A stretch of 63,979 nt of DNA, the filler included, from Hausera hauseri (Eukaryota), in assembly GCA_046269625.1 (NCBI GenBank). It is 11 parts of 11 records of this genome, joined end to end, with 100 filler letters (N's around TTAATTAATTAA, not from the genome) between each part and the next. Parts side by side here need not be neighbours in the genome. Positions count along the whole stretch, not along the records: positions 38,796 to 44,902 come from JBJURY010139871.1; 10 more parts are not named here. The stretch is one strand, 5' to 3'. The notes below the pieces were generated by a model, which was given only the letters and a program-made list of their open reading frames with translations, was not told the DNA's origin and ran no database searches. This document shows, in pieces, positions 1-63,979 of the stretch (positions are counted from its first letter, which is position 1; every line of letters begins with the position of its first letter). A program made the position numbers and the translations under genes.

Positions 1-835
1 TGTTTATCATTGTCGATAGAAAATGCCCTTGGAGTCGAGAAACTGTTTTATCGAAGTTCTATTGTATACATCACCTATCTGGACGGATTGTCACTGTGGT
101 ATTCTAGTGTCAATCACATGACTCTCATAATCACCCGATTTTATGTGAAGATCCCGTTGAACTAATTCGGAAGACTTCAAATTAGTTAGCAAAAACGTAT
201 CATATGTTAATAAAGTCTGAGAATTACACCCTCGAAATGATACACCCATATGGTTAATCCGAATTTACTTGATAAAACACAGTTTTCAACTTCAAGGCAA
301 TTGATATACCATTACAAGTCCCGTCTGTTAATGCTAAAGGTGGTTTAAGCCCTATCAACTTAAAGCCTAAAGGTCTGATTGATCGGCGGTTATTAATATG
401 ATTGATAGAACCATCCGAATCCAGGGAGCCGACGCATTGATGTAGAAGTAGAACACACGTATGAATGTATATGTACCAAACGTGAGATCATTTGGGTTGT
501 AATTCGTGCATGGCGCTAAATAAATTGGAAGAAATAATCGGGAAAAAGAGAAATAGACATATAAATCATTGTGTAGAAGAGGAACACAAGATGCGCGAGA
601 TGCAGACAACTCGATTGTCGGACCGTCGCCGAACATTGACACCTTCAGACTGACCCCTCAAAATGCAAAGGTAATTGGTTTGTATGTTTGCCCATCGGTT
701 GTCTCGCATGGAAACGAATCGCATGTATGCTGATGGACCAACATATAAATTGGTGCTCCGAGTGAGGGTCTCCCCTTACTTCAGCTTCTTATCGAAAGCA
801 AAGATTGTTAACTTGATTTTATAGGATGCAGTATA

Positions 836-1093
836 GTGGAGTGCGGAATCTGCTTCCGTGAAATTAACCTGAGATACACCTTATTTGTCAGGTGCACTCA
901 TTTTACTTGCGTCCAATGTGCGGACAAGTGGCTCAGAAGCCAGCAGAACTGCCCCTTCCGTCGACGAAGAGTCTCAAGCTATAAGTGTATGGGAAGCACC
1001 GCAGTGGTTTTCCCGGATGATGAAGAAACGGAAAGTGATGACCACGTTTATCTCTTGGGACCAGATGGAGTACCTCGTAGATTACCCGAGTGA
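836..1093 (+). CDS. Small RING-HC finger protein, last Cys lost (possibly a pseudogene)
   Basis: CGIC..CTHFTCVQC..W..CPFR pattern with an acidic tail; TATA-like CATATAAAT at ~742 upstream. Confidence 0.75.
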   Translation: MECGICFREINLRYTLFVRCTHFTCVQCADKWLRSQQNCPFRRRRVSSYKCMGSTAVVFPDDEETESDDHVYLLGPDGVPRRLPE

Positions 1094-1399
1094 TTTGTAA
1101 ATACATATATTCTACCTGTTTATTGATCCTGAAGGTCTTCAAATAATTACGACCCAGAACTAATCATAGTAGTGATGGAAGAATAACGCGTAAATCGTCA
1201 TAGTAATTATTGATAAATATAGTTGGGTCACCGATTTGTTATTGAATAGAATAATGCCATTATTTGATAATTCGTTACATTGGCAACAGATGGTTTGAGA
1301 AGCAATTCGAGAATGAATGTCGTACACTTATTCACTCCAATAATAACAGTAAAATTGCTATAATAGAGAAATGAAACAGTGAGATCAATGTATAGGAAG

Positions 1400-2180
1400 A
1401 ATGAAAAGAAGAGACATTATTCCATTATGATGATTGTTCCGAATTATTCGAAATAGAGTCACTAGATATTACTAAAGATCAGGTTTGGTGCCCGTTCAGT
1501 ACAATCACCAGTAAGAGGTCGAGAGGATGATAGATAAAAGGAACACCCATTTAAACAAATGAATAATAAAGAAAAACAAATATTTCTTTAAGAGCCGAAA
1601 ATTGAATTACAAATCAAATGGATACTGATTTTACTATGAACTATATGTCGGGAACACCCAATGGCTCCAATGAAAGAGCAGAAATTCTGTCCTTTGTGAT
1701 AAAACCAACAAGATGATATTATCAACATGGAGGAAGAGGATTTCGAAAACAATACACGGGAAGAAGAAACGTTATTTTATTGCAACAGCTGCTCTGAATT
1801 AATAGGAATAGAATCATTAAATATGATTGAATGACAGATTTTGTGCCAATTCTGCACTTTAATCAACGAGGATATAGAGGAGGATGAGCGAATGATAGAT
1901 GAGAGAAATATGAATTAAAATAAAATAAACGAATCCCAACGGGAAATATAAATGTTATATTGAATTTTAACTTCTTATATTATGTTCCGTATGCCTGAAG
2001 TACCCAACAACTCCAAAGAAGGAACGGAATACCTGTCCTTTATGTAGATTTATAACAGAATTAGGAAGAGAGGACGACCAGTTCAAATGCAGTCATTGAG
2101 GAGAAGCAATCGGACTAGATATTGCTACCATGGACGAAAATTACTTTCTGTTGTGTCCGATCTGTGCGTTGACCCCATAG
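1400..2180 (+). pseudogene. Three tandem decayed paralogues of a small CxxC-CxxC zinc-finger protein
   Basis: Manual translation: EETLFHYDDCSELFEIESL..WCPFS (~1408-1500), *TICREHPMAPMKEQKFCPL*..EETLFYCNSCSELIGIESL..LCQFC (1637-1918), LCSVCLKYPTTPKKERNTCPLC..FKCSH*GEAIGLD..LCPIC (~1979-2180); each is followed by AATAAA. Confidence 0.7.
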
Positions 2181-2281
2181 GATTTTGAGGAGTTAGGTAT
2201 ATTGCTATAATTAAAGGATTTGTGAATATTATTAATAAATGTTTTTAATAGTTAATAGTCTAAAGTAAAATCCATAAAACA

Positions 2282-2643
2282 ATGTATCTGGCCTTGAAGT
2301 CTTCATGTCTTGTAGATATTTGCCCTATCTGTCTGTAGGAACTACCCATGGACCGATTGGCCTTATCTTGTAACCATCAATACTTCCAACTCTGCATATC
2401 TACGTGGTTGTCAGTTAAATGACTTGCCAATGTTGCCGAAGAGCATGCGCAATTTTTTCAGTATGTTTTAATCTGATTACGGATACCCCAACGACACTAC
2501 CCTGTCAGCATGTTATCTGCCAACACTACTCAAGCAAATATTTAGAAATTAATCGGTCTTGTCCTTCATGCTATGAATACGCAAATTTTCATTTCCTGGA
2601 ACAGCTGATTATATATGTAGATGTTGCAACCGAATTTCAATAA
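2282..2643 (+). pseudogene. Double-RING finger gene, decayed
   Basis: CPICL*E..LSCNHQYFQLCISTW, then a frameshift, TCQCCR, then a second RING SVC..LPCQHVICQH..SCPSC. Confidence 0.75.
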
Positions 2644-2804
2644 CCCTCATAATAGATGAAGACGAGAAGGGCTGGCCGGATGAGTGGAGGAACCCTAGGC
2701 CCTTCCGGATTAAAGACTTATAATTCTGAGACTAATAATTGTGGCTAACTATGATGTTTATAATTGTTAATAAAGCTGATAAAATTATTTTATTTTTGAA
2801 AGGA

Positions 2805-3123
2805 ATGTATGTCAATTTTTATCTAGATTTTCCATGTCTAACATGCAGAAGGCATTCCTTATCTTATCCCTTGCCTTCATACATGCCCAGCCATCTATTC
2901 AACCTGTAACCCACGAGGCCAACTAACGTCAATAGGATCTACCGGTGCCATTTGTTTAATCCCGTGCTCAGTCGACCCCATTACGCTGATGAGCTGTCGA
3001 CATGAATTTTGTCAAACATGCCTTAGGGAATGGTTCAAGATATCAACATCATGTCCCACGTGTAGAGGTAGCAGCAGAATTCTTAAGAACGGACTCAACT
3101 ATTATACTGTAAAAAGATTGTGA
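2805..3123 (+). pseudogene. RING finger gene (partial RING plus RING), not in the ORF track
   Basis: 2944-3123 translates GAICLIPCSVDPITLMSCRHEFCQTCLREWFKISTSCPTCR..*; CLTC and LIPCLHTC lie upstream; AATAAA follows the stop. Confidence 0.8.
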
Positions 3124-3214
3124 ATAAAATAATAAATAAAATTTGGTTTTTTACTATTAACAGAAATGAAAAACTAAATCGCTACTAAAAAACAATAAAG
3201 AATGGAAATTAAGG

Positions 3215-4468
3215 ATGAACGACTTTTATACTAAAGCATTATTTAATTTAGTCAGTCTCGAGATACCGATGATTAACGATACGGAGTACGGAACGCTCAA
3301 AAATCCTACAGGCTCAAATGTAACTCATTCGAATGCAATAAAATACTTACAATACTATCGAAATAGACAAGATAGGCCAGCGGCATTTATAAAAAGAATA
3401 ATAGATTACACCAAACTGAAAGTAATAGACGATTCAATGAAGAATGCGCAAACGAGGAAAATATCATTCTTGGAATATCCAGATTCACCCGTCCCTGGCA
3501 AATTAGCTTAGTTACATGCAAATATAGGCTTGTTCCGAACTACATTTGGACGAATAAAATGCCTTTATTGTCAAGGAGAGTTTCTTTAAGAGTCCACAAA
3601 TGATCAGCAAAAAAGGAAGTTATATCCCACCTGTCCTTATTTACTAAACATTAATTTTAATAACACACTACTAACAGATAGCTTTCCTAAACAGCCCAAT
3701 ATAGACAGGGGCACTAAATATGACACGACAATACCAGCGCGAATGGTTTATTCAACGAATAAAGCAGTGAAAGAGAACTTATACTTAATTTCGAATACAG
3801 TCCAAAAAAGAAAATGAATTTTCAAAGGAAATAAGAATATTGAACATCTAGCTAAACACGGACTAATATTAATCTTAAAAGGGAAGAGTAATATGTAAAA
3901 TATACTATATGTTTAAAAGAAACTTATTTACTCGAAAATATTGACCAACTGTGTCCAGACATACTGCACACCACCAAATGCAATTATTCAATACATAAGA
4001 CCTCTGAAAGGTGCACTAAAAGGCCATGCCAAATACAATCTGATATGGTAAACCTTTGCGAAAAGTAACAAGAAAGTCCAGTAGCTGTGTCAATAATAAC
4101 TCAACATTCTACAAGGCGTGAAAATATATTACAATATATCAAATACCAAACAGAAACGCAACAAGTTTGGTCTCTCAATACATTCGAATTACTTCAGAAC
4201 CATCAATTTCCTTTCCCCGGAGGAAGAAGGAGAACCAGAAAAAAATATTCTTAATGAACTCTACCTACGTGATTTGGAATGTGTGATCTGCTATGCAAAC
4301 TTAGCAAAAGTTATCCTCTTACCTTGTGGTCATTTGAAAACATGCGAGAAATGCTTACATCGAACAAGGAATTACCCAGTTTGCAGAATCCATATAGAAA
4401 GAAGAATAACATGTTTCCAATTCCCAGTAATAAACACCGAGGATATCCATATTTTAAACGAACACTAA
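3215..4468 (+). pseudogene. Inhibitor-of-apoptosis (IAP)-like gene with two decayed BIR-like domains and a C-terminal RING
   Basis: BIR-like RKISFLEYP..LA*LHANIGLF..IKCLYC..YPTCPYL (~3450-3645); second BIR-like EHLAKHGL..YVKYTIC..LHTTKCNY (~3840-3990); IAP-type RING ECVICYANLAKVILLPCGHLKTCEKC..YPVCR. Confidence 0.8.
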
Positions 4469-4818
4469 CTGATAGACTAGTGTGTATCTGATTTAAATAA
4501 ATACTCATTTGTATATAGACGAGTCTCTTAAATAACCATATAATGCAATATATTAAACAAATTTGTTTATAGAATTAGTGAATACCAACAGCATGACCCT
4601 GACCGACCTTAACAATTGGCCAATCGAATTACTAACTGTAAGAAATCAACCTCCCGAAATAGTTTATGGATGATATAAACTATACAATAACCCCCTACTC
4701 AATAATGTAACGGATCTAGGATACTCCAAATACTGACTATGGTTGCTATCAAAACTAATGAAAAAGCAGAGTATGAAATGTTACCATCCGTGATTACCAA
4801 TACATATCAAATGCAATT

Positions 4819-4918
4819 NNNNNNNNNNNNNNNNNNNNNNNNNNNNNNNNNNNNNNNNNNNNTTAATTAATTAANNNNNNNNNNNNNNNNNNNNNNNNNN
4901 NNNNNNNNNNNNNNNNNN
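4819..4918. other. Artificial contig linker (first of ten; others at 9515-9614, 14391-14490, 19496-19595, 26307-26406, 34270-34369, 38696-38795, 44903-45002, 50921-51020, 59888-59987)
   Basis: Identical 44N-TTAATTAATTAA-44N block with stops in all six frames; sequence composition changes abruptly across each linker. Confidence 0.98.

Positions 4919-4986
<68 letters not shown>
4919..4986. repeat. (TG)n microsatellite
   Basis: About 34 perfect TG units at the contig start. Confidence 0.98.
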
Positions 4987-4987
<1 letters not shown>

Positions 4988-5223
4988 CTCGTTATGTGTG
5001 TGTTAAGTATAGTTTATTTATATAGCACCTTTCCTAGACATAAAATCACAAAGCACTTCACATAAAATAAAATAAAAACAATAAAATAAATTAGTAAATT
5101 AAAACATCACCACAGCATTACATTCAAACGAGATGTATATGTGTGTATAGCTGACCTGCCAACAAGGATTATGTAATGTAGTAATAATTGGAACTTGCTA
5201 ATGATTGGAAACTTCTTTTGCAG

Positions 5224-8200
5224 AAGCAAATGTTGGAGAAGACCTGTTGGCATCACTCTCCCGAGATGACATCAAAGATCTTTTCCCAGGCCCTGAGCAT
5301 TTCCTTAGGCGTCGAGCTCTATGGCTTGCAGTGCACAAGTGTGAGCAAGTAAGTTCTATTGTATTTTTGTGTGACAAAACTGTTTTATGCAGTCTCAAGG
5401 TATTTTACAAACACACATAACAGAAACCCTGAAGGGATTTTATCATCTTCTTTAGTTTTCTTAAAACAACTGGCCTGCACATTTATCAAATGCGCACATT
5501 TTTAATTGTACAACACTTTACAGCTATTTTGCTGTGCATTTTTTTCATGTTGAGAACTGGAGTATTTGTGCAACTTTATGTTAAATTAACCCTGTGTAAT
5601 TGCATTGTATTTTAGGAAGAGACTCCTGAAAAACCGCCAACAACTACTGGAGATGGTGACTTCTCTAGAGAGGAACCCAACACTTCCAAGTTTGTGACTA
5701 TGTCCAATCCGGAGTACATAATCTTCACAGACAGTGAACTTGAGCAAGCTCGACAGTCCTACTTCGAACAGAGGCGGCAGGGGACAGAGCGTACTGAGCC
5801 CTTATCAAAGGAACTCTTTTGTCGACTTGTGAGAAACACTATGACCAACATGATTTCAATAGCAAGAGCAACTGAGGACTCTAGATACCCCAGCAAACAT
5901 GAGGTTGATGCCATAGCAAAACGATTGATGGAGTACTACCCAATGCTTAAAGGATCATGTGGTGGGTGGGTAAGTAGCCTTGGTTCACTACCACTCTTTT
6001 TTTTAACATGAATGTTGTAAGCTTGAGTGTCTTATCTTTTTTATTTTCATCATTTGTACCTGCCAGGATCATGTGGCTAAAAAGCTGATGAAGAGACTCT
6101 CGAATGTCAAAAGTCCAAAGAAAGGCAAACATCCTCCTTCAAAGAAGCCAAGAAAAGATGAGACTAAAGGTGTTACAACAAGTGACAGCAGTGGAGAATC
6201 CAGTACATCAACTATTATTCTGGATAATTCACCACCTAAATCCATGAGCACCCCAGTGCAACAGCAGGATGACAGTGATGAAGAATGTAAGTATTAATAT
6301 AATGCACCCTCTTAACATCCCTTCTATGCATCTGTGGGTTTTGAGTACAACATTTCTTTTAAATATTCCACTAACAATAGAACCTCAACACTTCACTGTT
6401 TAGAATCAATGGGCCTCATGCAAGAACTGTTCGCACGCACAGATTTGTTCTTAAGCTGTGCGTACGAGTAATTTGGGAGAATTTGTGGCATTCAACACCT
6501 TTTTCGTATTTCACGATTTTCTTCAGATATGAACAAAACTCACGAGTGGTCCAGACCTGTCGTATATTTTACGTGTCTGCTGTTATCCAGTCTGGTTTTC
6601 TTCACTAAGAACCTTATATTTCATTAGTTTGAAGATATTTCGAGTTGAAAATAAATCCTACTCCATAATTATGTTGACAATAGGCTGTTCTGTTTGAATT
6701 AGAATTTTAAATGTAATAACCTAGACAAACTAAAATTAAATTAAACTAACTAAATTAAATTAAATTGGCTATTAATGCTGTTGTATTAATATGAAGATCT
6801 CAAACTACAAACCAACTTAAATTATGCATTAATTGAAGTTAATTTGTCTCAGTATAAAACAAGTTTTATAGTTTTTTTTTTTAATCCAATTTTATTTTGT
6901 TTTGATTTATTAAGCACATCAGCTATTTTCTCCAAAGTGGCAGTTCAGAACTTCATCTGACACCGCTATTGATGGGGGGTTGACGGCGGGGGGACCGCTC
7001 TTCAGAATAAATGAAAACTATGTAAATCAGTTATTTACACTTAAATGAAAAATATTTGGCCAAAGGAAAACCGGAGCAGGACTAGAGAGAGATGAATATG
7101 ATTTAGATTTTTAGTTATGTGACTGTAACGACCCACAGGAGACACAGCATTAACAGCAGTCGTTTTTTCATAGCTAGACTATAGCAGCTCCATTTCACAG
7201 CTGACGCTGCTAAAAATGACATTTTTATTTCTGGATCTCTGAGAGCAGGACTTCAATCTCTGAACTCGTAAAGTTCTTTTTACTTTGTGATGTCAGTTTA
7301 GAATGGACACTTCCTGGTATGTGGGGCAGGAAACGTAGCCTCATATGGTGTTTTTGGGGTGGTAATTATGCTAATCTCTCCTCGGAGCACCTGAATATGA
7401 ATAAGTGTCAATCAGCAGTTTTTGATCCTCATTTAAACACTTTTCCAGAAAATAAGAGAGTTTGAATCTGACATGAGATATTCGAACCCTTCGTACGAAC
7501 AAAAGTAAGAGAAATTTAGGAACATGTTCTTGCATGAGGCCCAATGTGTTCTATTCAATAAAGAGAAAAGGTAATGAAATAAATAATAATTTGTGTATGC
7601 TTCAAGTTTTTTTGGTCACTTAACTTGTTGATATGTTTTACAGATATATCTTACAATTTTTCTTGTAGCGTTGTGTTTTTATGTTTGTTTTCCACCAATG
7701 TAACCCACTTCAGACTTACTTTGGTAATAAATGATTTGCACACCTCTGCTCTATATGTTTAGCAGGTTCAGCTGACTTCTTTGACAGCCAGAAAACTCAG
7801 GCTAGACACTACAAGACACTCCAAGAAATATACAAGACCAAGAAACCAAATAAGGCTGCTGTAAGCCAACTGCTGAATCTGGAGTTTGAGTCCCGAAGAC
7901 GCTTCATTAAATCTGATGTTATGAAGGAGCAAGACAGACCACTGAGGATTCTGGAGGCATACCCTTGTTTCAAAGAATTGGATCATGTAAGCAGTCCTCA
8001 TTTCTTTTAGCCATCCCAGTATTCCTTTGGAGGCATTTTTTAATTTTACATTTTCTATGTTTACAAGACAGAACAAATCTTAATTGGTTTTCTGTCTGTA
8101 TTTTGCAGGTCATGGATGAGCTGCGGAGAATTATTCAACCATCCAATTCAAGATACATCTCAGAGATGAAGGATAGATGGGAAAGCTTCTACTCTAAGGT

Positions 8201-8466
8201 GCAGTTCTATGCTGTCATGAAGAAAGCTATGAAGCCTCCAAATACTTTGGATGGAGGTAATACTACAATATGCTGTGTTTAAGTTTGTTTTACAGATTGC
8301 ATTATTTGCTATATTTAATGGTGTTGTCTTGTCTTATTTTTCTTTTGTCAAACTAGTGGAACATGCGACAGCTGTGTTCAGAGCCCTTCCAATGCTCTTC
8401 CCTTCCAGCACAGCACCACCAAAGAAGCTGGGCACCTGTAGTGAGGCTTTTTTCCATGTCCTTCAG
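5224..8466 (+). CDS. Multi-exon fish-type SAM-domain (SAMD3-like) uncharacterised protein, partial
   Basis: Canonical GT-AG exons 5224-5348, 5616-5969, 6067-6286, ~7763-7986, 8109-8256, 8357-8466; SAM-like LLASLSRDDIKDLFPG; family name recalled, not searched. Confidence 0.65.
6411..7542. mobile_element. Non-autonomous PIF/Harbinger-type DNA transposon in an intron
   Basis: Perfect 17-bp TIRs GGGCCTCATGCAAGAAC (6411-6427) and GTTCTTGCATGAGGCCC (7526-7542); 3-bp TSD AAT on both sides; no transposase. Confidence 0.9.
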
Positions 8467-9251
8467 GTGAGGCTGTAATATTCTTTGTGCCTATTGATAT
8501 ATTTAAATTAACTATGCTTTCATTTTATGTATTTTGTAAAAATTTGATCTAAATACTCTTAAAGTTCAGATCTTTGTTATGATTTGGGCTTGGTTGATTA
8601 GAACCCCAGACACAGGACTGAGTGAAGCTGGCAAAATTGTATTTATTAAACAAAAACAAAGCGCTGACATGGCAGCAAAATTAAATACAAGGACTTGGCA
8701 TGACATAGTGATGGACAGTTTGAAGCTGAAGCTTTGGCGCATGTATTGAAATAACAACATTGTTTTAGAAGCACTGTGTCGGAGCTTGATTCGTTTGGTA
8801 AAAGTCATGATGATCAGTGACGTCAGAAGCTTCAAAAGTGGCGAAGTTACGTCACTGCTTTTGTACCTGATTCAAAGGTTCATGAGGAAGTAAATCATCG
8901 GCTGGATTCGTGGTGTGTTTTGATGGCAAATGCGCAAATTATAACAAACCAGTGAAGGACTTATTAAGACACAGAGGCAAACAAATGTATGTTAAGTTAA
9001 TAGTGCAGATGGGCCAGCCAGTGGGAGTTCGGTCTAACACACATGCTGACACAGCCGGACCCATAAAGAACCTGTGATGCGTGCACGTGCGCACACACAT
9101 ACACACACACACGGACCCACACACAACTGCGCACGGCTTGGCTCATCATTAAAAAGAAAGCAACGGGAGCGCAAGACACATCCCAGAGCAGAGTTTCACT
9201 TGTTGCACAGGTGATGCTTTTCATAAAAATAAAAACACCAATGGTTACTAT

Positions 9252-9514
9252 TAGGGTTGAGCCGGATACTTGTTTCAGACGAGTACTCGTTATGGATAAT
9301 GCATTTTTGACGAGTACGAGCATGAACCAAATAAAGCTTGTCAACATTCGTGCTCGTTCTGAAGGAAGATCCTCATTGGGTAACTGACTGTCTTCACGAG
9401 CTGTGATTGGCCAGTCGTACAGAGAGAGCCCGCCCAACACTCACAGACTCTTCTCTGCAGCGGGAGCCTGATGATGGTAGCTTAGTCAGCTGTGTCAGCT
9501 TGTGTGATGGATAT
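9252..9514. mobile_element. Possible end of a hAT-type non-autonomous element
   Basis: Begins TAGGGTTGAGCC with repeated CGAGTAC motifs; the other end is beyond the contig. Confidence 0.35.
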
Positions 9515-9652
9515 NNNNNNNNNNNNNNNNNNNNNNNNNNNNNNNNNNNNNNNNNNNNTTAATTAATTAANNNNNNNNNNNNNNNNNNNNNNNNNNNNNN
9601 NNNNNNNNNNNNNNATTAATACAAAAAATACAACACGTCATAACGAAGATAT

Positions 9653-12370
9653 TTACGCTAACGCAACATGCCCGTGAGGTAGTGTGCTTATTCCATCACT
9701 CAGGATCTGCTTTTTGTCATCCATCCAATCTAGGCTCTTCTTCTGTAGTGCTACTGTCTCAATGTTATGAGCCCTAGACTGGATCCTTCGCATCTCTGAT
9801 ATGATATGAGTCTACTCATGCAGAACTCTCACATAGTCATTAAAGCCAATCTTCTTGGCTAAGGTGGCCCTTTGAATCCCCTTAGCCCGATTCTTTACTT
9901 CACCACGTACATCAAGGGCACACATTTTAGATCTAAGAGCCAACAATCTCGAGATGATTGCCCCATTCACTTCGCTTTGAATTTCCCAAGGAACATTTGT
10001 TGATAATTGAATAGTTGGGATGATCCTTCGGATAGTCAGACGTATCCATATGCTGAGCCAACTTAGAAAAGTCTGCATAAATGTCCTCCGTATGAATCTG
10101 ATAGACAAAACTATCAGTCTCCATGTACATTTGCTGTATGGACTTGAATGTGGGTACCATGATGTCATAGTGAAATTTGTAGATCAAAATCTTTGATACA
10201 TCTAGTATTGCTATACCCACATATATGGGCTTGCTGAATTGTAAGGATGTTTTCAGCATATGGATGCTGACCAAGTTCTCCGCATATATGATGCTTCTAT
10301 AAAAGTTGAGCTTGACAATGAGCTTCTATGCCGCTTCCACTCAGAGACCAGTTCAATGTTGATCCTTTTGCGGATATTCTCCATCGTTTTGCCAAAAACG
10401 CTGTTGTTGTAAAGCTTAAACTAGTCCTTCTCAAAATCGTTCTTGGCATTTTTCCGCAGCTTGGTATTAAGATCTATGGAGGTCTGCATCCAGTTGGTCT
10501 AGCTGAACTGCAGGCCCGATGGATTTTTGTAATACGAAGTCCATTCCTGACAGCTTTCTGGAGATTGATGTAGTGGACTACATACCTCGCCCTATTATCC
10601 ACATGACAGAGCAGCTTTCTGAGATTTCCATGGGGTGGAGGTGTGTTCCCAGGGAGGAGAGGCAGCTGTTGATGTCTTGTGTGGATAGAAGCCGAATATT
10701 CCATAGCCACGTCCAGTATGTATCCCATATGTTCAGTGAGATCCAGTTCCAGTATGGGGATGTTTTCGGGATACTCCACCTAGTTGAAGTCATCATATGG
10801 TAATGGGGCGATCATTGCACATCCATACAAATTGTTGGCATCTATGTATAATATATATGAGGATTCCTTGGATGGTTCATACTGGACCATAGTCTTGTTG
10901 TTGGCCTCACTATGCCGATGGATGTCCTGGCATATTCCGCCTCTAACACCTCTCTCAATCATGAGGATCATGTCGCAATCTTTTATGATCTGCAGCCTAA
11001 TACCGGTATATCTCAGCATTGCTGCCCAGATCATTCCTGATCCCGTAAAAAAATGAGTCGAATCCAATGTACGGCTCTTTACTATAACATCCCTGAATCT
11101 CTCAAAAACATCTGTCAGCAGTAGCACATCCGTATTGAGGTATATGTCGCTGTATTCCTCTAATGTCCGACAATAGAATTCATGCCAGACGTTCTAAGCA
11201 TGCTGGTTGTTCTCATCACTGATATGGCAATCAGAGAGGATATTATAAAAGTCCTTCTTGGCCGGTAATGACGTCTCATTTAGTGTTTCCCATAAAGTTA
11301 TGTAGTCATAGGGAAATATGCATTTCCCCTTGATAAGGTTAAATGTAGTAGGGAAGAACCGCTTCATCTCTTTCAGTTCTTCTGCAGGGAGGTTCTTCAC
11401 TAAACTGTCAAGCGAAGACGACATGAAACGTGAACTGTCTATGAAGCAAAGCCTGATTTTCCCAACATGCTTCGTAAATGCGATGTACTTCTTCTCACTG
11501 TTGGAGATCACATCAATGTTTCCTTCAATGCTGTCCACTTCCCGAACAATGAAATGGGAATCATAGCCACTGAGATTATGGAACACTACAGGCATATATG
11601 TACATATTTTGAAACGCAGATTGCAATTATTGCATGCTGCGCCTTGATATTTGCCTGTAAAATAACAATGATCCCTGACTTTATGATTCTCCTTAGTGAA
11701 TTATTTGGAGCACAAGTAAAATGCTGTTGCCTTGCGCCATTCTTCTTCTTGCTGCTTCCACGTGCTTATTGTATCCTTATGCTGCTGCTGTATATCTCCA
11801 ATCCTCTGAGCCATATTTTCAAGTCGCTTCATAAAATGAGCTGCTGCGCCTGGACCCCTGAATATATATGGTTCACTGTCCAGTCCTTTAGCATACATGC
11901 AATATGATGAGAGCTCGTGATATTGGTATGCTGTTGTGCTGCTATGTTGGAAATTAGGACTGAAACTCTGAACTGGGCGCAGGATCGCATCAAAGTTGCT
12001 ATAAATAACTATTGGGACCTTGATCTTCTTTTCGAACTTATTGAATTCAATGTAATCCGCCTTGAAAATTTCTGGCCTGATACGATAATTGTTGTTGCAG
12101 TACATCTTGTGCTCTTTCAGCTTTTCCACAGCTAACTTGCCATTGAAATGCGACAAGCATCGTTTACATATTTCTATTTGTCCATGATGTTTTGTAATTT
12201 GTAATCTGACTAGCCGCTCAAAGTCTTTGATCCAAACATAATGTTTCTTTTCTCCATCGTCTATTAGGAGCAGATCTCTATGATCTTCCAATTCAGTATC
12301 ACATATCTGCAGCGGATATGTAATATGTTCTCCTCATCCAATCCCAAGATATTGATAGATATATTGTTGT
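9653..12370 (-). pseudogene. Polinton/Maverick (adintovirus-like) protein-primed family B DNA polymerase, decayed
   Basis: HYVWIKDFERL, CKRCLSHF, IYSNFD (ExoI), GAACNNCNL, FHNLSGYDSH (ExoII), IFPYD, YIDANNLYG, KLYNNSVFGKTMEN, YMETDS; many stops and frameshifts. Confidence 0.95.
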
Positions 12371-12699
12371 CAACATATTTCCATTGTATTGCCAACATAC
12401 TGCATTTGTACAATTGTTGTAATGCATCAATTGCATGAACTTGCCACGTAATTTGAATGATGAAAACAAAAACTTCCTCATATACACACATGAATCCGTC
12501 ATTATGCTACATATATTGTCATTGTATTTCATATGTCTTATCAACGTGTTGCATTTGTTTTAATGCAATAATTTTATAAAATTGTTATTCCCACCAAACT
12601 TGCTTCAGCACCTTGAAATTCACAGTAAAACAACATGTACGCACCTAAATTTATCGATTTTAGAGTATTGAATTATTTGAATATTCGACTTGTGAACCG

Positions 12700-14390
12700 G
12701 TAATCGAACTTCTGACGTCATAATCGGACTCCATATACATCATTTCTTATCTACCTATGCTTAAAGATTTGTCGATTTTCGCACCCTTCACCTTGAATAT
12801 CAAATTAATTAAAGCACACACATACTTGTGAATTTCTGAATGTTAATTTTTTCGGTAGATATTCATCGAACGTGGTCCATTTTACTTCTATACAAGGTTT
12901 TGACAGATGTAGAATCGATTAAAACCACCAGATTCTTCGAATATTGCATTCCCGATCGATTTTTCGAGTTCGAATCGATAACTATTAGATTTTAAATAGT
13001 ATTCGAATATCTAACACCATATTCGGATTCTCCACATATGCTTTCCTATCTGTGTGCGCTTAAAGATTTATCGCTTCTTTCACTCTTCTCTTTTAATTTC
13101 ACCTTTTAAGATTACCCAATTAATTAAAACAAATAAGCACCGTTGAATTACATAATATTTATTATATAATTTTTGCCATATTGGCAAACCTTGTTTTAAT
13201 TGACAACGATGCACTGCATTGCCATAACTTTGATTTCCTTATAGGTTTTCGCATATGGGAAATGTATTGGACTGATCAGATTCTTCAAATAACGTATGCT
13301 TGATCGAGTTTTAGAGTTCGAGTCGATAATTATTCAATTTCAAATAATGTATTCGAATATCTAACACCAGATTCAGAATCTTTATATATGGATTCCTATC
13401 TATGTACGCTTAAAGATGTATTGATTTCAGTGTGCTTCACCTCCAATTTCACCGTCAATTGTGCAATCAAACTAAGTACCTTTTAATTACTTCGTATTTT
13501 TATGTACTTTTTACTTGTTATTAAACCTTGTTTTAATAAACCTCGGTGCACTGCACCGCGCCAATATTTATTGTCCTATAGGTTTCCGCGCATGTAGAAT
13601 CGATTAAAGACATCAGATTCTTCGAATAATGCATGCTTGACCAAACATTATCGAAATTTTCTGTGTTATTTATTTCGAGACACTTGTGCATACTTTACAC
13701 ACCAAAAGTTTGGTCTACAAAGGTTTTCGGACATGGGAAATCCGACTGTACTATTCGAATATTCGAATTCGATCGAAAAATCGGCTTGTTTATTTAAGCC
13801 TCTTTTCGAATATCTGACGTCATATTTGGATTATCCATACATGGGTTTCTATCCCTCTATGCTTTTAGATTTTTCGATTTTTGTTTCTATTCGAATTGAA
13901 AACTAATTCTTCGAAAAGTTCGACTTGTATTCGAGTTTTCAAATATCTGATGTCATAGTCGGATACAGCACATGTTAGTTTCTATGTGTGTACGCTTTTA
14001 CATTTTTCGATTTCCACTTGCTTGTGTGCTCAAATCAACTTTATAGGTTTTATCGGAAAACCGTTATTATTGATTAAAACACACTTATACATGTGCGACC
14101 CATGTGAAAAGTTCTATATAGATGCACTAAGACATGGGAAATCGACGAACACTCTCAGATCTCTCAAAAAATCTATGGGTATCAAGATAATCGATACTAT
14201 TCGATGAAAATCGATATTTATTCGAGTTGTGCACCGAATTTCGGAAATCTGAAATGGAAGACTTGTGTTACAATGTAGCACTTCCTATCTATTCCGGCTT
14301 AAACACTTGTCAAATTTTGACTCCTTGGGATCTAAAAGAACTATGGAAAATCTGCACCAGTTGCACTTTGGATCGATATTATTCAAAATC
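12700..14390. repeat. Diverged ~340-bp tandem repeat array
   Basis: Recurrent blocks GGTTT..CATG(T/G)(A/G)GAA..CAGATTCTTC at ~12896, 13243, 13581, 13722, 14131 and GAATATCT(A/G)AC..CTAT..GCTTAAAGA at ~12715, 13003, 13353, 13806, 13940. Confidence 0.75.
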
Positions 14391-15101
14391 NNNNNNNNNN
14401 NNNNNNNNNNNNNNNNNNNNNNNNNNNNNNNNNNTTAATTAATTAANNNNNNNNNNNNNNNNNNNNNNNNNNNNNNNNNNNNNNNNNNNNTAATCAGAGA
14501 GACATGCAAAATATAATGATGATTAATAATATGAGAAAATTGTTGAACATTTCTTTTGTGGAATTTGCTAAAATTTATAATTCAATGAAGGTGGTAAATA
14601 TTGTACAAGTTCCATGAATGAAGGATTTTTCTATAAATATGGGACACTATTACAACAAGTAATCAGATCATTTATTATAGAAAATGATCAGGATATTTTA
14701 CTAACAAAAGAACGAAATTTTCGTTATGTCAGCATACGTATTATTATAAGAATTGTATTTCACACGTCTCTTTGACTACCTGTTATAATACTGGTGAATA
14801 TCGTACAAGTACCATAAATAAAGGATTTTACTGTAAATATGGGTCATTTTTATAACAATTTCAGAAAATATTTTAGTTGTGTAACACCACAAGTTTTCGT
14901 ACAGCATTAATGTTTTCTGTTTTATTACAAGTACTGCGATAGAAATGCGTTATATTCTTAGATAAATGTATTAATTCCAAAGCATTTTCAAGATATGGCG
15001 TAACTAATTTTTGCATAGGGTTACCTTATTCTGACTTCATGGCAATACATTTTTGTGAGTCATTTCAAAAGTCAAAACAAAAATATTTTTGATCAATCAA
15101 T

Positions 15102-16042
15102 ATGTCAAATTTATGCCAATAAAACGCATGATTCGGGAAGCTTTGTTTTTTCTTGCATTTGAAAAAGTGTCCTTATTAAAGTCAACGAATATAAGAAGCT
15201 TATGGTGATAATTCTAATCGATTTCAACATTTTAGTACTGGTTTCTAAATTTTGAAGGTGGTTTTGAAACAAAAGATAAAGAACCTCTTGGATAACCAAA
15301 CAATCTGAAGATGAAGAATCGGAGTCTTTTGCTGATCAAGAACATCAAATACAAGACAAATTTGACAAATAATTAAATGTTGATCAATAAACGAATTCCT
15401 AACGGTTGAATGTCAGTGGAATGATTGGAAAATAAGGAAATTGTGTGCCGCACGAATTGAATTCAGTAGACGTTGCAAGGCACAAAATGATCTCTGAATT
15501 GTTTTTCCAAACACAAATAAAAGTTTGTGATGAAAAATGCTTACGCTACGGTAATCCGATGCGTAAAAATTACGGTGCAGACTAAGTGAACCATCAACAT
15601 CGAGAGCAAAGGCAAATATTCATCGTGTCAAGCTCATGTCTGTATTTGATGGGATCATCTGGGGGAAGTGGATTATAAGCTTCTCTAATCTAACAAAATC
15701 ATAACTGGTAAACACTAAAATCAACAATAGATTCCACTGATCCGAGCATTGAAGCAAAACGGCCAGATAACGCGAAGAGGCACGAAAAAGTGATTTGCTA
15801 ATATGACAATCTTCGACCATATGTTACAATACAGTCACTGAAATGTTAGAACTTTTAAAAAGGAACGTCATACCACACTCATAATATTCTCTAAGATATT
15901 GCTCCTTCCGATTAGCACCTATTTCGATTGATGACTCATGGCCTATCTGAACAGTGTTTTTTATTCTTTCGACATGGAATTCATCAATTACCAGAAAATG
16001 GAGTGGAAAGTAATAGCTAGCGATCGACATTATTTTCAATGA
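15102..16042 (+). mobile_element. Decayed mariner (Mos1-like DD34D) transposase, not shown by the ORF track
   Basis: Manual translation across stops and frameshifts: EAYGD, CVPHELN (WVPHEL), CDEKCLRYGNP, KRPDNAKRHEKVIC*YDN, YS*DIAPSD*HLF (YSPDLAPSD), KVIASDRHYFQ*. Confidence 0.9.
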
Positions 16043-17058
16043 TCTATTTATAATCATTGTTTGTAATACAGTCGCGTTTTTAACATAAAATGCTTTAAAA
16101 TCAATGCATTCGACCAATAATGGGAAAGAAGGCTCGAGTTGTTCTTAATGACCCATGAAAATCAAATCCGTTATACTCATCTAAATAAATATATCTGATG
16201 GTCATTTCCAACATAAGACCAAATGTATACTGAACACATTACTTTGAAACATTTTAATTGTTTAATCCATGTAACTATTGACATTATTGTCAGACTCTTA
16301 GGCATGTGCTGCAAATATATTCAGATGCACTGTCGTTGTTTATTGTGTCAAATATACTTTGACCTTTTTCATTAATTAATCGATATCAGATCTAACTATA
16401 TACAATCTAATACGTTGAATTATATTAGATGTTTCATCGAAATACATAAATGATTAAAAATAATTCGATATTTTGAATAAATAAATGAATAATAAAATGA
16501 GATTGGCTCATTTAGTAAAATATACATTTCACCAAAGCGTTTGTAACCTTCAATTTGAAAATTCTGCTTAAACAAACATGTTCACTTCAATTGACAGGCA
16601 ATGTCAATGTTTAACTGTTGCGTATTTCGAACTATTCATATGTAGGGGACACTTCACGTGATCTCTTCACAAGACTTAGAGAATATTTTAATGATCAAGA
16701 TAAGATAGTGTAACTAACACGGGATTATTTCTTACACAGGGTTTTTTTAACAATTAGTGTGAGGCATGCAAAATATTCTGGTTAATAATGAGAAAACGTT
16801 GCAAACGAATTCAAAATAGCATAAATTGTCAACCTTAATTTGAACACTTGTATTAATCGTTCGCCAACGTTTCTTTGTTCGTTTAAGAAGTTTTAGAATT
16901 TAAGAATCACGGTGTACCAAAAACGTTTTTTTTTCATTTGAACTCCATTCATTTTCAACTGTATTTTCAATTGTACTTAGTAGTATACTGGAATGTATCT
17001 GGATATCTTGAAATATTATCAAGATGATTGGGAAATTATTTACGGTGGAATTTTTTAG

Positions 17059-17845
17059 TGAAAAATTCTGCTGCCCATATTGAATCGGCAATAATGAAAT
17101 CACAAAGCTCAGGACTGTCACATCCGAAAGATGGAAAAGAAGAATTTTCATTGAAATCGAATAATAAACCTAGTTCTGATCTAGTTTTATTGGACTTAGA
17201 TCCGCAACCTTTCAGCAATAGTCAACCTCAGTTCATATCACAAGAAGTTGCGGATATATTCGGTGTTTCCACCAATGTAGCAGTGAATAAACCAGTAGCC
17301 ATGTCTAATGATCCCTTTGGTCCAAATGCACAGTTTTCTCAATCAGGTATTTCATTTATCCCTAATGACCTGGTAAAGTTTGTAAAGGAAGCAAAGATTT
17401 CAATTTCGACAAGGCGTTTGGTGTAAATTCTAAATTTAAAAACGGTAAAGCTTATCGATATGTGCATAAGAAGTTTCTTTACCTCAACTCATTGTGCCGT
17501 TTGTAATACTCAACAATTGTAGACGATAGTAGAACTTCAGTTACCGGAATTGCTTATCAGCCACATAAAGAACCAGAAGTTGTTCAACCTCCTGTTAAAT
17601 TGTCGCTCGATGCAAAATTGGCGTCTCTCGTTGGGAACCTTGATATTAGCCCAGGAACTAGAATCCATTCAAATAATATTACATCAGTAAATTGGAGTAA
17701 CTCGGCAACGAAATCAGTATTGACGATTTTCATTTTCCCAATGTAACATTTGGTTATTTGATTTCAGAGTTTTGATACAGCTCAAAACAAAGGAAATTCA
17801 GTAAATTGGTCAGTAGGTAACACTCCGCGAACTCAACAAACACAG
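17059..17845 (+). CDS. PICALM: C-terminal exons of a PICALM/AP180 (SNAP91)-like clathrin assembly protein
   Basis: In-frame exons ~17059-17346, 17523-17716, 17768-17845; LLDLD clathrin box, DPF and DIF motifs; LDAKLASLVGNLDI..VNWS matches the LDSSLANLVGNLGI..VNWS motif of PICALM. Confidence 0.75.
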
Positions 17846-18722
17846 GTGACTTTTATATACTTATTTACAGGGATACGCAAAATGTGGGTTTTATTGGGAA
17901 GTAGGCTTGTTAGAAGTCCTGCATTTGTAAAGTCTGCTTAAAATGTGCATTGTAAAAATTTTGCTTAACTTACCATATATTATTTAAACATCTAAATTTA
18001 TTCATTATGAGCAAAGTTTATTTACCAAAATGCACGCTTGTAAAATGTAAAACAAAAAGTCAAATTGATTCAATTCACAAATGATTTCGATACAAAAATA
18101 TTGCATTCGTAGCATTTATATTTGTCAGGTATATAAAATTTAACAAGTACAACTATATCAATGAAGTTGTGTTATTTAAATGCTTCCTCCAAAATTACCT
18201 TTTTAAACATTGTTCACGATTTCCAGAGTAAATAAACATAGTTCATCATTTTTGGTTGTATTACCGAAATAAATTTTGCTTATATTGTTAATTATTATTT
18301 TAGCAATGAAAATAATTCATCATCGAATATTATACGAGTTTTCTGATGGAAATTATCTGAAAATGTTATAAAGATAAATTTTTCAGAAATTTATTTAATT
18401 ATTCCAAGTGGAAGTTATAAAGATTTCTTGTATTTTTCACACAAACTATATACTTATATTGTGTACACACCTCCACATGCTGTTCGTTAAATTTTGTATA
18501 TTTATAGAGATTTGAATAATTTTTCATTAATAAAATTCGGACATTAATTTTATAGCTGAGACAGAGTCGTTTGTACGGACTTTGTCACGCATTTCCAAAC
18601 AAAATCTGGCAACCCTAACTCCTTAGAACATTTTGCGTTAAAAATAGACCGATTGTACAATTTCTGGGACATTTATGTACAATTTGTGCAGTAAGAGCAT
18701 CGTGTTAATAATAAAGTCCTAC

Positions 18723-19213
18723 CTTGCATGTATCAATGTGAAAACAAGTATTGAGAAAGGAACAATCACCTAGGGATTCTAAACAAAAAGTATTAATAGA
18801 AAACCCTCTGAATATGCGAAACGCACCATCTGTATGAGCTTGGATGATTTTACGGAAATGTAACTTATTACATACTTCGTTAACTTTGGAACATTCCTCT
18901 TTTGTTCCGTAGTGACAGAACTGCTGTACACTACTGCCTGAAAATGTTTCAATAATTAAAGCACTTCAGTGATTACCCCTTTGTGATTTGAAACGCTCTA
19001 TCAGCGACTGCTCCTAAAGAAGATGCTCAATTTAAATATTCAATTAGGAAACTTTAGCAGAAGGACGATTTAATAGGTCATTTATTTCATCATTAATACG
19101 TTTGGTTTCCTTTTCCTTCGCTGTCTGTGCTCCCAATAAATTCTTTGACAAGTTCAGTAAGAGAATAAAAAATTTAACACCTTACTTCGATATTCTCCAA
19201 TCTCTCTAAATCC
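18723..19213 (-). CDS. METTL3: METTL3 (m6A methyltransferase) N-terminal/CCCH zinc-finger exons; MT-A70 domain not seen
   Basis: Exons 19213-19186, 19142-19053, 19013-18977, 18937-18827, 18778-18723 with 39-48-nt GT-AG introns splice to TAKEKETKRINDEINDLLNRPSAKEQSLIERFKS..VQQFCHYGTKEEC..CNKLHFRKIIQAHTDESLGDCSFLNTCFHIDTCK. Confidence 0.92.
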
Positions 19214-19617
19214 CTGAAAATTGAAATAAAATATTTAAAGTCATTTGAGAAGAAAAGGTGTTCCACATTTTAATGTTGTGACGAAATGACAGATCACTTG
19301 ATGAATGATTTTCGACTGGCTCATCAATTTAACAAGAGCAGGGTATTTTTAAGACTTCGTAGTTCTAATAATTTATTTTTGTGTTTACATTTCGTGAATG
19401 TGTGTAAAATTATTGTAAGTGTGTATTCATGCAATATCATTTTGCATTAGTAAATGTGTGTAATAACATCATCCAATTAAATTTCAATATTGCATNNNNN
19501 NNNNNNNNNNNNNNNNNNNNNNNNNNNNNNNNNNNNNNNTTAATTAATTAANNNNNNNNNNNNNNNNNNNNNNNNNNNNNNNNNNNNNNNNNNNNCAATA
19601 AAAATATCTCCAATGGT

Positions 19618-20424
19618 TTGTATATTTCCTTCTGTGTTAATCACGAAGCCAATCGTACACGTTATAATGCCGATGATCTATTGGTAACCACATCAGCTTC
19701 TGATGAGAGTTTTAGTGAAAATTTGGAAGTTGTTGATTACCGGAGTTCGCTTTTAACCGAGAGATCTAACATGAAGTTCGCTAAATCTTCAACTGATTCT
19801 CCTACAAACAAGGCAATGGACATTTTAGAAATGTATTTTGAACATATGCGTTGCGATAATGATTGCGAAGTTCTTTTGAAATCTAACAAAAATCTTGAAA
19901 ATCCTCGTACAAGTTTATCAAAAAACAAAGATGATTTTAGTTCATCAACAGGTTTTACAAATCGCTCCTCAAGTTTCAATCAAAGTATTGACATCGATAG
20001 TGGGAATAGACAATTTGATGATGAGAATTTCATAGATAGATTAAATGCATCATATGGAATGGAATCTTTTATTCAAAATGATAAGGAAAATATCTCTTAT
20101 GTTGAGATTAATAATTCAGTGCAAAGTATGGAAAACGCTCACCAAATCAAGTATATATCTTTGGTTGAAGATTTCAATATTTCTGACATTAATCAGCTTT
20201 CCTTATCTCCCCATGACAAAATGCTTGTAAATCGTGAAAGTTTTAATATTTTTGTAAATGATCAGATTTCTTCGAAGGCCGGTTCCAAGTCAGAAAGGTC
20301 TCTGAAAGACTGTATAGACCTTTTGAACAGGAAATCTAATTTTGATCATTACTACTCTGTGAATTCTTCTCATAGCGACAATCAAACTTCATTCTCTGAA
20401 AGAGAAATATTGCGCAAATGTTGA
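19618..20424 (+). CDS. Ser/Asn/Asp-rich uncharacterised host-like ORF fragment
   Basis: 268-aa open frame in AT-rich DNA, continuing with frameshifts to ~20715; no recognisable domain. Confidence 0.45.
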   Translation: MYISFCVNHEANRTRYNADDLLVTTSASDESFSENLEVVDYRSSLLTERSNMKFAKSSTDSPTNKAMDILEMYFEHMRCDNDCEVLLKSNKNLENPRTSLSKNKDDFSSSTGFTNRSSSFNQSIDIDSGNRQFDDENFIDRLNASYGMESFIQNDKENISYVEINNSVQSMENAHQIKYISLVEDFNISDINQLSLSPHDKMLVNRESFNIFVNDQISSKAGSKSERSLKDCIDLLNRKSNFDHYYSVNSSHSDNQTSFSEREILRKC

Positions 20425-20718
20425 ATAATACAACAAGCCAATGTAGATTAACGTCTGAAAAATCGTATTCAAATAATTATGTAGATGATTCGAACATTGA
20501 GAATAAGGCTGAGTATTATGATTCTCATTGCGACAAAGCAAATATAATTCTGTTTGACAACGACCCATCTGCAATGAACACTCAAGAAATTCAGTTAGAA
20601 ACGGGTCAAAACCGAAAATTTTTTTGTTTGAACCCGACGTTTCCGCAAAATCTATTGATGATCATGGCCAACCGTATGTTATCCAACGAAGTGTTGATAT
20701 GCTTTTTGATGAGTTAAA

Positions 20719-23340
20719 TACTTGTCGAAATTTAATTTTGATGTCAAACATATTAATGGAGTTAACAATTTGATTGCTGATTTTTTATCTAGGTCGGTTA
20801 TTTCTATTAATTTTTCTCCGATTTTTACGCAAGAAGAACTCCAACAGAACCAGCCACCTCCAGACATGCTGAAGTCTTTCAAATCTTGCACAATCGTTGA
20901 TGGTGTGGCTTTAGACACCTCCAAATCAGGCCATTCAGTAATAATTCTAGCACCTTCACTGTAAAGACAGGCATTTCACCACGTACATTTTTTACACCAT
21001 CCTGGTGCTAAAGCCACCTTTCGTCTACTGCACCGACAGGTCATATGGCCGTCAATGCGTTCTGATGTGCAGGCATGAATTAAGGAGTGTGTGGCATGCC
21101 AAAAATACAAAACAACTAAGCATTTAAAGCCACCACTATTTTACTTCCCCTGCACATCGCGTTTTAAGTCCGCGCATATCGACATCGTTGGTCCTCTTCC
21201 TCCAGACAACGGTCATCAATTCATCCTCACCATGATGGGCCAGAAGCTATTCCTTTGTGAAGCACAAACACCGACACCATAGCTGACGTTTTCATCCGCA
21301 CATGGATTAGCAGGTTTGGATCACCTCGCTTCATCATCACAAACCAGGGTCCACAGTTTGAATCCAACGTGTTCAAATCCCTTGTTAACCGATTGGGGGT
21401 CCACCATATACATACTACGCCTTATCACCCCCAATAGAATGACCTCCTAGAACGTTTCCACCGTACATTGAAAACGTCACTAAGAATTCTCGCAGAGTCC
21501 TACAGTAGTTGGACGAATCTTCTTCTGTTCGTTCTGCTTGGCTGGCGGAACACTCCGTCCACTTCTACAGGATGCTCACCTACTGAAGCTTTATTTGGAG
21601 CTCCTGTCCGCTTATTATTCGAACTAACAGCCCTAGACGACTGTTGGTTATATAATTGATATCTGTAACGATAAAATAATCCAGACGATTGAAATGGCAT
21701 TAAAAATAGGTAATTGACATATAAAATTCCAAAATTATTCGACTGAAATGCTACATCCGCAAATAAACAGTAAATAATTCAAAATGTCTAAAGATCGGTT
21801 TATTTAGTTTGTGCAGAACAATCATAAAAACATAATTACAATATTTAAACAAAAATCACATTTTTCGGATAAGTGTGACGAAATGAAATAGGCACAACGT
21901 TAAAAAGCCAAATGTTCACTTGGAACTAAAGATATTGATGCATCCATAGCGGCCGAAATTTCAATATCGCTGAAACCATTAACTGGATCTCCATCAGGAT
22001 CAAATATAGGATTTGACAAATTAATACTTGATTCACTACAATCTGATAGTTCCAACACTGAAAATTCTAATTTCTTTGACAAACTAAATAGATAACAATC
22101 GGAACCAAATATTAAAATAAACGATTTCATCTATCAAAGCAAATTCAAATGCACACGTTACATGAGTAGTGACGGATATTATATCATTGAATTATTACAG
22201 TCGCCCATTTGATTCGATATCAGATTTTGTTGGTTTTAATTTTTCTAATGACAGTTTGTTTGCGTGAAAATCACTTTCATCAAAAAATTTTCGTTTGCTC
22301 GACTTCGAAATTTTACAAGAACTGATCTGTATTTCGAAGGTAAAAGTATAATCGACGGCCTCCGAACAAATAGAATAATAAGCTAACATCAAGATTTCCT
22401 TTGTTGACTCAAATCCATGGTAAATAATGATTATATTTTCCATCATTCCTAGACTTTCTCGGATGCCGATATGATATAGAAGTGTTCTTTGTTGACTCTT
22501 TGTATTCATGTCTAGTATAACCATATCCGCATTGCAGAACGTATCCGATGCTGTTGTTGATCCATAATCCAGCTGGTTAAATAGTATCGTTACAAGAGTG
22601 GGATTCGATCTATTGCATGTTTTTTCGATTTCATCAAATGCACGTTTACGGAAACCGCTTATTTGGGAATCATTACACGATATGTTTTCCTCAAAATCAG
22701 TTACGCAATCTCTTCATCGTGTAACTTAAAATTTTTACTATTTTGATATCGACGAATATTTATATTGAATCCATCTGTCAAAATTTCTCTAATATTCGAA
22801 TTAGTGCTGTTTATAACAACCTGTTGAACAAAACGATCAAATAATTCCAAATATGAGTATCCGTTTTCTTTTATCAGAGGTAAAGGGAACAGGTGGTATA
22901 GCCTTTAATCTGATTTATGAACGCTCCATCATTGCCACTTCGAGGCTGAAAACCGGGGGCCGTCTATGCGCCCGACGCGCCAGCAGCGGAAAACCTGACC
23001 GTGCCCAACCGAATGGGCCGGAAGGCAACAGTCAGCGCGGGCACCACAACGACACTCCCACAGATGAGATGATACGGGCGGCGCAAAACTACTTCGTCGA
23101 GGTCAGCAAAGATTCGTTCTGCAGGCTACTTCACAAAGACAAAACATACTTACCCAAAGATTTGTATTCGGCTAAATTCGCATGGCTGAAGAATCAAGCT
23201 CCTTGTGGTTTCCAGCCACGGTACCTGGGGCCCCACAAACTGTTACAGCTGCACTCGCATAACGCCATCATCTCAAAAAACGGTAAAGACTTTACAGTAC
23301 ACATTACTAACATAAAGCCCGCTTTCTTTGTCGACAACAC
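20719..23340 (+). mobile_element. Ty3/Gypsy pol remnant (RNase H end and integrase), split by an insertion at 21642-23048
   Basis: FDVKHINGVNNLIADFLSR; HHCC finger HFLHHPG..WPSM..CVACQ; HIDIVGPLP; NQGPQFES; TTPYHPQ; ERFHRTLK; after the insertion, GPY/F module QPRYLGPHKLL..IKPAF. Confidence 0.93.
21642..23048. mobile_element. 1407-bp solo-LTR-like insertion (TGT...ACA) with 5-bp TSD ACGAC
   Basis: ACGAC at 21637-21641 and 23049-23053; removing it restores the in-frame integrase LTALDD|TPTDEMIRAAQNYF. Confidence 0.85.
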
Positions 23341-24994
23341 CATACCAACCGATACTTCAACCTTTTTTCTTACTCCTCCACTCCCTGCCATCACTACATC
23401 TATTGCTACATCATTTCCACCTTCCTCTTCTGCGCCTAATCTTGCTACATCATTTACGACACTTTCTACTTCTATTCCTACCACTCCTTCTATATCATCT
23501 TCCTCTTCCACTCTTTCACTCAACACAATTCCAATTTCTACTCCAACCTTTTCTTCTCTTCTTTTATCCACCACTACACCTTTCATCACTCCTTCGTCTT
23601 CTAGCACTCTTTTCAACGCCTTTAACCATCCGTCTTCAACAATTCCTCTTCCTTCTTTGTCTTCTTCTCTTTATTATGACTTACCTTCGCATGACACAAC
23701 ACCTACACCAAAATCTACCAATTTTTTCGCCAACCTCAATCTCTGCAGACAAACACATTGCTGTCCCGAAAATGTACCACTTGCAGCGAAGAATCAAGTT
23801 GCGCGAGTATATAAATAAATTTGTGAAGACCAATTGAGGAATATTAAAAAGCAGGAAAATTTTACCAATTTTAAGACGAAAATGGTTGTAAAGAAATTGA
23901 GAACTTTCAGTTAAATGGATATCGATTGAATCTACCTGATATTATTTGTGAAAATGTCGATGAATAAATTGGATGCTCACACAACAAACGTTTTCCTATA
24001 ATCTTGTGAACCAGATCGCCGACCGAGTAATTCTTACGCTCAAGAATATAAAAAATATTTCTAGTTCAAATATGAATCTATTCAGCTCCACGACTTCATC
24101 CGGTTTCAGTTGTCCCGTCGACACGAACGATTGTTTCGGTCATTAAATCTTTAAACAGCACGAAATTCAAGAAAACAAAACGATGAAAGACTTGCTGTTT
24201 CTGCTGTCGATCGAGTCAATCCGGTGTAAACATGAGCAAGTGCCAAATTTGCAGAGTTTACTGTGACTATCATTGTGCAAAGTTCCAATTTCAGAAGAAA
24301 TGTTTATACGTTGCAAGATGATAAAAAATTAACGCGAATTGCAAGGTTTTGCTTCAGAGTTTGTTTGACGGGAAATTTAAACGTTCAACGAATAACACAG
24401 ACGCTCAGACGTCATCATTAGCTGTTTTGAAATTTCTTGATTCTCTCAGCGAATCGATCTTTCTGGACTATATTGCGAATGACATCAATGATTCATCGAG
24501 TTCTGATATAAATATAAAATTGTTGCCCAGAGAAAATTTGGACACTAGTTTATATGGTGAACCATTTTAAGACAATTCTCAAATACAAAGAAAAATCAAG
24601 CGTCAAAGTATTGCTCAACCGAATCGAAACATCTTTCGTAAGGGGCAATGTCAAAAGAAGCAAGGTTACTCAAGTCACTGATTTATTACTTCAAGAGAAC
24701 TTGAAGAATTTTTATCTCTATGTCGACATTTTTTTAAGTGATGAATCAACTCCGGATGCAACTCTATGGGCGTTTTTATGTGTAGAACATTTTATAATTA
24801 AAAAAGAAATTTATTGTTGTTTTAATATTGTAGATATGAGTGAACATTTTGTAAGTTAATTTGAATAAATTGATTATTTCAGTTGACATATTTATTGTTG
24901 ATTTTGCGAATCTATTTTGCTGATTTTGAAAATCTATTTTGTGGAATTTGAATTTATACCGTATCTATACTGGAATGTTCATCGGTCTGTAAAT

Positions 24995-25414
24995 CTACAC
25001 AGCCCTTATAAACTTCTTAACCTATTGTCTCGCACGACCATAATACTATGCAAGGACAAACGCTACAACGTCCACATCCCAAATCTTAGACCTGCTTTTT
25101 TCGTCGATCATAATCCGGACTTCTCTACTTCGTCTTCCTCCGCTTCTGTCACTTTCAGTCCATCTTCTGACTTTATCAATGGCTTTGTTTTAACGCAGCA
25201 ATCATTCTTGTTTTACAGTCAACCACTGTCATTTCCTTCATCACCTGCTTTGCTTTCATTGCTCTTTGCGCCTGCATCGCTTGCATCACTTACTTCGCTT
25301 CCTTCGCTTGGCTTGTTTCCTTTCTCATCTTTACAAGCATCATCGGATAATGAACCCAAAAGTCCTACAAACTCTCAATCTCAAACCATCGCTCTGCAAT
25401 CACACACAACGTAA
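24995..25414 (+). mobile_element. Second Gypsy integrase C-terminal (GPY/F) fragment with a Ser/Pro-rich tail
   Basis: HSPYKLL..YNVHIPNLRPAFFVD is paralogous to 23225-23336. Confidence 0.7.
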
Positions 25415-26456
25415 CGCAACAAAGCACGCGGAGAGACATTTAGTACCAATAGTAGGGAAAATCCATAGATGGGATACAACGCCTTATACACAACAAAACC
25501 GGATAGAGACCTGTTAAGGTTTTTTTACTAAATGAAACCACGAAATCAAAATCCTTTAATTATTGAAACTCCAAAAAATAAAATTTTAAATGTGAAAACC
25601 GAAATCCTCAACCCAGAAATTCAAAATCAGACCCAACACATTCGAACTCAGAAATAATACAAATTTACAGGTCAATAAAAACTAACATATTAACATTTAT
25701 TTTGTGATCTGAATTTAGCAGATCTTTGACAAAATATTTTGTGCAGTGCAGACAAATTGACTATGACTGTTATATATTGTATATAAGTAATAAATTCCTT
25801 ATACATATAAATATCTTGTTTTGAATGTTAGATCCCTTCAAGGGTATCTCGGCCATTTCTGTGTAATGTACACAATTTTTTTACCTAAAAGCGGCAATTT
25901 AACTAAATAATGAATTAATTGAACAGTAATAAACATACATACATTGTAAATATTAATATAGAGGTGTAATGAATAAGCACCCCATCGAAATTAAGTTAGA
26001 CATTTTCAACTAGGACATTTTATCGCGGGATAGCGGGGATTGCTCCTTTTCCCAGTTGAAAATATACGGATTTCAAAATAAAATCAAAATTAATTAATTA
26101 TAAAATTAATTAGTAATTTTAAATCTTGATGACTCATACAAGTAATACTATTTCGGACATCATATGATTGTTCATACTTAAATTCATGACGACTCATCTG
26201 AGTCATGAAATTCGAATTTGATATAGATTATCAGGCAGTGACTCAACCCTGTCGTTGAATGGCCGACTTCAAAATTCAGTTTTGAATGATCCAAATTCAA
26301 AAGCATNNNNNNNNNNNNNNNNNNNNNNNNNNNNNNNNNNNNNNNNNNNNTTAATTAATTAANNNNNNNNNNNNNNNNNNNNNNNNNNNNNNNNNNNNNN
26401 NNNNNNCAGTTATTGTTTTATCCGGTAAAAAATAATGTTCATAATTTGCTAAAAAT

Positions 26457-27037
26457 TAAATTGCTAGTGGACATTTATCTTCAGTGGGTGGTTCATCATC
26501 TGGCCGATCTATTATCTCAGTCTCTCTATCAATCGATTTTTTAATTAAGTCTAGTTCTTTTGTTACAGGTTCCTGAAAATGTCGCATCTCTTTGATTGTT
26601 AACATGTTTTAATTTTTAACTTGTATTGCCTGCTTATTATATTCATCATAATTTTTAATTACTTTTATTAATAGTTCTCTTCTAGAGTTTAAATAATTTT
26701 CAATTTTTTATATAATTAATTATACTTTGGCAAAGGATTGAGAACTACTCCATGTCCTTCATTAACACATTTGCATCCACCATTAAATGCCCTTAATAGT
26801 TTATAAAATTTAATTTTTTTTACTAGTTAAAGAATTGTCTTGTTTGATTTGTTCTTTTAAAAATTTTCCTATACCTTTTCCTTGATATGGAACAAAATGC
26901 AAACCCTCTCCCTTATTAGGCAAAGTCACACCATTCTTTCCTTTCATTTGTTTCAATTCTTCTTTAAGTTTTTTTGCTTCCAAATTAGTCTTCTTTGCTT
27001 GTTTTGCTTAATTAACTGCAGTCGCAACTCCACCTGC
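26457..27037 (-). pseudogene. Polinton/adintovirus-like conserved small ORFs (putative core protein and the start of the next ORF), decayed
   Basis: AGGVATAVN*AKQAK..GEGLHFVPYQGKG..GHGVVLNP resembles the AGG..AKAVN..GKGLYLKPY motif of Polinton ORFs; the next ORF has FQEPVTKEL. Confidence 0.6.
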
Positions 27038-30000
27038 AGAGACGGAGATAGAGAGACAGAGAGGCAGAGAAACATAGACAGAGACAGAGAGAGACAAAGA
27101 GAAGCAGAGAGAAAAAGGGACAGAGACACAGAGAGAGAAACAGAGGGAGAGATTGAGTGATACGTGCACAGACTGAGAGAGACAGTGACAGAGAGAGACA
27201 GCGAGACAAAGAGAGACACAGGAACAGAGAGACAGTGAGAGACATAGACAGAGACAGAGAGAGACATAGAGCGACACAGAGAAAGAGACACACACAGCGA
27301 GAGATACAGAAAGAGAAACAGCGAGAGACACAAAAAGAGAGACAACGAGAAATACAGAAAAAGAGACAGGGAGAGACAGAGACAGAGAAAGAGGCATAGA
27401 GACAGCGAGAGAATGAGACAGAGTAAGACAAAATCAGAGAGAGATAGAGAGACAGAGAGAGAAAGACAGAGAGACTGAGACAGAGAGACAGAGACAAATA
27501 GAGATAGAGACTGAAAGAGACAGAGTGACAGAGAGAGAAATAAAGAGACAGAGAAATACAGATACAGAGATACAGACAGAGACAGAGAGACTGGGATAAA
27601 GAAACAGGGTGACAGACAAGAGAGACAGAGACAGAGAGAGATAGAGATATACACATAATAAGACAGAGAGAGTGACCGACAGGCAGAAAGAGATAGAGAG
27701 AGATACACACAGACAGAGAGAATCAGAGAAAAAACAGAGACATTGACAGCAAAACAGAGAAGGATAGACAGAGAGAGACAGACATACAGGTACAGAGAGA
27801 GACAAACAGGGNNNNNNNNNNNNNNNNNNNNNNNNNNNNNNNNNNNNNNNNNNNNNNNNNNNNNNNNNNNNNNNNNNNNNNNNNNNNNNNNNNNNNNNNN
27901 NNNNNNNNNNNNNNNNNNNNNNNNNNNNNNNNNNNNNNNNNNNNNNNNNNNNNNNNNNNNNNNNNNNNNNNAGTCAAATATAGAGAGAGATACAGATACA
28001 GAGACAGAGGGGGTAAGAGATAGAGCGAGATAGAGACAGAGACAAAAACAGAGAGAGAGATTGCGAGAGAGAGANNNNNNNNNNNNNNNNNNNNNNNNNN
28101 NNNNNNNNNNNNNNNNNNNNNNNNNNNNNNNNNNNNNNNNNNNNNNNNNNNNNNNNNNNNNNNNNNNNNNNNNNNNNNNNNNNNNNNNNNNNNNNNNNNN
28201 NNNNNATAGAGACAGATAGAGAGACAGAGTGAGAAACAGTGAGAGAGACCGAGTGATACAGGCATAAGCCGAGACAGAGAGAGATAGCGAGAGGCAGCGA
28301 GACAAAGAGACACAGAAAGAGAGAGACAAAGAGCGACATAGACAAAGACAGAGAGAGACATACAGCGACACAGATAGAAAGACACACACAGCGAGAGATA
28401 CAGAAAGAGAGACAGCGAGAAATACAGAAAAAGAGACAGAGAGAGAGACAGAAACAGATAAAGAGATATAGAGACAGCGAGAGAATGAAACAGAGACATA
28501 CAAAGACAGAAATACAGGGAGAGACAGAGACAGAGAGAGATAGCGAGACAGACAGAGAAACAGACAGAGAAAGTGCGACAGAGAGACAGAGAGGGACACA
28601 GTCTAAAGGCGACAGAGTGACAGAGAGAGAGAAAGATACAAAGAGACATAGAAGGACAGAGACAGTGACAGAGACACAGACAGAGACAGAGAGAGGGAGA
28701 GACAGAAACAGAGGGAGGCACAAACAGAGAGAATCAGAGAGAGAAACAGAAACAAGGATAACGAGACAGAGAAGAAGAGACAGAAAGAGACAGACATATA
28801 ACAACAGAGAGAGAGACAGAAAGACAGGCAGACACAGAGACAAATAGGCAGAGAGACAGAGTGAGAGACAAAGAGAGAGGCAGGAAAAGAGAGAGACAGA
28901 GAGTGAGAGACAGAAAGAGAAATAGACGAACAGACAGAGCTATAGAGAGGCGGAGACAAAGACAGAGATAGAGACAGAGACAGAGACAGAGTGACTAGCA
29001 GAGAGAAANNNNNNNNNNNNNNNNNNNNNNNNNNNNNNNNNNNNNNNNNNNNNNNNNNNNNNNNNNNNNNNNNNNNNNNNNNNNNNNNNNNNNNNNNNNN
29101 NNNNNNNNNNNNNNNNNNNNNNNNNNNNNNNNNNNNNNNNNNNNNNNNNNNNNCAGGAAGATTGAGCGACAGACAGAGAGAGAGATAGAGAGAGAGGCAG
29201 AGACGGAGAAAGTGATACTGCGAGAGACAGACAAAGAGAGAGAGAGAAAGAACAGACATAGTCAGAGAGGGAGACAGAGAGAGAGCCAGAGAGAGAAACA
29301 AAGAAAGATAGAGAGCTGTGCAGACAAAGAGAGGGTGAGAGACAGACAGAGAGACAGATAGAGAGAGACAGAGAGAGGTAGTGAGATATACGCACAGAGA
29401 GAGACAGAGAGAGTGAGTGACAGCGAATGAGAGAGAGACAAACAGAAAGAGACAGAGAGACAGAAACAGATACAGAAAGAGATAGAGATAGAGAGACAGA
29501 GATAGAGAGACGGAGATACAGACAGACATAAACAGAGACAGAGACAGAGACGGAAAAAGAGAGTAACAGAGAGAGACAGAGACAGAGAGGGAGAGAAACA
29601 AAGAGAGAGCGACACAGAGATAGGGGCAGGGAGACAGAGTCAGATAGAGAGACAGAGGGAGAGACAGAGAGAGCGAGAGACAGAAACACTGAGAGACAGA
29701 GATACCAGAGACGGGGAGAGACAGAAGGCGAGACAAATGGAGATAGAGAGGGACAACGAGAGATAGGGAGAGAGACAGAAAGAGACAGAGATAGAGAGAC
29801 AGAGGGAGACATCGAGATAGCGAGACAAAGAAAGAGTCATTAAGAGATAAAGAGAAAAAGAGAGAGAGATAGAGAAAGTTAGCGACAGAGAAAAAGAGAG
29901 AGGCAAAGACAGAGAGAGGGATATTGCGATATAAAGGCAGAGTCAGAGAGGCAGACAGAGACAAACGAAGACAGAGAGAGACAGAAAGACAGAGAGAGAT

Positions 30001-33000
30001 AGAGACAGAGATAAAGGGACAGAGATAAATAGACAGAGACACAGAGACAGAGACAGAGAGCGAAAAAGAGAGCAGAGACAAAGAGCAAAGACAGAGTGAG
30101 GCAGAGAGAGAAGGAGAGCGACACAGATAGAGAGAGAGCGAGCGAGAAATACAGAAGGCAGACAGAGAGAAATACAGAAAGACAGACAGGGAGAGAAAAA
30201 TTCAGAAATAAAGAGAGAGAGAGGTAGAGACAGAGACAAAGAGGCAGAAAGAGACAGAGAAAGGTAGACAGGGATGCAGAGAGAAAGAACCAGACAGATA
30301 GAATGAGAAGGAGAGAGACAGGTAGAGAGAGACAGCGACAAAGAGAGACAAAGAGAGAAAGACAGTGACATGAAGACAGAGAGAGAGATAAAGAGAGAGA
30401 GACGGAAGAGAAAAAGACAAAGAGAGACAGAAAGAGACGGAGGGACAGAGACAGAGAGAGTGAGAAAGAGAGACAGAGAGAGACAGAAACAGAGACAGAC
30501 AGAGACAGAGACAGGGGGAGTGGTAGAGAGGGACAGGCAGACAGACAAGTGAGACTACGAGAGCCAGAGACAGAGAGAGACAGAGATAGAGTGAGAGACA
30601 GAGACAAAGATAGAGAGAAACAGAGATAGAGACCGAGTGATACAGGCACAGATTGAGAGAGAGACAGATAGATACAGCGAGACAAAGAGAGAGACAGAAA
30701 CAGTGAGACAGAGAGAGACATGGACAGAGATAGATAGAAACATATAGCGGCACAGAGAGAGACACACATCGAGAGATACAGAAAGAGAAACAGCGACAGA
30801 TACCGAAATAGAGACAGAGAGAAACGCAGAAAAAGAGACAGGGAGAGAGAGACTGAAAAAGAGACAAAGACAGCAAGAGAATGAGACAGAGACAGACAAA
30901 AACAAAGATACAGAGAGAGACAGAGGCAGAAAGATAGAGAGACAGACAGACAGAGTGAGACAGAGAGATAGAAAGAGATAAAGACTGAAAGAAACATAGC
31001 GACGGAGGGAGAGAGAGAGAGAAAGAGTCAGAAAAAAACAGAGACAGAGAGAGACACAGACAGAGAAAATCAGACAGAGAAACAGAAACAGGGATAGCGA
31101 GACGGAGAAGAAGAGACAGAGATAGACAGATAGGCAGAGAGAGACAGAGAGAGCGACAAATGGAAAGACAGAAAAAGAAAGAGACAAAGAGTGAGAGATA
31201 GAAAGAAACAGACAGACAGACAGACAGAGCTATAGATAGGCGGAGACAGAGACAGAGACAGAGACAGAGACAGACATAGATAGACAGACAGATAGACAGT
31301 GAGACAGAGAGAGAATTAGACACAAACAAAGACAGAGATACAGAGAGAGACAGAGACAGAAAGACAGAGGGGGACAGAGAGACAGAGAGAGATAGAGAGA
31401 AATACACAGAGAGACAGGGAGATTGAGCGACAGACAGAAAGAGAGATAGACAGAGAGACAGAGACGGAGAAAGTGAGACTGCTGGAGAGAGACAGAGAGA
31501 CAGAAAGAACAAACAAAGTCAAAGAGGGAGGCAGACATAGACAGAAGGCCAGAGACAGAGAGAGACAGAGAGAGATAGACAAAGAGAGATAAAGAGCTGT
31601 GGAGAGAGAGATGGTGAGAGACAGACAGATAGACAGATAGAGAGGGACAAAGAGAGATAGTGAGAGATACACAGAGAGAGATAGAGATAGAGAAAGTGAC
31701 ACTGCGAGAGATAGACGGAGAGAGAGACAGACAGAGACAGCGATAGACAGAGAGACAGAGACAGATACAGAGAGAGACAGAGATACAGACAGACATTGAC
31801 AGAGACAGAGACAGAGACAGAGAGGGACAAAGAGAAGAAGAGAGAGGCAGAGAGAGACGGAGAGGTAGAGAAACAGAGAGAGAGAGCGACACAGAGATAG
31901 AGGCAGGGAGACAGAGAGAGAGAGAGACAAAGGGAGATACAAAGAGAGCGAGACAAAAACAGCGAGAGACAGAAATAGCAAAGACAGGGAGAGACAGAGG
32001 GAGACAAATGCAGATAGAGAGGGACAACGAGAGATACAGAAAGAGAGACAGCGAAAGATACAGAAAGAGAGACAGCGAAAGATACAGAAAGAGAGACAGC
32101 GAGAGAGAGACAGAGACAGAGAGAGACAGAGGGAGACACGGAGAATGAGCGAGACAGAGAGAGACAGTGAGAGATAGAGAGAAAAACAGAGAGAAAGACA
32201 GAGAGAGTTAGCGACAGAGAGAAAGAGAGAGAGAGACAGAGACAGATAGAGGGAGACTGCAATAGAGAGCAGAGTCAGAGAGTCAGACAGAGACAGACGA
32301 AGGCAAAGAGAGTCATAGAGAGGTGGAGAGACAGAGACACAGAGACAAGGGCAGAGAGCGAATAAGAGAGCAGAGGGAGAGAGGCAGATACAGAGTGAGA
32401 CAGATAGAGACAGAGAGCGACACAGATAGAGAAAGAGCGAGAGATACAGAAGGATAGAAAGCAAAAGATACAGAAAACAGACAGCGAGAAATACAGAAAA
32501 AGAGGCAGGGAGAAACAGCGACAGAGATAAAGAGAGAGACAGAGAAAGCAAGATAGAGAGACATAGACATAGAAGGACAGAGCTAAAGAGCAATAGAGAC
32601 AGAGACAGAGTGAGAGAGAAAGAGGGAGGGAGACAGAGAGAGACTGAGAGAGACTGAGAGACAGCTAGTGATATAGAGAGAGAATCAGAGATACAGAGAG
32701 AGACAGCGATAGAGAGAAACATGGAAACAGAGAGAAAGAGAGACAGAAACAGAGAGAGACAGAGAAAGACAGAGAACGGAACAGACAGAGAGAGTGAGAA
32801 AGAGAGACAGAGAGAGACTGAAACAGAGAGAGACATAGACAGATAGAGACAGAGAGACAGAGACAGACAGAGTCAGAGAGGCAGACAAACAGAGAAAGAC
32901 AGATAGGTCGAAAGACAGAGAGAAAGATATGTAGAGACAGAGAGAGAGCGAGAAACAGAGAGAGACAGAGAGATAGAAGCAGAAACTGAAAGAGAGGCAG

Positions 33001-33960
33001 AGAGATACAGAGAGGCAGAGAGTAACAGAAAGAGAGAGACACAGAGACAGAGACAGACGAAGAGCGACACAGATACAGAGAGAGACTTCGAGATATGCAG
33101 AAAGAGAGACAGCGAGAAATACAGAAAGGCAGACAGAGAGAAATACAGAAAGGGAGACAGGGAGAGAGAGACAGAGATAGAGAGAGAGAGGGAGAGAGAA
33201 AGATAAAGAGACAGAAAGAGACAGCGAGAGACAGAGAAAGACAGAGAGGGAGATAGAAAGAAAGAACCAGACAGAGAGAGAGAAGGAGAAAAACAGAGTG
33301 ATAGAGACAGAGACAGAGACAGAGAAAGACAGAGAGATAGCGAGAGAGAGTGAGTGGGACACAGATTGAGAGAGACAGCGACAGAGAGAGAAAGAAAGAG
33401 ACATGGAGACAAAGAGAGATAAAGAGAGAGACGGAAGAGAAAAATACAGAGAGAAACAGAGAGAGACAGAGAGATAGAGGCACAGACTGAGAGAGATACA
33501 GAGAGACAGAGAGGGACAGAAAGAGAGAGACATAGATAGACATGGAGACAGGGAGAGATAAAGAGAATGAGAGACAGACATAGTAAAAGACAAAGAGAGA
33601 CGGAGAGAGACGGGACAGAGAGAGACAGAGAGAGAGACAGGGAGAGACAGAGAGAGACAGATGGAGAGACAGAGATATACACAGAGAGATACAGAGAAAA
33701 AGAGAGAGACAGAGACAGACAGATAGACATACAGAGAGAGAGACAGAGAAAGACAGATAAAGAAACAGATAGAGAGACAGAGATAAAGACAGAGGCAGAG
33801 ACAGAGAGAGACAGATACAGAGGGAGAGACAGGGAGAGACAGATACAGAGAGTCAAAGAGAGACACAGAGAGACACAGAAAGAGGGACGGACAGAGGCAC
33901 AGAGAGACACAGAGAGGGAGACATAGAGAGATACAGAGGAAGAGAGAGAGTGAGAGAAAC
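27038..33960. repeat. ~6.9-kb polypurine (GA/GACA/GAGACA) low-complexity satellite with internal N gaps
   Basis: Strand-biased A/G array; all long Ser/Leu/Val/Cys ORFs here are artefacts of the repeat. Confidence 0.97.
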
Positions 33961-34108
33961 TGAAATGAAATTACATCGCTATATATACTTCTCCAACCTG
34001 CTGTTTTATTTATATTACAAACGTATCAACATTGAGTATTTACATAGACAATCATTGTCATAAATTGCTCCTATAAGCTCCACGCATCACAAAATTCAAT
34101 GTATTCAT

Positions 34109-34267
34109 TTATTCATAATAAATATGTATCATTTCCATTACAGTACATTTACATTCTGGACACTGGTTGGTTGCTTTGGTTGTGATGTTGGAACACATTT
34201 AACAAACAACGAGATGACCACACATTAAGAACACCGTATCCAGTTTTCTTTGTTTACATAGTACACA
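34109..34267 (-). pseudogene. IAP-type RING finger fragment
   Basis: CVLCKQRKLDTVFLMCGHLVVC*MC..CPECK..IHIYYE*; DNA is homologous to 63804-63960. Confidence 0.85.
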
Positions 34268-34595
34268 CANNNNNNNNNNNNNNNNNNNNNNNNNNNNNNN
34301 NNNNNNNNNNNNNTTAATTAATTAANNNNNNNNNNNNNNNNNNNNNNNNNNNNNNNNNNNNNNNNNNNNCTTTATCCGCCTGAAACAAAGGAAGACTATA
34401 CAAACATTGTAGTTCGAACAATATGTATTGCAAACATTAAAGAATATAAAAAAAGACAGAGAAATTTTTTACTTGTGTGTACTATTCCTACATTAGCACT
34501 TGCAATATTTTTATCAAGAGTTGTTCATTAATAAATATATTTCCATGTTCAGTTGTGTATTTTATAAACAAGATCAATACCAACATGTAATTAAA

Positions 34596-35198
34596 ATGGA
34601 TCTTAACAGTAAAGCAGTATTCCAGACAGTTTGGTCAAGTAGTAGTGGGAAAACCCACTTTGTATATCAGTTATTACAAAGAGAGGATATGTTTAAAAAC
34701 AAATTTGATCGTATCTTTTGGCATCAAGGTGGAGGTGGGGAAAGTGGAATAACACTACATGAATTTTGCAAATTAAAATGTCTGCAGGTCATCAATAGAT
34801 TTGATGCGAAATGGTCTTCACGCCTAACAAAGGGTAACGTAATTGTAATCGATAATCTATTCTAGGAGGCAAATAAGGAAGCTGATTTCACTACTTTGTT
34901 TACAAAGATCGCAAGGCATAGAAAGGTAACGGTATTATTTATTATTCAGAAACGTTTCTATCAGGGAGGTTACCATCGTAAGAGGAATTTGAATGTTCAT
35001 TATTTGGTCATATTTGAAAACCCACGAGACCAATCCGTAGTGGATTATTTAGTTAGACAAGTACTTCCTCAGATTAAAAGATATGTCGTAGATGCATGCA
35101 TAGATTCAACAGAAAAACCACATAAATAACCCTTAATAGACTTTACTTAACAAAGCATTGATGATAAAGGAATTGAAACAAATATATTCTATCCTTAA
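34596..35198 (+). pseudogene. Polinton/adintovirus A32/FtsK-like DNA packaging ATPase, decayed
   Basis: Walker A remnant SSSSGKT, Walker B VIVIDNL, FTKIARH, FIIQ, LNVHYLVIFENPRD; in-frame stops. Confidence 0.92.
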
Positions 35199-35296
35199 TG
35201 CATTACTATCTATAAACTAAAAAAATGACATAAGGTAATAGTAGTCATAAATTTCCGTAAAGTGTATATTAAAGTCAAACCAAAGAAGCCAGTAAC

Positions 35297-36802
35297 AAAG
35301 AAGCCACTATCAAAGAAGATAAATCCATACGAGACTTTTTCTTTCGTATTTCCAATATTTCGGACTTTGATCGATTTTCAGAGTACATCAATAGTATTAC
35401 AGAAATTTTTGATCCACACACCACATATTTTTCTCAGGAGATGTGGGAATCTTTTAAAACTCAAATATCGGGAGAATTTCAAGGAATTGGGGCAACCCTT
35501 AGTCAAGACGTCGATGGCGTTCGTGTAGTAGACGTTGTTGCAGGAGGACCTGCATGGAAACAAAAAGCCTTAGAGCCCCAAGATGTTATCATATTTGTTC
35601 GTCAAGATAAAGAAAAAGATGGAATAGACGTGACAAAGATGAAGTTATCAGACGTTATCACCAAGATAAAAGGACCTAAAGATACGATCGTGAATCTAAC
35701 GGTTAAAAAACCAGACGGAACCATTAAAGAAATAGCCGTCCAACGAGGCATTGTGAAAATGGAGGAGGTTTACACCAAATCTGCTATCCTATCAGAAAAT
35801 GGGAAAAAAGTAGGCTACATCATGCTACCCCAATTTTACGTTCCTCAGTCCTATAACCCTTTTGATCAGGGAAGTGGAGAGCGTTACAGTTCTGAAGACG
35901 TCAAAAAAGAACTGATCAAAATGAACAAAAGTGGGGTGGATAAAATAATTTTTGACATCCGAGGCAACGGTGGGGGTTCCTTAGAAGAAGTTATTAACAT
36001 GGTAGGGCACTTTATCACAAGTGGTCCCGTCGTCCAGGAAAAACTACCCAACAAAGCACCCGTCGTACGAAACGATAGTGATAATGGGGCAATTGTCTAT
36101 AAAGGAAAACTTCTAGTTTTAGTCGATGAGCTTTCTGCTTCAGCCTCCGAGATCTTTGCAGGAGCTATACAAGACTATGGTCGTGGAATTCTGATGGGAA
36201 GTGTTCATACTTTTGGAAAAGGCACAGTACAGACAGTTATAGAACTAAATAATAAACTCATCAATGCTTTCAACAATAAAGAGCCTCTTGGTGGTCTAAA
36301 AGTAACCATTCAAAAGTTTTATCGTATCAATGGAGAAGCCAATCAATTAAAAGGCATCGAGTCTGATATTGTAATTCCCACTATCTATTCCAAGCTAAAT
36401 ATAGGGGAAAAAAGCGAAAAATTTGCTATGCCTTGGGATACTATCACGTCTGCCTCTTACAAAAAGTACAGCGATCTCCACCGTACTATTGCTTATTTGA
36501 AAGAAAGAAGTAAGGAAAGAATGGAAAAAAGTGCCTATTTCAATAAGGTAAAAAAATATGCAGACCTTTTTGGTCAGTTAGAACAAAGTAAAGTAGAGAC
36601 TCTCAATTACAAAAAAGCAAAGGAAAAGTTTTTTCAAGAAGAGAAAAAACCAGAAGATGGGGAAAAAAATGCCTTTACGGTAGAGACTTCCTACAACAAA
36701 AATGATGAGGGAGAAAAAGTAAGTTACGGAGAATTTGAGAAAAAAATAAAACAAGATCCTGTCTTACAAGAAGCTTTTAACGTTTTACAAGATTGGAGAT
36801 AA
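35297..36802 (+). CDS. prc: Bacterial carboxy-terminal processing protease (S41A, Prc/Tsp), 5'-truncated
   Basis: Frame extends upstream of the listed ATG through YINSITEIFDPHTTYFS; PDZ GIGATL, DIRGNGGGSL, SASASEIFAGAIQDYGRG, TFGKGTVQ. Confidence 0.95.
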   Translation, partial: KEATIKEDKSIRDFFFRISNISDFDRFSEYINSITEIFDPHTTYFSQEMWESFKTQISGEFQGIGATLSQDVDGVRVVDVVAGGPAWKQKALEPQDVIIFVRQDKEKDGIDVTKMKLSDVITKIKGPKDTIVNLTVKKPDGTIKEIAVQRGIVKMEEVYTKSAILSENGKKVGYIMLPQFYVPQSYNPFDQGSGERYSSEDVKKELIKMNKSGVDKIIFDIRGNGGGSLEEVINMVGHFITSGPVVQEKLPNKAPVVRNDSDNGAIVYKGKLLVLVDELSASASEIFAGAIQDYGRGILMGSVHTFGKGTVQTVIELNNKLINAFNNKEPLGGLKVTIQKFYRINGEANQLKGIESDIVIPTIYSKLNIGEKSEKFAMPWDTITSASYKKYSDLHRTIAYLKERSKERMEKSAYFNKVKKYADLFGQLEQSKVETLNYKKAKEKFFQEEKKPEDGEKNAFTVETSYNKNDEGEKVSYGEFEKKIKQDPVLQEAFNVLQDWR

Positions 36803-36853
36803 AGTTTCTAGTTTTAACTATTTATTAGCTATAAAAAAGGCAGGAAAGCTCTA

Positions 36854-36870
36854 CCCCTTAAATTAAGGGG
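36854..36870. terminator. Palindrome between convergent prc and greA (possible terminator or binding site)
   Basis: CCCCTTAA-A-TTAAGGGG; a second imperfect hairpin at ~36946-36969. Confidence 0.35.
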
Positions 36871-37000
36871 AGAACAGATCATTCTTCTCTCCCCTTTTTT
36901 TTCCTATATAGAGTTTAAATATCACACAAAAAGAAGATCTCGCTCTACAGGAGGTTTTTACCTTCTGCAAGACGAAAATTTTAGCTATAAACTAGAGAAC

Positions 37001-37477
37001 TTAGCTGTGAACGATGTACTCTATATCTTTGACTTCGTACACCTTTTCTCCAGATGGGGTTTGAACGGAGGCTTTCATGCCCTTTTTCTTTCCCATGATG
37101 GATTTGGCAAGCTGGCTTGTGATAGAAATATAATTTTTTTCCATATCTGCTTCACTCACCCCAACTAAAGAGTACGTCTCTTCCTTACTAGTGTTCACAT
37201 TGTACAAAACGACTTTCTTACCAAAAGTCACGGTATCTTTATCGAGTTTTTNNNNNNNNNNGATAACCTGACAACTCATGATCTGAGAAGATAAATTCAT
37301 GATCTGAGCATTTAATAGTCCCTGTTTCTCTTTGGCTGCATGATAATCGGCATTTTCTTTCAAATCCCCTTTTTCTCTTGCTTCTCCAATAATTTGTGGC
37401 ATTTTTTCAAATTCCTCTTTTAGTTTTTCTAATTCTATTTTGATCTTTTTCAGACCATTTTCCGTGATGGGTAACAT
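37001..37477 (-). CDS. greA: Transcription elongation factor GreA
   Basis: AREKGDLKENADYHAAKEKQG and ISITSQLAKSIMGKK; Shine-Dalgarno AGGAGG upstream; small internal N gap. Confidence 0.96.
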   Translation of the reverse strand: MLPITENGLKKIKIELEKLKEEFEKMPQIIGEAREKGDLKENADYHAAKEKQGLLNAQIMNLSSQIMSCQVIXXXXKLDKDTVTFGKKVVLYNVNTSKEETYSLVGVSEADMEKNYISITSQLAKSIMGKKKGMKASVQTPSGEKVYEVKDIEYIVHS

Positions 37478-37485
37478 AAAACCTC

Positions 37486-37779
37486 CTAATTATTATCTAA
37501 GTTACTTTTTAGAAACTTTTTTTGAGTTAGGAAAAGAAGTATCAAAATAATACCACTAAGATATAGAATAGGTGCTAAGAAGGAAAGAAAATTATAGGGA
37601 TTTTTATTGATACTATCTCCTATCAGTGCCAAAATAAAAAAACTAAAAATATAGACACCAATACCAATAAACACGAAGTTCCGGCGTCTTGTTGAAAATT
37701 CAGAAGTAAGAGTTTTCCCTTCTATTCTCTCTTCTACTTTTTCTGATTTTTTTACTGTCACGTTCTTATTTTCTTTCAT
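37486..37779 (-). CDS. Bacterial small two-TM hypothetical protein
   Basis: Shine-Dalgarno GGAGGAG before the ATG; two hydrophobic segments; operon-like spacing with purH and greA. Confidence 0.8.
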   Translation of the reverse strand: MKENKNVTVKKSEKVEERIEGKTLTSEFSTRRRNFVFIGIGVYIFSFFILALIGDSINKNPYNFLSFLAPILYLSGIILILLFLTQKKFLKSNLDNN

Positions 37780-37823
37780 GCTCCTCCCCTTCGAAATTTA
37801 CTTAATGAAGCTTCGAAATCTAC

Positions 37824-38465
37824 TTAATGAAGAAAGTGCCTTTTGCCAGTAAACCACATCGTTATCCCTATTTTTTGGCAAAAATCTATAATCTCTGGAT
37901 CTTTTTTACTCCCACCAGGTTGGATAACGTGAAAAATTCCCTCTTTTGCTACAACTTCTAAGCTATCAGGAAACGGGAAAAAAGCCTCACTAGCCAAAAC
38001 AACTTGGGGAAAAATATCTTTTATCTTTTCTTCCCCCCACAAACGAAGGACGTTTTCCTTAGCCTTTGGAATAGCAAGCTTTGTTACGGCATCATAGCGA
38101 TTGACTTGCCCTGCTCCCATGCCTAAAAGCATGAAACAGTTTGGCTTGTACTCGTATCCAATTGCTATAGCATTACTTCTTAGGTACTTCGTTATAGCAT
38201 AGGTGAAATAAAGCAAATCTCTTATCTCTACGGAGTTATCCCTACCACTGACACAATTTAAGTCCGAATTTTCAAAGACAGTGTCATCTCTATCTTGAAC
38301 TAAAAGCATGCCATCATAGCGTTTCATGTATTTTTGCTCCAGTCTTTTTTTGATAGGTAATTCCAAGATGCGCAGATCTTTATTTTTATGCTTTAAAAAC
38401 TCTAAAGCTTCTTTCGTAAAAGAAGGTGCCAAAATAACTTCTATAAATTTTCCCTTTAAGAACTT
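37824..38465 (-). CDS. purH: PurH (AICAR transformylase) C-terminal part, 5'-truncated
   Basis: KFIEVILAPSF, KYLRSNAI, GMGAGQVNR, LASEAFFPFPDS, IQPGGSKKD, TGKRHFLH. Confidence 0.95.
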   Translation of the reverse strand, partial: KFLKGKFIEVILAPSFTKEALEFLKHKNKDLRILELPIKKRLEQKYMKRYDGMLLVQDRDDTVFENSDLNCVSGRDNSVEIRDLLYFTYAITKYLRSNAIAIGYEYKPNCFMLLGMGAGQVNRYDAVTKLAIPKAKENVLRLWGEEKIKDIFPQVVLASEAFFPFPDSLEVVAKEGIFHVIQPGGSKKDPEIIDFCQKIGITMWFTGKRHFLH

Positions 38466-38547
38466 AATCTTGAAAACTTCTCTTACTCATAAATGTAAAA
38501 ATACTTCAGTTAGATTAGCACAGGAATGTAATGCTATGTGCTGATAC

Positions 38548-38673
38548 TTTTGATTGATTTATTATCCGTTCAGTCGCAGCCGACTCTCGGTCACCTCATG
38601 GATCATTGTTCTCCACACTGATCCATGAAGTATTTTGGCAGGATAGTGGAGTAGTTTGCCATTGCTTTCTCCA
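38548..38673 (-). mobile_element. 3' end of an RTE/BovB-like LINE or a derived SINE
   Basis: TTCAGTCGCAGCCGACTCT..CATGGA..TCCATG..GGCAGGATAGTGGAGTAGTTTGCCATTGCTTTCTCCA closely resembles the Bov-A/BovB 3' consensus; short (TTGA)n tail. Confidence 0.75.
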
Positions 38674-38846
38674 CCCCTCCCCCTAGGAGGGAACCNNNNN
38701 NNNNNNNNNNNNNNNNNNNNNNNNNNNNNNNNNNNNNNNTTAATTAATTAANNNNNNNNNNNNNNNNNNNNNNNNNNNNNNNNNNNNNNNNNNNNAAAAG
38801 TTACTTTTATACGTCATATACTTTCTTTATCTCGTGACTTCTATTT

Positions 38847-39755
38847 ATGTACTCAATAACCCACCCGATGCTATTCAATGAGTCCAAGCTCCAGCCCAGC
38901 CAAAACGTAGACGAAAAAGCTTGCCGACCACGAGATACGAATATTCATTGCCATGCTAACAACGAAATCTACCAAGAACGGAAATCAGACGATGGACCCA
39001 GACGTGAAACCATCAGTTACAGTCGACCACGACACGATGATGCTAAGATAAACTACGTAAATCCGAGGCGAACTTTAAGCTCAAAGGCAGACCTCACGAA
39101 CATTGCTGAACGTTACGCGATAAGGCCTAATAACAGCACTCAGACGAAAAATAAAAACCCAGATGATCACCGTAACGACCTTCGCTGCGACATTGACGAT
39201 GACAATATCAGCAATGACAACTACTACTTTTATGACGACCCAAACCACCTCAATGACCACGCTATCCGATACAGCAGCAACTTTGAAAATACAGATTCCT
39301 ATCGCCAAAACAATTATGCTGAATATGACCATCCTGATGACAAATATAATGCTGGTGTTGATCTTGAACATGACGATTTTGACGATACATACGACAATAA
39401 TCATAACAATGACCAATACATTAATACACAAAACAACAGTTCAATACTTACTGAATATTCAATCTGCCTATATACCGATTTAACTCGATTAGACACGTTC
39501 AATGTCCACCGTTTATTCGGTTGTAGACCACAACGTAAAATATTAAAATTTTGTGAAAATAATTTTCGACAAAAAATGAACGCTTCGATGACAACACTTT
39601 TTACGCTGCATTTTTATGTTCGGTGTTGTATCTCCGTTCAGATAACTCACACATTTTTTCTTGGGGAAGTGCAGGTGTCTGAAAGTAGGTCAGTACAAAA
39701 CTTGTTTCCGACTCAATTCATTCTTCTGGTGAGTAGTAGTAGTCTTCAATTATGA
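38847..39755 (+). CDS. Asp/Asn/Tyr-rich low-complexity ORF of unknown function
   Basis: 302-aa open frame; no recognisable domain. Confidence 0.35.
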   Translation: MYSITHPMLFNESKLQPSQNVDEKACRPRDTNIHCHANNEIYQERKSDDGPRRETISYSRPRHDDAKINYVNPRRTLSSKADLTNIAERYAIRPNNSTQTKNKNPDDHRNDLRCDIDDDNISNDNYYFYDDPNHLNDHAIRYSSNFENTDSYRQNNYAEYDHPDDKYNAGVDLEHDDFDDTYDNNHNNDQYINTQNNSSILTEYSICLYTDLTRLDTFNVHRLFGCRPQRKILKFCENNFRQKMNASMTTLFTLHFYVRCCISVQITHTFFLGEVQVSESRSVQNLFPTQFILLVSSSSLQL

Positions 39756-40389
39756 GCTCGTGGTAATTTGTGCGTTCGGTTTTAAGCGTCATCGTCGTCG
39801 TCGTCGTACAAAATAAAATTCACGATTTTTACAAAACGAACACATTTACAACAATAATGACGACAATGATGATTTTGACTTTTTAACAATGAGTTTTTCG
39901 GTTGCATTTTTCACCGGATCTGTTGGTCCAATCGTGAGGCGGTTATAATATAAAAATTTTTCCCAACTTATGGACAATGTATGAGACCCATTTTCATCAC
40001 CGGCAAACTTGAACATGGGGAAATTTTACCCGACGGAAATTTTCTAACCGGCTTTCCCCATGTTCCCTTGGTCTGACGACGACGAAACGGTGTCCATTCG
40101 ATTTGCCGACATCAATTTTACCTCTGTGCAAAATGTCGGTATACCAGAAACATGTTCTGTGTCGCCCGTTGCACATTGTCCGTTTTTCTTCTTCCGCCTC
40201 CTGTGCCGCCGGGTTACATTTTTCGGCTTCGCGACGCCAGTAACTTTTGTTCGCCTTGTCCGGCTCGACCGATTGGTCTCGGTCCAAAGTCCATTGCATG
40301 AGCTTCTTCCGTCCTGCGTAAGGGGGTCTCCGACCACCAAACATGAAATGCTCGGAGTTGCGAGATAGGCGGGGAAAACTGGTTTTCAG

Positions 40390-40587
40390 GTCGATCTGAG
40401 CAATTTTTGGCAAGTGGTTAGAAGAGGACACTTCTACTTACCGGAGAGGCTTGTGGTTATGAATTATTGGTCAATTAATGGGGCGAACAAAGTTTGATCT
40501 GTGACGCTAAATGAGCTCTATAAGATGGCGAGACAGACACGGGAATCTTTCTTATATCTAACCTATGGGTAATATGTAGGAAACGGT
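40390..40587 (+). pseudogene. Possible highly diverged ATG8/LC3-like C-terminal half
   Basis: VDLSNFWQVVRR..SING..*SVTLNELY..ESFLYLTYG*YVGNG compared with LC3 VNMSELIKIIRR..VNG..STPISEVY..GFLYMVYASQETFG. Confidence 0.35.
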
Positions 40588-41399
40588 AACCATTAGGGTT
40601 GAATTTTTACTTTAATTACTAAGGAATTTCTTACCATTACCCTTACTTAATTAGTGGGGTGTCGGACCGACCGTGTGTCGGGACCTGTGCCTATTAATTA
40701 CAGACGCTTATTTAGCTTAATTAGTTACGTGGATAAAATAAAAATTATCTGTTCACGGAAGAAATACTAAAATATATTAAAAATAAATTTAACAATCATA
40801 ACAGTTAACAAAAAACTCACACGAAGACATGATGATCAACATATAATAATATTTTGTATCCTTTTTAGCGTTTTAGTTACGATATTTATAGTAGTTTTCC
40901 CAATGCCACATACGGCCAAAATATGAAAGAGCAATAAAATAAATAAATTGCGCACATACTACTTTAAATAATTATAACAACCGACTATGGCAATATTTCA
41001 GAAGCAATATAATATTCCCGACAGTAATAATTAAGTCCAACAACTGGTGACTTGCTGGTTTTAATCAATTTCAACGGACCGACAGTAATGATGAAATACA
41101 ACAGCTGGTGATTAATCAATAGTACGTGTGCGTTTCTTTATTTCCTACAAGCAGAATAAGGAATAACAAAAATAAAGTTTAACGATCAATCAATATAATA
41201 AGAATACACTTACACGAGGACATAACAACTTTATATGACTGTCCGAGTACAAGAAAACTTTGTGAAAATGTTCAAGCTAACGTCGGTATTTTTACCCATA
41301 AATCACTAGGATAAAATACTCCAAAATTGACATGTACATTAAAATAATTGGTCTACTAACAAAAATATGTTTTCATGATTTTGTTAAGTATAAGATCCA

Positions 41400-42674
41400 T
41401 ACAAAAAGCGTCGGTTTATCAACTTTAAACTTATTGTCTAAGTTAAATGCAACTACAGTCTGAAATTTCTCCTTTTCCCTAGAGTAAGGAATATTATTTA
41501 TTCTTAAAGCATCTTGTGGGGTCTGCTTAACGATTTTTAGTGTCAATCCGATGAATTTGCAATCACTATATATACAAGGTTTTGTAGAACATACGGTTCA
41601 TAAAAAATTACCGTAATATAAAAATTTCATAAAAATTCTGATAAAATATTTCCCAGATATATAAAATTACAAGGGAAATATACCTGCAAGATCACAAAAG
41701 AAAAATTAAATAACCTTTGCACAAAAAGAAACCACGTTTTTATTTATTGTTGGATCTAAGCAGCTTTTATTATAAATCGATACTGTTATTGAACAAAATT
41801 CAATATTGTTATTGAACATCTCCCCCCTCAGATGGTACGTAGTGGTTCATAAGTCAACAAAAAATAATGTGATAAGTTTAAGGTTTAAAGGTCTGAAAAT
41901 TCAGATAAATGAGTTTGGGTTCTGAAACCTCAAACTTACGTATTTACTCTAGTAAAAATAGCTCAAGAAATTAGTTTCCTAGAGCCGGTTATTTTATTTA
42001 GTCTTAAAAGCCGCCTGTGGGGTCGGCTTAAAATCAAATTTAGATATATGTGAATTCGATCACCAGATGGGACACTGGTATCGTTCCCAAATTTTAGATG
42101 ATTTTGAGGTTATACGGTTCTTTTTGACCGTAAATCAATAGGGTCCGTTTTGTTAGATTAATAAAAAGATATTATTACAATATCTATAATTTCTTCTTTT
42201 TAATTTACCAGAATTTACATCTAGGAAAATCAAAAATCAATACTATTCTATAAAGATATAATTAAACTAAAGTCAGTAAATAATCTTTAAAATGCAGACA
42301 AAAAAACAAGAAAACTTACAGGAATAATAACTGACATACATTGTGCAAGAATCAAGCATAAAAAGAATTGTGTGTCCTTTTCAATACAGTGGGTTTATAT
42401 ATCCCCTTTTGAGACAAACGATCAAATTATAATTCCGAATAAATATTTTGTAATATAAAACAATTCACGGCAAATAGATGAAATAAAAACAGACACATGA
42501 AATAGAGACGGACAATTAAATTACAATTAAATGAATTCACAATAAATACGATCAAATAGATTCGAATTAATGTATGCATTAAATAAATGTGATATTGTTT
42601 ACATTGAGAGAACAACATTTTTAAGAGTCTGTAATGTCGTCGTAATGTCGTCAGTCGTCAACAACCCCCTCCTC
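41400..42674 (-). mobile_element. Two successive PPT plus LTR-like units (far ends approximate)
   Basis: On the minus strand TCTGAGGAGGGGGT|TGTTGA (LTR start ~42663) and TCTGAGGGGGGAGA|TGTTCA (start 41818); shared motif CCTAGAG..TCTTAAA..TGTGGGGTC.GCTTAA at ~41478-41530 and ~41978-42031. Confidence 0.6.
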
Positions 42675-42745
42675 AGACAATGCTGTCCGCAGCTTTGCTG
42701 GATAGGTTTCCAGAGTGCCATTATCTAGTCGATAGGTAGATGAAT

Positions 42746-44902
42746 CTAGTAACGCCATTGTCCTTTCTTTTTAAATTTAAGTTTGAGGGTGATTGTTTGC
42801 TCTTTAGGGATTTTCTTCCTTTTTCTTTTCGAATCTGTGATTAGTATTTCGTTGGGTTCAATGATTGGAGTTGATTGGATATTACTAATTGATGGTTGTA
42901 TCGATACTTCTGATCGATTGTCCATATTTGAAGGTTTGGGAAAATTAAGGGATATTTCCAATGGTGTCTTTGTTATAATATTTGTTATTTCTAAATTATT
43001 AGTATCCATAGGTTCATCATGCGATATAGCAGTCTCTTTATCAAATAAAGTCGGAGATTTATCTGTAATTTTAAGCATTATTGATGTGGGATTTACGATT
43101 GATTTTTCACTTTTATATTCTTCCAGAGTATTATACATTTCCAACATAATTAGAGCTTTGTCTTTCGTCCTGGTTGGGTATTTGATATTATTATACTTTA
43201 AAAAGATTTGTTTTTGAGTTAACGTTCTTTTTGGATTTATGTGTTCATTATAGAATAAATCACGTATGCCCATTACTTGATCCATATTAAAAAGGGCTAT
43301 TTGAGAATTAATGTTGAATAGTGTCATCCCTACTATCATCTTTCCCACTAGTTGTTGTCGGATTGTAGGCCAGATTTGATATTGGTCGGCTTGGCCGATT
43401 AAATCTGTTTCTCTTATCCCAGTTATCTGGGTATTATAATTATCTACGCGATCTCGTGGAGTGACAAATTGGTCAAAAATAATTTTTCCTTCCAGGTTCA
43501 TTAAGGTGATTTCTATAAGAGTAGCTTCTGAACGAGTGTTTTTCATTAAGTATGCAACATTGATGGATAAAATAATCACTTCATTTTTTGAAACTGTAGA
43601 CACCCTGGAAAAGGAACATCCTTCTTCGAGTTGAGCTTTGCTGGGGAGAGGTAAATTGTAAATAGGTATATCATATTCCGGACGTGGTATTCTTTCACGT
43701 CTAGTCACCTCAATATATAAAATAGGACTAGGTCCTCCAAAAGTTCGTAGCGCGATAGCAACGTTTTTATAGAAACGTTGGTCAAGTCGAATGGTAGTGA
43801 AGGGAATAACATCCATTTGATCCGTCATATTATTTCTATGACTTCTACTTTTCAATTGAAGACTGGCTTTGATAACCGACAAGTAAACGGAGGTTGTTTT
43901 AGTGAATATGTCTATTAAATCAGATAGCAGGGTGGTTGTATTAAGTAGTTTTATAATTAATCCTGCTCTTTGGGTTACCAGATGGCCTTTGAGATTATTG
44001 GGATATAACGTAGCTTTTCCATAATATATATAGTCTTTGTGTTGTGTGGACTCCAAATTAGATGAAATATTGTAGTAGAAGGACTTGGCCCTCTCTACTG
44101 TTTCGGCACCTTCTTGGACTGAAAGAAAACACATCAATAATAACCATGAAAATCTTTTTAAAATAATCTTATGATAGGTTGTATAAGGCTTTATAGCCTG
44201 AATTTTTTTACAATTACGTTTATTTTGGTAGGTCGCTAAGATTTTCGCAGCCTCATTTTTTATATGTGTACACATACACAGTGTAACATATGTTAACGGT
44301 TGAAGTTGCCGTTTGTATTTTGGAAGCTTCTCAGCTTGAGGAGACGCACTTATTTCACTAACCTTATCATTTTGGGAATCCTCTCTTAATAATTTTAGTT
44401 CTTGCATTATTTTTCGGGCTTTATGCCTTCTACGTCTTATTCTAGAGCAATAAATTATTAAGGGCACTATTATGACTGCCAATATTAAAACTGTGCACAA
44501 TACAATTAGTGTCCATAAATATATATTTGAATTATTTTTGTTACTTTGTGTGGTTAATATTTGTGAATTTTTTGTAGTAGTTATGATAATTTGTTTTAAC
44601 GTTTTCACCATACGATAAATCATCTGTAATTACTGTCCGTCTTCGTCTAATTCTGTCATGATAACTTTATAGTTGGTATTGGCCTTTAAAAATATACAAG
44701 CTGATGTAGGCTCATTTGGGGTTATAATTCCTTCACTAATCATTCCTTCATAAAGAAAGCACTCAAATTTTATGTTTGTATTCTTCAGGTTTGATACCGT
44801 AATAATGAGAGAATGTGGCATCGACTGTATAGTTATATCCAGTTTTCTATTAATGTTCATAACCTCAATCAGTTTCTGTGTCGTTAAGCTTGTGATAGAA
44901 GT
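42746..44902 (-). CDS. Probable retroelement accessory polyprotein: FN3-like ectodomain fragment, TM helix and inactive REX4/ISG20-like DEDDh exonuclease
   Basis: 44630-44860 is in frame with the 625-aa ORF across one stop; TM LWTLIVLCTVLILAVIIVPLIIYC followed by RRRRHK; exonuclease-like IEITLMNLEGKIIFDQFVTPRDRVDNYNTQITGIRETDL..LVGKMIVG, with ExoI DxE replaced by SINVAY; PPT 70 nt after the stop. Confidence 0.75.
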
Positions 44903-45248
44903 NNNNNNNNNNNNNNNNNNNNNNNNNNNNNNNNNNNNNNNNNNNNTTAATTAATTAANNNNNNNNNNNNNNNNNNNNNNNNNNNNNNNNNNNNNNNNNN
45001 NNGGCATGTTGCAAATTAGAAACCTCATCTCAATCAAATTCAAGAAAACCACAAATTGCAGCCCCCTCAAAGTAATCATGAAGTCAAATTCGCTTCCTTT
45101 TATTTAAACGTTTAGAAATAATAACTGAAGATTTAAAATAGATTTATGGTAGGACTGTGGGTTAGACAGCTTTACCGAGTGCCTAGGAAAAAAAGACAAT
45201 ATTTAAATATCTATTAATATTGCTCCATGTATCTAAACTCTCCTTCAG

Positions 45249-45692
45249 GGTCCTCACATAGCTTCAGTGACCCTGGCAGCGTATGAGTGTGGGTCCACAG
45301 ACTTCCCAGAGCCCCCTTACCTGGACCAGATTGTCTGTCCTAATGATGGAGGGTTGGAGGGCAGCATCTCGATCTTCTCCATCACGTCAAAGGTCCACCT
45401 GGAGGCCTGCATGTGGGTGAGTAGTACTTTGAGTGAAGATACAGCTGAAAGAAGACCATGTTGCTGCCTGACAGAAAACACTTTTATACCTGCTGTTATT
45501 ATCTTTGTGTGAGAAATAAACATAAATCAACCTATACTGACTGAAGCTGTGTATGTTCAGGGTGCGGGCACTGCCATCGGAGAGCTGCCTCCGTATTTCA
45601 TGGCGAGAGCCGCTCGTCAGTCAGGAGCTGATCCAGATGATGAGGAATACGAGGAATTTGAGGAGATGCTCAAGCAGGCCGAGGGCGCGCAG
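45249..45692 (+). CDS. vmp1: Vacuole membrane protein 1, two internal exons
   Basis: Exons 45249-45416 and 45561-45692: [29 protein letters not shown]|[37 protein letters not shown]. Confidence 0.95.
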
Positions 45693-47361
45693 GTCAATTT
45701 TTAAATACTCAAACAGCAACAAAAATTAGCATTAGCATTCATTTCTTATGTCTTTTACTCTGTTAACAACTTTTTCATTCATTATTTGTCAGAGACACAT
45801 TTTATTGCAATCGCAAAAATTCATTTAAAAAAGAAAACCCTCTCTAAAAAGCTAAATATATAACTTTAAAATCACAAGAGAGTTTAAAATCTAGGAATAA
45901 CCAGCTCTCAAAAAATTTACAAATAGGGCAAAAAATAAGACCAAACCAGAGAACCATTTTTTACATTGCAGTCGTATTTTTTCTCTTCACATTTAAAATA
46001 TTACCTTTGGGGCCAGGTAGAATATTAACAAGGACCAGATTGGGCCCGCAGGCCTTGGATGTGACACATGCACACTAGATTAACTAATGTCAGTTTTGGA
46101 GACACACTGGAATGAGGGGTTGTAGAGACAAATATATGTGTCCAGATGAAGGATGTAAATATCATTGGGTTCTGTAACGCTTGGTGGACAATACAACACT
46201 CCTCCTTGGTGTCCTCTGTCCTGAGTCAGAACCTTCATAATGGAGCAGATTACCAACTACACTTCTTATAACTAAGTTATAAGGAAATAAGTTATCGAGG
46301 GTTCTCTGATTTTAGATAACACTTTAGTGCAAAAGTGAGTGACACGACACAATAAGTAATTCAACTCTGTGAATTAAATTTGATCCATCATAAATGTGAT
46401 CGTTTATTTACAGAGATCAAAACAGAATCACGAGTTAACAACTTAATTGTGAATGATCAACTTCCTATAAAGTTTAGAATTAACAATAATTCAACAAAGC
46501 TTAATTCTGTTAATACGACAACTTTATATGATAACAGCAAACGTCAGCTTAAATGTTATACAACCAGAATGCTTACAGGTACATAAACTTAGAGTTTGGG
46601 CAGGGCAGCTAGATCAGGAGGAAAGACTGAAAATAGGAGGATTAGTTCCTGCTACTTTTACTTTATCAAGTTTGAGTTAACCAGAACGGCACAGACGTCT
46701 TCCGCTGGACTTCTGCCGGACCCAGGTACGCTCATAACAGGTCAGCCTTTACCTTGAGATGACGGGTGGTCACTTTCAGGCATCAGGAAGGGTTCACCGC
46801 TTCAGCAAGGGGTCTCTGTCAGGATTCTCTCCCTTTTACCGCCTCCTGGAGTGTTGCTGTGGTTCAGTGTCTCCTGCGGTCTGCCTCAGCCGAGGGAAGA
46901 GGAAAAGCAACTCCGGTCCTCTTTTCAAAATAAAAGCACTTCTTCTAGAAGAGGAAAGTACTTCTACAAGCTATGGTGGTCCACAATGGATGTTGTCGTG
47001 GTCCCGGCAGTGAGAACGACTCGTTGGCATGTGAGTGAGTTCTCCTGGCCAGAATTTCCTGTGTTTCCCTTAGAGAGAAACCAGCTGTCTCGTGTTGACA
47101 CGGGACTGTTGCTTTCAGAACTAACGGTCGGGACAGAAATCGGTTAGTACATGAAGAGCAAGCCTTTCCTAATTTCTGCCCCCCATCTGGGGGGTAGTTT
47201 TTAGAGATTTGCCCAGGCGCCTCTTGGAGCCTAAACAAAGATTAGACGAGAGTTGAAAGTGTCACGTTGAACTGTTGTCTTCAAAGCTGCAAGGCTGAAT
47301 CACTGTTATATTGAGCAGAAAATGCGACTTCAGCTCCAAACACTTTATGCTGATTATTCAG

Positions 47362-49697
47362 GCACATTGGGAGCAGGGCTGATGGAATTGGCCCTCCACA
47401 GAAGGTCCTCTTCCCTTCAGAGCAGCTCAGCCTGAAGTGGACTGATGGTCACGGTGTAGGTGCCGGGCTGAAAAACATGGGGAACACATGCTACCTGAAT
47501 TCAGTCCTGCAGTGTCTCACCCACACCTCACCAATAGCCAATTACATGCTGTCAGGACAGCCCTCCATGACATGTAAACTACTGTTCCTTTCACCCTCTA
47601 GTCCAAATCAGACTAACTGAGGGATCAAATTGGCTTTTATTCTGTGTTCCGATGAACAAATATTTATTACATATGTTTTTGCTTTTCATCTTCTTGTGCA
47701 TGTGTTGAACATGTGGTCCAGGCTCAAAGCCAGGGTTCTGCATGATGTGCATCATGCAAAAACACATCAAAAGTGTTTTTGCAAAGTCAGGGAGCGTCAT
47801 TGAGCCCATTGAGGTTCTGAGTGAACTTGACAGTAAGTGGATATTTACTGTGACAAACAGCTGAGGCTGAGTGTTGCAATAAGACACAGCAGCTGCTGTG
47901 TGGCTGTTTTTGCTTCAATGGAAAGTTTTTTGTTTTCCTCTTATTGTGACACAAGTTTGATCTTAGATTTTAAAGTTTTGATGTTTGGTTGTCCTGAAGT
48001 TGAACAATGTTTCTCCTCTCGCAGACATCGCAAAACACTTCCAGTACACACACCAGGAGGATGCACATGAGTTCCTGCAGCACACAGTGCAAGCCCTGCA
48101 CCAGTCCTGCCTGCCTGAATCATTGTGAGTCTGATCAGAAACGTCTTCTACTCTCAGTTTACACTAAATACTAGATGTCAGGGAAACCTTAGTCACCTTT
48201 AGCTTCTTCTGGACTGATGAAACTAGACTTGAATTGTGTGTTGAATAAAGTATTCAGTTGGGTCACCACTGTGGTTCAAAATGTTTCTTCTCTATGTTAG
48301 TGACGGGTGGGAGAGTGAAACCCAGCCAACATTTATCCATCAAGTGTTTAAAGGAAGTCTTCGGTCCAGAGGTAAATGATTCACTTGAAACTGTTTTATT
48401 GATCTTTTTCTTCCATGTGAGGTGTCGTAATGTTTCCCAGTGTTTTTCAACTCAAATCTGAACACTTGTATTTATCAGTGTGCTGTTTAAACTGCAATTC
48501 CATCTCTGACACGTTTGAAGCATTTCTGGATCTTCCTCTGGACATTGAAGTAATTCAAGCTTCACATTCTGTCATTTCTGACTGTCTGTGTTTCTGCTGA
48601 CATGGTATAAATGTGTCCCATTTGATCCGAGCTCCTTTAACAGAAGCAAATGTTTCTCTGCATGTAGAGAGCTTCCAGTGTGTCTTCTTGTCTGGAGCAG
48701 TTTGTGACGCCTGAAGAGCTGGAGGGCTACAAGTGCTCCGAGTAAGCCCCCAAAAAACCCACCTGAAGCAGTCGTTTAGGTTTGTGTACCTATCTGTCAC
48801 GAAGCCACGTCCTTGTTTGAATTTGTTGTTTTTCAGGTGCAAAGAAAAAGCGTCAGCCTTGAAGACAGTCACAGTAGACAGGCTGCCCAACGTGCTGACC
48901 CTGCCCCTGAAAAGATTTGATTGTCATGGAGATAAAGTCTCAAAGGTACTGTCACACACATCATATAATGGAAGATTTGTTTTACACACATGTCAAATGT
49001 CTCTAATGTGGGAACTATTCAATGGACTGATGGAGTGTTTTGTGTTCACCAGCGTGTGAACTTCCCTGAAAGCATCAACATACGACCGTTCACATCAGAA
49101 CCTGCAGGTGACCCACAAACCTACAGCCTGTACGCCGTACTGGTCCACTCTGGCTCCACGAGCTCTGAAGGCCACTATTTCTGTTATGTCAAGGTACTGC
49201 ACCGCTGCAACACACTCAGCTCATCTATTAGATTACTGCTGCTTATTACATCACTAGATTACAAGTGAGTGCAGCTGAGATGAAGTAAAGATTGTGACAG
49301 ACAGAAGGTGTTCACACACTTACCTGGAAACACACAGAGCAATAAAATGTCAACAAACACAAAGTCACAGGATCACATTTGGATCTGATTTACATGTGAA
49401 CACATTTCAACCAGCTGCTGTTTAGGCTTCACTTTTCAAGGTTTTTCTTGTATTTCTCACCTGAAAAGCAAGTGTGACTCTAAAAGTATGTGTGTTGTGT
49501 TGCAGGCGAGCAGCGGCCAGTGGTACAAGATGAATGACTCCTCTGTATCTGTGAGGAACATCCAGAGGGTCCTGAAGAAAAAGGCCTACGTTCTGTTCTA
49601 CATCCAGATCAGCCAACTCTCACACATTGGGTGTGAGACACACGCATCCGAGGGTCTTCACACGCTCTCACGCCACACTCCCACTTTCTCACGCTGA
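47362..49697 (+). CDS. USP42/USP17-like ubiquitin C-terminal hydrolase, nine exons
   Basis: [72 protein letters not shown]; canonical splice sites; catalytic Cys/His/Asp present. Confidence 0.93.
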
Positions 49698-51020
49698 AAA
49701 CTGACCAACGTCAAAAACTCAACTCCGGTCCACTTTTTTACTATAAAATTTATTTATATTAATCCAGTCCACGTATTCACTGCAACCCGTGATGTTACAA
49801 ACAGGTGGATGCCAGGTTGTTATCCAGTCTGGAGTTTTGCTCCAACCATCCATCTACCTGTAAACAGCGGCTCTGTGGAGCGGCAGAGCAGGAAGCTCGG
49901 TGAGCTCCCCTCCACAATTAAAAACAGGAAAGGTGAGCGGGTAAAGTTAGCAAACATGTTAAAAGAAAGGAGAAAGAGATGGGTGGAGCAGATAAACTAT
50001 GAGGGGGAAAAGAGAGAAGTTTTTGCAAGTTGTGAATAAACAGATATTATCTGTGATGGAGGAGGCGAGGTAAAGCTGAAGTCAGCCAGAGACACACAGA
50101 CCAGCAGCAGCTTAGCAGCTCTGTCTACATCCATCATCCTGGTTCTATGTGTTTCTGAATGTGTTCATGGCTCAGAATATTAAACACAGCAGATCAGAAA
50201 TGATACCAGCAGAAATCTTTAATCAACTTTAATAACAAACTAAAATCAGTTCATACTGATTGACCTGAAAAATACATTTTATTTATTGTAAAAAAAAACA
50301 TATCAATAAATCTGATTATTTCCTCTACATTAATATATGGCTATGTTTTTAACCAGCTCAAGAAAAATACCTTACAGTTATAAATGAATCTTCTGGGTGT
50401 TGTGTTCAGAGGGAGGACCATTTGCACCATAGTTACTATAAGTGAGGTCTTTGATCTTTTCAATGTCCTCACTTCATCTGAAAACCTGCTGTTCTTTACT
50501 AGTCAGGTTTAGAGGTATGATGTGCATTAAGATTTGGTTCAGGTTAGAGTTAACTATAGACCAGTAATGGTTAATTTTAGGGAAAATGTCTGGGTTAGGC
50601 ATAAATACGGTTACAAAAATGAATGGAAGTCAATACAAAGTCTTCAGTTTTGTGTAAGCACAAAGATGTGTGTGTGTCTTAGCGCTGTCAGAGAGGTGGA
50701 AGATGCTAGTTAGCTAAGTGCTAACAAGCATGTTGGTAATGCATGTGATCATTGAGGACCAGCAGGAGGAGATATTTATGTATTTTTCATCATGGTGTCT
50801 CACAATGTCACTTTTTTTCACATTAAACATTTATTGTTTGTTACAGATATATAAGGATCAGCTGTAAACAGGATTCCACCTCTTATTTATCCACCGGGAA
50901 CAACATGAAATGAGACCTACNNNNNNNNNNNNNNNNNNNNNNNNNNNNNNNNNNNNNNNNNNNNTTAATTAATTAANNNNNNNNNNNNNNNNNNNNNNNN
51001 NNNNNNNNNNNNNNNNNNNN

Positions 51021-51713
51021 AAGGCTAAAACGGAACAGTGCGTAGGACAAATCATGGAAGTACGAGATGCGGCAATGTATTTCTAGTATTTACAGACAGA
51101 CGAAGACAAGGAACAACATGACAAGAATCTAGTACTACTAAGTGGGATAATAACCAATGTCCCAGAGCCTAAACACCCGGTTGGAAGACCTAGGAAGGCC
51201 CGAGAAGGGGTTGACTATAATGGAATATTAATTAGATAGCTGAGACAGATGTCGATTCCCACCTTTAGCACCGACAATGAAGAGTTAAACGAGTTAATGA
51301 AGAATTTAATACCTATCGTAAATTATTCAACCCTTCGAGGAGATACATTAGACACTAAAGAAAAGGGGATATTTAACGCAGCTAGGACAATGAAAAATTC
51401 GCGTTTCAAGCTGTCGAAAAGCGGACTAACTGACCACGCAGTAGTTGAGAAGATTATGGTGGAAAATACGATAGAAGAGTTGAGAAAAGTATTATTGTAC
51501 TTGGCAATTAAGACAAATCCAAATCGAGAAAATCAACTAAATCGAGCTACAAGTTTGGCGCGAAAAGCATCTAGGAAGCTTCCGTGCGAAATAAGTTGGC
51601 CAAAGTTGTTTGATAAGGAAGAAGACAAAAAGAAAAATAGTAATAATGAACTCGGGGACATCATACGGAACTTGACGACATCGGATAATAACAGCCGAAA
51701 GAACGAATCTAAT
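51021..51713 (+). pseudogene. Leader region in frame with the glycoprotein, containing an AT-hook-like motif
   Basis: One frame with two stops from the contig start; KHPVGRPRK at ~51171-51197. Confidence 0.45.
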
Positions 51714-53653
51714 TGGTTAATCAGTTTGCTCACCATAATAATGTTGATAAAACAGATGGGCGCCGTCATCGTTTACGATTGCGATAGATTTAAGCTTAGA
51801 CAAAAATACTCACAAATGGATTTAGAAGCATGTAAAGATGCCAGACCACATAAATTGGAAACAAAGGAGAAGAGTTATTTCCTATACCAACAACAAGAGT
51901 TGATGTCTTTGGATGGTATGGAATGTATGCTGAGATGATCTCGTAGCATTTTACTGCGGGCTAATGCACGGGCACTCCTCAATAGTTAAACCTACAACCC
52001 TCCGATCCCAATTAATTTGGAAAGATAACACTGAAATCAGGCCAGATAAACCGTAAGATTGAAATGGGATACTATAAAACCAGAAATGCAGCCCGGAAAG
52101 ATAATCAGAGCATATAAAATAGTAGTTGGAAGGCTAGATATGCATAATAGGCACTGTAGCAGAGCAGAATACGACAACGGAAAAGGACTGGAAGCAAACA
52201 TAGTAGTAGTAGAAGACCTTTACGAATCGGAGATGCGAGTACAAAAAGTGATGTTCCATAGCGTTATTAAGCTGTATACCGAGAACTAAAAATGTCACAT
52301 ATAGGACGGAACCTGTACATTCAGAAGTTCCATTGTCATATGGGAACCGCCCACTGGAAAAGGCTGTAATTTTATTAAAATTAAGGAATTGAAATTTACT
52401 GAAACAACTGGGACACGATACGTAGACAAATTCGACATCAGTTCAAGAGCACGTGAAGATGTATCAGAGCATTATATACCTACTATATTGATCTCTGATC
52501 AGCATGGATTGAAATTTATAAAAAAATGATTTCACGTTGCGAAGTAGTAATGTTCACCACTAATTACAAAGCGTTCTTCGTAGCAGAAACGGAAATAAAC
52601 GCGAAAATATACAACTTAGAAAAGCAAGATATTAGAATTGACGATTACTTGAAAAACGGAGACGATTACTTTTATTATAAAGGATAAGTCGGGATAGCCG
52701 AACTATATTACAAAATGATAACTAATGACTACCAATTAGATACGGAAATTATGAGGACAAAATTAGCTCTTATTTATGCAAACCCGGAGTTTACCTTACC
52801 AATTATTCCCATGAGAGAAGGAATTTTTGGTTGAGTTACTGGCGAAGTCCTACTGACATATGAATGCGAGAAAAGAGTTGTACCAATCAACGTCGAATAA
52901 AAACGATGCATACAAGAACTTCCTGTAATCTACCGGAATACTCCACGTCTAGCCATGCCCCTCACTAGAGTGTTGCTGGATAATGCAACACAACCTACAA
53001 TCTTAAAGGATTGCAAAACAAGTTTGGGTAAACCAATGTTCAGACGTAGCAAAACGGAATGGGTTTGCTTACCCAATGGAGGTGTTACCATCATTCCTAA
53101 AAAGTTGACTGGAACTAATTTAGCAAAAGGAATTACTGATGACAAGTTTCAGGATGCATTTTAAAAGGGTATTTACAGGCCTAAAGAAATCGAAGCTTTT
53201 CGACAATTTCTCGCTTTTCCACGACCGCGAAAACACAAATTAAATCAAGCTATGGCATAAGTAGTCGACGATATCCGATACCAGACTAAATGGGAATCCC
53301 TGCTTGGTGCAAACCATTACCAACGGGTAACTACATAGATACTCTACAAAATATGGGGAAGATTTTTAATTTTTGGACAAGCCGCATCGGGATTCTTAGC
53401 AGTTGGTTTTTTGGTACCACTAGTAAAGGCGGTAATTCAAGCAATCATAATTGGGTACGAAATATTCACATTAACAGGATTTTTATGCAAGATCTTAACC
53501 GCAATTATTACACCATTCGGCAAAATGCTTAAAGCCTATGAAGAAAATCGATGGAAGAATGACGTTGAACGACATGTCGGCAGTCATAACTATAAACGAC
53601 GAGCAAGGCCCACATTTCTACTAAAACGGAACCCCAGAATCAGAAAAAATTAA
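51714..53653 (+). pseudogene. Class III (chuvirus/herpes gB-like) envelope glycoprotein, decayed
   Basis: Signal WLISLLTIIMLIKQMGA then VIVYDC..C..LYQQ..C..YCG..H; GTC..IVIWE..C; G*VTGEVLLTYEC..CIQELPVIYRN..PLTRVL..DC..PMF..W; GIY..FLAFP; C-terminal hydrophobic helices. Confidence 0.85.
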
Positions 53654-55585
53654 GGCATTTGTTAGGCTTATGTAGATATTATGCCACTTACGCACCAGAC
53701 AATTCGAAAATAAATGCTCCATTATATCGGCTATTGACAAAAGGTATCAAATGGAAATATCAGATGGACCGATGTCGAAAAGAAAGCGTTCGATGAAATA
53801 AAGAAAATTATAACAAGTGAACCAGTGTTGAGATACCCCGATTTCAGTTTGCCATTTATAATTAAAACACGACGCAAGTAAAAAGGGAATTGGTTACGTA
53901 TTGGCTCAGAAACCAGAAGATGATGAAATGGAAAACCCAATTGCATATGGAGGACGATCACTTAAGAAAGCTGAGAAAAACTATTCAATTACTAAACTTG
54001 AGGCACTAGCCGTAAAAGAAGCTTTAAGGCATCTTAATGTCTATGTCTATGGGCAGAAAATTATTATAGTTACCGATCATAAGGCTATTACAACGTTAAA
54101 GAAACGAGCTAATAACCAAATATGTAGGGTAAATCGGTGGATCGAAGGAATCTCCAGATACAATATTTAATTCCAACATAAACCCGGAAGCAAACATCGA
54201 CGCAGACTCTTTATCAAGACTTAAAACAAAGACAAGTACAATTACGACCACGAAGAAAGCTTAAGTCGAAGAATTAATAGAACGACAACGGGCTTTAACA
54301 CTAAATAAAACAACTAAAATTTCTTCAGAACAAGCTAAAGATAAAGTTATCCATCAAATAGTCAAATTTTCCACGCAAAGTGAAATGCCAAAAGGACGTC
54401 AGCTAAGGAAACACTTAGAGAGACACGGACATAAATATTATGCATCGAATCAAGATAATATTCTATATTACGAACGAAAGGAACGGAAACTAGTAGTTAT
54501 TCCAAAAGGATTACGAATGGAAGTCTAATGGCCAAACATGATTCACATTTAGCTGGACATATGTCATGGAAGAAAACATTAGAAAGGAGATTGAATAAGT
54601 ACTACTGGCCAAGCGTTTATATCGATGTAAAACTGTGTAGACGCTTGTGAAGTCAGTGCGACAAAACAAAAGAAAGGGAAAAATTATGTAGCGGAATTAA
54701 AACCGATTAACGTACCAGATAGACCTATGCAAGCCATGTCTATGGATATAGTAGGACCTCTACCTACAACTCACAAAAATAACAAATATATTCTGACATG
54801 CGTAGACTGTCTAACACACTTCGTTGAATTAATAGCACTAATCGACCAGAAAGCAAAAACTTTAGCAGATGCAGTAGTAAGAAGGATTATCTGTAGATAC
54901 GGACCCTTCAATCGAATATTAACCGATAAAGGAAGGAATTTTACGAGTGAATTATTTTATAGAATTTCTAAACTTTTCGACATCGAACGATTAACAACTA
55001 CCGCATATCATCCTCATTGCAACGGAATTGTCAAACATATGAATGCAACCGTTCTGCGAGTCCTATCGACCGTAGCCGCGAAGGACCAAAAAGACTGGGA
55101 AGAATTCTTAGAAGGAACACAATTTGCGATCAATACTACCCCGCATTCCGCCACAGGATTTACACTATTTTATGATGTATGGACGTGAAGCGATATTACC
55201 TACGGACTTAGGAATGACTCCGTATCACGCAAATCCGGAAGACATAAAACCAAACTTCCCAGAAGTCGTACAAATGTTATTACAAAAATGTTGGAATATA
55301 GCTAAGACGCTTATCCTTGAGTATCAAGAGCAGTTTAAGAAACAATATGATAAGAAGGCAAAACCTCACGATTTAGAAAAGGGAAACTGAGTCTACGTGC
55401 ACTACCCGGTCGAAAAAAGGGTGCGTCGTTAAAGCTTACTCGTACCGGACGAGAGCCTGACGAAATTATTAGAACCACATAAACCACTGTTTATATTAAT
55501 AAAAATGGCAAAGAAGAGGTAATATCCATACAGAGAGTCGTTAAAACAGAAATAAGACTAGAAAGACGTTATAATTTGCGATCCG
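53630..55585 (+). mobile_element. Ty3/Gypsy pol remnant: RT thumb/connection, RNase H and integrase (RT core absent)
   Basis: LRHLLGLCRYY, WTDVEKKAFDEIK..PVLRYPDFSLPF, DASKKGIGYVLAQ, AEKNYSITKLEALA, TDHK, H..GH..YYWP, MDIVGPLP, TDKGRNF, AYHPHCNG, RRYNLRS. Confidence 0.95.
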
Positions 55586-55649
55586 CAGATCAGAGTTTAA
55601 ACCGAAAACAGGACAAAAGGAAAAAAAAAAGACATCCAATATAAACAAT

Positions 55650-56915
55650 AGGCCAATATCTTACGTACAGCTAATCTTAGCATTATGGTTAATCGCCTGT
55701 TATGTTCCAAAGACCCAAGCGCAATGGTGGAATGATAGCGAATCCAGTTTGACGGATGTATATGGAATTAGTAAAAGCGGAAGGGAAGATAAAATTAGAT
55801 AGGAACAACAACACTTGGAAGGACGAAAATATGTGAAAAATTTAAAAATAATAAAGCCTATGACTCAGATTGGAAAAAGCCCCATATTTGCTTCAAAGGT
55901 GACAAAGATACTAAATAGTATATGTAAATTCGTATAAAGTTTACGAATCAAAATAAAGAAAGGATAAAAATTGTGAGTTTGGATATGGAATTTATAAAAA
56001 ATATTGCGAACTAGATTTCGGACGAATATACAAATACATAATACATATGTATTATTACCCTTATGAGATTATTCAAGTGGAGGTACGACCACAGGTCGAA
56101 ATAGCTATGCCCAAGCAAGCCCTAGCGGATAGCGTGAAACTATCCGACATAGTTCAAAGTACTGACCCCATAATTAGATCATTGGATGAAAATATAATTG
56201 AAGTTTCCAAGGATTTGGAACACCCATATATCCAGATTAAAACTGGGACAAGACTAACCGAATCCTACCAGATCTCGGTTCGATTTATACCATCTAAAGA
56301 AACAAATCCGCCAGCAGGATATTTCGCTATCAGTCGACAAAACCCAAAACCGTGCTGTAAAATACCCCAATGGTACAGTTTCGAGATACAGTTCGACCTA
56401 TGTAAGATCAGACCATATCAGCCAAGCACATACCTAAGAGGATACCGTTTAAGAAGACAAAATTGGAAGATTCCAATCAGAACGACGACAACGATTAGTA
56501 CTACTATTAAAATCGTCACGACGAGGAAAAGACCCGGAAAGCAACCGGAAAGTATTCCTATTAGATACTTATTGCAGCGAAATAATATAATATTCTTTGT
56601 CGAAGAGAAATTAAACTATGATGTAGAGATAAACTGTCGAACCCTGTATAGTAAACAAAAAGCAACACTTGCAAGAAACACGCAGACAGAGCATATAATA
56701 GAAATTAATGCAGTAGGAAAGCATAATCAAACAATCACCCTACATACTTTAACGGAAAATGTTTACCTAGAACAAAAAAATCAAAACATAGACGATATAA
56801 TTACTACATATATGACAACACAGAAACCAATTGAATTAACAACTTTACCTATTGTATAAATGTTCGGAGTGTCAGGGTTCGTCTTGATAATAATAATAGC
56901 GTCACTTTATTGCTA
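55650..56915 (+). pseudogene. Type-I membrane protein in the env position, apparently unrelated to gB
   Basis: Signal-like YVQLILALWLIACYVPKTQA; ectodomain ORF 56047-56859 with Thr-rich stalks; TM in frame after one stop (MFGVSGFVLIIIIASLYC). Confidence 0.6.
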
Positions 56916-57109
56916 AAAATTGTAAAAAACAGCGCAAAAATAAGGATAAAGAAATAATGGTGGTATACCAGAGTGATTTATATGATAAAATAATCTGGAA
57001 ATTACAGGTCGGGTTATTCTGTCATCAGACAGTGAAAATATTTCATTTCGAAATACGAATATGTCTTAAGAATAATTTTATTTACTTTTATTTCAGATTG
57101 GTAAGTAAA

Positions 57110-57769
57110 ATGGCAAGTCGAAAGAAAAGCTGTGACCAGACAGACATCGACGAATTTTTACAGTCAAACGCGATGATAATAACACCCAACTCCAAAGCTA
57201 CATATCGGCAAATCCATGTAGAACTGCAGAATAGAACATCAGTGGAATATAATCAGATGGACAAAATCCCTAACAACTTGAAGGAGATCGTGGAAGAAAA
57301 CAGAGTAAATCGATTATACGCCATAAGAAACAACGAAGGTGCCCGATCCTACAACCTAAAAAAACTAATAAAATCCGAGATAGGACCTCCATGTAGTGTG
57401 TATATACATCTAGCTGAAGGAGAAATTTATTACAGATTAGATGGACAGAACTGGAACTCAAACAAAGGACGGCAATACAAATTCAGCACTTTCAAGCTGG
57501 ATGGTAAAAGCTTATACGAGACCGAAGCAGAATTAAGGATCTCATACTTAGCCGTAAAATTAATGTTGGAAATCACCTGTGAAGAAGTTTCAACCTTACT
57601 TCTGCCCCCTCTAATATACCACCAGTACCCAACAGAGGATCAAATAAAACGACACTTTGGTTCATATAAGCTAGTACAAAAGAATGGAACATTCGCATCA
57701 TTTCAACGAATTACGGAAAAGGGGATGACGGAAATTCTATTCCCATCGAAATCTCCATTCGAGTCATAA
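57110..57769 (+). CDS. Retroelement accessory ORF of unknown function
   Basis: Open frame MASRKKS..; preceded by the strong acceptor TTTACTTTTATTTCAG (57081-57096). Confidence 0.55.
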   Translation: MASRKKSCDQTDIDEFLQSNAMIITPNSKATYRQIHVELQNRTSVEYNQMDKIPNNLKEIVEENRVNRLYAIRNNEGARSYNLKKLIKSEIGPPCSVYIHLAEGEIYYRLDGQNWNSNKGRQYKFSTFKLDGKSLYETEAELRISYLAVKLMLEITCEEVSTLLLPPLIYHQYPTEDQIKRHFGSYKLVQKNGTFASFQRITEKGMTEILFPSKSPFES

Positions 57770-58526
57770 ATGGAGTAGAAGTTTAGTCTAGAATAATCAT
57801 ACATCAGAAAAGAGTAAGGGAGACATTTGCAGAGATAATGTAAAGCAGAAAAGGGGATTTAACCAATGGAAAGGACGCCAAAATTGTGGAATTAGAAATA
57901 AATCACTGTTTATATGGGTGCATGATTGCAGGATTTCAAACCCAGGAACAAATTGACAAACTGAGAGTAAACCGTGAAAAAATAGAAGGAATACGTAAAT
58001 TTTGGACCCACCCCGAAATTAAAGAAAGAATGGATAAGGTGAACCGACCAGTTCCTGTGATTATAACGACCCAATTTAGAGCAATGATACAGATCATGAA
58101 CGGAACCCACTATAGAATTAATCGACAGCGAATCGTAGAACACAAGGGATAATAATATGCAAATTATGGTGTTAAACCAAGAGAATATTGTTCAACATAA
58201 ATCAAGCAGCGTTACGTATGGATTTCAAGCACATATAAAGACAAAAAATTTGAGGAAAGTCATCAAGGAACATCAACCAAAAAGCACAAACTGAGAAACC
58301 CATGCGAAGAAAAGAAAACGAAATTAGTATTCGGGTTCCTAAAGAAAAGAGATAATGGATCATCCAAAATTGGGCAAGCTGAAAAACGTTCTATGAAAGA
58401 AACCACCGAAAGTATACTAAAGAAAATTAAAGAAGTTAACGTTCTAAAAAGGAAAAAGAAAGTCTACGAAAAACAACCACATAGACGAATCAAAACGACG
58501 AAACAGAATGGCCCAGAATCTTAATC

Positions 58527-59042
58527 ATGGCAGAGTATGTAAGTCATGGAAAGATCAAAGAAGCAGTATTTTATATCTATACAATGCCAATATTGGAAAT
58601 ACAGAAAAACGCCTACGCTCCAATCGACCCGAAGTTAGGAAGATATTTATCGTCAGTATTCAGATCAAAGATAGGAACTAAAAAGATAACCGTGTCGGTG
58701 GATAACCAAGCTAGGATAGAAGTAAAAGAACAGTATAAGAAAATGGGAATCCCGGATTTAGATGCTCAACAAGTAGTAGAATGGACCCTTATAGCCGTTA
58801 ACGGCGACCCCAGAAAAAGCTCCATAGACCCTAAACAGAAGCAGTTGCACAAATACCTCTATAAGAATTTCAAAGGATTGTTGTTCCAAGAGATAACATG
58901 GATTACGGACTGTGATCTAGACAATGATACCAAAAATTTCTGCCCTGTATGTGAAGCAAACTTATGGCAGGATTATGTGGTGCTACGAATAGGAATTGTT
59001 GACACCGACACTGTCGAGATTGTTTGGAACAGTGGACGTTGA
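58527..59042 (+). CDS. Retroelement accessory ORF with CxxC, function unknown
   Basis: 171-aa intact frame between integrase and PPT; A-rich codon use like the rest of the element. Confidence 0.55.
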   Translation: MAEYVSHGKIKEAVFYIYTMPILEIQKNAYAPIDPKLGRYLSSVFRSKIGTKKITVSVDNQARIEVKEQYKKMGIPDLDAQQVVEWTLIAVNGDPRKSSIDPKQKQLHKYLYKNFKGLLFQEITWITDCDLDNDTKNFCPVCEANLWQDYVVLRIGIVDTDTVEIVWNSGR

Positions 59043-59440
59043 TTAATGGAAAAACAACATTTCCAGTATGTCAAGCAGAGTGATCTCAGTTGAAATACTT
59101 TCCCCGCGGAGAGAATAATCGCATAGTTGAGATAAAAGCACCTACCGCTTATTACCTGGAACCGAATCCCCAAACTAGTATGCGGGTCAATTCCGAAAAC
59201 GATTTACGAGAAAGGCTAAATGCGTTACAACGCCCAAACGATGGCGCCACCTCTCCTGACGCAATAGGCACATCCAAGGATTTCGCTCAGGGAGGAGAAA
59301 TGTTGTAAATGAGTAGAGGTGTAAAAAAAAAGTATTCACACGCACATAATATTTACATATTGGGGACATTCGTTTAACGAGAACGTTAAACCGAATCTGC
59401 TATTAAGACATTAATTTCAAGTGTAAATTACGTTATATGT

Positions 59441-59649
59441 AGAGGGGAGTGATAAGGGCCACCCTAATATATAACATTTNNNNNNNNNNTGTTAATGAAC
59501 AATAGTTAAATATGACTGTGATTAAATGAACACTTGATTAGGCCCTTCCTCTAATTGAGTGAATGAGTAAATTTATCTATAATAAAAAATCCTTCAAAAT
59601 ATCATGTCTTGATTCTTCCATGGTAAACAATCTACTAGTAATTTCATCA
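59441..59649 (+). mobile_element. PPT and 3' LTR (end approximate)
   Basis: AGAGGGGAG then TGATAAGG at 59450; AATAAA at 59581; candidate end ..ATCA at 59649. Confidence 0.6.
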
Positions 59650-60029
59650 TTTATTGTGGTTTAATTCATTCTACTTTTGAAAATTCTCCTCTACCTCTAT
59701 CTTGAATTTGAATGAGTTGGCCACAAAGTTCCACATATTCAGTTCTTTGGATATTCATACATGAAACTGTTCTGTCTGGTGACGCTTGTGGTTCGTCTAC
59801 ATTAATTAATTCGTTATTCTTAATTTCTATGCTCACTGGATTATACCAATCAGTTTGTATTCCATATTCTAGTAATAAATCATCATCNNNNNNNNNNNNN
59901 NNNNNNNNNNNNNNNNNNNNNNNNNNNNNNNTTAATTAATTAANNNNNNNNNNNNNNNNNNNNNNNNNNNNNNNNNNNNNNNNNNNNCTCTTTGTTTTAT
60001 TATAACAAAGTCGAGTAACATAATTTACA

Positions 60030-62944
60030 TATCCGGACGTTCATTCATACCGATACCTGAAGCTCTAAAGCATTCTTATGCGGTAGTGAATGTAAAAAAC
60101 ATGAACAATGATTACTGTTTTATTTACAGTCTTCTGGCGGTATTAAAATATGACGAAGTGGAGAGACATAGTGAACCTTGTCCAAAACAGTATCGGCAGT
60201 ATTTTTCCGAATTGCAATTCGACGAAAACTGCATGCCGATAAAACTAAAAGCCATTCCAACATTTAAACGGCGTAATCCGATGCTGTCAATCAACGTGTT
60301 CCGGTAACATACAATAGTTGAAATACCGGAAGATAAAGAAATTTACAAGAATCCACATGTGAATATAATATATCGAAGTCCGAACCCGAATGGACGCACA
60401 GTAAATTTTTTATTGTAGGAGCAGGCAGAAAATTTTCATTACGTGGCCGTAACAATTTTGGACCGACTGTTGAACATGGATTACTATCAGTTTGCCTAAA
60501 ACCAAATACGTTGTAAATAGTGTTTTACACGTCTGCATGGCTTCAGATCAGAAACCACATGGGAAAAACATATGACGCTCTGCAGACATAATGCATTATG
60601 AACAACAATGTACGTCATGCCAGTCAAAAAGGAGCTGCGATTTAGTGACTGGTCTAAAACGGACAGTACAACATATATGATATATGCTACTATTGAGGCA
60701 ATCCTACTACAGCACGACGTATGCGATCAGAAACATGTTCCAATTGCCGTCAGAATGTTGGTTGTATCAATAAAATCTTCAGGTCAACCTGCATGTTTCA
60801 CGCCTGGAACTGTATGCGTGATTCCCTGCACCATATAGAAATAATAGGTGAATCGGAATAACAGCACAAAACCCCTGATTTGGACAGATGAAGATGAACG
60901 CCTGACGTTTGCAATCACCGTTTGATGCGCAGGAACGATACGTACCGAATCATGACCACTTTACCACTCTATATTTGGGAGCAGCATGTAATTCATGCAA
61001 TTTAACGAGACGTTTGCGGCCATTCCTACCAATGATCTTTCATGATTTTCTAGGTTATGATTGTCACCATATACTGAAGTGGGCCATCAACGGATTTCTG
61101 CACTGGGAACTGTCCATAATCTCAATAACAATGGAGAAGTATCTGTCCCTGTCAGCACGCATAAACCGGTTTTATGTACGCTTCCATGATTCATTGCCAT
61201 TTCTGAATGAATCATTGGCGAAGTTGGTAAATGCCTTGCTGGATGTGCCGATAACCTTAAAACTGTTCTTCACACACATTTCACGCAGCAAAGGCATATT
61301 TCCATATGACTTTGCACCACCATATGAGCGACTCTGGACAGCAGAGGAATTACCGCCGCGATGGACAGGCATCACAGAAGCTGAATATCGGAGTTCACAA
61401 AAATCTTGGACAGAGCTCGTCTGTAGAAACATGTTGGATTACATACTTCAATATGTGAAACTGAACGTGTACTTATTGGCCGATGCGTTTCAGGCGTTTC
61501 GGGCGGAAGCGTTGGACAAAGATAGGCTGGAGCCGATCAACTTTTATTCCATACAGGGAATAAATTTGGCGTCAGCTCTAATGTCACTGGGTCGAGACAT
61601 TGAGCTTCATCAAGACCAGGAAATGTACCTGCGGTTTGATGTTGGTATTCGCGGGGGCATGAAATTTGTCAACAAGCATCAGGTCAGTGCTACCGATACC
61701 ACATTACTGTTGTATATTGATATTAATAACCTGCACGGCTGGGCGCTTTCACAACCCTTGCCGTACGGTTCATTCGAATGGGTTATCGACAGATAAGATC
61801 TAAACGACATAATGGTCAACCTGGCACAAGCACACATGGCAGGCTAGTCGGACATCTGATGTAGGTCGATCCTGAGATACCAGATGAGCTGCATGACGTT
61901 TTGGACGATTTTCCGGTCGCACCATTTAACCAATGTCCACCAGGCTCAAAAGTGAAGAAACTGCTCATAACGAATGAACCGAGGCTGAATTACCTGGTCC
62001 ATTGGCGTCTGCTACAGTTATACATGTAGTTCGGTGTTCGCGTTGCACAGTTGATTGTGCAATCCGATTTGCTCAGGCGCCCATATTTAAGGCTTACATA
62101 GATGGAAATTCGAAGAAACGAGCCGCAGCTTGTACAAAGTTCGAAAAGGATTATTACGAACTGAAAACAATTTCATGTACTGAAAAACAGTGGAGAATCT
62201 GAAAAAGCGGCTCAATGTACGCGTATGCAACAACGAAAAGCGGCTGGTTACGTATACCAGCAAGGCACAGTTTCGGCGGTCATTGCACATTGTCGATGGA
62301 TTGGTTGCCATGTTGTTAAACAGAGAAGAAGTCGTTTTGGACCGGCCAAGTTACATTGGACAAGTGGTATTGAACCTGAGGAAGTTGCGAATGTATAAGC
62401 TACAGTATCTAGACTTGACACGTTACCGGCAAATGTTTGACGGCTATGACATTAGAATAATTGTCCGTGACACAGACAGTTCTTTACTGCGGCTGGAAAA
62501 AGTAAATCGCGAACAGCAACGGCAGCAAATGCAATCAGATGGATTACTGGACACGTCCAACTATCCACCGGATCATCCGTTGTACAACAGCGCGATCCCT
62601 AACAAAATCGGCTGCTTCAAGGATGAAAGTGAATGTACGGTTCAGTATCGTGAATGGGTATTTCTACGGCCACAATGTTATAGCCTTTTCACTGATGGTG
62701 GACCGGAAATGCGAGCCAAAGAAGTTCAGTTGGTCCACACTGAAAGAAACCACGGTGATTATTGTCGTATCTATGAAAAAAAGGACAATCAAAGGCTGTT
62801 ATGTCACAAACGACCATCCGATCGATTGAGAACCAATTGTATACGGTGAACAATACAAAAGTCGCTTTATCATGCCATGATAATAAGCGTAAGTTGGTGG
62901 GGTGGAATAAGAGTTGGTCGTAAGGACATTGGCGTTTGAAATAA
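60030..62944 (+). pseudogene. Second Polinton/adintovirus protein-primed DNA polymerase B, decayed
   Basis: SFIPIP..VVNVKN..DYCFIYSLLA, HDHFT..GAACNSCNL, FHDFLGYDCH, KGIFPYD, IRGG, YIDINNLHG, RDTDS, DTSNYP, IGCFKDE. Confidence 0.95.
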
Positions 62945-63270
62945 AACACGCACGCATGAATTCGGTGCAGACGATACAGACAGATTAAATTTCTGTGACA
63001 ATTCATTGTGATCTGTTTGTTTTTTATAAATAATGCATATTATTCTTTGTTTTTCCTTTGGTTTTATTACCCTTTAATTTATCTATTTAACTTAATGTGA
63101 CAAGAAACAATTTGAAAAGAAAAATCAATAAAACTTATTAATCACTATAAGCTAAAATTAAAAATCAAAGTAAGTTAGATCAGCGTAAACTTCTCCAGCT
63201 TCCATATTGGTGACTTAATGCCGTGCAGATCCTTGTATCCCTTCAGCTTTAATGTTAAATGACCTTTAGC

Positions 63271-63558
63271 TCATTCCGGTGGCAAAACCGCTACTACTGT
63301 TGCTGCTGTTTCCCTGCCATGTGAAATGACAATCTTCGTCATATTTCCTTTAAGAAAAATCGACGATGTATCTCGGATATTGTTAGGCCACACCAAATCA
63401 CTATCAACTTTTCTATTTGTGTCTTCCATTGTATTCAAATCATCGTAGCTGATCTTTTTCACCAATAGACCATATTTTACAGGTTTGATTTTGACCGTTT
63501 GCGTCAATGGCAATTGAATAGCGTTGAGCAGATAATGTAAGTTGTATCCATTATACAA
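63271..63558 (-). CDS. Polinton-associated uncharacterised ORF fragment
   Basis: Convergent with pPolB and co-oriented with the RING gene; no domain recognised. Confidence 0.35.
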   Translation of the reverse strand: MYNGYNLHYLLNAIQLPLTQTVKIKPVKYGLLVKKISYDDLNTMEDTNRKVDSDLVWPNNIRDTSSIFLKGNMTKIVISHGRETAATVVAVLPPE

Positions 63559-63803
63559 CCGGAAATTTCTGAGCGAATATTCGCTGTACAGTGGCTATTT
63601 TGAGAGACTCGCGGAACTGTCACCTGAATAAGACAAACGTGAAATGAAATTGCATCCATATTTATATCAAATTTCTTCATACCGGTTTGTTTTCATTGTA
63701 AACAATAGACTTTTACTTTGTGAGTATTGTCTCATCACAATGATACAAACTACCTCCACGTCATTGAAGCCCATGACACTGTTTCGTTCCGTTATTGAAA
63801 AAG

Positions 63804-63977
63804 TCATTCGTAATAAATGTGTACAGTTTCCATTATAGCACATTTACATTCTATACATTGGTGGGTTGTTACTTTGGTGAAACACATTTGACAAACAACG
63901 AAATGGCCGCACATTAAGAATACCGTATCCACTTTTCTTTGTTTACATAGTACACACATAAGCTGACAGTCTCGTAC
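63804..63977 (-). CDS. IAP-type RING finger C-terminus (5' part outside the window)
   Basis: MCVLCKQRKVDTVFLMCGHFVVCQMC..CIECK..VHIYYE*; all eight zinc ligands intact. Confidence 0.88.
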   Translation of the reverse strand, partial: VRDCQLMCVLCKQRKVDTVFLMCGHFVVCQMCFTKVTTHQCIECKCAIMETVHIYYE

Positions 63978-63979
63978 TT

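Follow-up and report, generated by a model that had tools for sequence, protein, structure and literature searches.

Errantiviruses of the Ty3/gypsy group in which a gB-type env precedes pol (GAG-ENV-POL) have been described from the Platyhelminthes, the Bryozoa, and the Nematoda (Chary and Hayashi, PMC13524379), and the mechanism of transmission is regarded as elusive for most elements (eLife survey PMC13524379). In its main text, this survey has zero occurrences of "fibronectin", "exonuclease", "splic", and "accessory", and neither a second surface protein nor accessory genes at the 3' end are described there. In planarians, the giant gypsy elements known as Burro/GYPSM1 carry an Env with mononegavirus-like matches between gag and pol, in frame within a gag-to-integrase polyprotein, together with many accessory domains and ORFs in an internal region of up to 25 kb, and one proposal sees them as proviruses that interfere with systems of the host (PMC6431247). 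In bdelloid rotifers, Juno and Vesta encode DEDDy-exonuclease ORF3s downstream of pol, reportedly expressed via spliced messages, and also small TM ORF3s of obscure origin (PMC5408684), and insect elements of the MDG1 group have accessory ORFs (sORF1 and sORF2) that include a membrane protein for cell-to-cell transfer (PMC11952523). The first-pass annotation of the DNA considered here, which had allowed ordinary Gypsy elements at most one env ORF in this part of the element, was too narrow in view of the accessory ORFs described from elements of rotifers and planarians (PMC5408684, PMC6431247).

The window, that is, the whole 63,979-nucleotide stretch from Hausera hauseri that was analysed, consists of 12 mutually unrelated contigs joined via N44-TTAATTAATTAA-N44 spacers. 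Two of these contigs, A and B, are the subject of this work, and the contig between them, taken for a fish sequence in the first-pass annotation, holds a piece of a ubiquitin-protease gene (Pfam UCH). The favoured reading, to which we assign a probability of roughly 45%, is that A and B carry a homologous 3' module of multicopy LTR retroelements, combined in B with a gB-type env, in which a second membrane protein of FN3 type probably serves attachment and a probably spliced accessory gene encodes a dead ISG20-like domain.

Two 3' modules of common layout

The features of the two contigs are given below in element order.

38796-44902, minus: contig A, 3' module of an LTR retroelement
44633-44902, minus: A, membrane-proximal, beta-rich ectodomain piece with an FN3-like pattern, cut by the contig end
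44279-44629, minus: A, S/T-rich stalk, TM helix (44518-44447), and basic cytoplasmic tail with a YxxL motif (44296-44279) at its end
44119-44278, minus: A, AT-rich spacer terminated by acceptor-like TTTTCTTTCAG; the membrane-protein frame stays open
43580-44118, minus: A, accessory domain N, homologous by alignment to B 57110-57680
43117-43579, minus: A, ISG20/REXO4-like DEDDh exonuclease domain without catalytic acids (pseudonuclease), with PDB and Pfam matches
42746-43116, minus: A, linker of low complexity, then a basic C-terminus with KRKRKK (NLS-like by eye) and the stop
42663-42674, minus: A, polypurine tract (42674-42665) and LTR start (TGTTG at 42663), the start alone of this LTR being fixed
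51021-59887, plus: contig B, Ty3/gypsy element with 3' module
51720-53650, plus: B, env of gB/Monjiviricetes (class III) type, full-length but broken, lying before pol (Pfam PF24664)
53614-55640, plus: B, broken pol remnant with RT thumb/connection, gypsy-type RNase H, and integrase (Pfam)
55650-57000, plus: B, broken type-I membrane protein with signal peptide, FN3 domains (three by prediction), S/T stalks, TM, and YxxI tail
57086-57096, plus: B, acceptor-like TTTTATTTCAG, 183 nt past the TM and 14 nt ahead of the accessory ATG at 57110
57110-58152, plus: B, accessory gene (domain N and pseudo-exonuclease), homologous by alignment to A 44118-43117
58201-59042, plus: B, further coding pieces of 107 and 185 aa, the last MATH/TRAF-like by eye only
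59289-59476, plus: B, polypurine tract (59289-59300) and putative 176-bp 3' LTR (TGTT...AACA), with TGTTG at 59301

As had been proposed in the first-pass annotation, A and B share a layout in which a type-I membrane protein is followed by an acceptor-like site, extra coding DNA, a polypurine tract, and a TG-starting LTR, to which B adds a matching AACA end. The distance from acceptor to polypurine tract is 1445 nt in A and 2193 nt in B. Acceptor-like sites of this strength are expected 0.20 (A) and 0.15 (B) times per whole 3' region, with one observed in each, and a polypurine tract followed by TGT is expected 0.15 (A) and 0.4 (B) times per contig, with two and one observed; given these chance expectations, no single motif is compelling by itself, but their order is. 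A within-contig search found no repeats inside A or B, the 5' ends lying outside the contigs. The LTR of B most likely ends at AACA 59476, just ahead of a 10-N gap, which gives a TGTT...AACA unit, and not at 59649 as formerly placed.

The B copy is decayed, whereas A is nearly intact, the frame of its module containing one stop (44632-44630, directly after the ectodomain piece), while the remaining two frames have 69 and 68. The DNA of the two modules does not align. The post-acceptor ORFs align over 267-280 residues at 24% identity, with z values of 6.5-12.7 under three matrices, 0 of 1500 shuffles, and a negative reversed control. On these protein alignments the two 3' modules are homologous, in agreement with the single lineage originally suggested. 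Together with the multicopy state of A, this homology lends indirect support to a putative pol ahead of the A module, whose contig ends within the ectodomain.

A gB-type env and a Ty3/gypsy pol in contig B

The Gypsy identity claimed for B is upheld by the order of its pol domains (RT_RNaseH, E 5.9e-29; RT_RNaseH_2; rve, E 1e-13), which is that of Ty3/gypsy elements, and all 27 integrase matches carry rve, many of them with gypsy RT/RH (best identity 44%). Protease and RT core were not seen in this copy, in which the end of env runs straight into the RT thumb, and their absence is read as an internal deletion or the mark of a non-autonomous copy. Ahead of env, where the contig begins, about 700 nt of coding DNA gave no notable Pfam match that would identify gag. 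The env region matches PF24664 with E 1.7e-33 (profile positions 269-603) and E 0.0025 (8-227) of 653, an uninterrupted piece reaching E 4.6e-9, and it shows the signal and C-terminal TM of a gB/class III env upstream of pol.

With the gB-type errantiviruses B thus has in common an env before pol, the multicopy state, and, by eye only, an order of env motifs and cysteines that matches six Schmidtea C1a sequences (PMC13524379). The gag-env-pol errantivirus layout is already known in flatworms. The LTR search of the survey extended 3 kb past pol, and eight of the nine flatworm elements listed are without a called LTR (PMC13524379). In B the LTR lies 3.66 kb past pol, and such modules could therefore fall outside the view of that survey, other reasons being possible.

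A second surface protein of predicted FN3 fold

The membrane-protein region of B has two homologues (P0028 and P0029) among 1.84 billion representatives, both possibly from the window's own assembly and hence, in that case, from no independent host. P0028, matched with tblastn E 6e-45 and 1e-11, is uninterrupted over 479 aa, with a signal peptide, a TM at 429-447, and a YxxI tail, and an internal repeat is formed by domains 1 and 2 (p 2e-4). Its structure model, built on an alignment of three sequences and weak overall (mean pLDDT 46.8, pTM 0.24), predicts with low-to-moderate confidence three tandem FN3 domains, a stalk, a TM helix, and the YxxI tail. In a Foldseek search of the PDB, each of the 40 matches listed is either a protein of FN3 repeats or a receptor that bears FN3 domains (best E 8e-10). 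VIA-align gives single-domain FN3 matches (Z 7-8.5, rmsd 2.3-2.9 A, 78-87 residues), with Z near 8 common among beta-sandwiches and a designed Ig protein as the top match, and Pfam fn3 reaches E 0.12 at best on P0029. The tandem of seven-strand FN3 beta-sandwiches in the B family is thus a predicted one. The structure-model and Foldseek check suggested at the outset, carried out on this B-family protein, listed FN3/Ig proteins as fold neighbours.

FN3-like ectodomains had been claimed for both contigs. For the B family the claim is backed by the model, Foldseek, and VIA-align; the strand motif quoted for B extends across a gap of about ten residues against the two homologues; in A an FN3 fold is only suggested. 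The A ectodomain reaches Pfam Tor_FN3_1st at E 0.045-0.08, below the cut-off, shows no significant similarity to the B family (hhalign E 0.064 to domain 3, shuffle p 0.10-0.7), and has an Atlas score of 0.88 to DUF2194 pieces.

The earlier suggestion that this protein takes the place of a known fusogen is not supported for B, which carries a gB-type env of full length ahead of pol. The FN3 protein would accordingly be a second surface protein, placed where env usually lies, and not a substitute fusogen. A non-canonical fusogen replacing env, already unlikely for B, is highly improbable overall: the position of the gene, the extension of A beyond the contig end, and the Atlas features of the B piece, whose closest neighbours were flavivirus E and alphavirus E1 (score 0.80, which is low, within chance range, and a lead only), are set against the env of B, the fit of the P0028 model to tandem FN3 proteins, and a hydropathy profile with a single TM segment, in which the ectodomain lacks any further strongly hydrophobic stretch.

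Since B already has an ordinary fusion protein, the extra membrane protein is likely a separate protein for cell attachment, by analogy with more complex viruses, although a decoy or signalling role would suit the anatomy equally well. The somewhat unlikely alternative is a captured receptor ectodomain that acts as decoy, signalling modulator, or block to re-infection on the producing cell, and not in attachment for transfer. The fold neighbours do include cytokine and adhesion receptors (gp130, Tie2, IFNAR, contactins, LAR), and the tails bear Tyr motifs, that of A being L-x-Y-x-x-L, which we take to fit the ITIM pattern. The same YxxPhi tails could equally be a sorting signal, as is usual in viral glycoproteins; moreover, database searches gave no sequence match to any named host receptor, and the FN3 gene sits in the env slot, immediately behind the integrase. 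In favour of this alternative, host-control domains are carried by Burro elements (PMC6431247).

An accessory gene with a dead exonuclease domain

In A, the accessory domain N gave no family match in a Pfam profile search, and the exonuclease domain matches PDB 1wlj (ISG20, E 6.5e-6), 7yw5 (E 3.6e-4), and Pfam RNase_T (E 0.005). The B gene is interrupted by stops and by a frame break close to 57.7 kb, and its exonuclease domain, negative in a direct PDB search, is linked to the fold via A alone (z 6.8-8.4). The catalytic D-x-E, D, H, D set of DEDDh enzymes is not found in A, which has zero acidic residues within 181-197 around motif I (presumably the place of ISG20 D11/E13) and an Ile aligned to the motif II Asp of ISG20L2, motif III lying outside the alignment. 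B reads S-T-N at the place of motif I, in a by-eye register near the frame break, and on that register both modules have S-x-N in place of the nuclease D-x-E. The further coding pieces of B at 58201-59042, including the MATH-like stretch at 58527-59039, gave no domain match in Pfam and other searches.

The acceptor evidence consists of genomic motifs, each weak alone; that of A ends at 44119, 328 nt past the TM. In A the frame is open from the tail through the acceptor, and 42746-44629 forms one 627-aa ORF. This open frame, with the first ATG past the acceptor 98 codons downstream, makes a fused product possible. That the main product is an FN3 ectodomain with TM and cytoplasmic pseudonuclease, by which RNA or RNP would be held at the membrane, while the acceptors are incidental or yield a minor soluble form, is nonetheless decidedly improbable. 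Such a product would account for spacers that remain open in 0.6% of 3000 shuffles (A, within the 627-codon ORF) and in 5.7% of shuffles (B, 37 codons, in frame with the accessory ATG), but P0028 and P0029 both terminate just past the tail motif, most B sibling contigs close the frame there too on inspection of the alignment table, B has its own ATG 14 nt past the acceptor, and AT content is highest in the spacers (GC 0.27-0.28).

Comparison with known systems and proposed mechanism

The Juno/Vesta exonucleases are RNase D-like DEDDy proteins with invariant residues intact and without TM (PMC5408684), whereas those of A and B are ISG20/REXO4-like, have lost the acids, and are coupled to an FN3 membrane gene, besides env. 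The extras listed for Burro (RING, Smc, MATH, BIR, ankyrin, BCL2, SUMO-like, dUTPase, midasin) comprise no FN3 membrane protein or exonuclease, and "fibronectin" has zero occurrences in that account (PMC6431247). B is a broken, internally deleted copy cut at 8.5 kb, and its LTR looks far shorter than that of Burro. The insect sORF2 is a short fusogen-like protein of env-less elements (PMC11952523), in contrast to the 479-aa multidomain protein found here beside a gB-type env.

In the favoured reading, the gB-type protein would, from its family, fuse membranes, while the FN3 protein, in the usual place of env, would appear on particles or at the surface of the cell producing them, be sorted to the budding site by its YxxPhi tail, and bind a ligand on the host surface or in the matrix, which would bring particles to the next cell or to germ or stem cells. 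A subgenomic RNA spliced to the acceptor would yield a soluble pseudonuclease that would bind rather than cut RNA, and would protect the RNA ends of the element or act as competitor of an antiviral or silencing nuclease of the host. Herpesvirus entry uses gB plus separate receptor-binding glycoproteins, and complex retroviruses have spliced 3' accessory genes. The likeness to both, with fusogen and attachment split over two proteins and accessory genes between env slot and LTR, is meant as analogy only and not as homology.

How env-carrying retroelements outside insects choose their target cells is the gap on which these modules bear, a receptor-like second surface protein beside gB being a concrete candidate for targeting. 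The gB and FN3 pair provides a testable parallel to a herpesvirus-style division of labour, and the retention of a dead ISG20-like nuclease by two families at 24% identity suggests that the element encodes an RNA-binding or anti-silencing factor. Should Schmidtea errantiviruses have the same module behind pol, both ideas are open to RNAi in an established model animal. A tentative extension, rather unlikely as a whole, is that flatworm gB-type errantiviruses combine a class III fusogen with a dedicated attachment protein of three FN3 domains in the former place of env and a spliced, optionally membrane-tethered pseudo-ISG20 antagonist of host RNA defence; the organisation of complex retroviruses would then have been reached independently in Ty3/gypsy, possibly unnoticed behind pol in planarian laboratory species.

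Copy number and persistence of the module

Each module occurs in multiple copies in a single public run (X1), where many divergent sibling contigs cover it, and the case of A as a single-copy host gene, named at the outset as one that would overturn the proposal, is thereby excluded. Summed contig depth in X1 is 219-1556 over the B module, far lower than the 4104-25560 over env/pol, which suggests that most relatives either are without the module or, in this part, are diverged beyond 80%. This under-representation and the decay of the B copy would be expected of host-gene cargo acquired by template switching and passively multiplied with no role for the element. Such a reading is improbable, however, in view of a gene order kept in two families whose accessory proteins are so diverged and whose DNA is unalignable, of the S-x-N read by eye in both, of the nearly stop-free A frame, and of diverged B-family members at 36-46% identity that retain the same architecture. 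The LTR region of B is densely covered by sibling contigs.

Layout and common ancestry of the 3' modules

Two contigs, A and B, end in an LTR-element 3' module that comprises a type-I membrane protein, an acceptor-like site, accessory ORFs, a PPT and a TG-starting LTR:

38796–44902, minus strand: contig A
44119, minus strand: acceptor-like site of A
43580–44118, minus strand: domain N, start of the accessory ORF of A
51021–59887, plus strand: contig B
57096, plus strand: acceptor-like site of B
57110–57680, plus strand: domain N, start of the accessory ORF of B

Every motif named for this layout by the first-pass annotation is present in both contigs at the position claimed for it. The TM helix lies 328 nt from the acceptor in A and 183 nt in B, and the acceptor 1445 and 2193 nt from the PPT, respectively. 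With chance expectations of 0.15–0.20 per region for an acceptor of such strength and 0.15–0.4 per contig for a PPT followed by TGT, each motif is weak singly, and it is their common order that carries the weight. In A, one frame of 627 aa stays open from the stalk as far as 42746, across both the tail and the acceptor; in B, the LTR probably ends with the AACA at 59476. The window, read as 12 unrelated contigs joined end to end, has between A and B a contig with a piece of a ubiquitin-protease gene.

The post-acceptor ORFs, which join domain N to an ISG20-like pseudonuclease, align between A and B over 267–280 residues at 23–24% identity (Smith-Waterman, with B read as X at its breaks). Alignment z-scores are 8.9 (BLOSUM62), 12.7 (BLOSUM45) and 6.5 (PAM250), with 0/1500 shuffles as good in each matrix, the same outcome in local-window shuffles and a negative reversed control. 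Significance was assessed by Smith-Waterman and shuffling on colinear pieces, a first trial having given p < 0.05 in 3 of 12 piece pairs; scored separately, the exonuclease halves reach p 0.001 and domain N p 0.005–0.10. BLASTP of A pieces against B pieces was not significant, and A and B do not align at the DNA level. The alignment of the accessory ORFs argues that both modules derive from one ancestor, in line with the single lineage first proposed for them, and that motif order and pseudonuclease state were kept over deep divergence.

The ISG20-like exonuclease domain of A (E 6.5e-6) has a motif I without any acidic residue, as placed with the catalytic residue numbering of ISG20, and an Ile aligned to the motif II Asp of ISG20L2. 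After the first strand, both A and B show S-x-N (register set by eye, the B site lying near a frame break) at the position where active enzymes have D-x-E. A word-indexed protein search returned no relatives of the A post-acceptor ORF, and its single-sequence fold (pLDDT 30) gave no usable model. Domain N of A, AlkB/oxygenase-like by eye, has no match in PDB, Pfam or NCBIfam. Further along B, a 171-aa ORF at 58527–59039 (plus) has by eye a MATH/TRAF-like pattern with a CPxC insert, a reading without database support; MATH domains occur in Burro elements, according to the accessible text of PMC6431247.

Copy state was read from X1, a public sequencing run stored as contigs. X1 contains pieces that match A and B exactly; it may be the source sample and is therefore not independent support, but it does show copy state. 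It yielded 5689 contigs matching A and 15430 matching B, most of them less than 95% alike; its summed depth is contig depth at a similarity cut-off of 80%, not copy number. The A module has a summed depth of 58–2502 (above 400 in 10 of 11 bins) versus 6–26 in the flank at 40836–41855, which rules out the single-copy host gene that the first-pass annotation had considered for 42746–44902. The B module has 219–1556, compared with 4104–25560 in the env/pol region and 16567 in the LTR, so that it is either confined to a minority of the relatives or evolves too fast for the cut-off to capture. The A module frame contains one stop versus 69 and 68 in the other two frames; B is broken throughout. It is highly probable that the module is a genuine, inherited part of these elements, and this is much more secure than any single function assigned to it.

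Several other features of contig A were observed. At 41748–41829 (minus), 830 nt downstream of the first PPT, a second PPT (41829–41819) precedes TGTTC...AATAAA...CCAACA, which may represent a 71-bp LTR; the other possibility is that a 916-bp LTR begins at 42663 and truly ends here. Sibling-contig depth in X1 is uneven across the stretch (262, 90, 652, 1382, 11). Behind the LTR start, at 42300–42410 (minus), TATATAAA at 42401 is followed by TCAGT and a donor-like GTAAGT, the promoter-leader-donor order that an LTR driving spliced RNAs should have. A very high-copy repeat at 39408–40427 (summed depth 7000–15000), with short ORFs on both strands and unrelated to the module, is preceded by a 305-codon Asn/Asp-rich ORF at 38838–39755 (plus) that has no Pfam match.

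A gB-type env upstream of pol in contig B

The Gypsy identity claimed for B is borne out by an RNase H of gypsy type (E 6e-29) and an integrase (E 1e-13). Upstream of these lies a broken yet full-length env, a Monjiviricetes/gB-class glycoprotein matching at E 1.7e-33 across profile positions 269–603 and also at 8–227, by which B classifies as a decayed gB-type errantivirus. The env end abuts the RT thumb (53600–53650, plus), and the missing protease and RT core indicate that this copy, or its family, is non-autonomous. In the accessible parts of the respective reports, gB-type env before pol is described in Platyhelminthes, Bryozoa and Nematoda (PMC13524379) and in planarian Burro elements (PMC6431247), and the env motif order of B equals, by eye, that of six Schmidtea sequences in the supplement of PMC13524379, which would suit a flatworm as the probable host. 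A search limited to proteins of at most 2000 aa gave 27 integrase relatives, at most 44% identical and too distant for a tree, none of them listed with an env domain.

The presence of this env, which the first-pass annotation had missed, leads us to read the 3' membrane protein of B as an addition. The proposed non-canonical surface protein does occupy the env slot; that it serves as a substitute fusogen is very improbable.

The 3' membrane proteins

Locus scans of viral and metagenome contigs found no relative. A word-indexed protein search found no relatives of the B ectodomain; an exhaustive HMMER search with the membrane ORF found two, P0028 (479 aa, 36% identity) and P0029 (189 aa), nameless single-member ENA clusters possibly from the same assembly as the window. 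The first of these is uninterrupted, and its match to B begins at the signal peptide (tblastn E 1e-11 and 6e-45). P0028 comprises a signal peptide, three beta domains (the first two being internal repeats, p 2e-4), S/T stalks, four N-glycosylation sequons and one TM helix, and its tail, like that of P0029, ends in YxxI.

Built from three sequences, the AlphaFold model of P0028 has low-to-moderate confidence (mean pLDDT 46.8; about 60–65 in domain 2). Each of the 40 Foldseek-PDB matches listed is either an FN3-repeat protein or a receptor that bears FN3, among them fibronectin 10–12 (E 8e-10, the best), gp130 D4–6, Tie2 and contactins; no class I–III fusogen appears among the fold neighbours listed, and the viral ones are phage proteins bearing FN3/Ig (E 3e-6 or worse). 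In VIA-align, domains 1 and 3 singly match FN3 or Ig sandwiches at Z 7–8.6, a level the tool itself grades as common, with rmsd 2.3–3.0, and Pfam fn3 reaches E 0.12 at best on P0029. Three tandem FN3 domains are thus a good prediction for the B family, and the FN3 pattern first noted in B is upheld at the level of the model.

In A, only 90 residues of ectodomain stand before the stop. This piece matches Tor_FN3_1st at E 0.045 and, like domain 3 of the B family, has two cysteines ahead of an L-x-x-x-T-x-Y strand (hhalign E 0.064, shuffle p about 0.1); with the domain 3 profile, it falls outside the best 12 of 587 window ORFs. Its similarity is suggestive of an FN3-like domain homologous to domain 3.

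Expression and possible function

In B, both homologues of the membrane protein, and by our reading most X1 sibling copies, stop after the tail motif; the acceptor lies about 100 nt past this motif, with an ATG 14 nt beyond. Two separate genes, the second read from a spliced message, would fit this arrangement best. In A, the first 98 codons after the acceptor contain no ATG, so that the start would need to come from a leader exon. In both contigs the spacer stays open in frame (0.6% by chance in A, 5.7% in B), which in A would permit a membrane-tethered fusion form; as the main product, a fused protein is nonetheless improbable, given where P0028 and P0029 end and the ATG close to the B acceptor. 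A donor-like GTAAGT only 4 nt past that acceptor (57096–57106, plus) could give rise to a micro-exon or let splicing skip ahead to accessory ORFs further downstream.

The reading we favour, at a probability of somewhat under one half, combines a gB protein that would act as fusogen, an FN3 protein that would be its attachment or adhesion partner and whose sorting would depend on a YxxPhi tail, and a pseudonuclease that might form an RNA-binding shield or antagonize host RNA defence. A decoy or signalling role of the FN3 protein is a less probable alternative, and it is unlikely that the module is passive cargo.

Comparison with known elements

Already known, as far as the accessible text of each report goes, are gB-type GAG-ENV-POL errantiviruses (PMC13524379), the accessory load of Burro elements (PMC6431247), spliced ORF3s of rotifers that encode exonuclease or TM proteins (PMC5408684) and an accessory TM sORF2 in insects (PMC11952523). 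In the accessible portions of the literature searched, we found no env-bearing element with a second surface protein of FN3 repeats behind pol, coupled to a dead ISG20-like gene, and in the LTR-element literature neither an FN3 protein nor a dead ISG20; Grohme et al. (2018) or Repbase may describe Burro downstream ORFs. This combination is what would be new. The errantivirus survey, in the sections available, sought LTRs up to 3 kb past pol and left 8 of the 9 flatworm elements without an LTR call (PMC13524379). The B LTR lies 3.66 kb past pol, beyond that reach, and similar modules may thus sit unexamined in Schmidtea; the blank calls could equally stem from LTRs or 5' regions being long.

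Other contigs in the window

An IAP-type C3HC4 RING (Pfam zf-C3HC4_3, E 2e-11) at 4100–4468 (plus), near a contig end, may belong to a host gene or be an accessory domain of another element. The contigs at 9615–14390 and 59988–63979 hold, by eye, broken Polinton/adintovirus-like DNA polymerase B pieces, the two pieces tried having no Pfam match at E 0.01. Lastly, 34370–38695 is a bacterial contig with a tail-specific protease S41 and, by eye, greA- and purH-like ORFs, indicating a mixed assembly of animal and bacterial sequences.

Follow-up and report, generated by a model that had tools for sequence, protein, structure and literature searches.

The window, that is, the whole stretch of 63,979 nt that was analysed, is made up of unrelated contigs with spacers between them, and the true context of the gene described here is limited to positions 38796-44902. 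On the minus strand of this contig the frame 42746-44629 is open for 627 codons from stop to stop and for 625 from the first Met, the latter being the length stated in the first-pass annotation, and the region 43140-43580, in which that annotation had placed a nuclease, corresponds to residues 350-497. The features of this contig are listed below in 5' to 3' order along the minus strand:

44633..44902, minus strand: end of an ectodomain-like (FN3-like) frame, cut at the contig end
44444..44518, minus strand: transmembrane helix, residues 38-62 (hydropathy 3.41)
44119..44134, minus strand: Met166 (44134-44132), where the accessory gene may start, as read from the sequence
43694..44125, minus strand: AlkB/2OG-oxygenase-like double-stranded beta-helix domain, residues 169-312, from the predicted model
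43115..43582, minus strand: REX4/ISG20-type DEDDh domain, residues 350-505, with five of five catalytic residues replaced (phmmer, model and alignment)
42746..43114, minus strand: poorly conserved Ser/Thr/Pro-rich tail with the stop at 42746-42748, of low confidence in the single-sequence model
42664..42674, minus strand: polypurine tract (PPT), seen in the sequence
41868..42663, minus strand: 3' LTR of about 796 nt, TG...CA, termini and signals read from the sequence; a single LTR is present
41475..41829, minus strand: second purine tract with TG and a diverged LTR-like stretch, of low depth

The ectodomain-like frame shares its reading frame with the long ORF, and one stop (44630-44632) lies between them. 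It matches Pfam Tor_FN3_1st weakly (E=0.081), a four-repeat profile made from the polyproteins of two relatives, L001 and L002, has its best window match at 44803-44660 (iE 0.016, a weak, positional match), and pairwise BLAST of the upstream ectodomain against relatives gave marginal matches. The helix follows a Thr/Asn-rich stalk and precedes an Arg run. Met166 lies in a pyrimidine tract closed by a splice-acceptor-like CAG (44121-44119; tract and CAG together 44129-44119), and the first ATG after this candidate acceptor is that of Met268. Judged from its sequence, a basic cluster near residues 601-606 of the tail is a possible nuclear signal. A word-based homologue search with the ORF as query gave no match, and neither a tRNA gene nor a credible Rfam match was found.

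The PPT and LTR that had been proposed just downstream of the ORF are borne out. The tract at 42674-42664 is followed by TG at 42663, TATA-like TATATAA at 42401, poly(A)-signal-like AATAAA at 41998, and CA at 41868. In run X1, possibly the source data themselves and not independent (a small share is in X2), the summed contig depth was 90-1382 over the ORF and LTR stretch and 11 at 41652-41855; this drop beyond 41868 supports the LTR end at that position and is the pattern that an element present in many copies would give if it ended here. With its PPT, its TG...CA LTR and its many copies, the stretch qualifies as the 3' end of an LTR retrotransposon. Among the matches listed (16 of 6083), the six contig pieces over the nuclease domain are about 5-20% different and gap-free, and 10 of the 12 pieces in the ORF are without gaps; the six well-supported differences listed in the ORF comprise three synonymous and three non-synonymous ones, too few for interpretation. 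The second purine tract and TG (41475-41829) begins 40 nt past the LTR end and shares with the first LTR a 57-nt motif (77% identity, E=1.7e-5), and is probably part of an older related element beside which the present one inserted. Assignment to Troyka was considered and rejected: those elements need CG...CG termini, an LTR of 100-400 bp and no env, according to the part of the source that was available (PMC12440569), as opposed to the TG...CA termini and about 796 nt found here. Further along the contig lie a very high-copy repeat (39400-40430), with a summed X1 depth mostly of 7000-15000 and many internal rearrangements between copies, and an Asp/Asn-rich frame of 305 codons (38838-39755) with no Pfam match.

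A predicted two-domain protein

The DEDDh domain matches human ISG20 (1wlj) with E=1.3e-6 in phmmer, followed by ISG20L2 (9.7e-5) and SDN1 (0.006), which places the similarity above chance, and the profile of its family gives E=5e-31 with ISG20L2 and 4e-20 with ISG20. An AlphaFold model of residues 169-505, built on a 40-sequence alignment (pLDDT 88.6, pTM 0.84), aligns in its DEDDh half with ISG20 over 151 residues (Z 16.2, rmsd 2.5), and the predicted DnaQ-like fold is closest to that protein; folding the whole ORF from its sequence alone gave a model too poor to use (pLDDT 34.5). The catalytic columns (D, E, D, H, D), read from an alignment anchored on the REX4-like match, are occupied by S355, N357, I440, T486 and K491, so that none of the five is kept; the I440 assignment is approximate because there is a one-residue insertion at that column. 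The first-pass annotation had described a catalytically dead REX4/ISG20-like DEDDh domain at 43140..43580, and both halves of this description are upheld, with the modelled active site combining an ISG20-like fold and replaced catalytic residues. Pfam RNase_T is a weak match, at E 0.0067-0.044 and under the Pfam cut-off.

The first-pass annotation overlooked the domain just upstream of the nuclease. The N-terminal half of the model resembles E. coli AlkB (Z 13.1, rmsd 3.1, 141 residues), with ALKBH6 (Z 12.5), Ofd2 (12.3) and ALKBH7 (12.1) as further fold matches and the best cupin row at 9.1. Residues 169-312 are modelled with pLDDT mostly >90, and the predicted structure shows the double-stranded beta-helix core together with flanking elements of AlkB type. 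The match covers about 141 of 200 AlkB residues at 6-10% identity, the domain being shorter than AlkB, and it was recognised from the fold only, as sequence searches with this domain gave no match. For the family member P0020, an independent Atlas model shows a beta-helix barrel matching cupin-type folds at TM 0.5-0.6. The HxD/E...H iron triad and the RxxxxxR motif are missing in P0001, going by strands assigned via the secondary structure of the model and not by residue-level superposition; among 40 N-domains of the family an HxD/E-like match occurs in one and RxxxxxR in none, and a His common to 34 of the 40 is also lost in P0001 and P0002. As the DEDDh residues are replaced and the iron/2OG motifs missing, neither domain has its catalytic site in the copy described here. 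The similarity to AlkB is one of predicted fold and says nothing of function. The modelled product is compact and has two domains, the AlkB-like beta-helix and the REX4/ISG20-like DEDDh domain, followed by a variable tail; by sequence and model it resembles the REX4/ISG20 and AlkB families but is no catalytic member of either.

Intact and dead relatives and their loci

A HMMER search of 1.84 billion representatives returned 106 matches at E up to 0.001, of which 41 were assigned to a family sharing the upstream domain, most because a profile of that domain matched them and four (P0011, P0018, P0024, P0068) because their nuclease-domain motifs were recognised by eye. Fifty of the remaining 65 aligned over sufficient length, and 36 of these have the canonical site. 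The query, three further proteins and three ORFs of the loci described below bring the 41 to 48 family rows, from which the ORFs of L001 and L004 were omitted as near-duplicates of P0029 and P0097. The site is intact (DE(D/E)HD) in 29 rows, dead in 16 and truncated in three, a dead share that may be inflated because the dead query favours conserved dead members. None of the five catalytic residues is kept in 14 of the 16 dead rows, while P391, R392, D415, G434, G454 and R456 are kept in all 16 at a median pairwise identity of 24%. The closest relative, P0002 (E=1.8e-24, 27% identity), also keeps none of the five, which rules out decay of a single copy; the earlier idea of a pseudo-nuclease that is kept, not one decaying in a single copy, consequently holds up. 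Its wording as a captured pseudo-nuclease holds for the REX4/ISG20 type but not for the capture, since the domain is half of a two-domain protein whose family, as far as sequence comparison can tell, is old and has an intact site in its majority, and is not a stand-alone acquisition.

All 16 dead rows fall into one group (support 88/91) in the nuclease-domain tree, which takes in the catalytic columns themselves as well as long branches, and the cellular-type matches, which lack the N-terminal domain, form a separate starred group. The independent N-domain tree needs seven changes of site state, two of them forced by starred branches, so that the two trees together allow either one catalytic loss or several. 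No relative was found in scans of viral contigs and of phage records. One metagenome scan yielded five confirmed loci among 285 pattern matches, all five with intact sites. Two of them, L001 and L002, each encode one polyprotein (3012 aa in L001, 3221 aa in L002) in which a Monjiviricetes-type fusion glycoprotein (E 9e-84 in L001, 5e-94 in L002) is followed by protease, RT, RNase H, integrase, ectodomain and membrane helix up to a stop, after which the accessory ORF follows. In L005 a membrane-protein ORF stands upstream of the accessory gene, and in all three loci whose upstream ORF was examined (L001, L002, L005), as in a second element of the window described below, the accessory gene is an ORF of its own. 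An AG lies at most 13 nt before its ATG in these four of six cases, and none within that distance in L003 or L004. As for the 3' side of the ORF, a purine run with TG is clear in L003 and L004, weak in L001 and was not found in L002 or L005 (five loci checked).

The polyproteins of L001 and L002 end in a helix resembling residues 38-62 of the ORF, and this helix is best read as the tail of an upstream polyprotein because those of the relatives end likewise before a separate accessory ORF; in the present copy, judging from the sequence, the polyprotein tail and the accessory gene share one continuous frame. Since the gene is a separate ORF in L001, L002 and L005, a spliced or internally started message appears likelier than tethering. 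Of the two routes of expression that had been suggested earlier, a membrane tether or a spliced mRNA, the latter thus fits better, and the supposed anchor is probably the end of the polyprotein. Several minor observations were made on the same loci: a ubiquitin-like domain upstream of env, towards the N-terminus of the L001 polyprotein (L001 440-740; Pfam ubiquitin E=0.0095, below the cut-off); two aspartic-protease-like stretches in the L001 polyprotein and three in that of L002; FN3-like ectodomains that recur in both polyproteins along with membrane helices, in L002 also between env and RT; and extra ORFs flanking the accessory gene (L001 9207-9875, L002 11613-12050), coiled-coil by eye and with no Pfam match. 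A Bcl-2-like stretch seen by eye in L002 was unsupported on checking.

The second element of the window, on another contig, contributes one more feature:

57110..58041, plus strand: broken member of the accessory family, without the ExoI acids (family profiles E 2.7e-10 and 5.2e-12)

This reading was aligned with X at its stops, and is preceded by remnants of gB-like env, RNase H and integrase (Pfam RT_RNaseH and rve); the env-like region matches L001 and L002 at E 3e-47 and 1e-57. The decayed element as a whole spans 51021-59479 on the plus strand, with a gB-like env region that precedes RNase H and integrase, most of RT being missing, and with an ectodomain ORF besides the accessory gene; additional ORFs occupy 58201-59042, and a run of purines lies close to the end of the contig. 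A second DEDD-like stretch noted by eye (58485-59042) was matched neither by the family profile nor by Pfam. A gB-type env upstream of PR-RT-RH-IN is seen in L001 and L002 and in part in this second element. The contig of the present copy ends (44902) before env and pol, so that its type is taken from relatives, whose full context comes from two members, L001 and L002, both with intact sites. Gag family matches were absent from L001 and L002, the 5' ends of which lie outside the fetched loci. The gene belongs to an LTR retroelement as a 3' accessory gene, and this element is most likely of Ty3/gypsy type with a gB-type envelope upstream of pol.

Known systems and possible roles

Accessory genes with one or the other of these folds have been reported separately in retroelements. 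The bdelloid LTR retrotransposons Juno and Vesta carry an extra 3' ORF3 encoding a DnaQ-like DEDDy exonuclease, for which a role in RNA 3' processing or silencing is put forward as a proposal only (Rodriguez et al. 2017, PMC5408684); the intact DEDDy ORF3s of bdelloid retroelements are also cited in PMC6338049. The likeness lies in a 3' accessory ORF with a DnaQ-like exonuclease in an LTR retroelement, but the bdelloid enzyme is RNase D-like with intact invariant residues, and the portion of PMC5408684 available mentions no AlkB-like partner, whereas the present protein is of REX4/ISG20 DEDDh type, fused to an AlkB-like domain and dead in 16 of 48 members. In Phalaenopsis, Gypsy elements have an additional AlkB ORF with demonstrated RNA binding (Alvarado-Marchena et al. 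2022, PMC9289625). There, too, an AlkB-type domain sits in an additional ORF; it is described as a recent, catalytically active m6A demethylase of plants, unlike the present domain, which can be recognised only by its fold, has no iron triad and forms a fusion with a nuclease domain. The gB-type (HSV/gB) GAG-ENV-POL errantiviruses place a gB-type envelope before a Ty3/gypsy pol (Chary and Hayashi, eLife, PMC13524379), the same env-before-pol order as in L001, L002 and the second element of the window; they have GAG, which was undetected in L001 and L002, where the 5' ends are outside the loci. The terms exonuclease, DEDD and AlkB are absent from the main text of that paper, and its supplements may bear on this.

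Among cellular proteins, ISG20, ISG20L2 and REX4 (REXO4) share the fold and scaffold motifs of the DEDDh domain but are without the N-terminal domain, while the present copy is without all five catalytic residues. Maelstrom and EXD1 are inactive DEDD derivatives of piRNA pathways, with RNA binding proposed to be kept (PMC5408684); they likewise have a DEDD fold without the canonical acids, but are host genes of other DEDD branches, to which no sequence or structure match was obtained here. No title or abstract in the literature searched describes an AlkB-like/DEDDh fusion (subscription journals and Repbase entries lay outside this scope), and an AlkB-fold/DEDDh accessory gene family of env-bearing retroelements, doubly dead in the present copy, is apparently undescribed.

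The reading we favour, with a probability of about one half, is that of a retained, non-catalytic accessory protein that binds and shields nucleic-acid ends, plausibly in counter-defence. Its ancestor would have been an active 3'-5' exonuclease in which the AlkB-like domain, already non-catalytic, aided substrate engagement, and several lineages would later have given up cutting while retaining the fold. A spliced or internally started subgenomic message would give a soluble protein of about 460 residues, which may bind 3' ends of the element's own RNA or cDNA or of host small RNAs, and the bound ends would then be shielded or sequestered from host trimming and surveillance. Both parent folds, AlkB-like and DEDDh, act on nucleic acids. 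A nucleic-acid substrate is indicated for the family because the exonuclease scaffold is retained as a whole, along with two arginines that are invariant, and most relatives have full nuclease sites; these same features speak against a possible but less favoured reading in which the dead protein is a decoy or scaffold that binds a host or element protein instead (a host exonuclease partner, an oxygenase substrate, or Gag/integrase). Such a role would accord with the missing triad in essentially all AlkB-like domains and their reduced length relative to AlkB, and several of the conserved residues may be structural. Poxvirus C16, in which a 2OG-type domain has no catalytic role but binds a protein of the host, offers a parallel, and the N-terminal domains of vaccinia C16 are among the fold matches (Z 9.5).

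How the protein is made bears on another, unlikely reading, a fusion in which translation continues from the polyprotein tail and the helix of residues 38-62 holds the product at membranes, or a signal-like stretch (158-174) allows its release. The frame is indeed open from the helix to the end, Met268 is the first Met after the acceptor, and the domain in P0002 is preceded by a similar hydrophobic stretch, but the gene is a separate ORF in L001, L002, L005 and the second element of the window, only P0034 among the 36 family proteins scanned has a hydrophobic window, pyrimidine tracts translate into such stretches, and a search of longer proteins revealed no fused form among 3267 candidates, which is weak evidence. 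That the dead forms are drifting passengers in slow decay under relaxed selection, or are kept for the N-terminal domain only, is improbable: the long branches among dead members, the broken second copy in the window, the in-frame stop upstream of the present ORF and the non-synonymous nature of three of the six differences listed would all agree with it, but the losses are concentrated on catalytic columns, 14 of the 16 dead members having kept 0/5, whereas six columns elsewhere stay invariant between proteins of about 24% identity, and the diverged pieces over the nuclease domain are gap-free among the matches listed (16 of 6083). Cutting through a rebuilt site, for which Maelstrom gives a precedent within the DEDD fold, is very improbable; the family-specific D415 is present in 16/16 dead members, with D457 and E503 near in sequence, but it is equally frequent in intact members, and no conserved His/Cys or acidic cluster is available as a replacement.

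A broader and so far tentative proposal is that a family of envelope-bearing retroelements encodes a dedicated counter-silencing protein whose dead AlkB-like domain might read an RNA feature, for instance a modified base, while the exonuclease domain trims the 3' end or, where it is dead, caps it; this is doubtful at present. If true, it would be an animal retroelement suppressor of small-RNA or RNA-mark surveillance that has changed from an enzyme into a clamp on more than one occasion. To our knowledge, whether animal LTR retroelements have counter-defence genes of their own is largely open, in contrast to complex retroviruses and RNA viruses, which have them. Moreover, exonuclease and AlkB accessory activities would here be joined in one protein, and a layer of 3' genes may have gone unannotated in the gB-type env-pol elements published so far. 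The family provides natural matched sets of the same two-domain protein, with the nuclease site intact in 29/48 and without it in 16/48, and a role in cutting versus binding is directly testable because these sets exist.

Other contents of the window

The remaining contigs hold unrelated material, including a ubiquitin-protease fragment besides bacterial genes, polinton-type polymerase and retroelement pieces. The bacterial contig (34370-38695: S41 tail-specific protease, GreA, PurH-like) stands amid eukaryotic contigs, indicating a mixed assembly. Fragments of a polinton-like protein-primed polymerase were seen at 9615-14390 (by eye) and 59988-63979 (DNA_pol_B_2 at 60906-61793), and a further integrase remnant at 20998-21581 (E 7e-24 to L001). 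Repetitive sequence includes a 78-nt repeat in five copies (12700-14012) and a purine-rich microsatellite of about 8 kb (26407-34269); the 84 nt at 34186-34269 are found again on a different contig, at 63875-63958, with 90% identity.

Follow-up and report, generated by a model that had tools for sequence, protein, structure and literature searches.

Does a chuvirus/gB-like glycoprotein that adjoins the pol region of a Gypsy element, with a second and different membrane protein beyond the integrase, reflect the natural order of one retroelement or the joining of two? The question is raised by a locus of Hausera hauseri (assembly GCA_046269625.1), for which a first-pass annotation had offered both readings. 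The window, i.e., the whole 63,979-nucleotide stretch of DNA analysed, consists of unrelated contigs strung together via N/TTAATTAATTAA linkers, and the element was studied on the contig at 51021-59887. On this contig, a decayed gB-type glycoprotein is followed by RT thumb, RNase H, integrase, a signal-peptide/TM protein, four further frames, a polypurine tract (PPT) and an LTR (Table 1). We consider it probable (roughly 0.85) that the contig carries one Ty3/Gypsy element, Burro-like and of the GAG-ENV-POL type, whose copy here is dead and has an internal deletion, and not a recombinant.

Results

A decayed gB-type glycoprotein upstream of pol

Every motif named for the glycoprotein in the first-pass annotation is present (YDC at 51774, YCG at 51952, GEV at 52841, CIQELPV at 52907, PLTRVL at 52958, GIY at 53168, and FP at 53216). 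Its description as a decayed chuvirus/gB-like protein was borne out by Pfam, since Monjiviricetes_fusion (PF24664) matched the C-terminal half with an E-value of 1.7e-33 and 116 bits (cut-off 27) and the N-terminal half weakly (E = 0.0045). Comparison with the relative P0001 gave 34% identity (E = 8e-56). By its sequence, the env of the window is of the gB/chuvirus type. From the signal segment at 51717 to ~53600 it covers ~630 codons, split over at least three frame segments and interrupted by several stops; the stops and frame breaks lie near 51940-52050 and 52520. No chuviral L or N genes were found beside the glycoprotein among the 15 contig pieces scanned with Pfam. A word-index search of the gB piece against longer proteins returned no match and an exhaustive search returned many, while the gB profile searched against the PDB by sequence found proteases only and no glycoprotein.

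The predicted signal peptide of the glycoprotein is positioned as in relatives, and the region before it contains GRPRK at 51183, which we take to be AT-hook-like. The segment at 51417-51614 occupies the position of a Bcl-2-like domain seen in several relatives; in five of these the pre-env domain matched Bcl-xL/Bcl-2 at E ~1e-4. The segment itself matched the relatives' Bcl-2-like profile weakly (E = 0.059, 27% over 66 columns), and a shuffle test gave this likeness no support.

Table 1. Features of the element along the window (KD values refer to the number of residues given).
Feature	Position	Strand	Evidence or remark
Putative cytosolic region before glycoprotein, same frame	51021..51716	+	truncated by contig start
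Glycoprotein internal signal peptide (predicted)	51717..51773	+	KD 3.05 over 11 residues, immediately 5' of YDC
Chuvirus/gB-type (class III) fusion glycoprotein ectodomain, decayed (by likeness)	51774..53350	+	PF24664; likeness to P0001
Glycoprotein TM region and putative cytosolic tail	53351..53600	+	KD 2.32 over 17 at 53402-53452; frame ends 53653
Probable deletion junction, lacking protease and RT core	53590..53630	+	at least 560 codons short of shortest complete relative
RT thumb and connection, broken	53602..53869	+	tblastn to 7 relatives; RT_RNaseH_2 E 5e-9
RNase H (RT_RNaseH)	53862..54200	+	PF17917 E 9.5e-29
Gypsy-type integrase (H2C2 zinc finger, core, C-terminal part), broken	54525..55420	+	PF17921 E 6e-8; PF00665 E 1e-13
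Post-integrase YxLR motif (RYNLRS)	55567..55584	+	common to 6/7 complete relatives
Second signal peptide (predicted)	55656..55721	+	KD 2.08 over 17 at 55656-55706
Second protein ectodomain	55722..56859	+	broken near 55800 and 55916-55957; candidate FN3-like stretch 56569-56682
Second TM segment	56860..56913	+	KD 3.05 over 11; in-frame stop precedes
Accessory frame, 219 aa	57110..57769	+	repetitive depth
Accessory frame, broken, Lys-rich	57844..58524	+	repetitive depth
Accessory frame, 171 aa, with CxxC	58527..59042	+	
Short frame, ends over PPT	59084..59308	+	depth climbs to 13,500 in bin 59013-59308
Polypurine tract	59289..59300	+	run of purines immediately 5' of LTR
3' LTR (inferred), 176 bp, TGTT...AACA	59301..59476	+	depth drops to 4.6 in flank 59605-59887

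Intact relatives and the probable deletion junction

As had been claimed, the glycoprotein is followed directly by RT_RNaseH_2, RT_RNaseH, Integrase_H2C2 and rve. The companion claim, that no gag, protease or RT core lies between them, stands in so far as five tblastn queries (protease plus RT-core and gag pieces of four relatives) gave a best E-value of 0.85 on the contig. For gag it has to be amended: since the contig starts within the reading frame, its lack is a truncation and not a demonstrated loss.

Of the ten relatives with the best glycoprotein matches, nine have a protease directly 3' of the glycoprotein in one reading frame; protease and/or RT followed gB in 11 of 18 proteins scanned. 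The closest glycoproteins are thus followed by their own protease, RT, RNase H and integrase, the reverse of the arrangement (a glycoprotein behind a different pol) that would speak against a single element. The seven relatives that reach the integrase share the order (Gag)-signal-gB-TM-protease-RT-RNase H-integrase-signal-ectodomain(-TM), as the first-pass reading of a fusogen placed 5', a distinct membrane protein placed 3' and an internal deletion had anticipated. Read from the DNA, this order extends over a single frame of at least 3426 aa in L001 and over 2693 aa, from Gag to the final TM, in L003; L002 has a stop immediately 5' of the gB signal, and Gag marks are present in L002, L003 and P0010. 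Domain order, collinearity and a single frame in relatives are thus observed directly. The window is collinear with these proteins save for at least 560 codons, which makes one internally deleted element the most likely explanation. The alignment to P0001 reaches residue 1011 at 53602 and restarts with residue 1572 at 53629, so that 560 residues are skipped; P0154 breaks off with residue 1153 at 53590 and resumes with 1909 at 53632, and P0151 resumes with 2674 at 53599.

In a gB tree, the window fell in an 18-row group containing all 15 rows with protease or RT after gB (SH-aLRT 93, under 95), on a long branch (1.66). P0038, a BEL-type protein with DUF5641, matched the glycoprotein much more weakly and lay outside this group. 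The integrase of the window was 36-43% identical to the cores of relatives, and its best matches were not all within the env-before-pol family. Relatives were found neither among 364 candidates from viral contigs nor among 326 from prokaryote genomes; a metagenome scan of 595 candidates gave at least three loci.

The order of RT, RNase H and integrase, with a Gypsy-type RNase H and an H2C2/rve integrase by Pfam, is that of Ty3/Gypsy elements, as are the PPT and the TG...CA LTR at the 3' end. The protease and RT core needed for autonomy are absent from the window copy. Env lies 5' of its own pol, judging from the window order and the collinearity with relatives, as in GAG-ENV-POL elements; their intact ORFs are lacking, and the frames of the window carry stops and breaks throughout. 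The element continues past the second membrane protein, through the PPT, to the end of the LTR at 59476. Neither a second copy of the 176-bp LTR nor a tRNA gene was found in the window. An identification as Troyka was rejected, since Troyka has CG...CG ends in the available text of PMC12440569 and the LTR of the window has TG...CA.

A second membrane protein downstream of integrase

The first-pass annotation had also reported a second signal-peptide/TM protein after the integrase. Both hydrophobic segments are there, with a 300-codon open frame (55957-56859) between them, and the idea of a separate gene has given way to that of a polyprotein tail: relatives have one polyprotein, and the second protein of the window has no Met upstream of the signal in its own frame. 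A post-integrase signal-like segment occurs in all seven complete relatives and a final TM in six; the YxLR motif, likewise in six, lies 186-225 residues past the integrase core motif.

No sequence homologue of the second protein was found among 545 candidates, and its best PHROGs match (E = 0.00016), to an unnamed family, was not significant. In relatives, eight post-signal domains from five of them form a fibronectin type III (FN3)-like family, each member of which, when left out, outscored all 300 shuffles. The modelled post-integrase protein of L001 (mean pLDDT 59) folds as fibronectin type III, with Z 10.2 and rmsd 2.1 over 83. An ESM lead of 0.82-0.83, below 0.9, pointed to FN3/cytokine receptors for a relative. 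The corresponding domains of L003 and P0017, two of the seven complete relatives, scored nothing on the FN3-like profile. In the window, the whole-frame score on this profile was equalled by 60 of 1000 shuffles, hhalign gave E = 0.057, and a single-sequence fold reached a pLDDT of 31.7; the FN3 likeness of its second protein is suggestive only. The frames that follow (57110-59308) had no significant match in Pfam, PHROGs, PDB, viral contigs or the fetched proteins.

It is unlikely, in our view, that the frame downstream of the window's integrase is instead an unrelated captured gene or a second fusogen, e.g., class II-like, sharing only its position with the proteins of relatives. The lack of a homologue and the low read depth over this protein would fit such an origin, as would ESM features that group it, at 0.75-0.80, with clusters of flavivirus E / alphavirus E1; however, ESM scores below 0.9 serve as leads only, a third of shuffled proteins scoring that high. 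Against it also stand the best FN3-like domain, equalled by just 6 of 2000 shuffles, and the placing of signal and TM as in relatives. The matter touches the identity of the second protein alone and is compatible with our main reading.

Read depth and the origin of the junction

Depth in run X1 was similar for glycoprotein and pol bins (2,000-23,000), with no dip across the junction. No RNA data set was listed as containing the stretch. Depth over 55757-59012 was ~30-fold below that of pol, which suggests that most copies lack this region or are divergent there. From the gB tail onward, nine contigs kept register as far as ~53610 (21/30 letters identical).

Template switching is frequent in LTR elements, which would favour the alternative raised at the outset, a recombinant or nested insertion with its 5' half from an env-before-pol element and the part from RT thumb to LTR from another. 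Among the contigs listed, none spans the junction with 31 letters on each side, and in a tree of RNase H and integrase (25 rows) the window formed a long branch in no supported group and was not placed with the gB-upstream rows. Yet the 3' half bears the family's own marks, i.e., YxLR and the post-integrase signal and TM, so both parents would have to come from the same family; moreover, the two halves are of similar depth, and the junction is what a single deletion would leave. We therefore judge a recombinant very unlikely, though no more than disfavoured, since the tree of RNase H and integrase gave the window no supported position. Very unlikely too, and slightly more so, is an assembly artefact in which, within a collapsed high-copy repeat, the RT thumb was wrongly joined to the gB tail. 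The very high depth and many variants (15,431 contigs on the stretch, 7,121 of them <90% alike) would favour such an error, as would the short contigs of the assembly and the presence of the stretch in one run only, possibly its source. However, the order obtained is the natural one of the family and the variants stay in register up to the junction; a weaker point is that no loose end occurs there among the 6 listed (there are 1,937 more).

Discussion

Planarian Burro and GAG-ENV-POL errantiviruses already provide cases of an env placed in frame between gag and pol, so the 5' position of the fusogen is not unprecedented. Burro/GYPSM1, a giant Gypsy element, encodes a single polyprotein in which env sits in frame after gag and before protease, according to the available text of PMC6431247; there, env resembles mononegavirus-type fusion proteins, a Bcl-2-like domain precedes it, and ubiquitin-like and ankyrin domains occur. 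By description, our relatives are alike: env is in frame with gag and pol, and besides Bcl-2 domains there are a ubiquitin domain in L002 (E = 0.0047) and an ankyrin domain in P0151 (4844 aa). The same excerpt mentions neither a post-integrase membrane protein nor FN3. Compared with Burro (>25 kb, planarian), the window copy is deleted and decayed with an LTR of 176 bp, and no BIR/MATH domains were seen in what is present of the element. A Burro figure by Grohme in 2018 reportedly bears the label 'TMD'.

GAG-ENV-POL errantiviruses with HSV/gB-type env occur in Nematoda, Bryozoa and Platyhelminthes (Chary and Hayashi, 2026; PMC13524379), and the window shares with them, as they are described in the accessible sections, a Ty3/Gypsy pol and a gB-type env 5' of pol. 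They are treated as three ORFs, and 'fused', 'single ORF', 'same ORF' and 'in-frame' are absent from the main text; those sections describe no second membrane protein, and they indicate that truncated elements like ours were left out of the survey. Nematode non-canonical ERVs (Sacco, 2022, as cited there) are Metavirus elements with flipped env and pol order. Anakin and other BEL/Pao elements have a glycoprotein of the same family, PF24664, but, as summarized from Dezordi (2020, 2023), combine a BEL pol with an env 3' of pol. The window, unlike elements of the Anakin and Tas kind, has Gypsy-type Pfam families and env 5'. In the literature searched, no FN3 or second membrane protein of Gypsy elements was found, so the post-integrase membrane protein of gB-upstream Gypsy elements seems to be undescribed, although figures of Sacco (2022) and Grohme (2018) could include its TM segments.

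In its intact form, the element would encode one polyprotein crossing the ER membrane four times. Gag and the accessory domains would begin in the cytosol, the first signal would lead the gB-type fusogen into the lumen as far as the first TM, protease, RT, RNase H and integrase would follow on the cytosolic side, and the second signal would open a luminal ectodomain that ends in the second TM and is fibronectin type III-like in the majority of relatives. Cleavage by signal peptidase and by one or more aspartic proteases of the element itself could release the parts, yielding two type I membrane proteins in the ratio of Gag and Pol, with Pol tethered to the membrane bearing both. The window copy would have lost protease and RT core, kept PPT and LTR, and decayed afterwards.

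Within this scheme, the gB protein would serve membrane fusion. Herpesvirus gB requires partner glycoproteins for binding and triggering. For the way in which gB-type retroelement envelopes find their target cells, a candidate is the second type I membrane protein that is conserved within the same polyprotein. Of the roles considered for it, we tentatively propose as the likeliest that it promotes passage between cells through adhesion or by binding a receptor, and the FN3 fold, as modelled, would be compatible with attachment; a host-signalling decoy is a doubtful suggestion, and some other role equally so. Similarly doubtful is the broader idea of a lineage with two-glycoprotein entry, in which a class III fusogen and an FN3 attachment protein are cut by alternating signal peptides from the polyprotein that also yields Gag and Pol, much as if a flavivirus or alphavirus polyprotein had been built round a reverse transcriptase; the second protein would be an exchangeable tropism module (a single or double FN3, one duplicated within Pol, or a substitute). 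Since the window copy is dead, its value is mainly as a pointer to intact natural relatives (L001, L003, P0001 and P0154), which open topology and binding to testing. Three-ORF annotation overlooks the tail of such Pol proteins.

Results and Discussion

The first-pass annotation had described a class III glycoprotein running into a Gypsy-type pol that lacked gag, protease (PR) and reverse transcriptase (RT) core and was followed by a signal-peptide/transmembrane (TM) protein. All of its glycoprotein motifs were found in the window sequence, and the protein matched the chuvirus/gB-type envelope family PF24664, its N-terminal half at E 0.0045. RNase H (E 9.5e-29), an integrase zinc finger (E 6e-8) and the integrase core (E 1e-13) followed (all Pfam). 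The absence of gag, PR and RT core was borne out, as five queries from relatives gave no match in the contig (best E 0.85), and the signal-like segment, open frame and TM segment of the downstream protein were also found. Stops and frame changes break all parts of the element, and the four accessory frames matched nothing in any search tried. The contig (51021-59887) has a GC content of 0.37 and starts within a reading frame. We consider the feature real and, at a probability of roughly 85%, a decayed copy that arose by deletion from a GAG-ENV-POL element resembling Burro. Without PR and RT core, this copy cannot be autonomous.

Coordinates of features in the window and in relatives at DNA level (L001, L002)
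Feature	Position	Remarks
PF24664 match	52532-53545	E 1.7e-33 (Pfam)
YxLR motif	55567	5' of post-integrase signal segment
Second membrane protein, frame	55957-56859	300 codons
Best FN3-like domain of that frame	56569-56682	
Four accessory frames	57110-59308	between second TM and PPT
Purine tract (PPT)	59289-59300	after accessory frames
3' LTR (inferred)		176 bp, TGTT...AACA; after purine tract
3' end of second element, same family	42746-44902 (-)	other contig
FN3-like stretch of second element	44633-44902 (-)	
Bcl-2-like domain, L002	2632-3057	adjoins glycoprotein signal segment
Bcl-2-like domain, L001	911-1280	adjoins glycoprotein signal segment
Additional signal-FN3-like-TM cassette, L001	4750-5340	inside Pol, between protease-like domains
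DEDD/RNase T-type exonuclease, L001	10617-12104	separate frame 3' of polyprotein; PF00929 E 1.4e-5
Decayed integrase	20700-21640	separate Gypsy element
RING finger frame	4100-4468	
Repeat family D8	12700-14012	five diverged 78-nt repeats, spacing 133-453 bases
Repeat families D11, D12 (contig ends)	34111-34269; 63806-63958	~150 bases in common, 83-90% identity

The gene order of the element is settled by its relatives. When the C-terminal half of the glycoprotein was used as query in an exhaustive search, 348 hits were obtained, 150 of which were listed and 18 scanned for domains. PR and/or RT lay 3' of the glycoprotein in one frame in 11 of these 18, including nine of the best ten; the sole exception in the best ten, P0007, stops after the TM. 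In two weaker matches, P0038 and P0106, env comes last, as is usual; cluster members contribute P0151 (4844 aa) and P0154 (3003 aa). At the DNA level, a single frame encodes at least 3426 aa in L001, and in L003 another runs for 2693 aa, starting with Gag and closing with the final TM; in L002 a stop separates Gag and gB. Since P0004/P0151, P0006/P0154, L001/P0007 and L003/P0019 are near-copies, independent cases are fewer than rows. In a glycoprotein tree of 51 pieces, the window fell on a long branch inside an 18-row group (SH-aLRT 93) that holds 15 of the 15 rows with PR/RT after gB; a 25-row tree of RNase H and integrase did not place it.

At the junction of gB tail and RT thumb, P0001 aligned to residue 1011 (53602) and resumed at 1572 (53629), and other relatives skipped more residues (tblastn). 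P0001 (HBK71150.1) is a complete env-pol polyprotein deposited under a Flavobacteriaceae metagenome bin, most likely a mis-binned animal contig. Sequencing depth was taken from contigs of one public run that contains the stretch and may be its source, 15,431 contigs being placed at 80% likeness. Depth showed no dip at the junction, where nine contigs covering the gB tail kept register up to ~53610 with 21 of 30 letters alike (chance matches at other places in the window reached at most 19); none of the contigs listed bridged it fully. Summed depth per bin was 2,000-23,000 over 51021-55756 and 240-1,500 over 55757-59012, and fell from 13,500 before the LTR to 4.6 in the flank. The element is plainly highly repeated, summed depth itself not being a copy number. 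The low depth over the second membrane protein and accessory frames may reflect their absence from most copies or faster divergence.

According to Arkhipova and Yushenova (PMC6431247), the env of Burro/GYPSM1 lies between gag and pol, shares their frame and is 3' of a Bcl-2-like domain; Chary and Hayashi (PMC13524379) report GAG-ENV-POL elements from three phyla in which env is of gB type. A 5' fusogen is thus already known. In article texts other than those of Grohme 2018 and Sacco 2022, we found no published account of an FN3 protein, or any second membrane protein, after the integrase. The significance lies less in the window copy than in this conserved protein. In five relatives the domain 5' of the glycoprotein matched Bcl-xL and Bcl-2 (E ~1e-4); the collinear window segment aligned non-significantly (E 0.059) and a separate test was negative. 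In these five (L001, L002, P0002, P0007 and P0016) the domain lies immediately 5' of the glycoprotein signal segment and, given that segment, would be tail-anchored as cellular Bcl-2 proteins are.

The second membrane protein is a trait of the family. Among seven relatives that extend past the integrase, all have a signal-like segment there, six a final TM (strict filter) and six, like the window, the YxLR motif. Eight ectodomain repeats from five relatives, delimited by eye, form one family, each left-out repeat beating 300 of 300 shuffles on the profile. A model of the L001 ectodomain (3-row alignment, mean pLDDT 59) had tandem fibronectin type III fragments as top Foldseek matches (best E 5e-7), its first domain superposing on fibronectin FN3-6 with Z 10.2 and rmsd 2.1 Å over 83 residues. 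The post-integrase ectodomains of L003 and P0017 gave no score on the FN3-like profile, so ectodomains of more than one type occupy this position. Whether the window's own protein is FN3-like is uncertain: its whole-frame score was equalled by 60 of 1000 shuffles, a second test at the level of single domains had 6 of 2000 shuffles equal the score of its best domain, and hhalign gave E 0.057.

From hydrophobicity and order, the element may work like a membrane-threaded retroelement polyprotein. Intact members would be translated as one chain, the first signal sending the fusogen into the ER lumen and the first TM leading the chain back out, so that Pol would fold in the cytosol before the second signal passed the second ectodomain into the lumen, anchored by the second TM; signal peptidase and the element's own protease would then release the parts. 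The additional cassette of L001 carries both signal and TM, and the even count of membrane crossings is therefore kept; P0151 has one additional hydrophobic segment, whose partner lay below the filter used. Several polyproteins (P0151, with seven stretches; P0009, with three; P0003; L001) carry tandem aspartic-protease-like domains, possibly single-chain dimers or domains with dedicated cleavage roles.

A fusogenic role for the glycoprotein follows from family membership. For the second protein, adhesion or receptor binding is a tentative prediction, which we prefer to the somewhat less likely one of a host-signalling decoy because tandem FN3 domains serve as modules in adhesion proteins and receptors, and because fusogens of the gB type commonly require partner proteins.

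On the second element's contig, the FN3-like stretch (score equalled by 0 of 1000 shuffles) is followed by a TM and an exonuclease-like region with homology to the frame that comes after the L001 polyprotein (E 1e-12). The host has more than one lineage of the family. In rotifers, LTR elements with DEDD exonuclease ORFs are known (PMC5408684).

The window consists of 11 contigs with linkers N44-TTAATTAATTAA-N44 between them and is not a single locus. By their reading frames, other contigs look fish-like, bacterial or AT-rich animal, with ASK1-type domains among them. The assembly is mixed, since a bacterial-looking contig (34370-38695), with frames that we take to resemble C-terminal protease, GreA and PurH, sits among animal contigs. 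Two further contigs (9615-12333 and 59988-62849) carry fragments resembling protein-primed DNA polymerase B, presumably of Polinton/adintovirus type.
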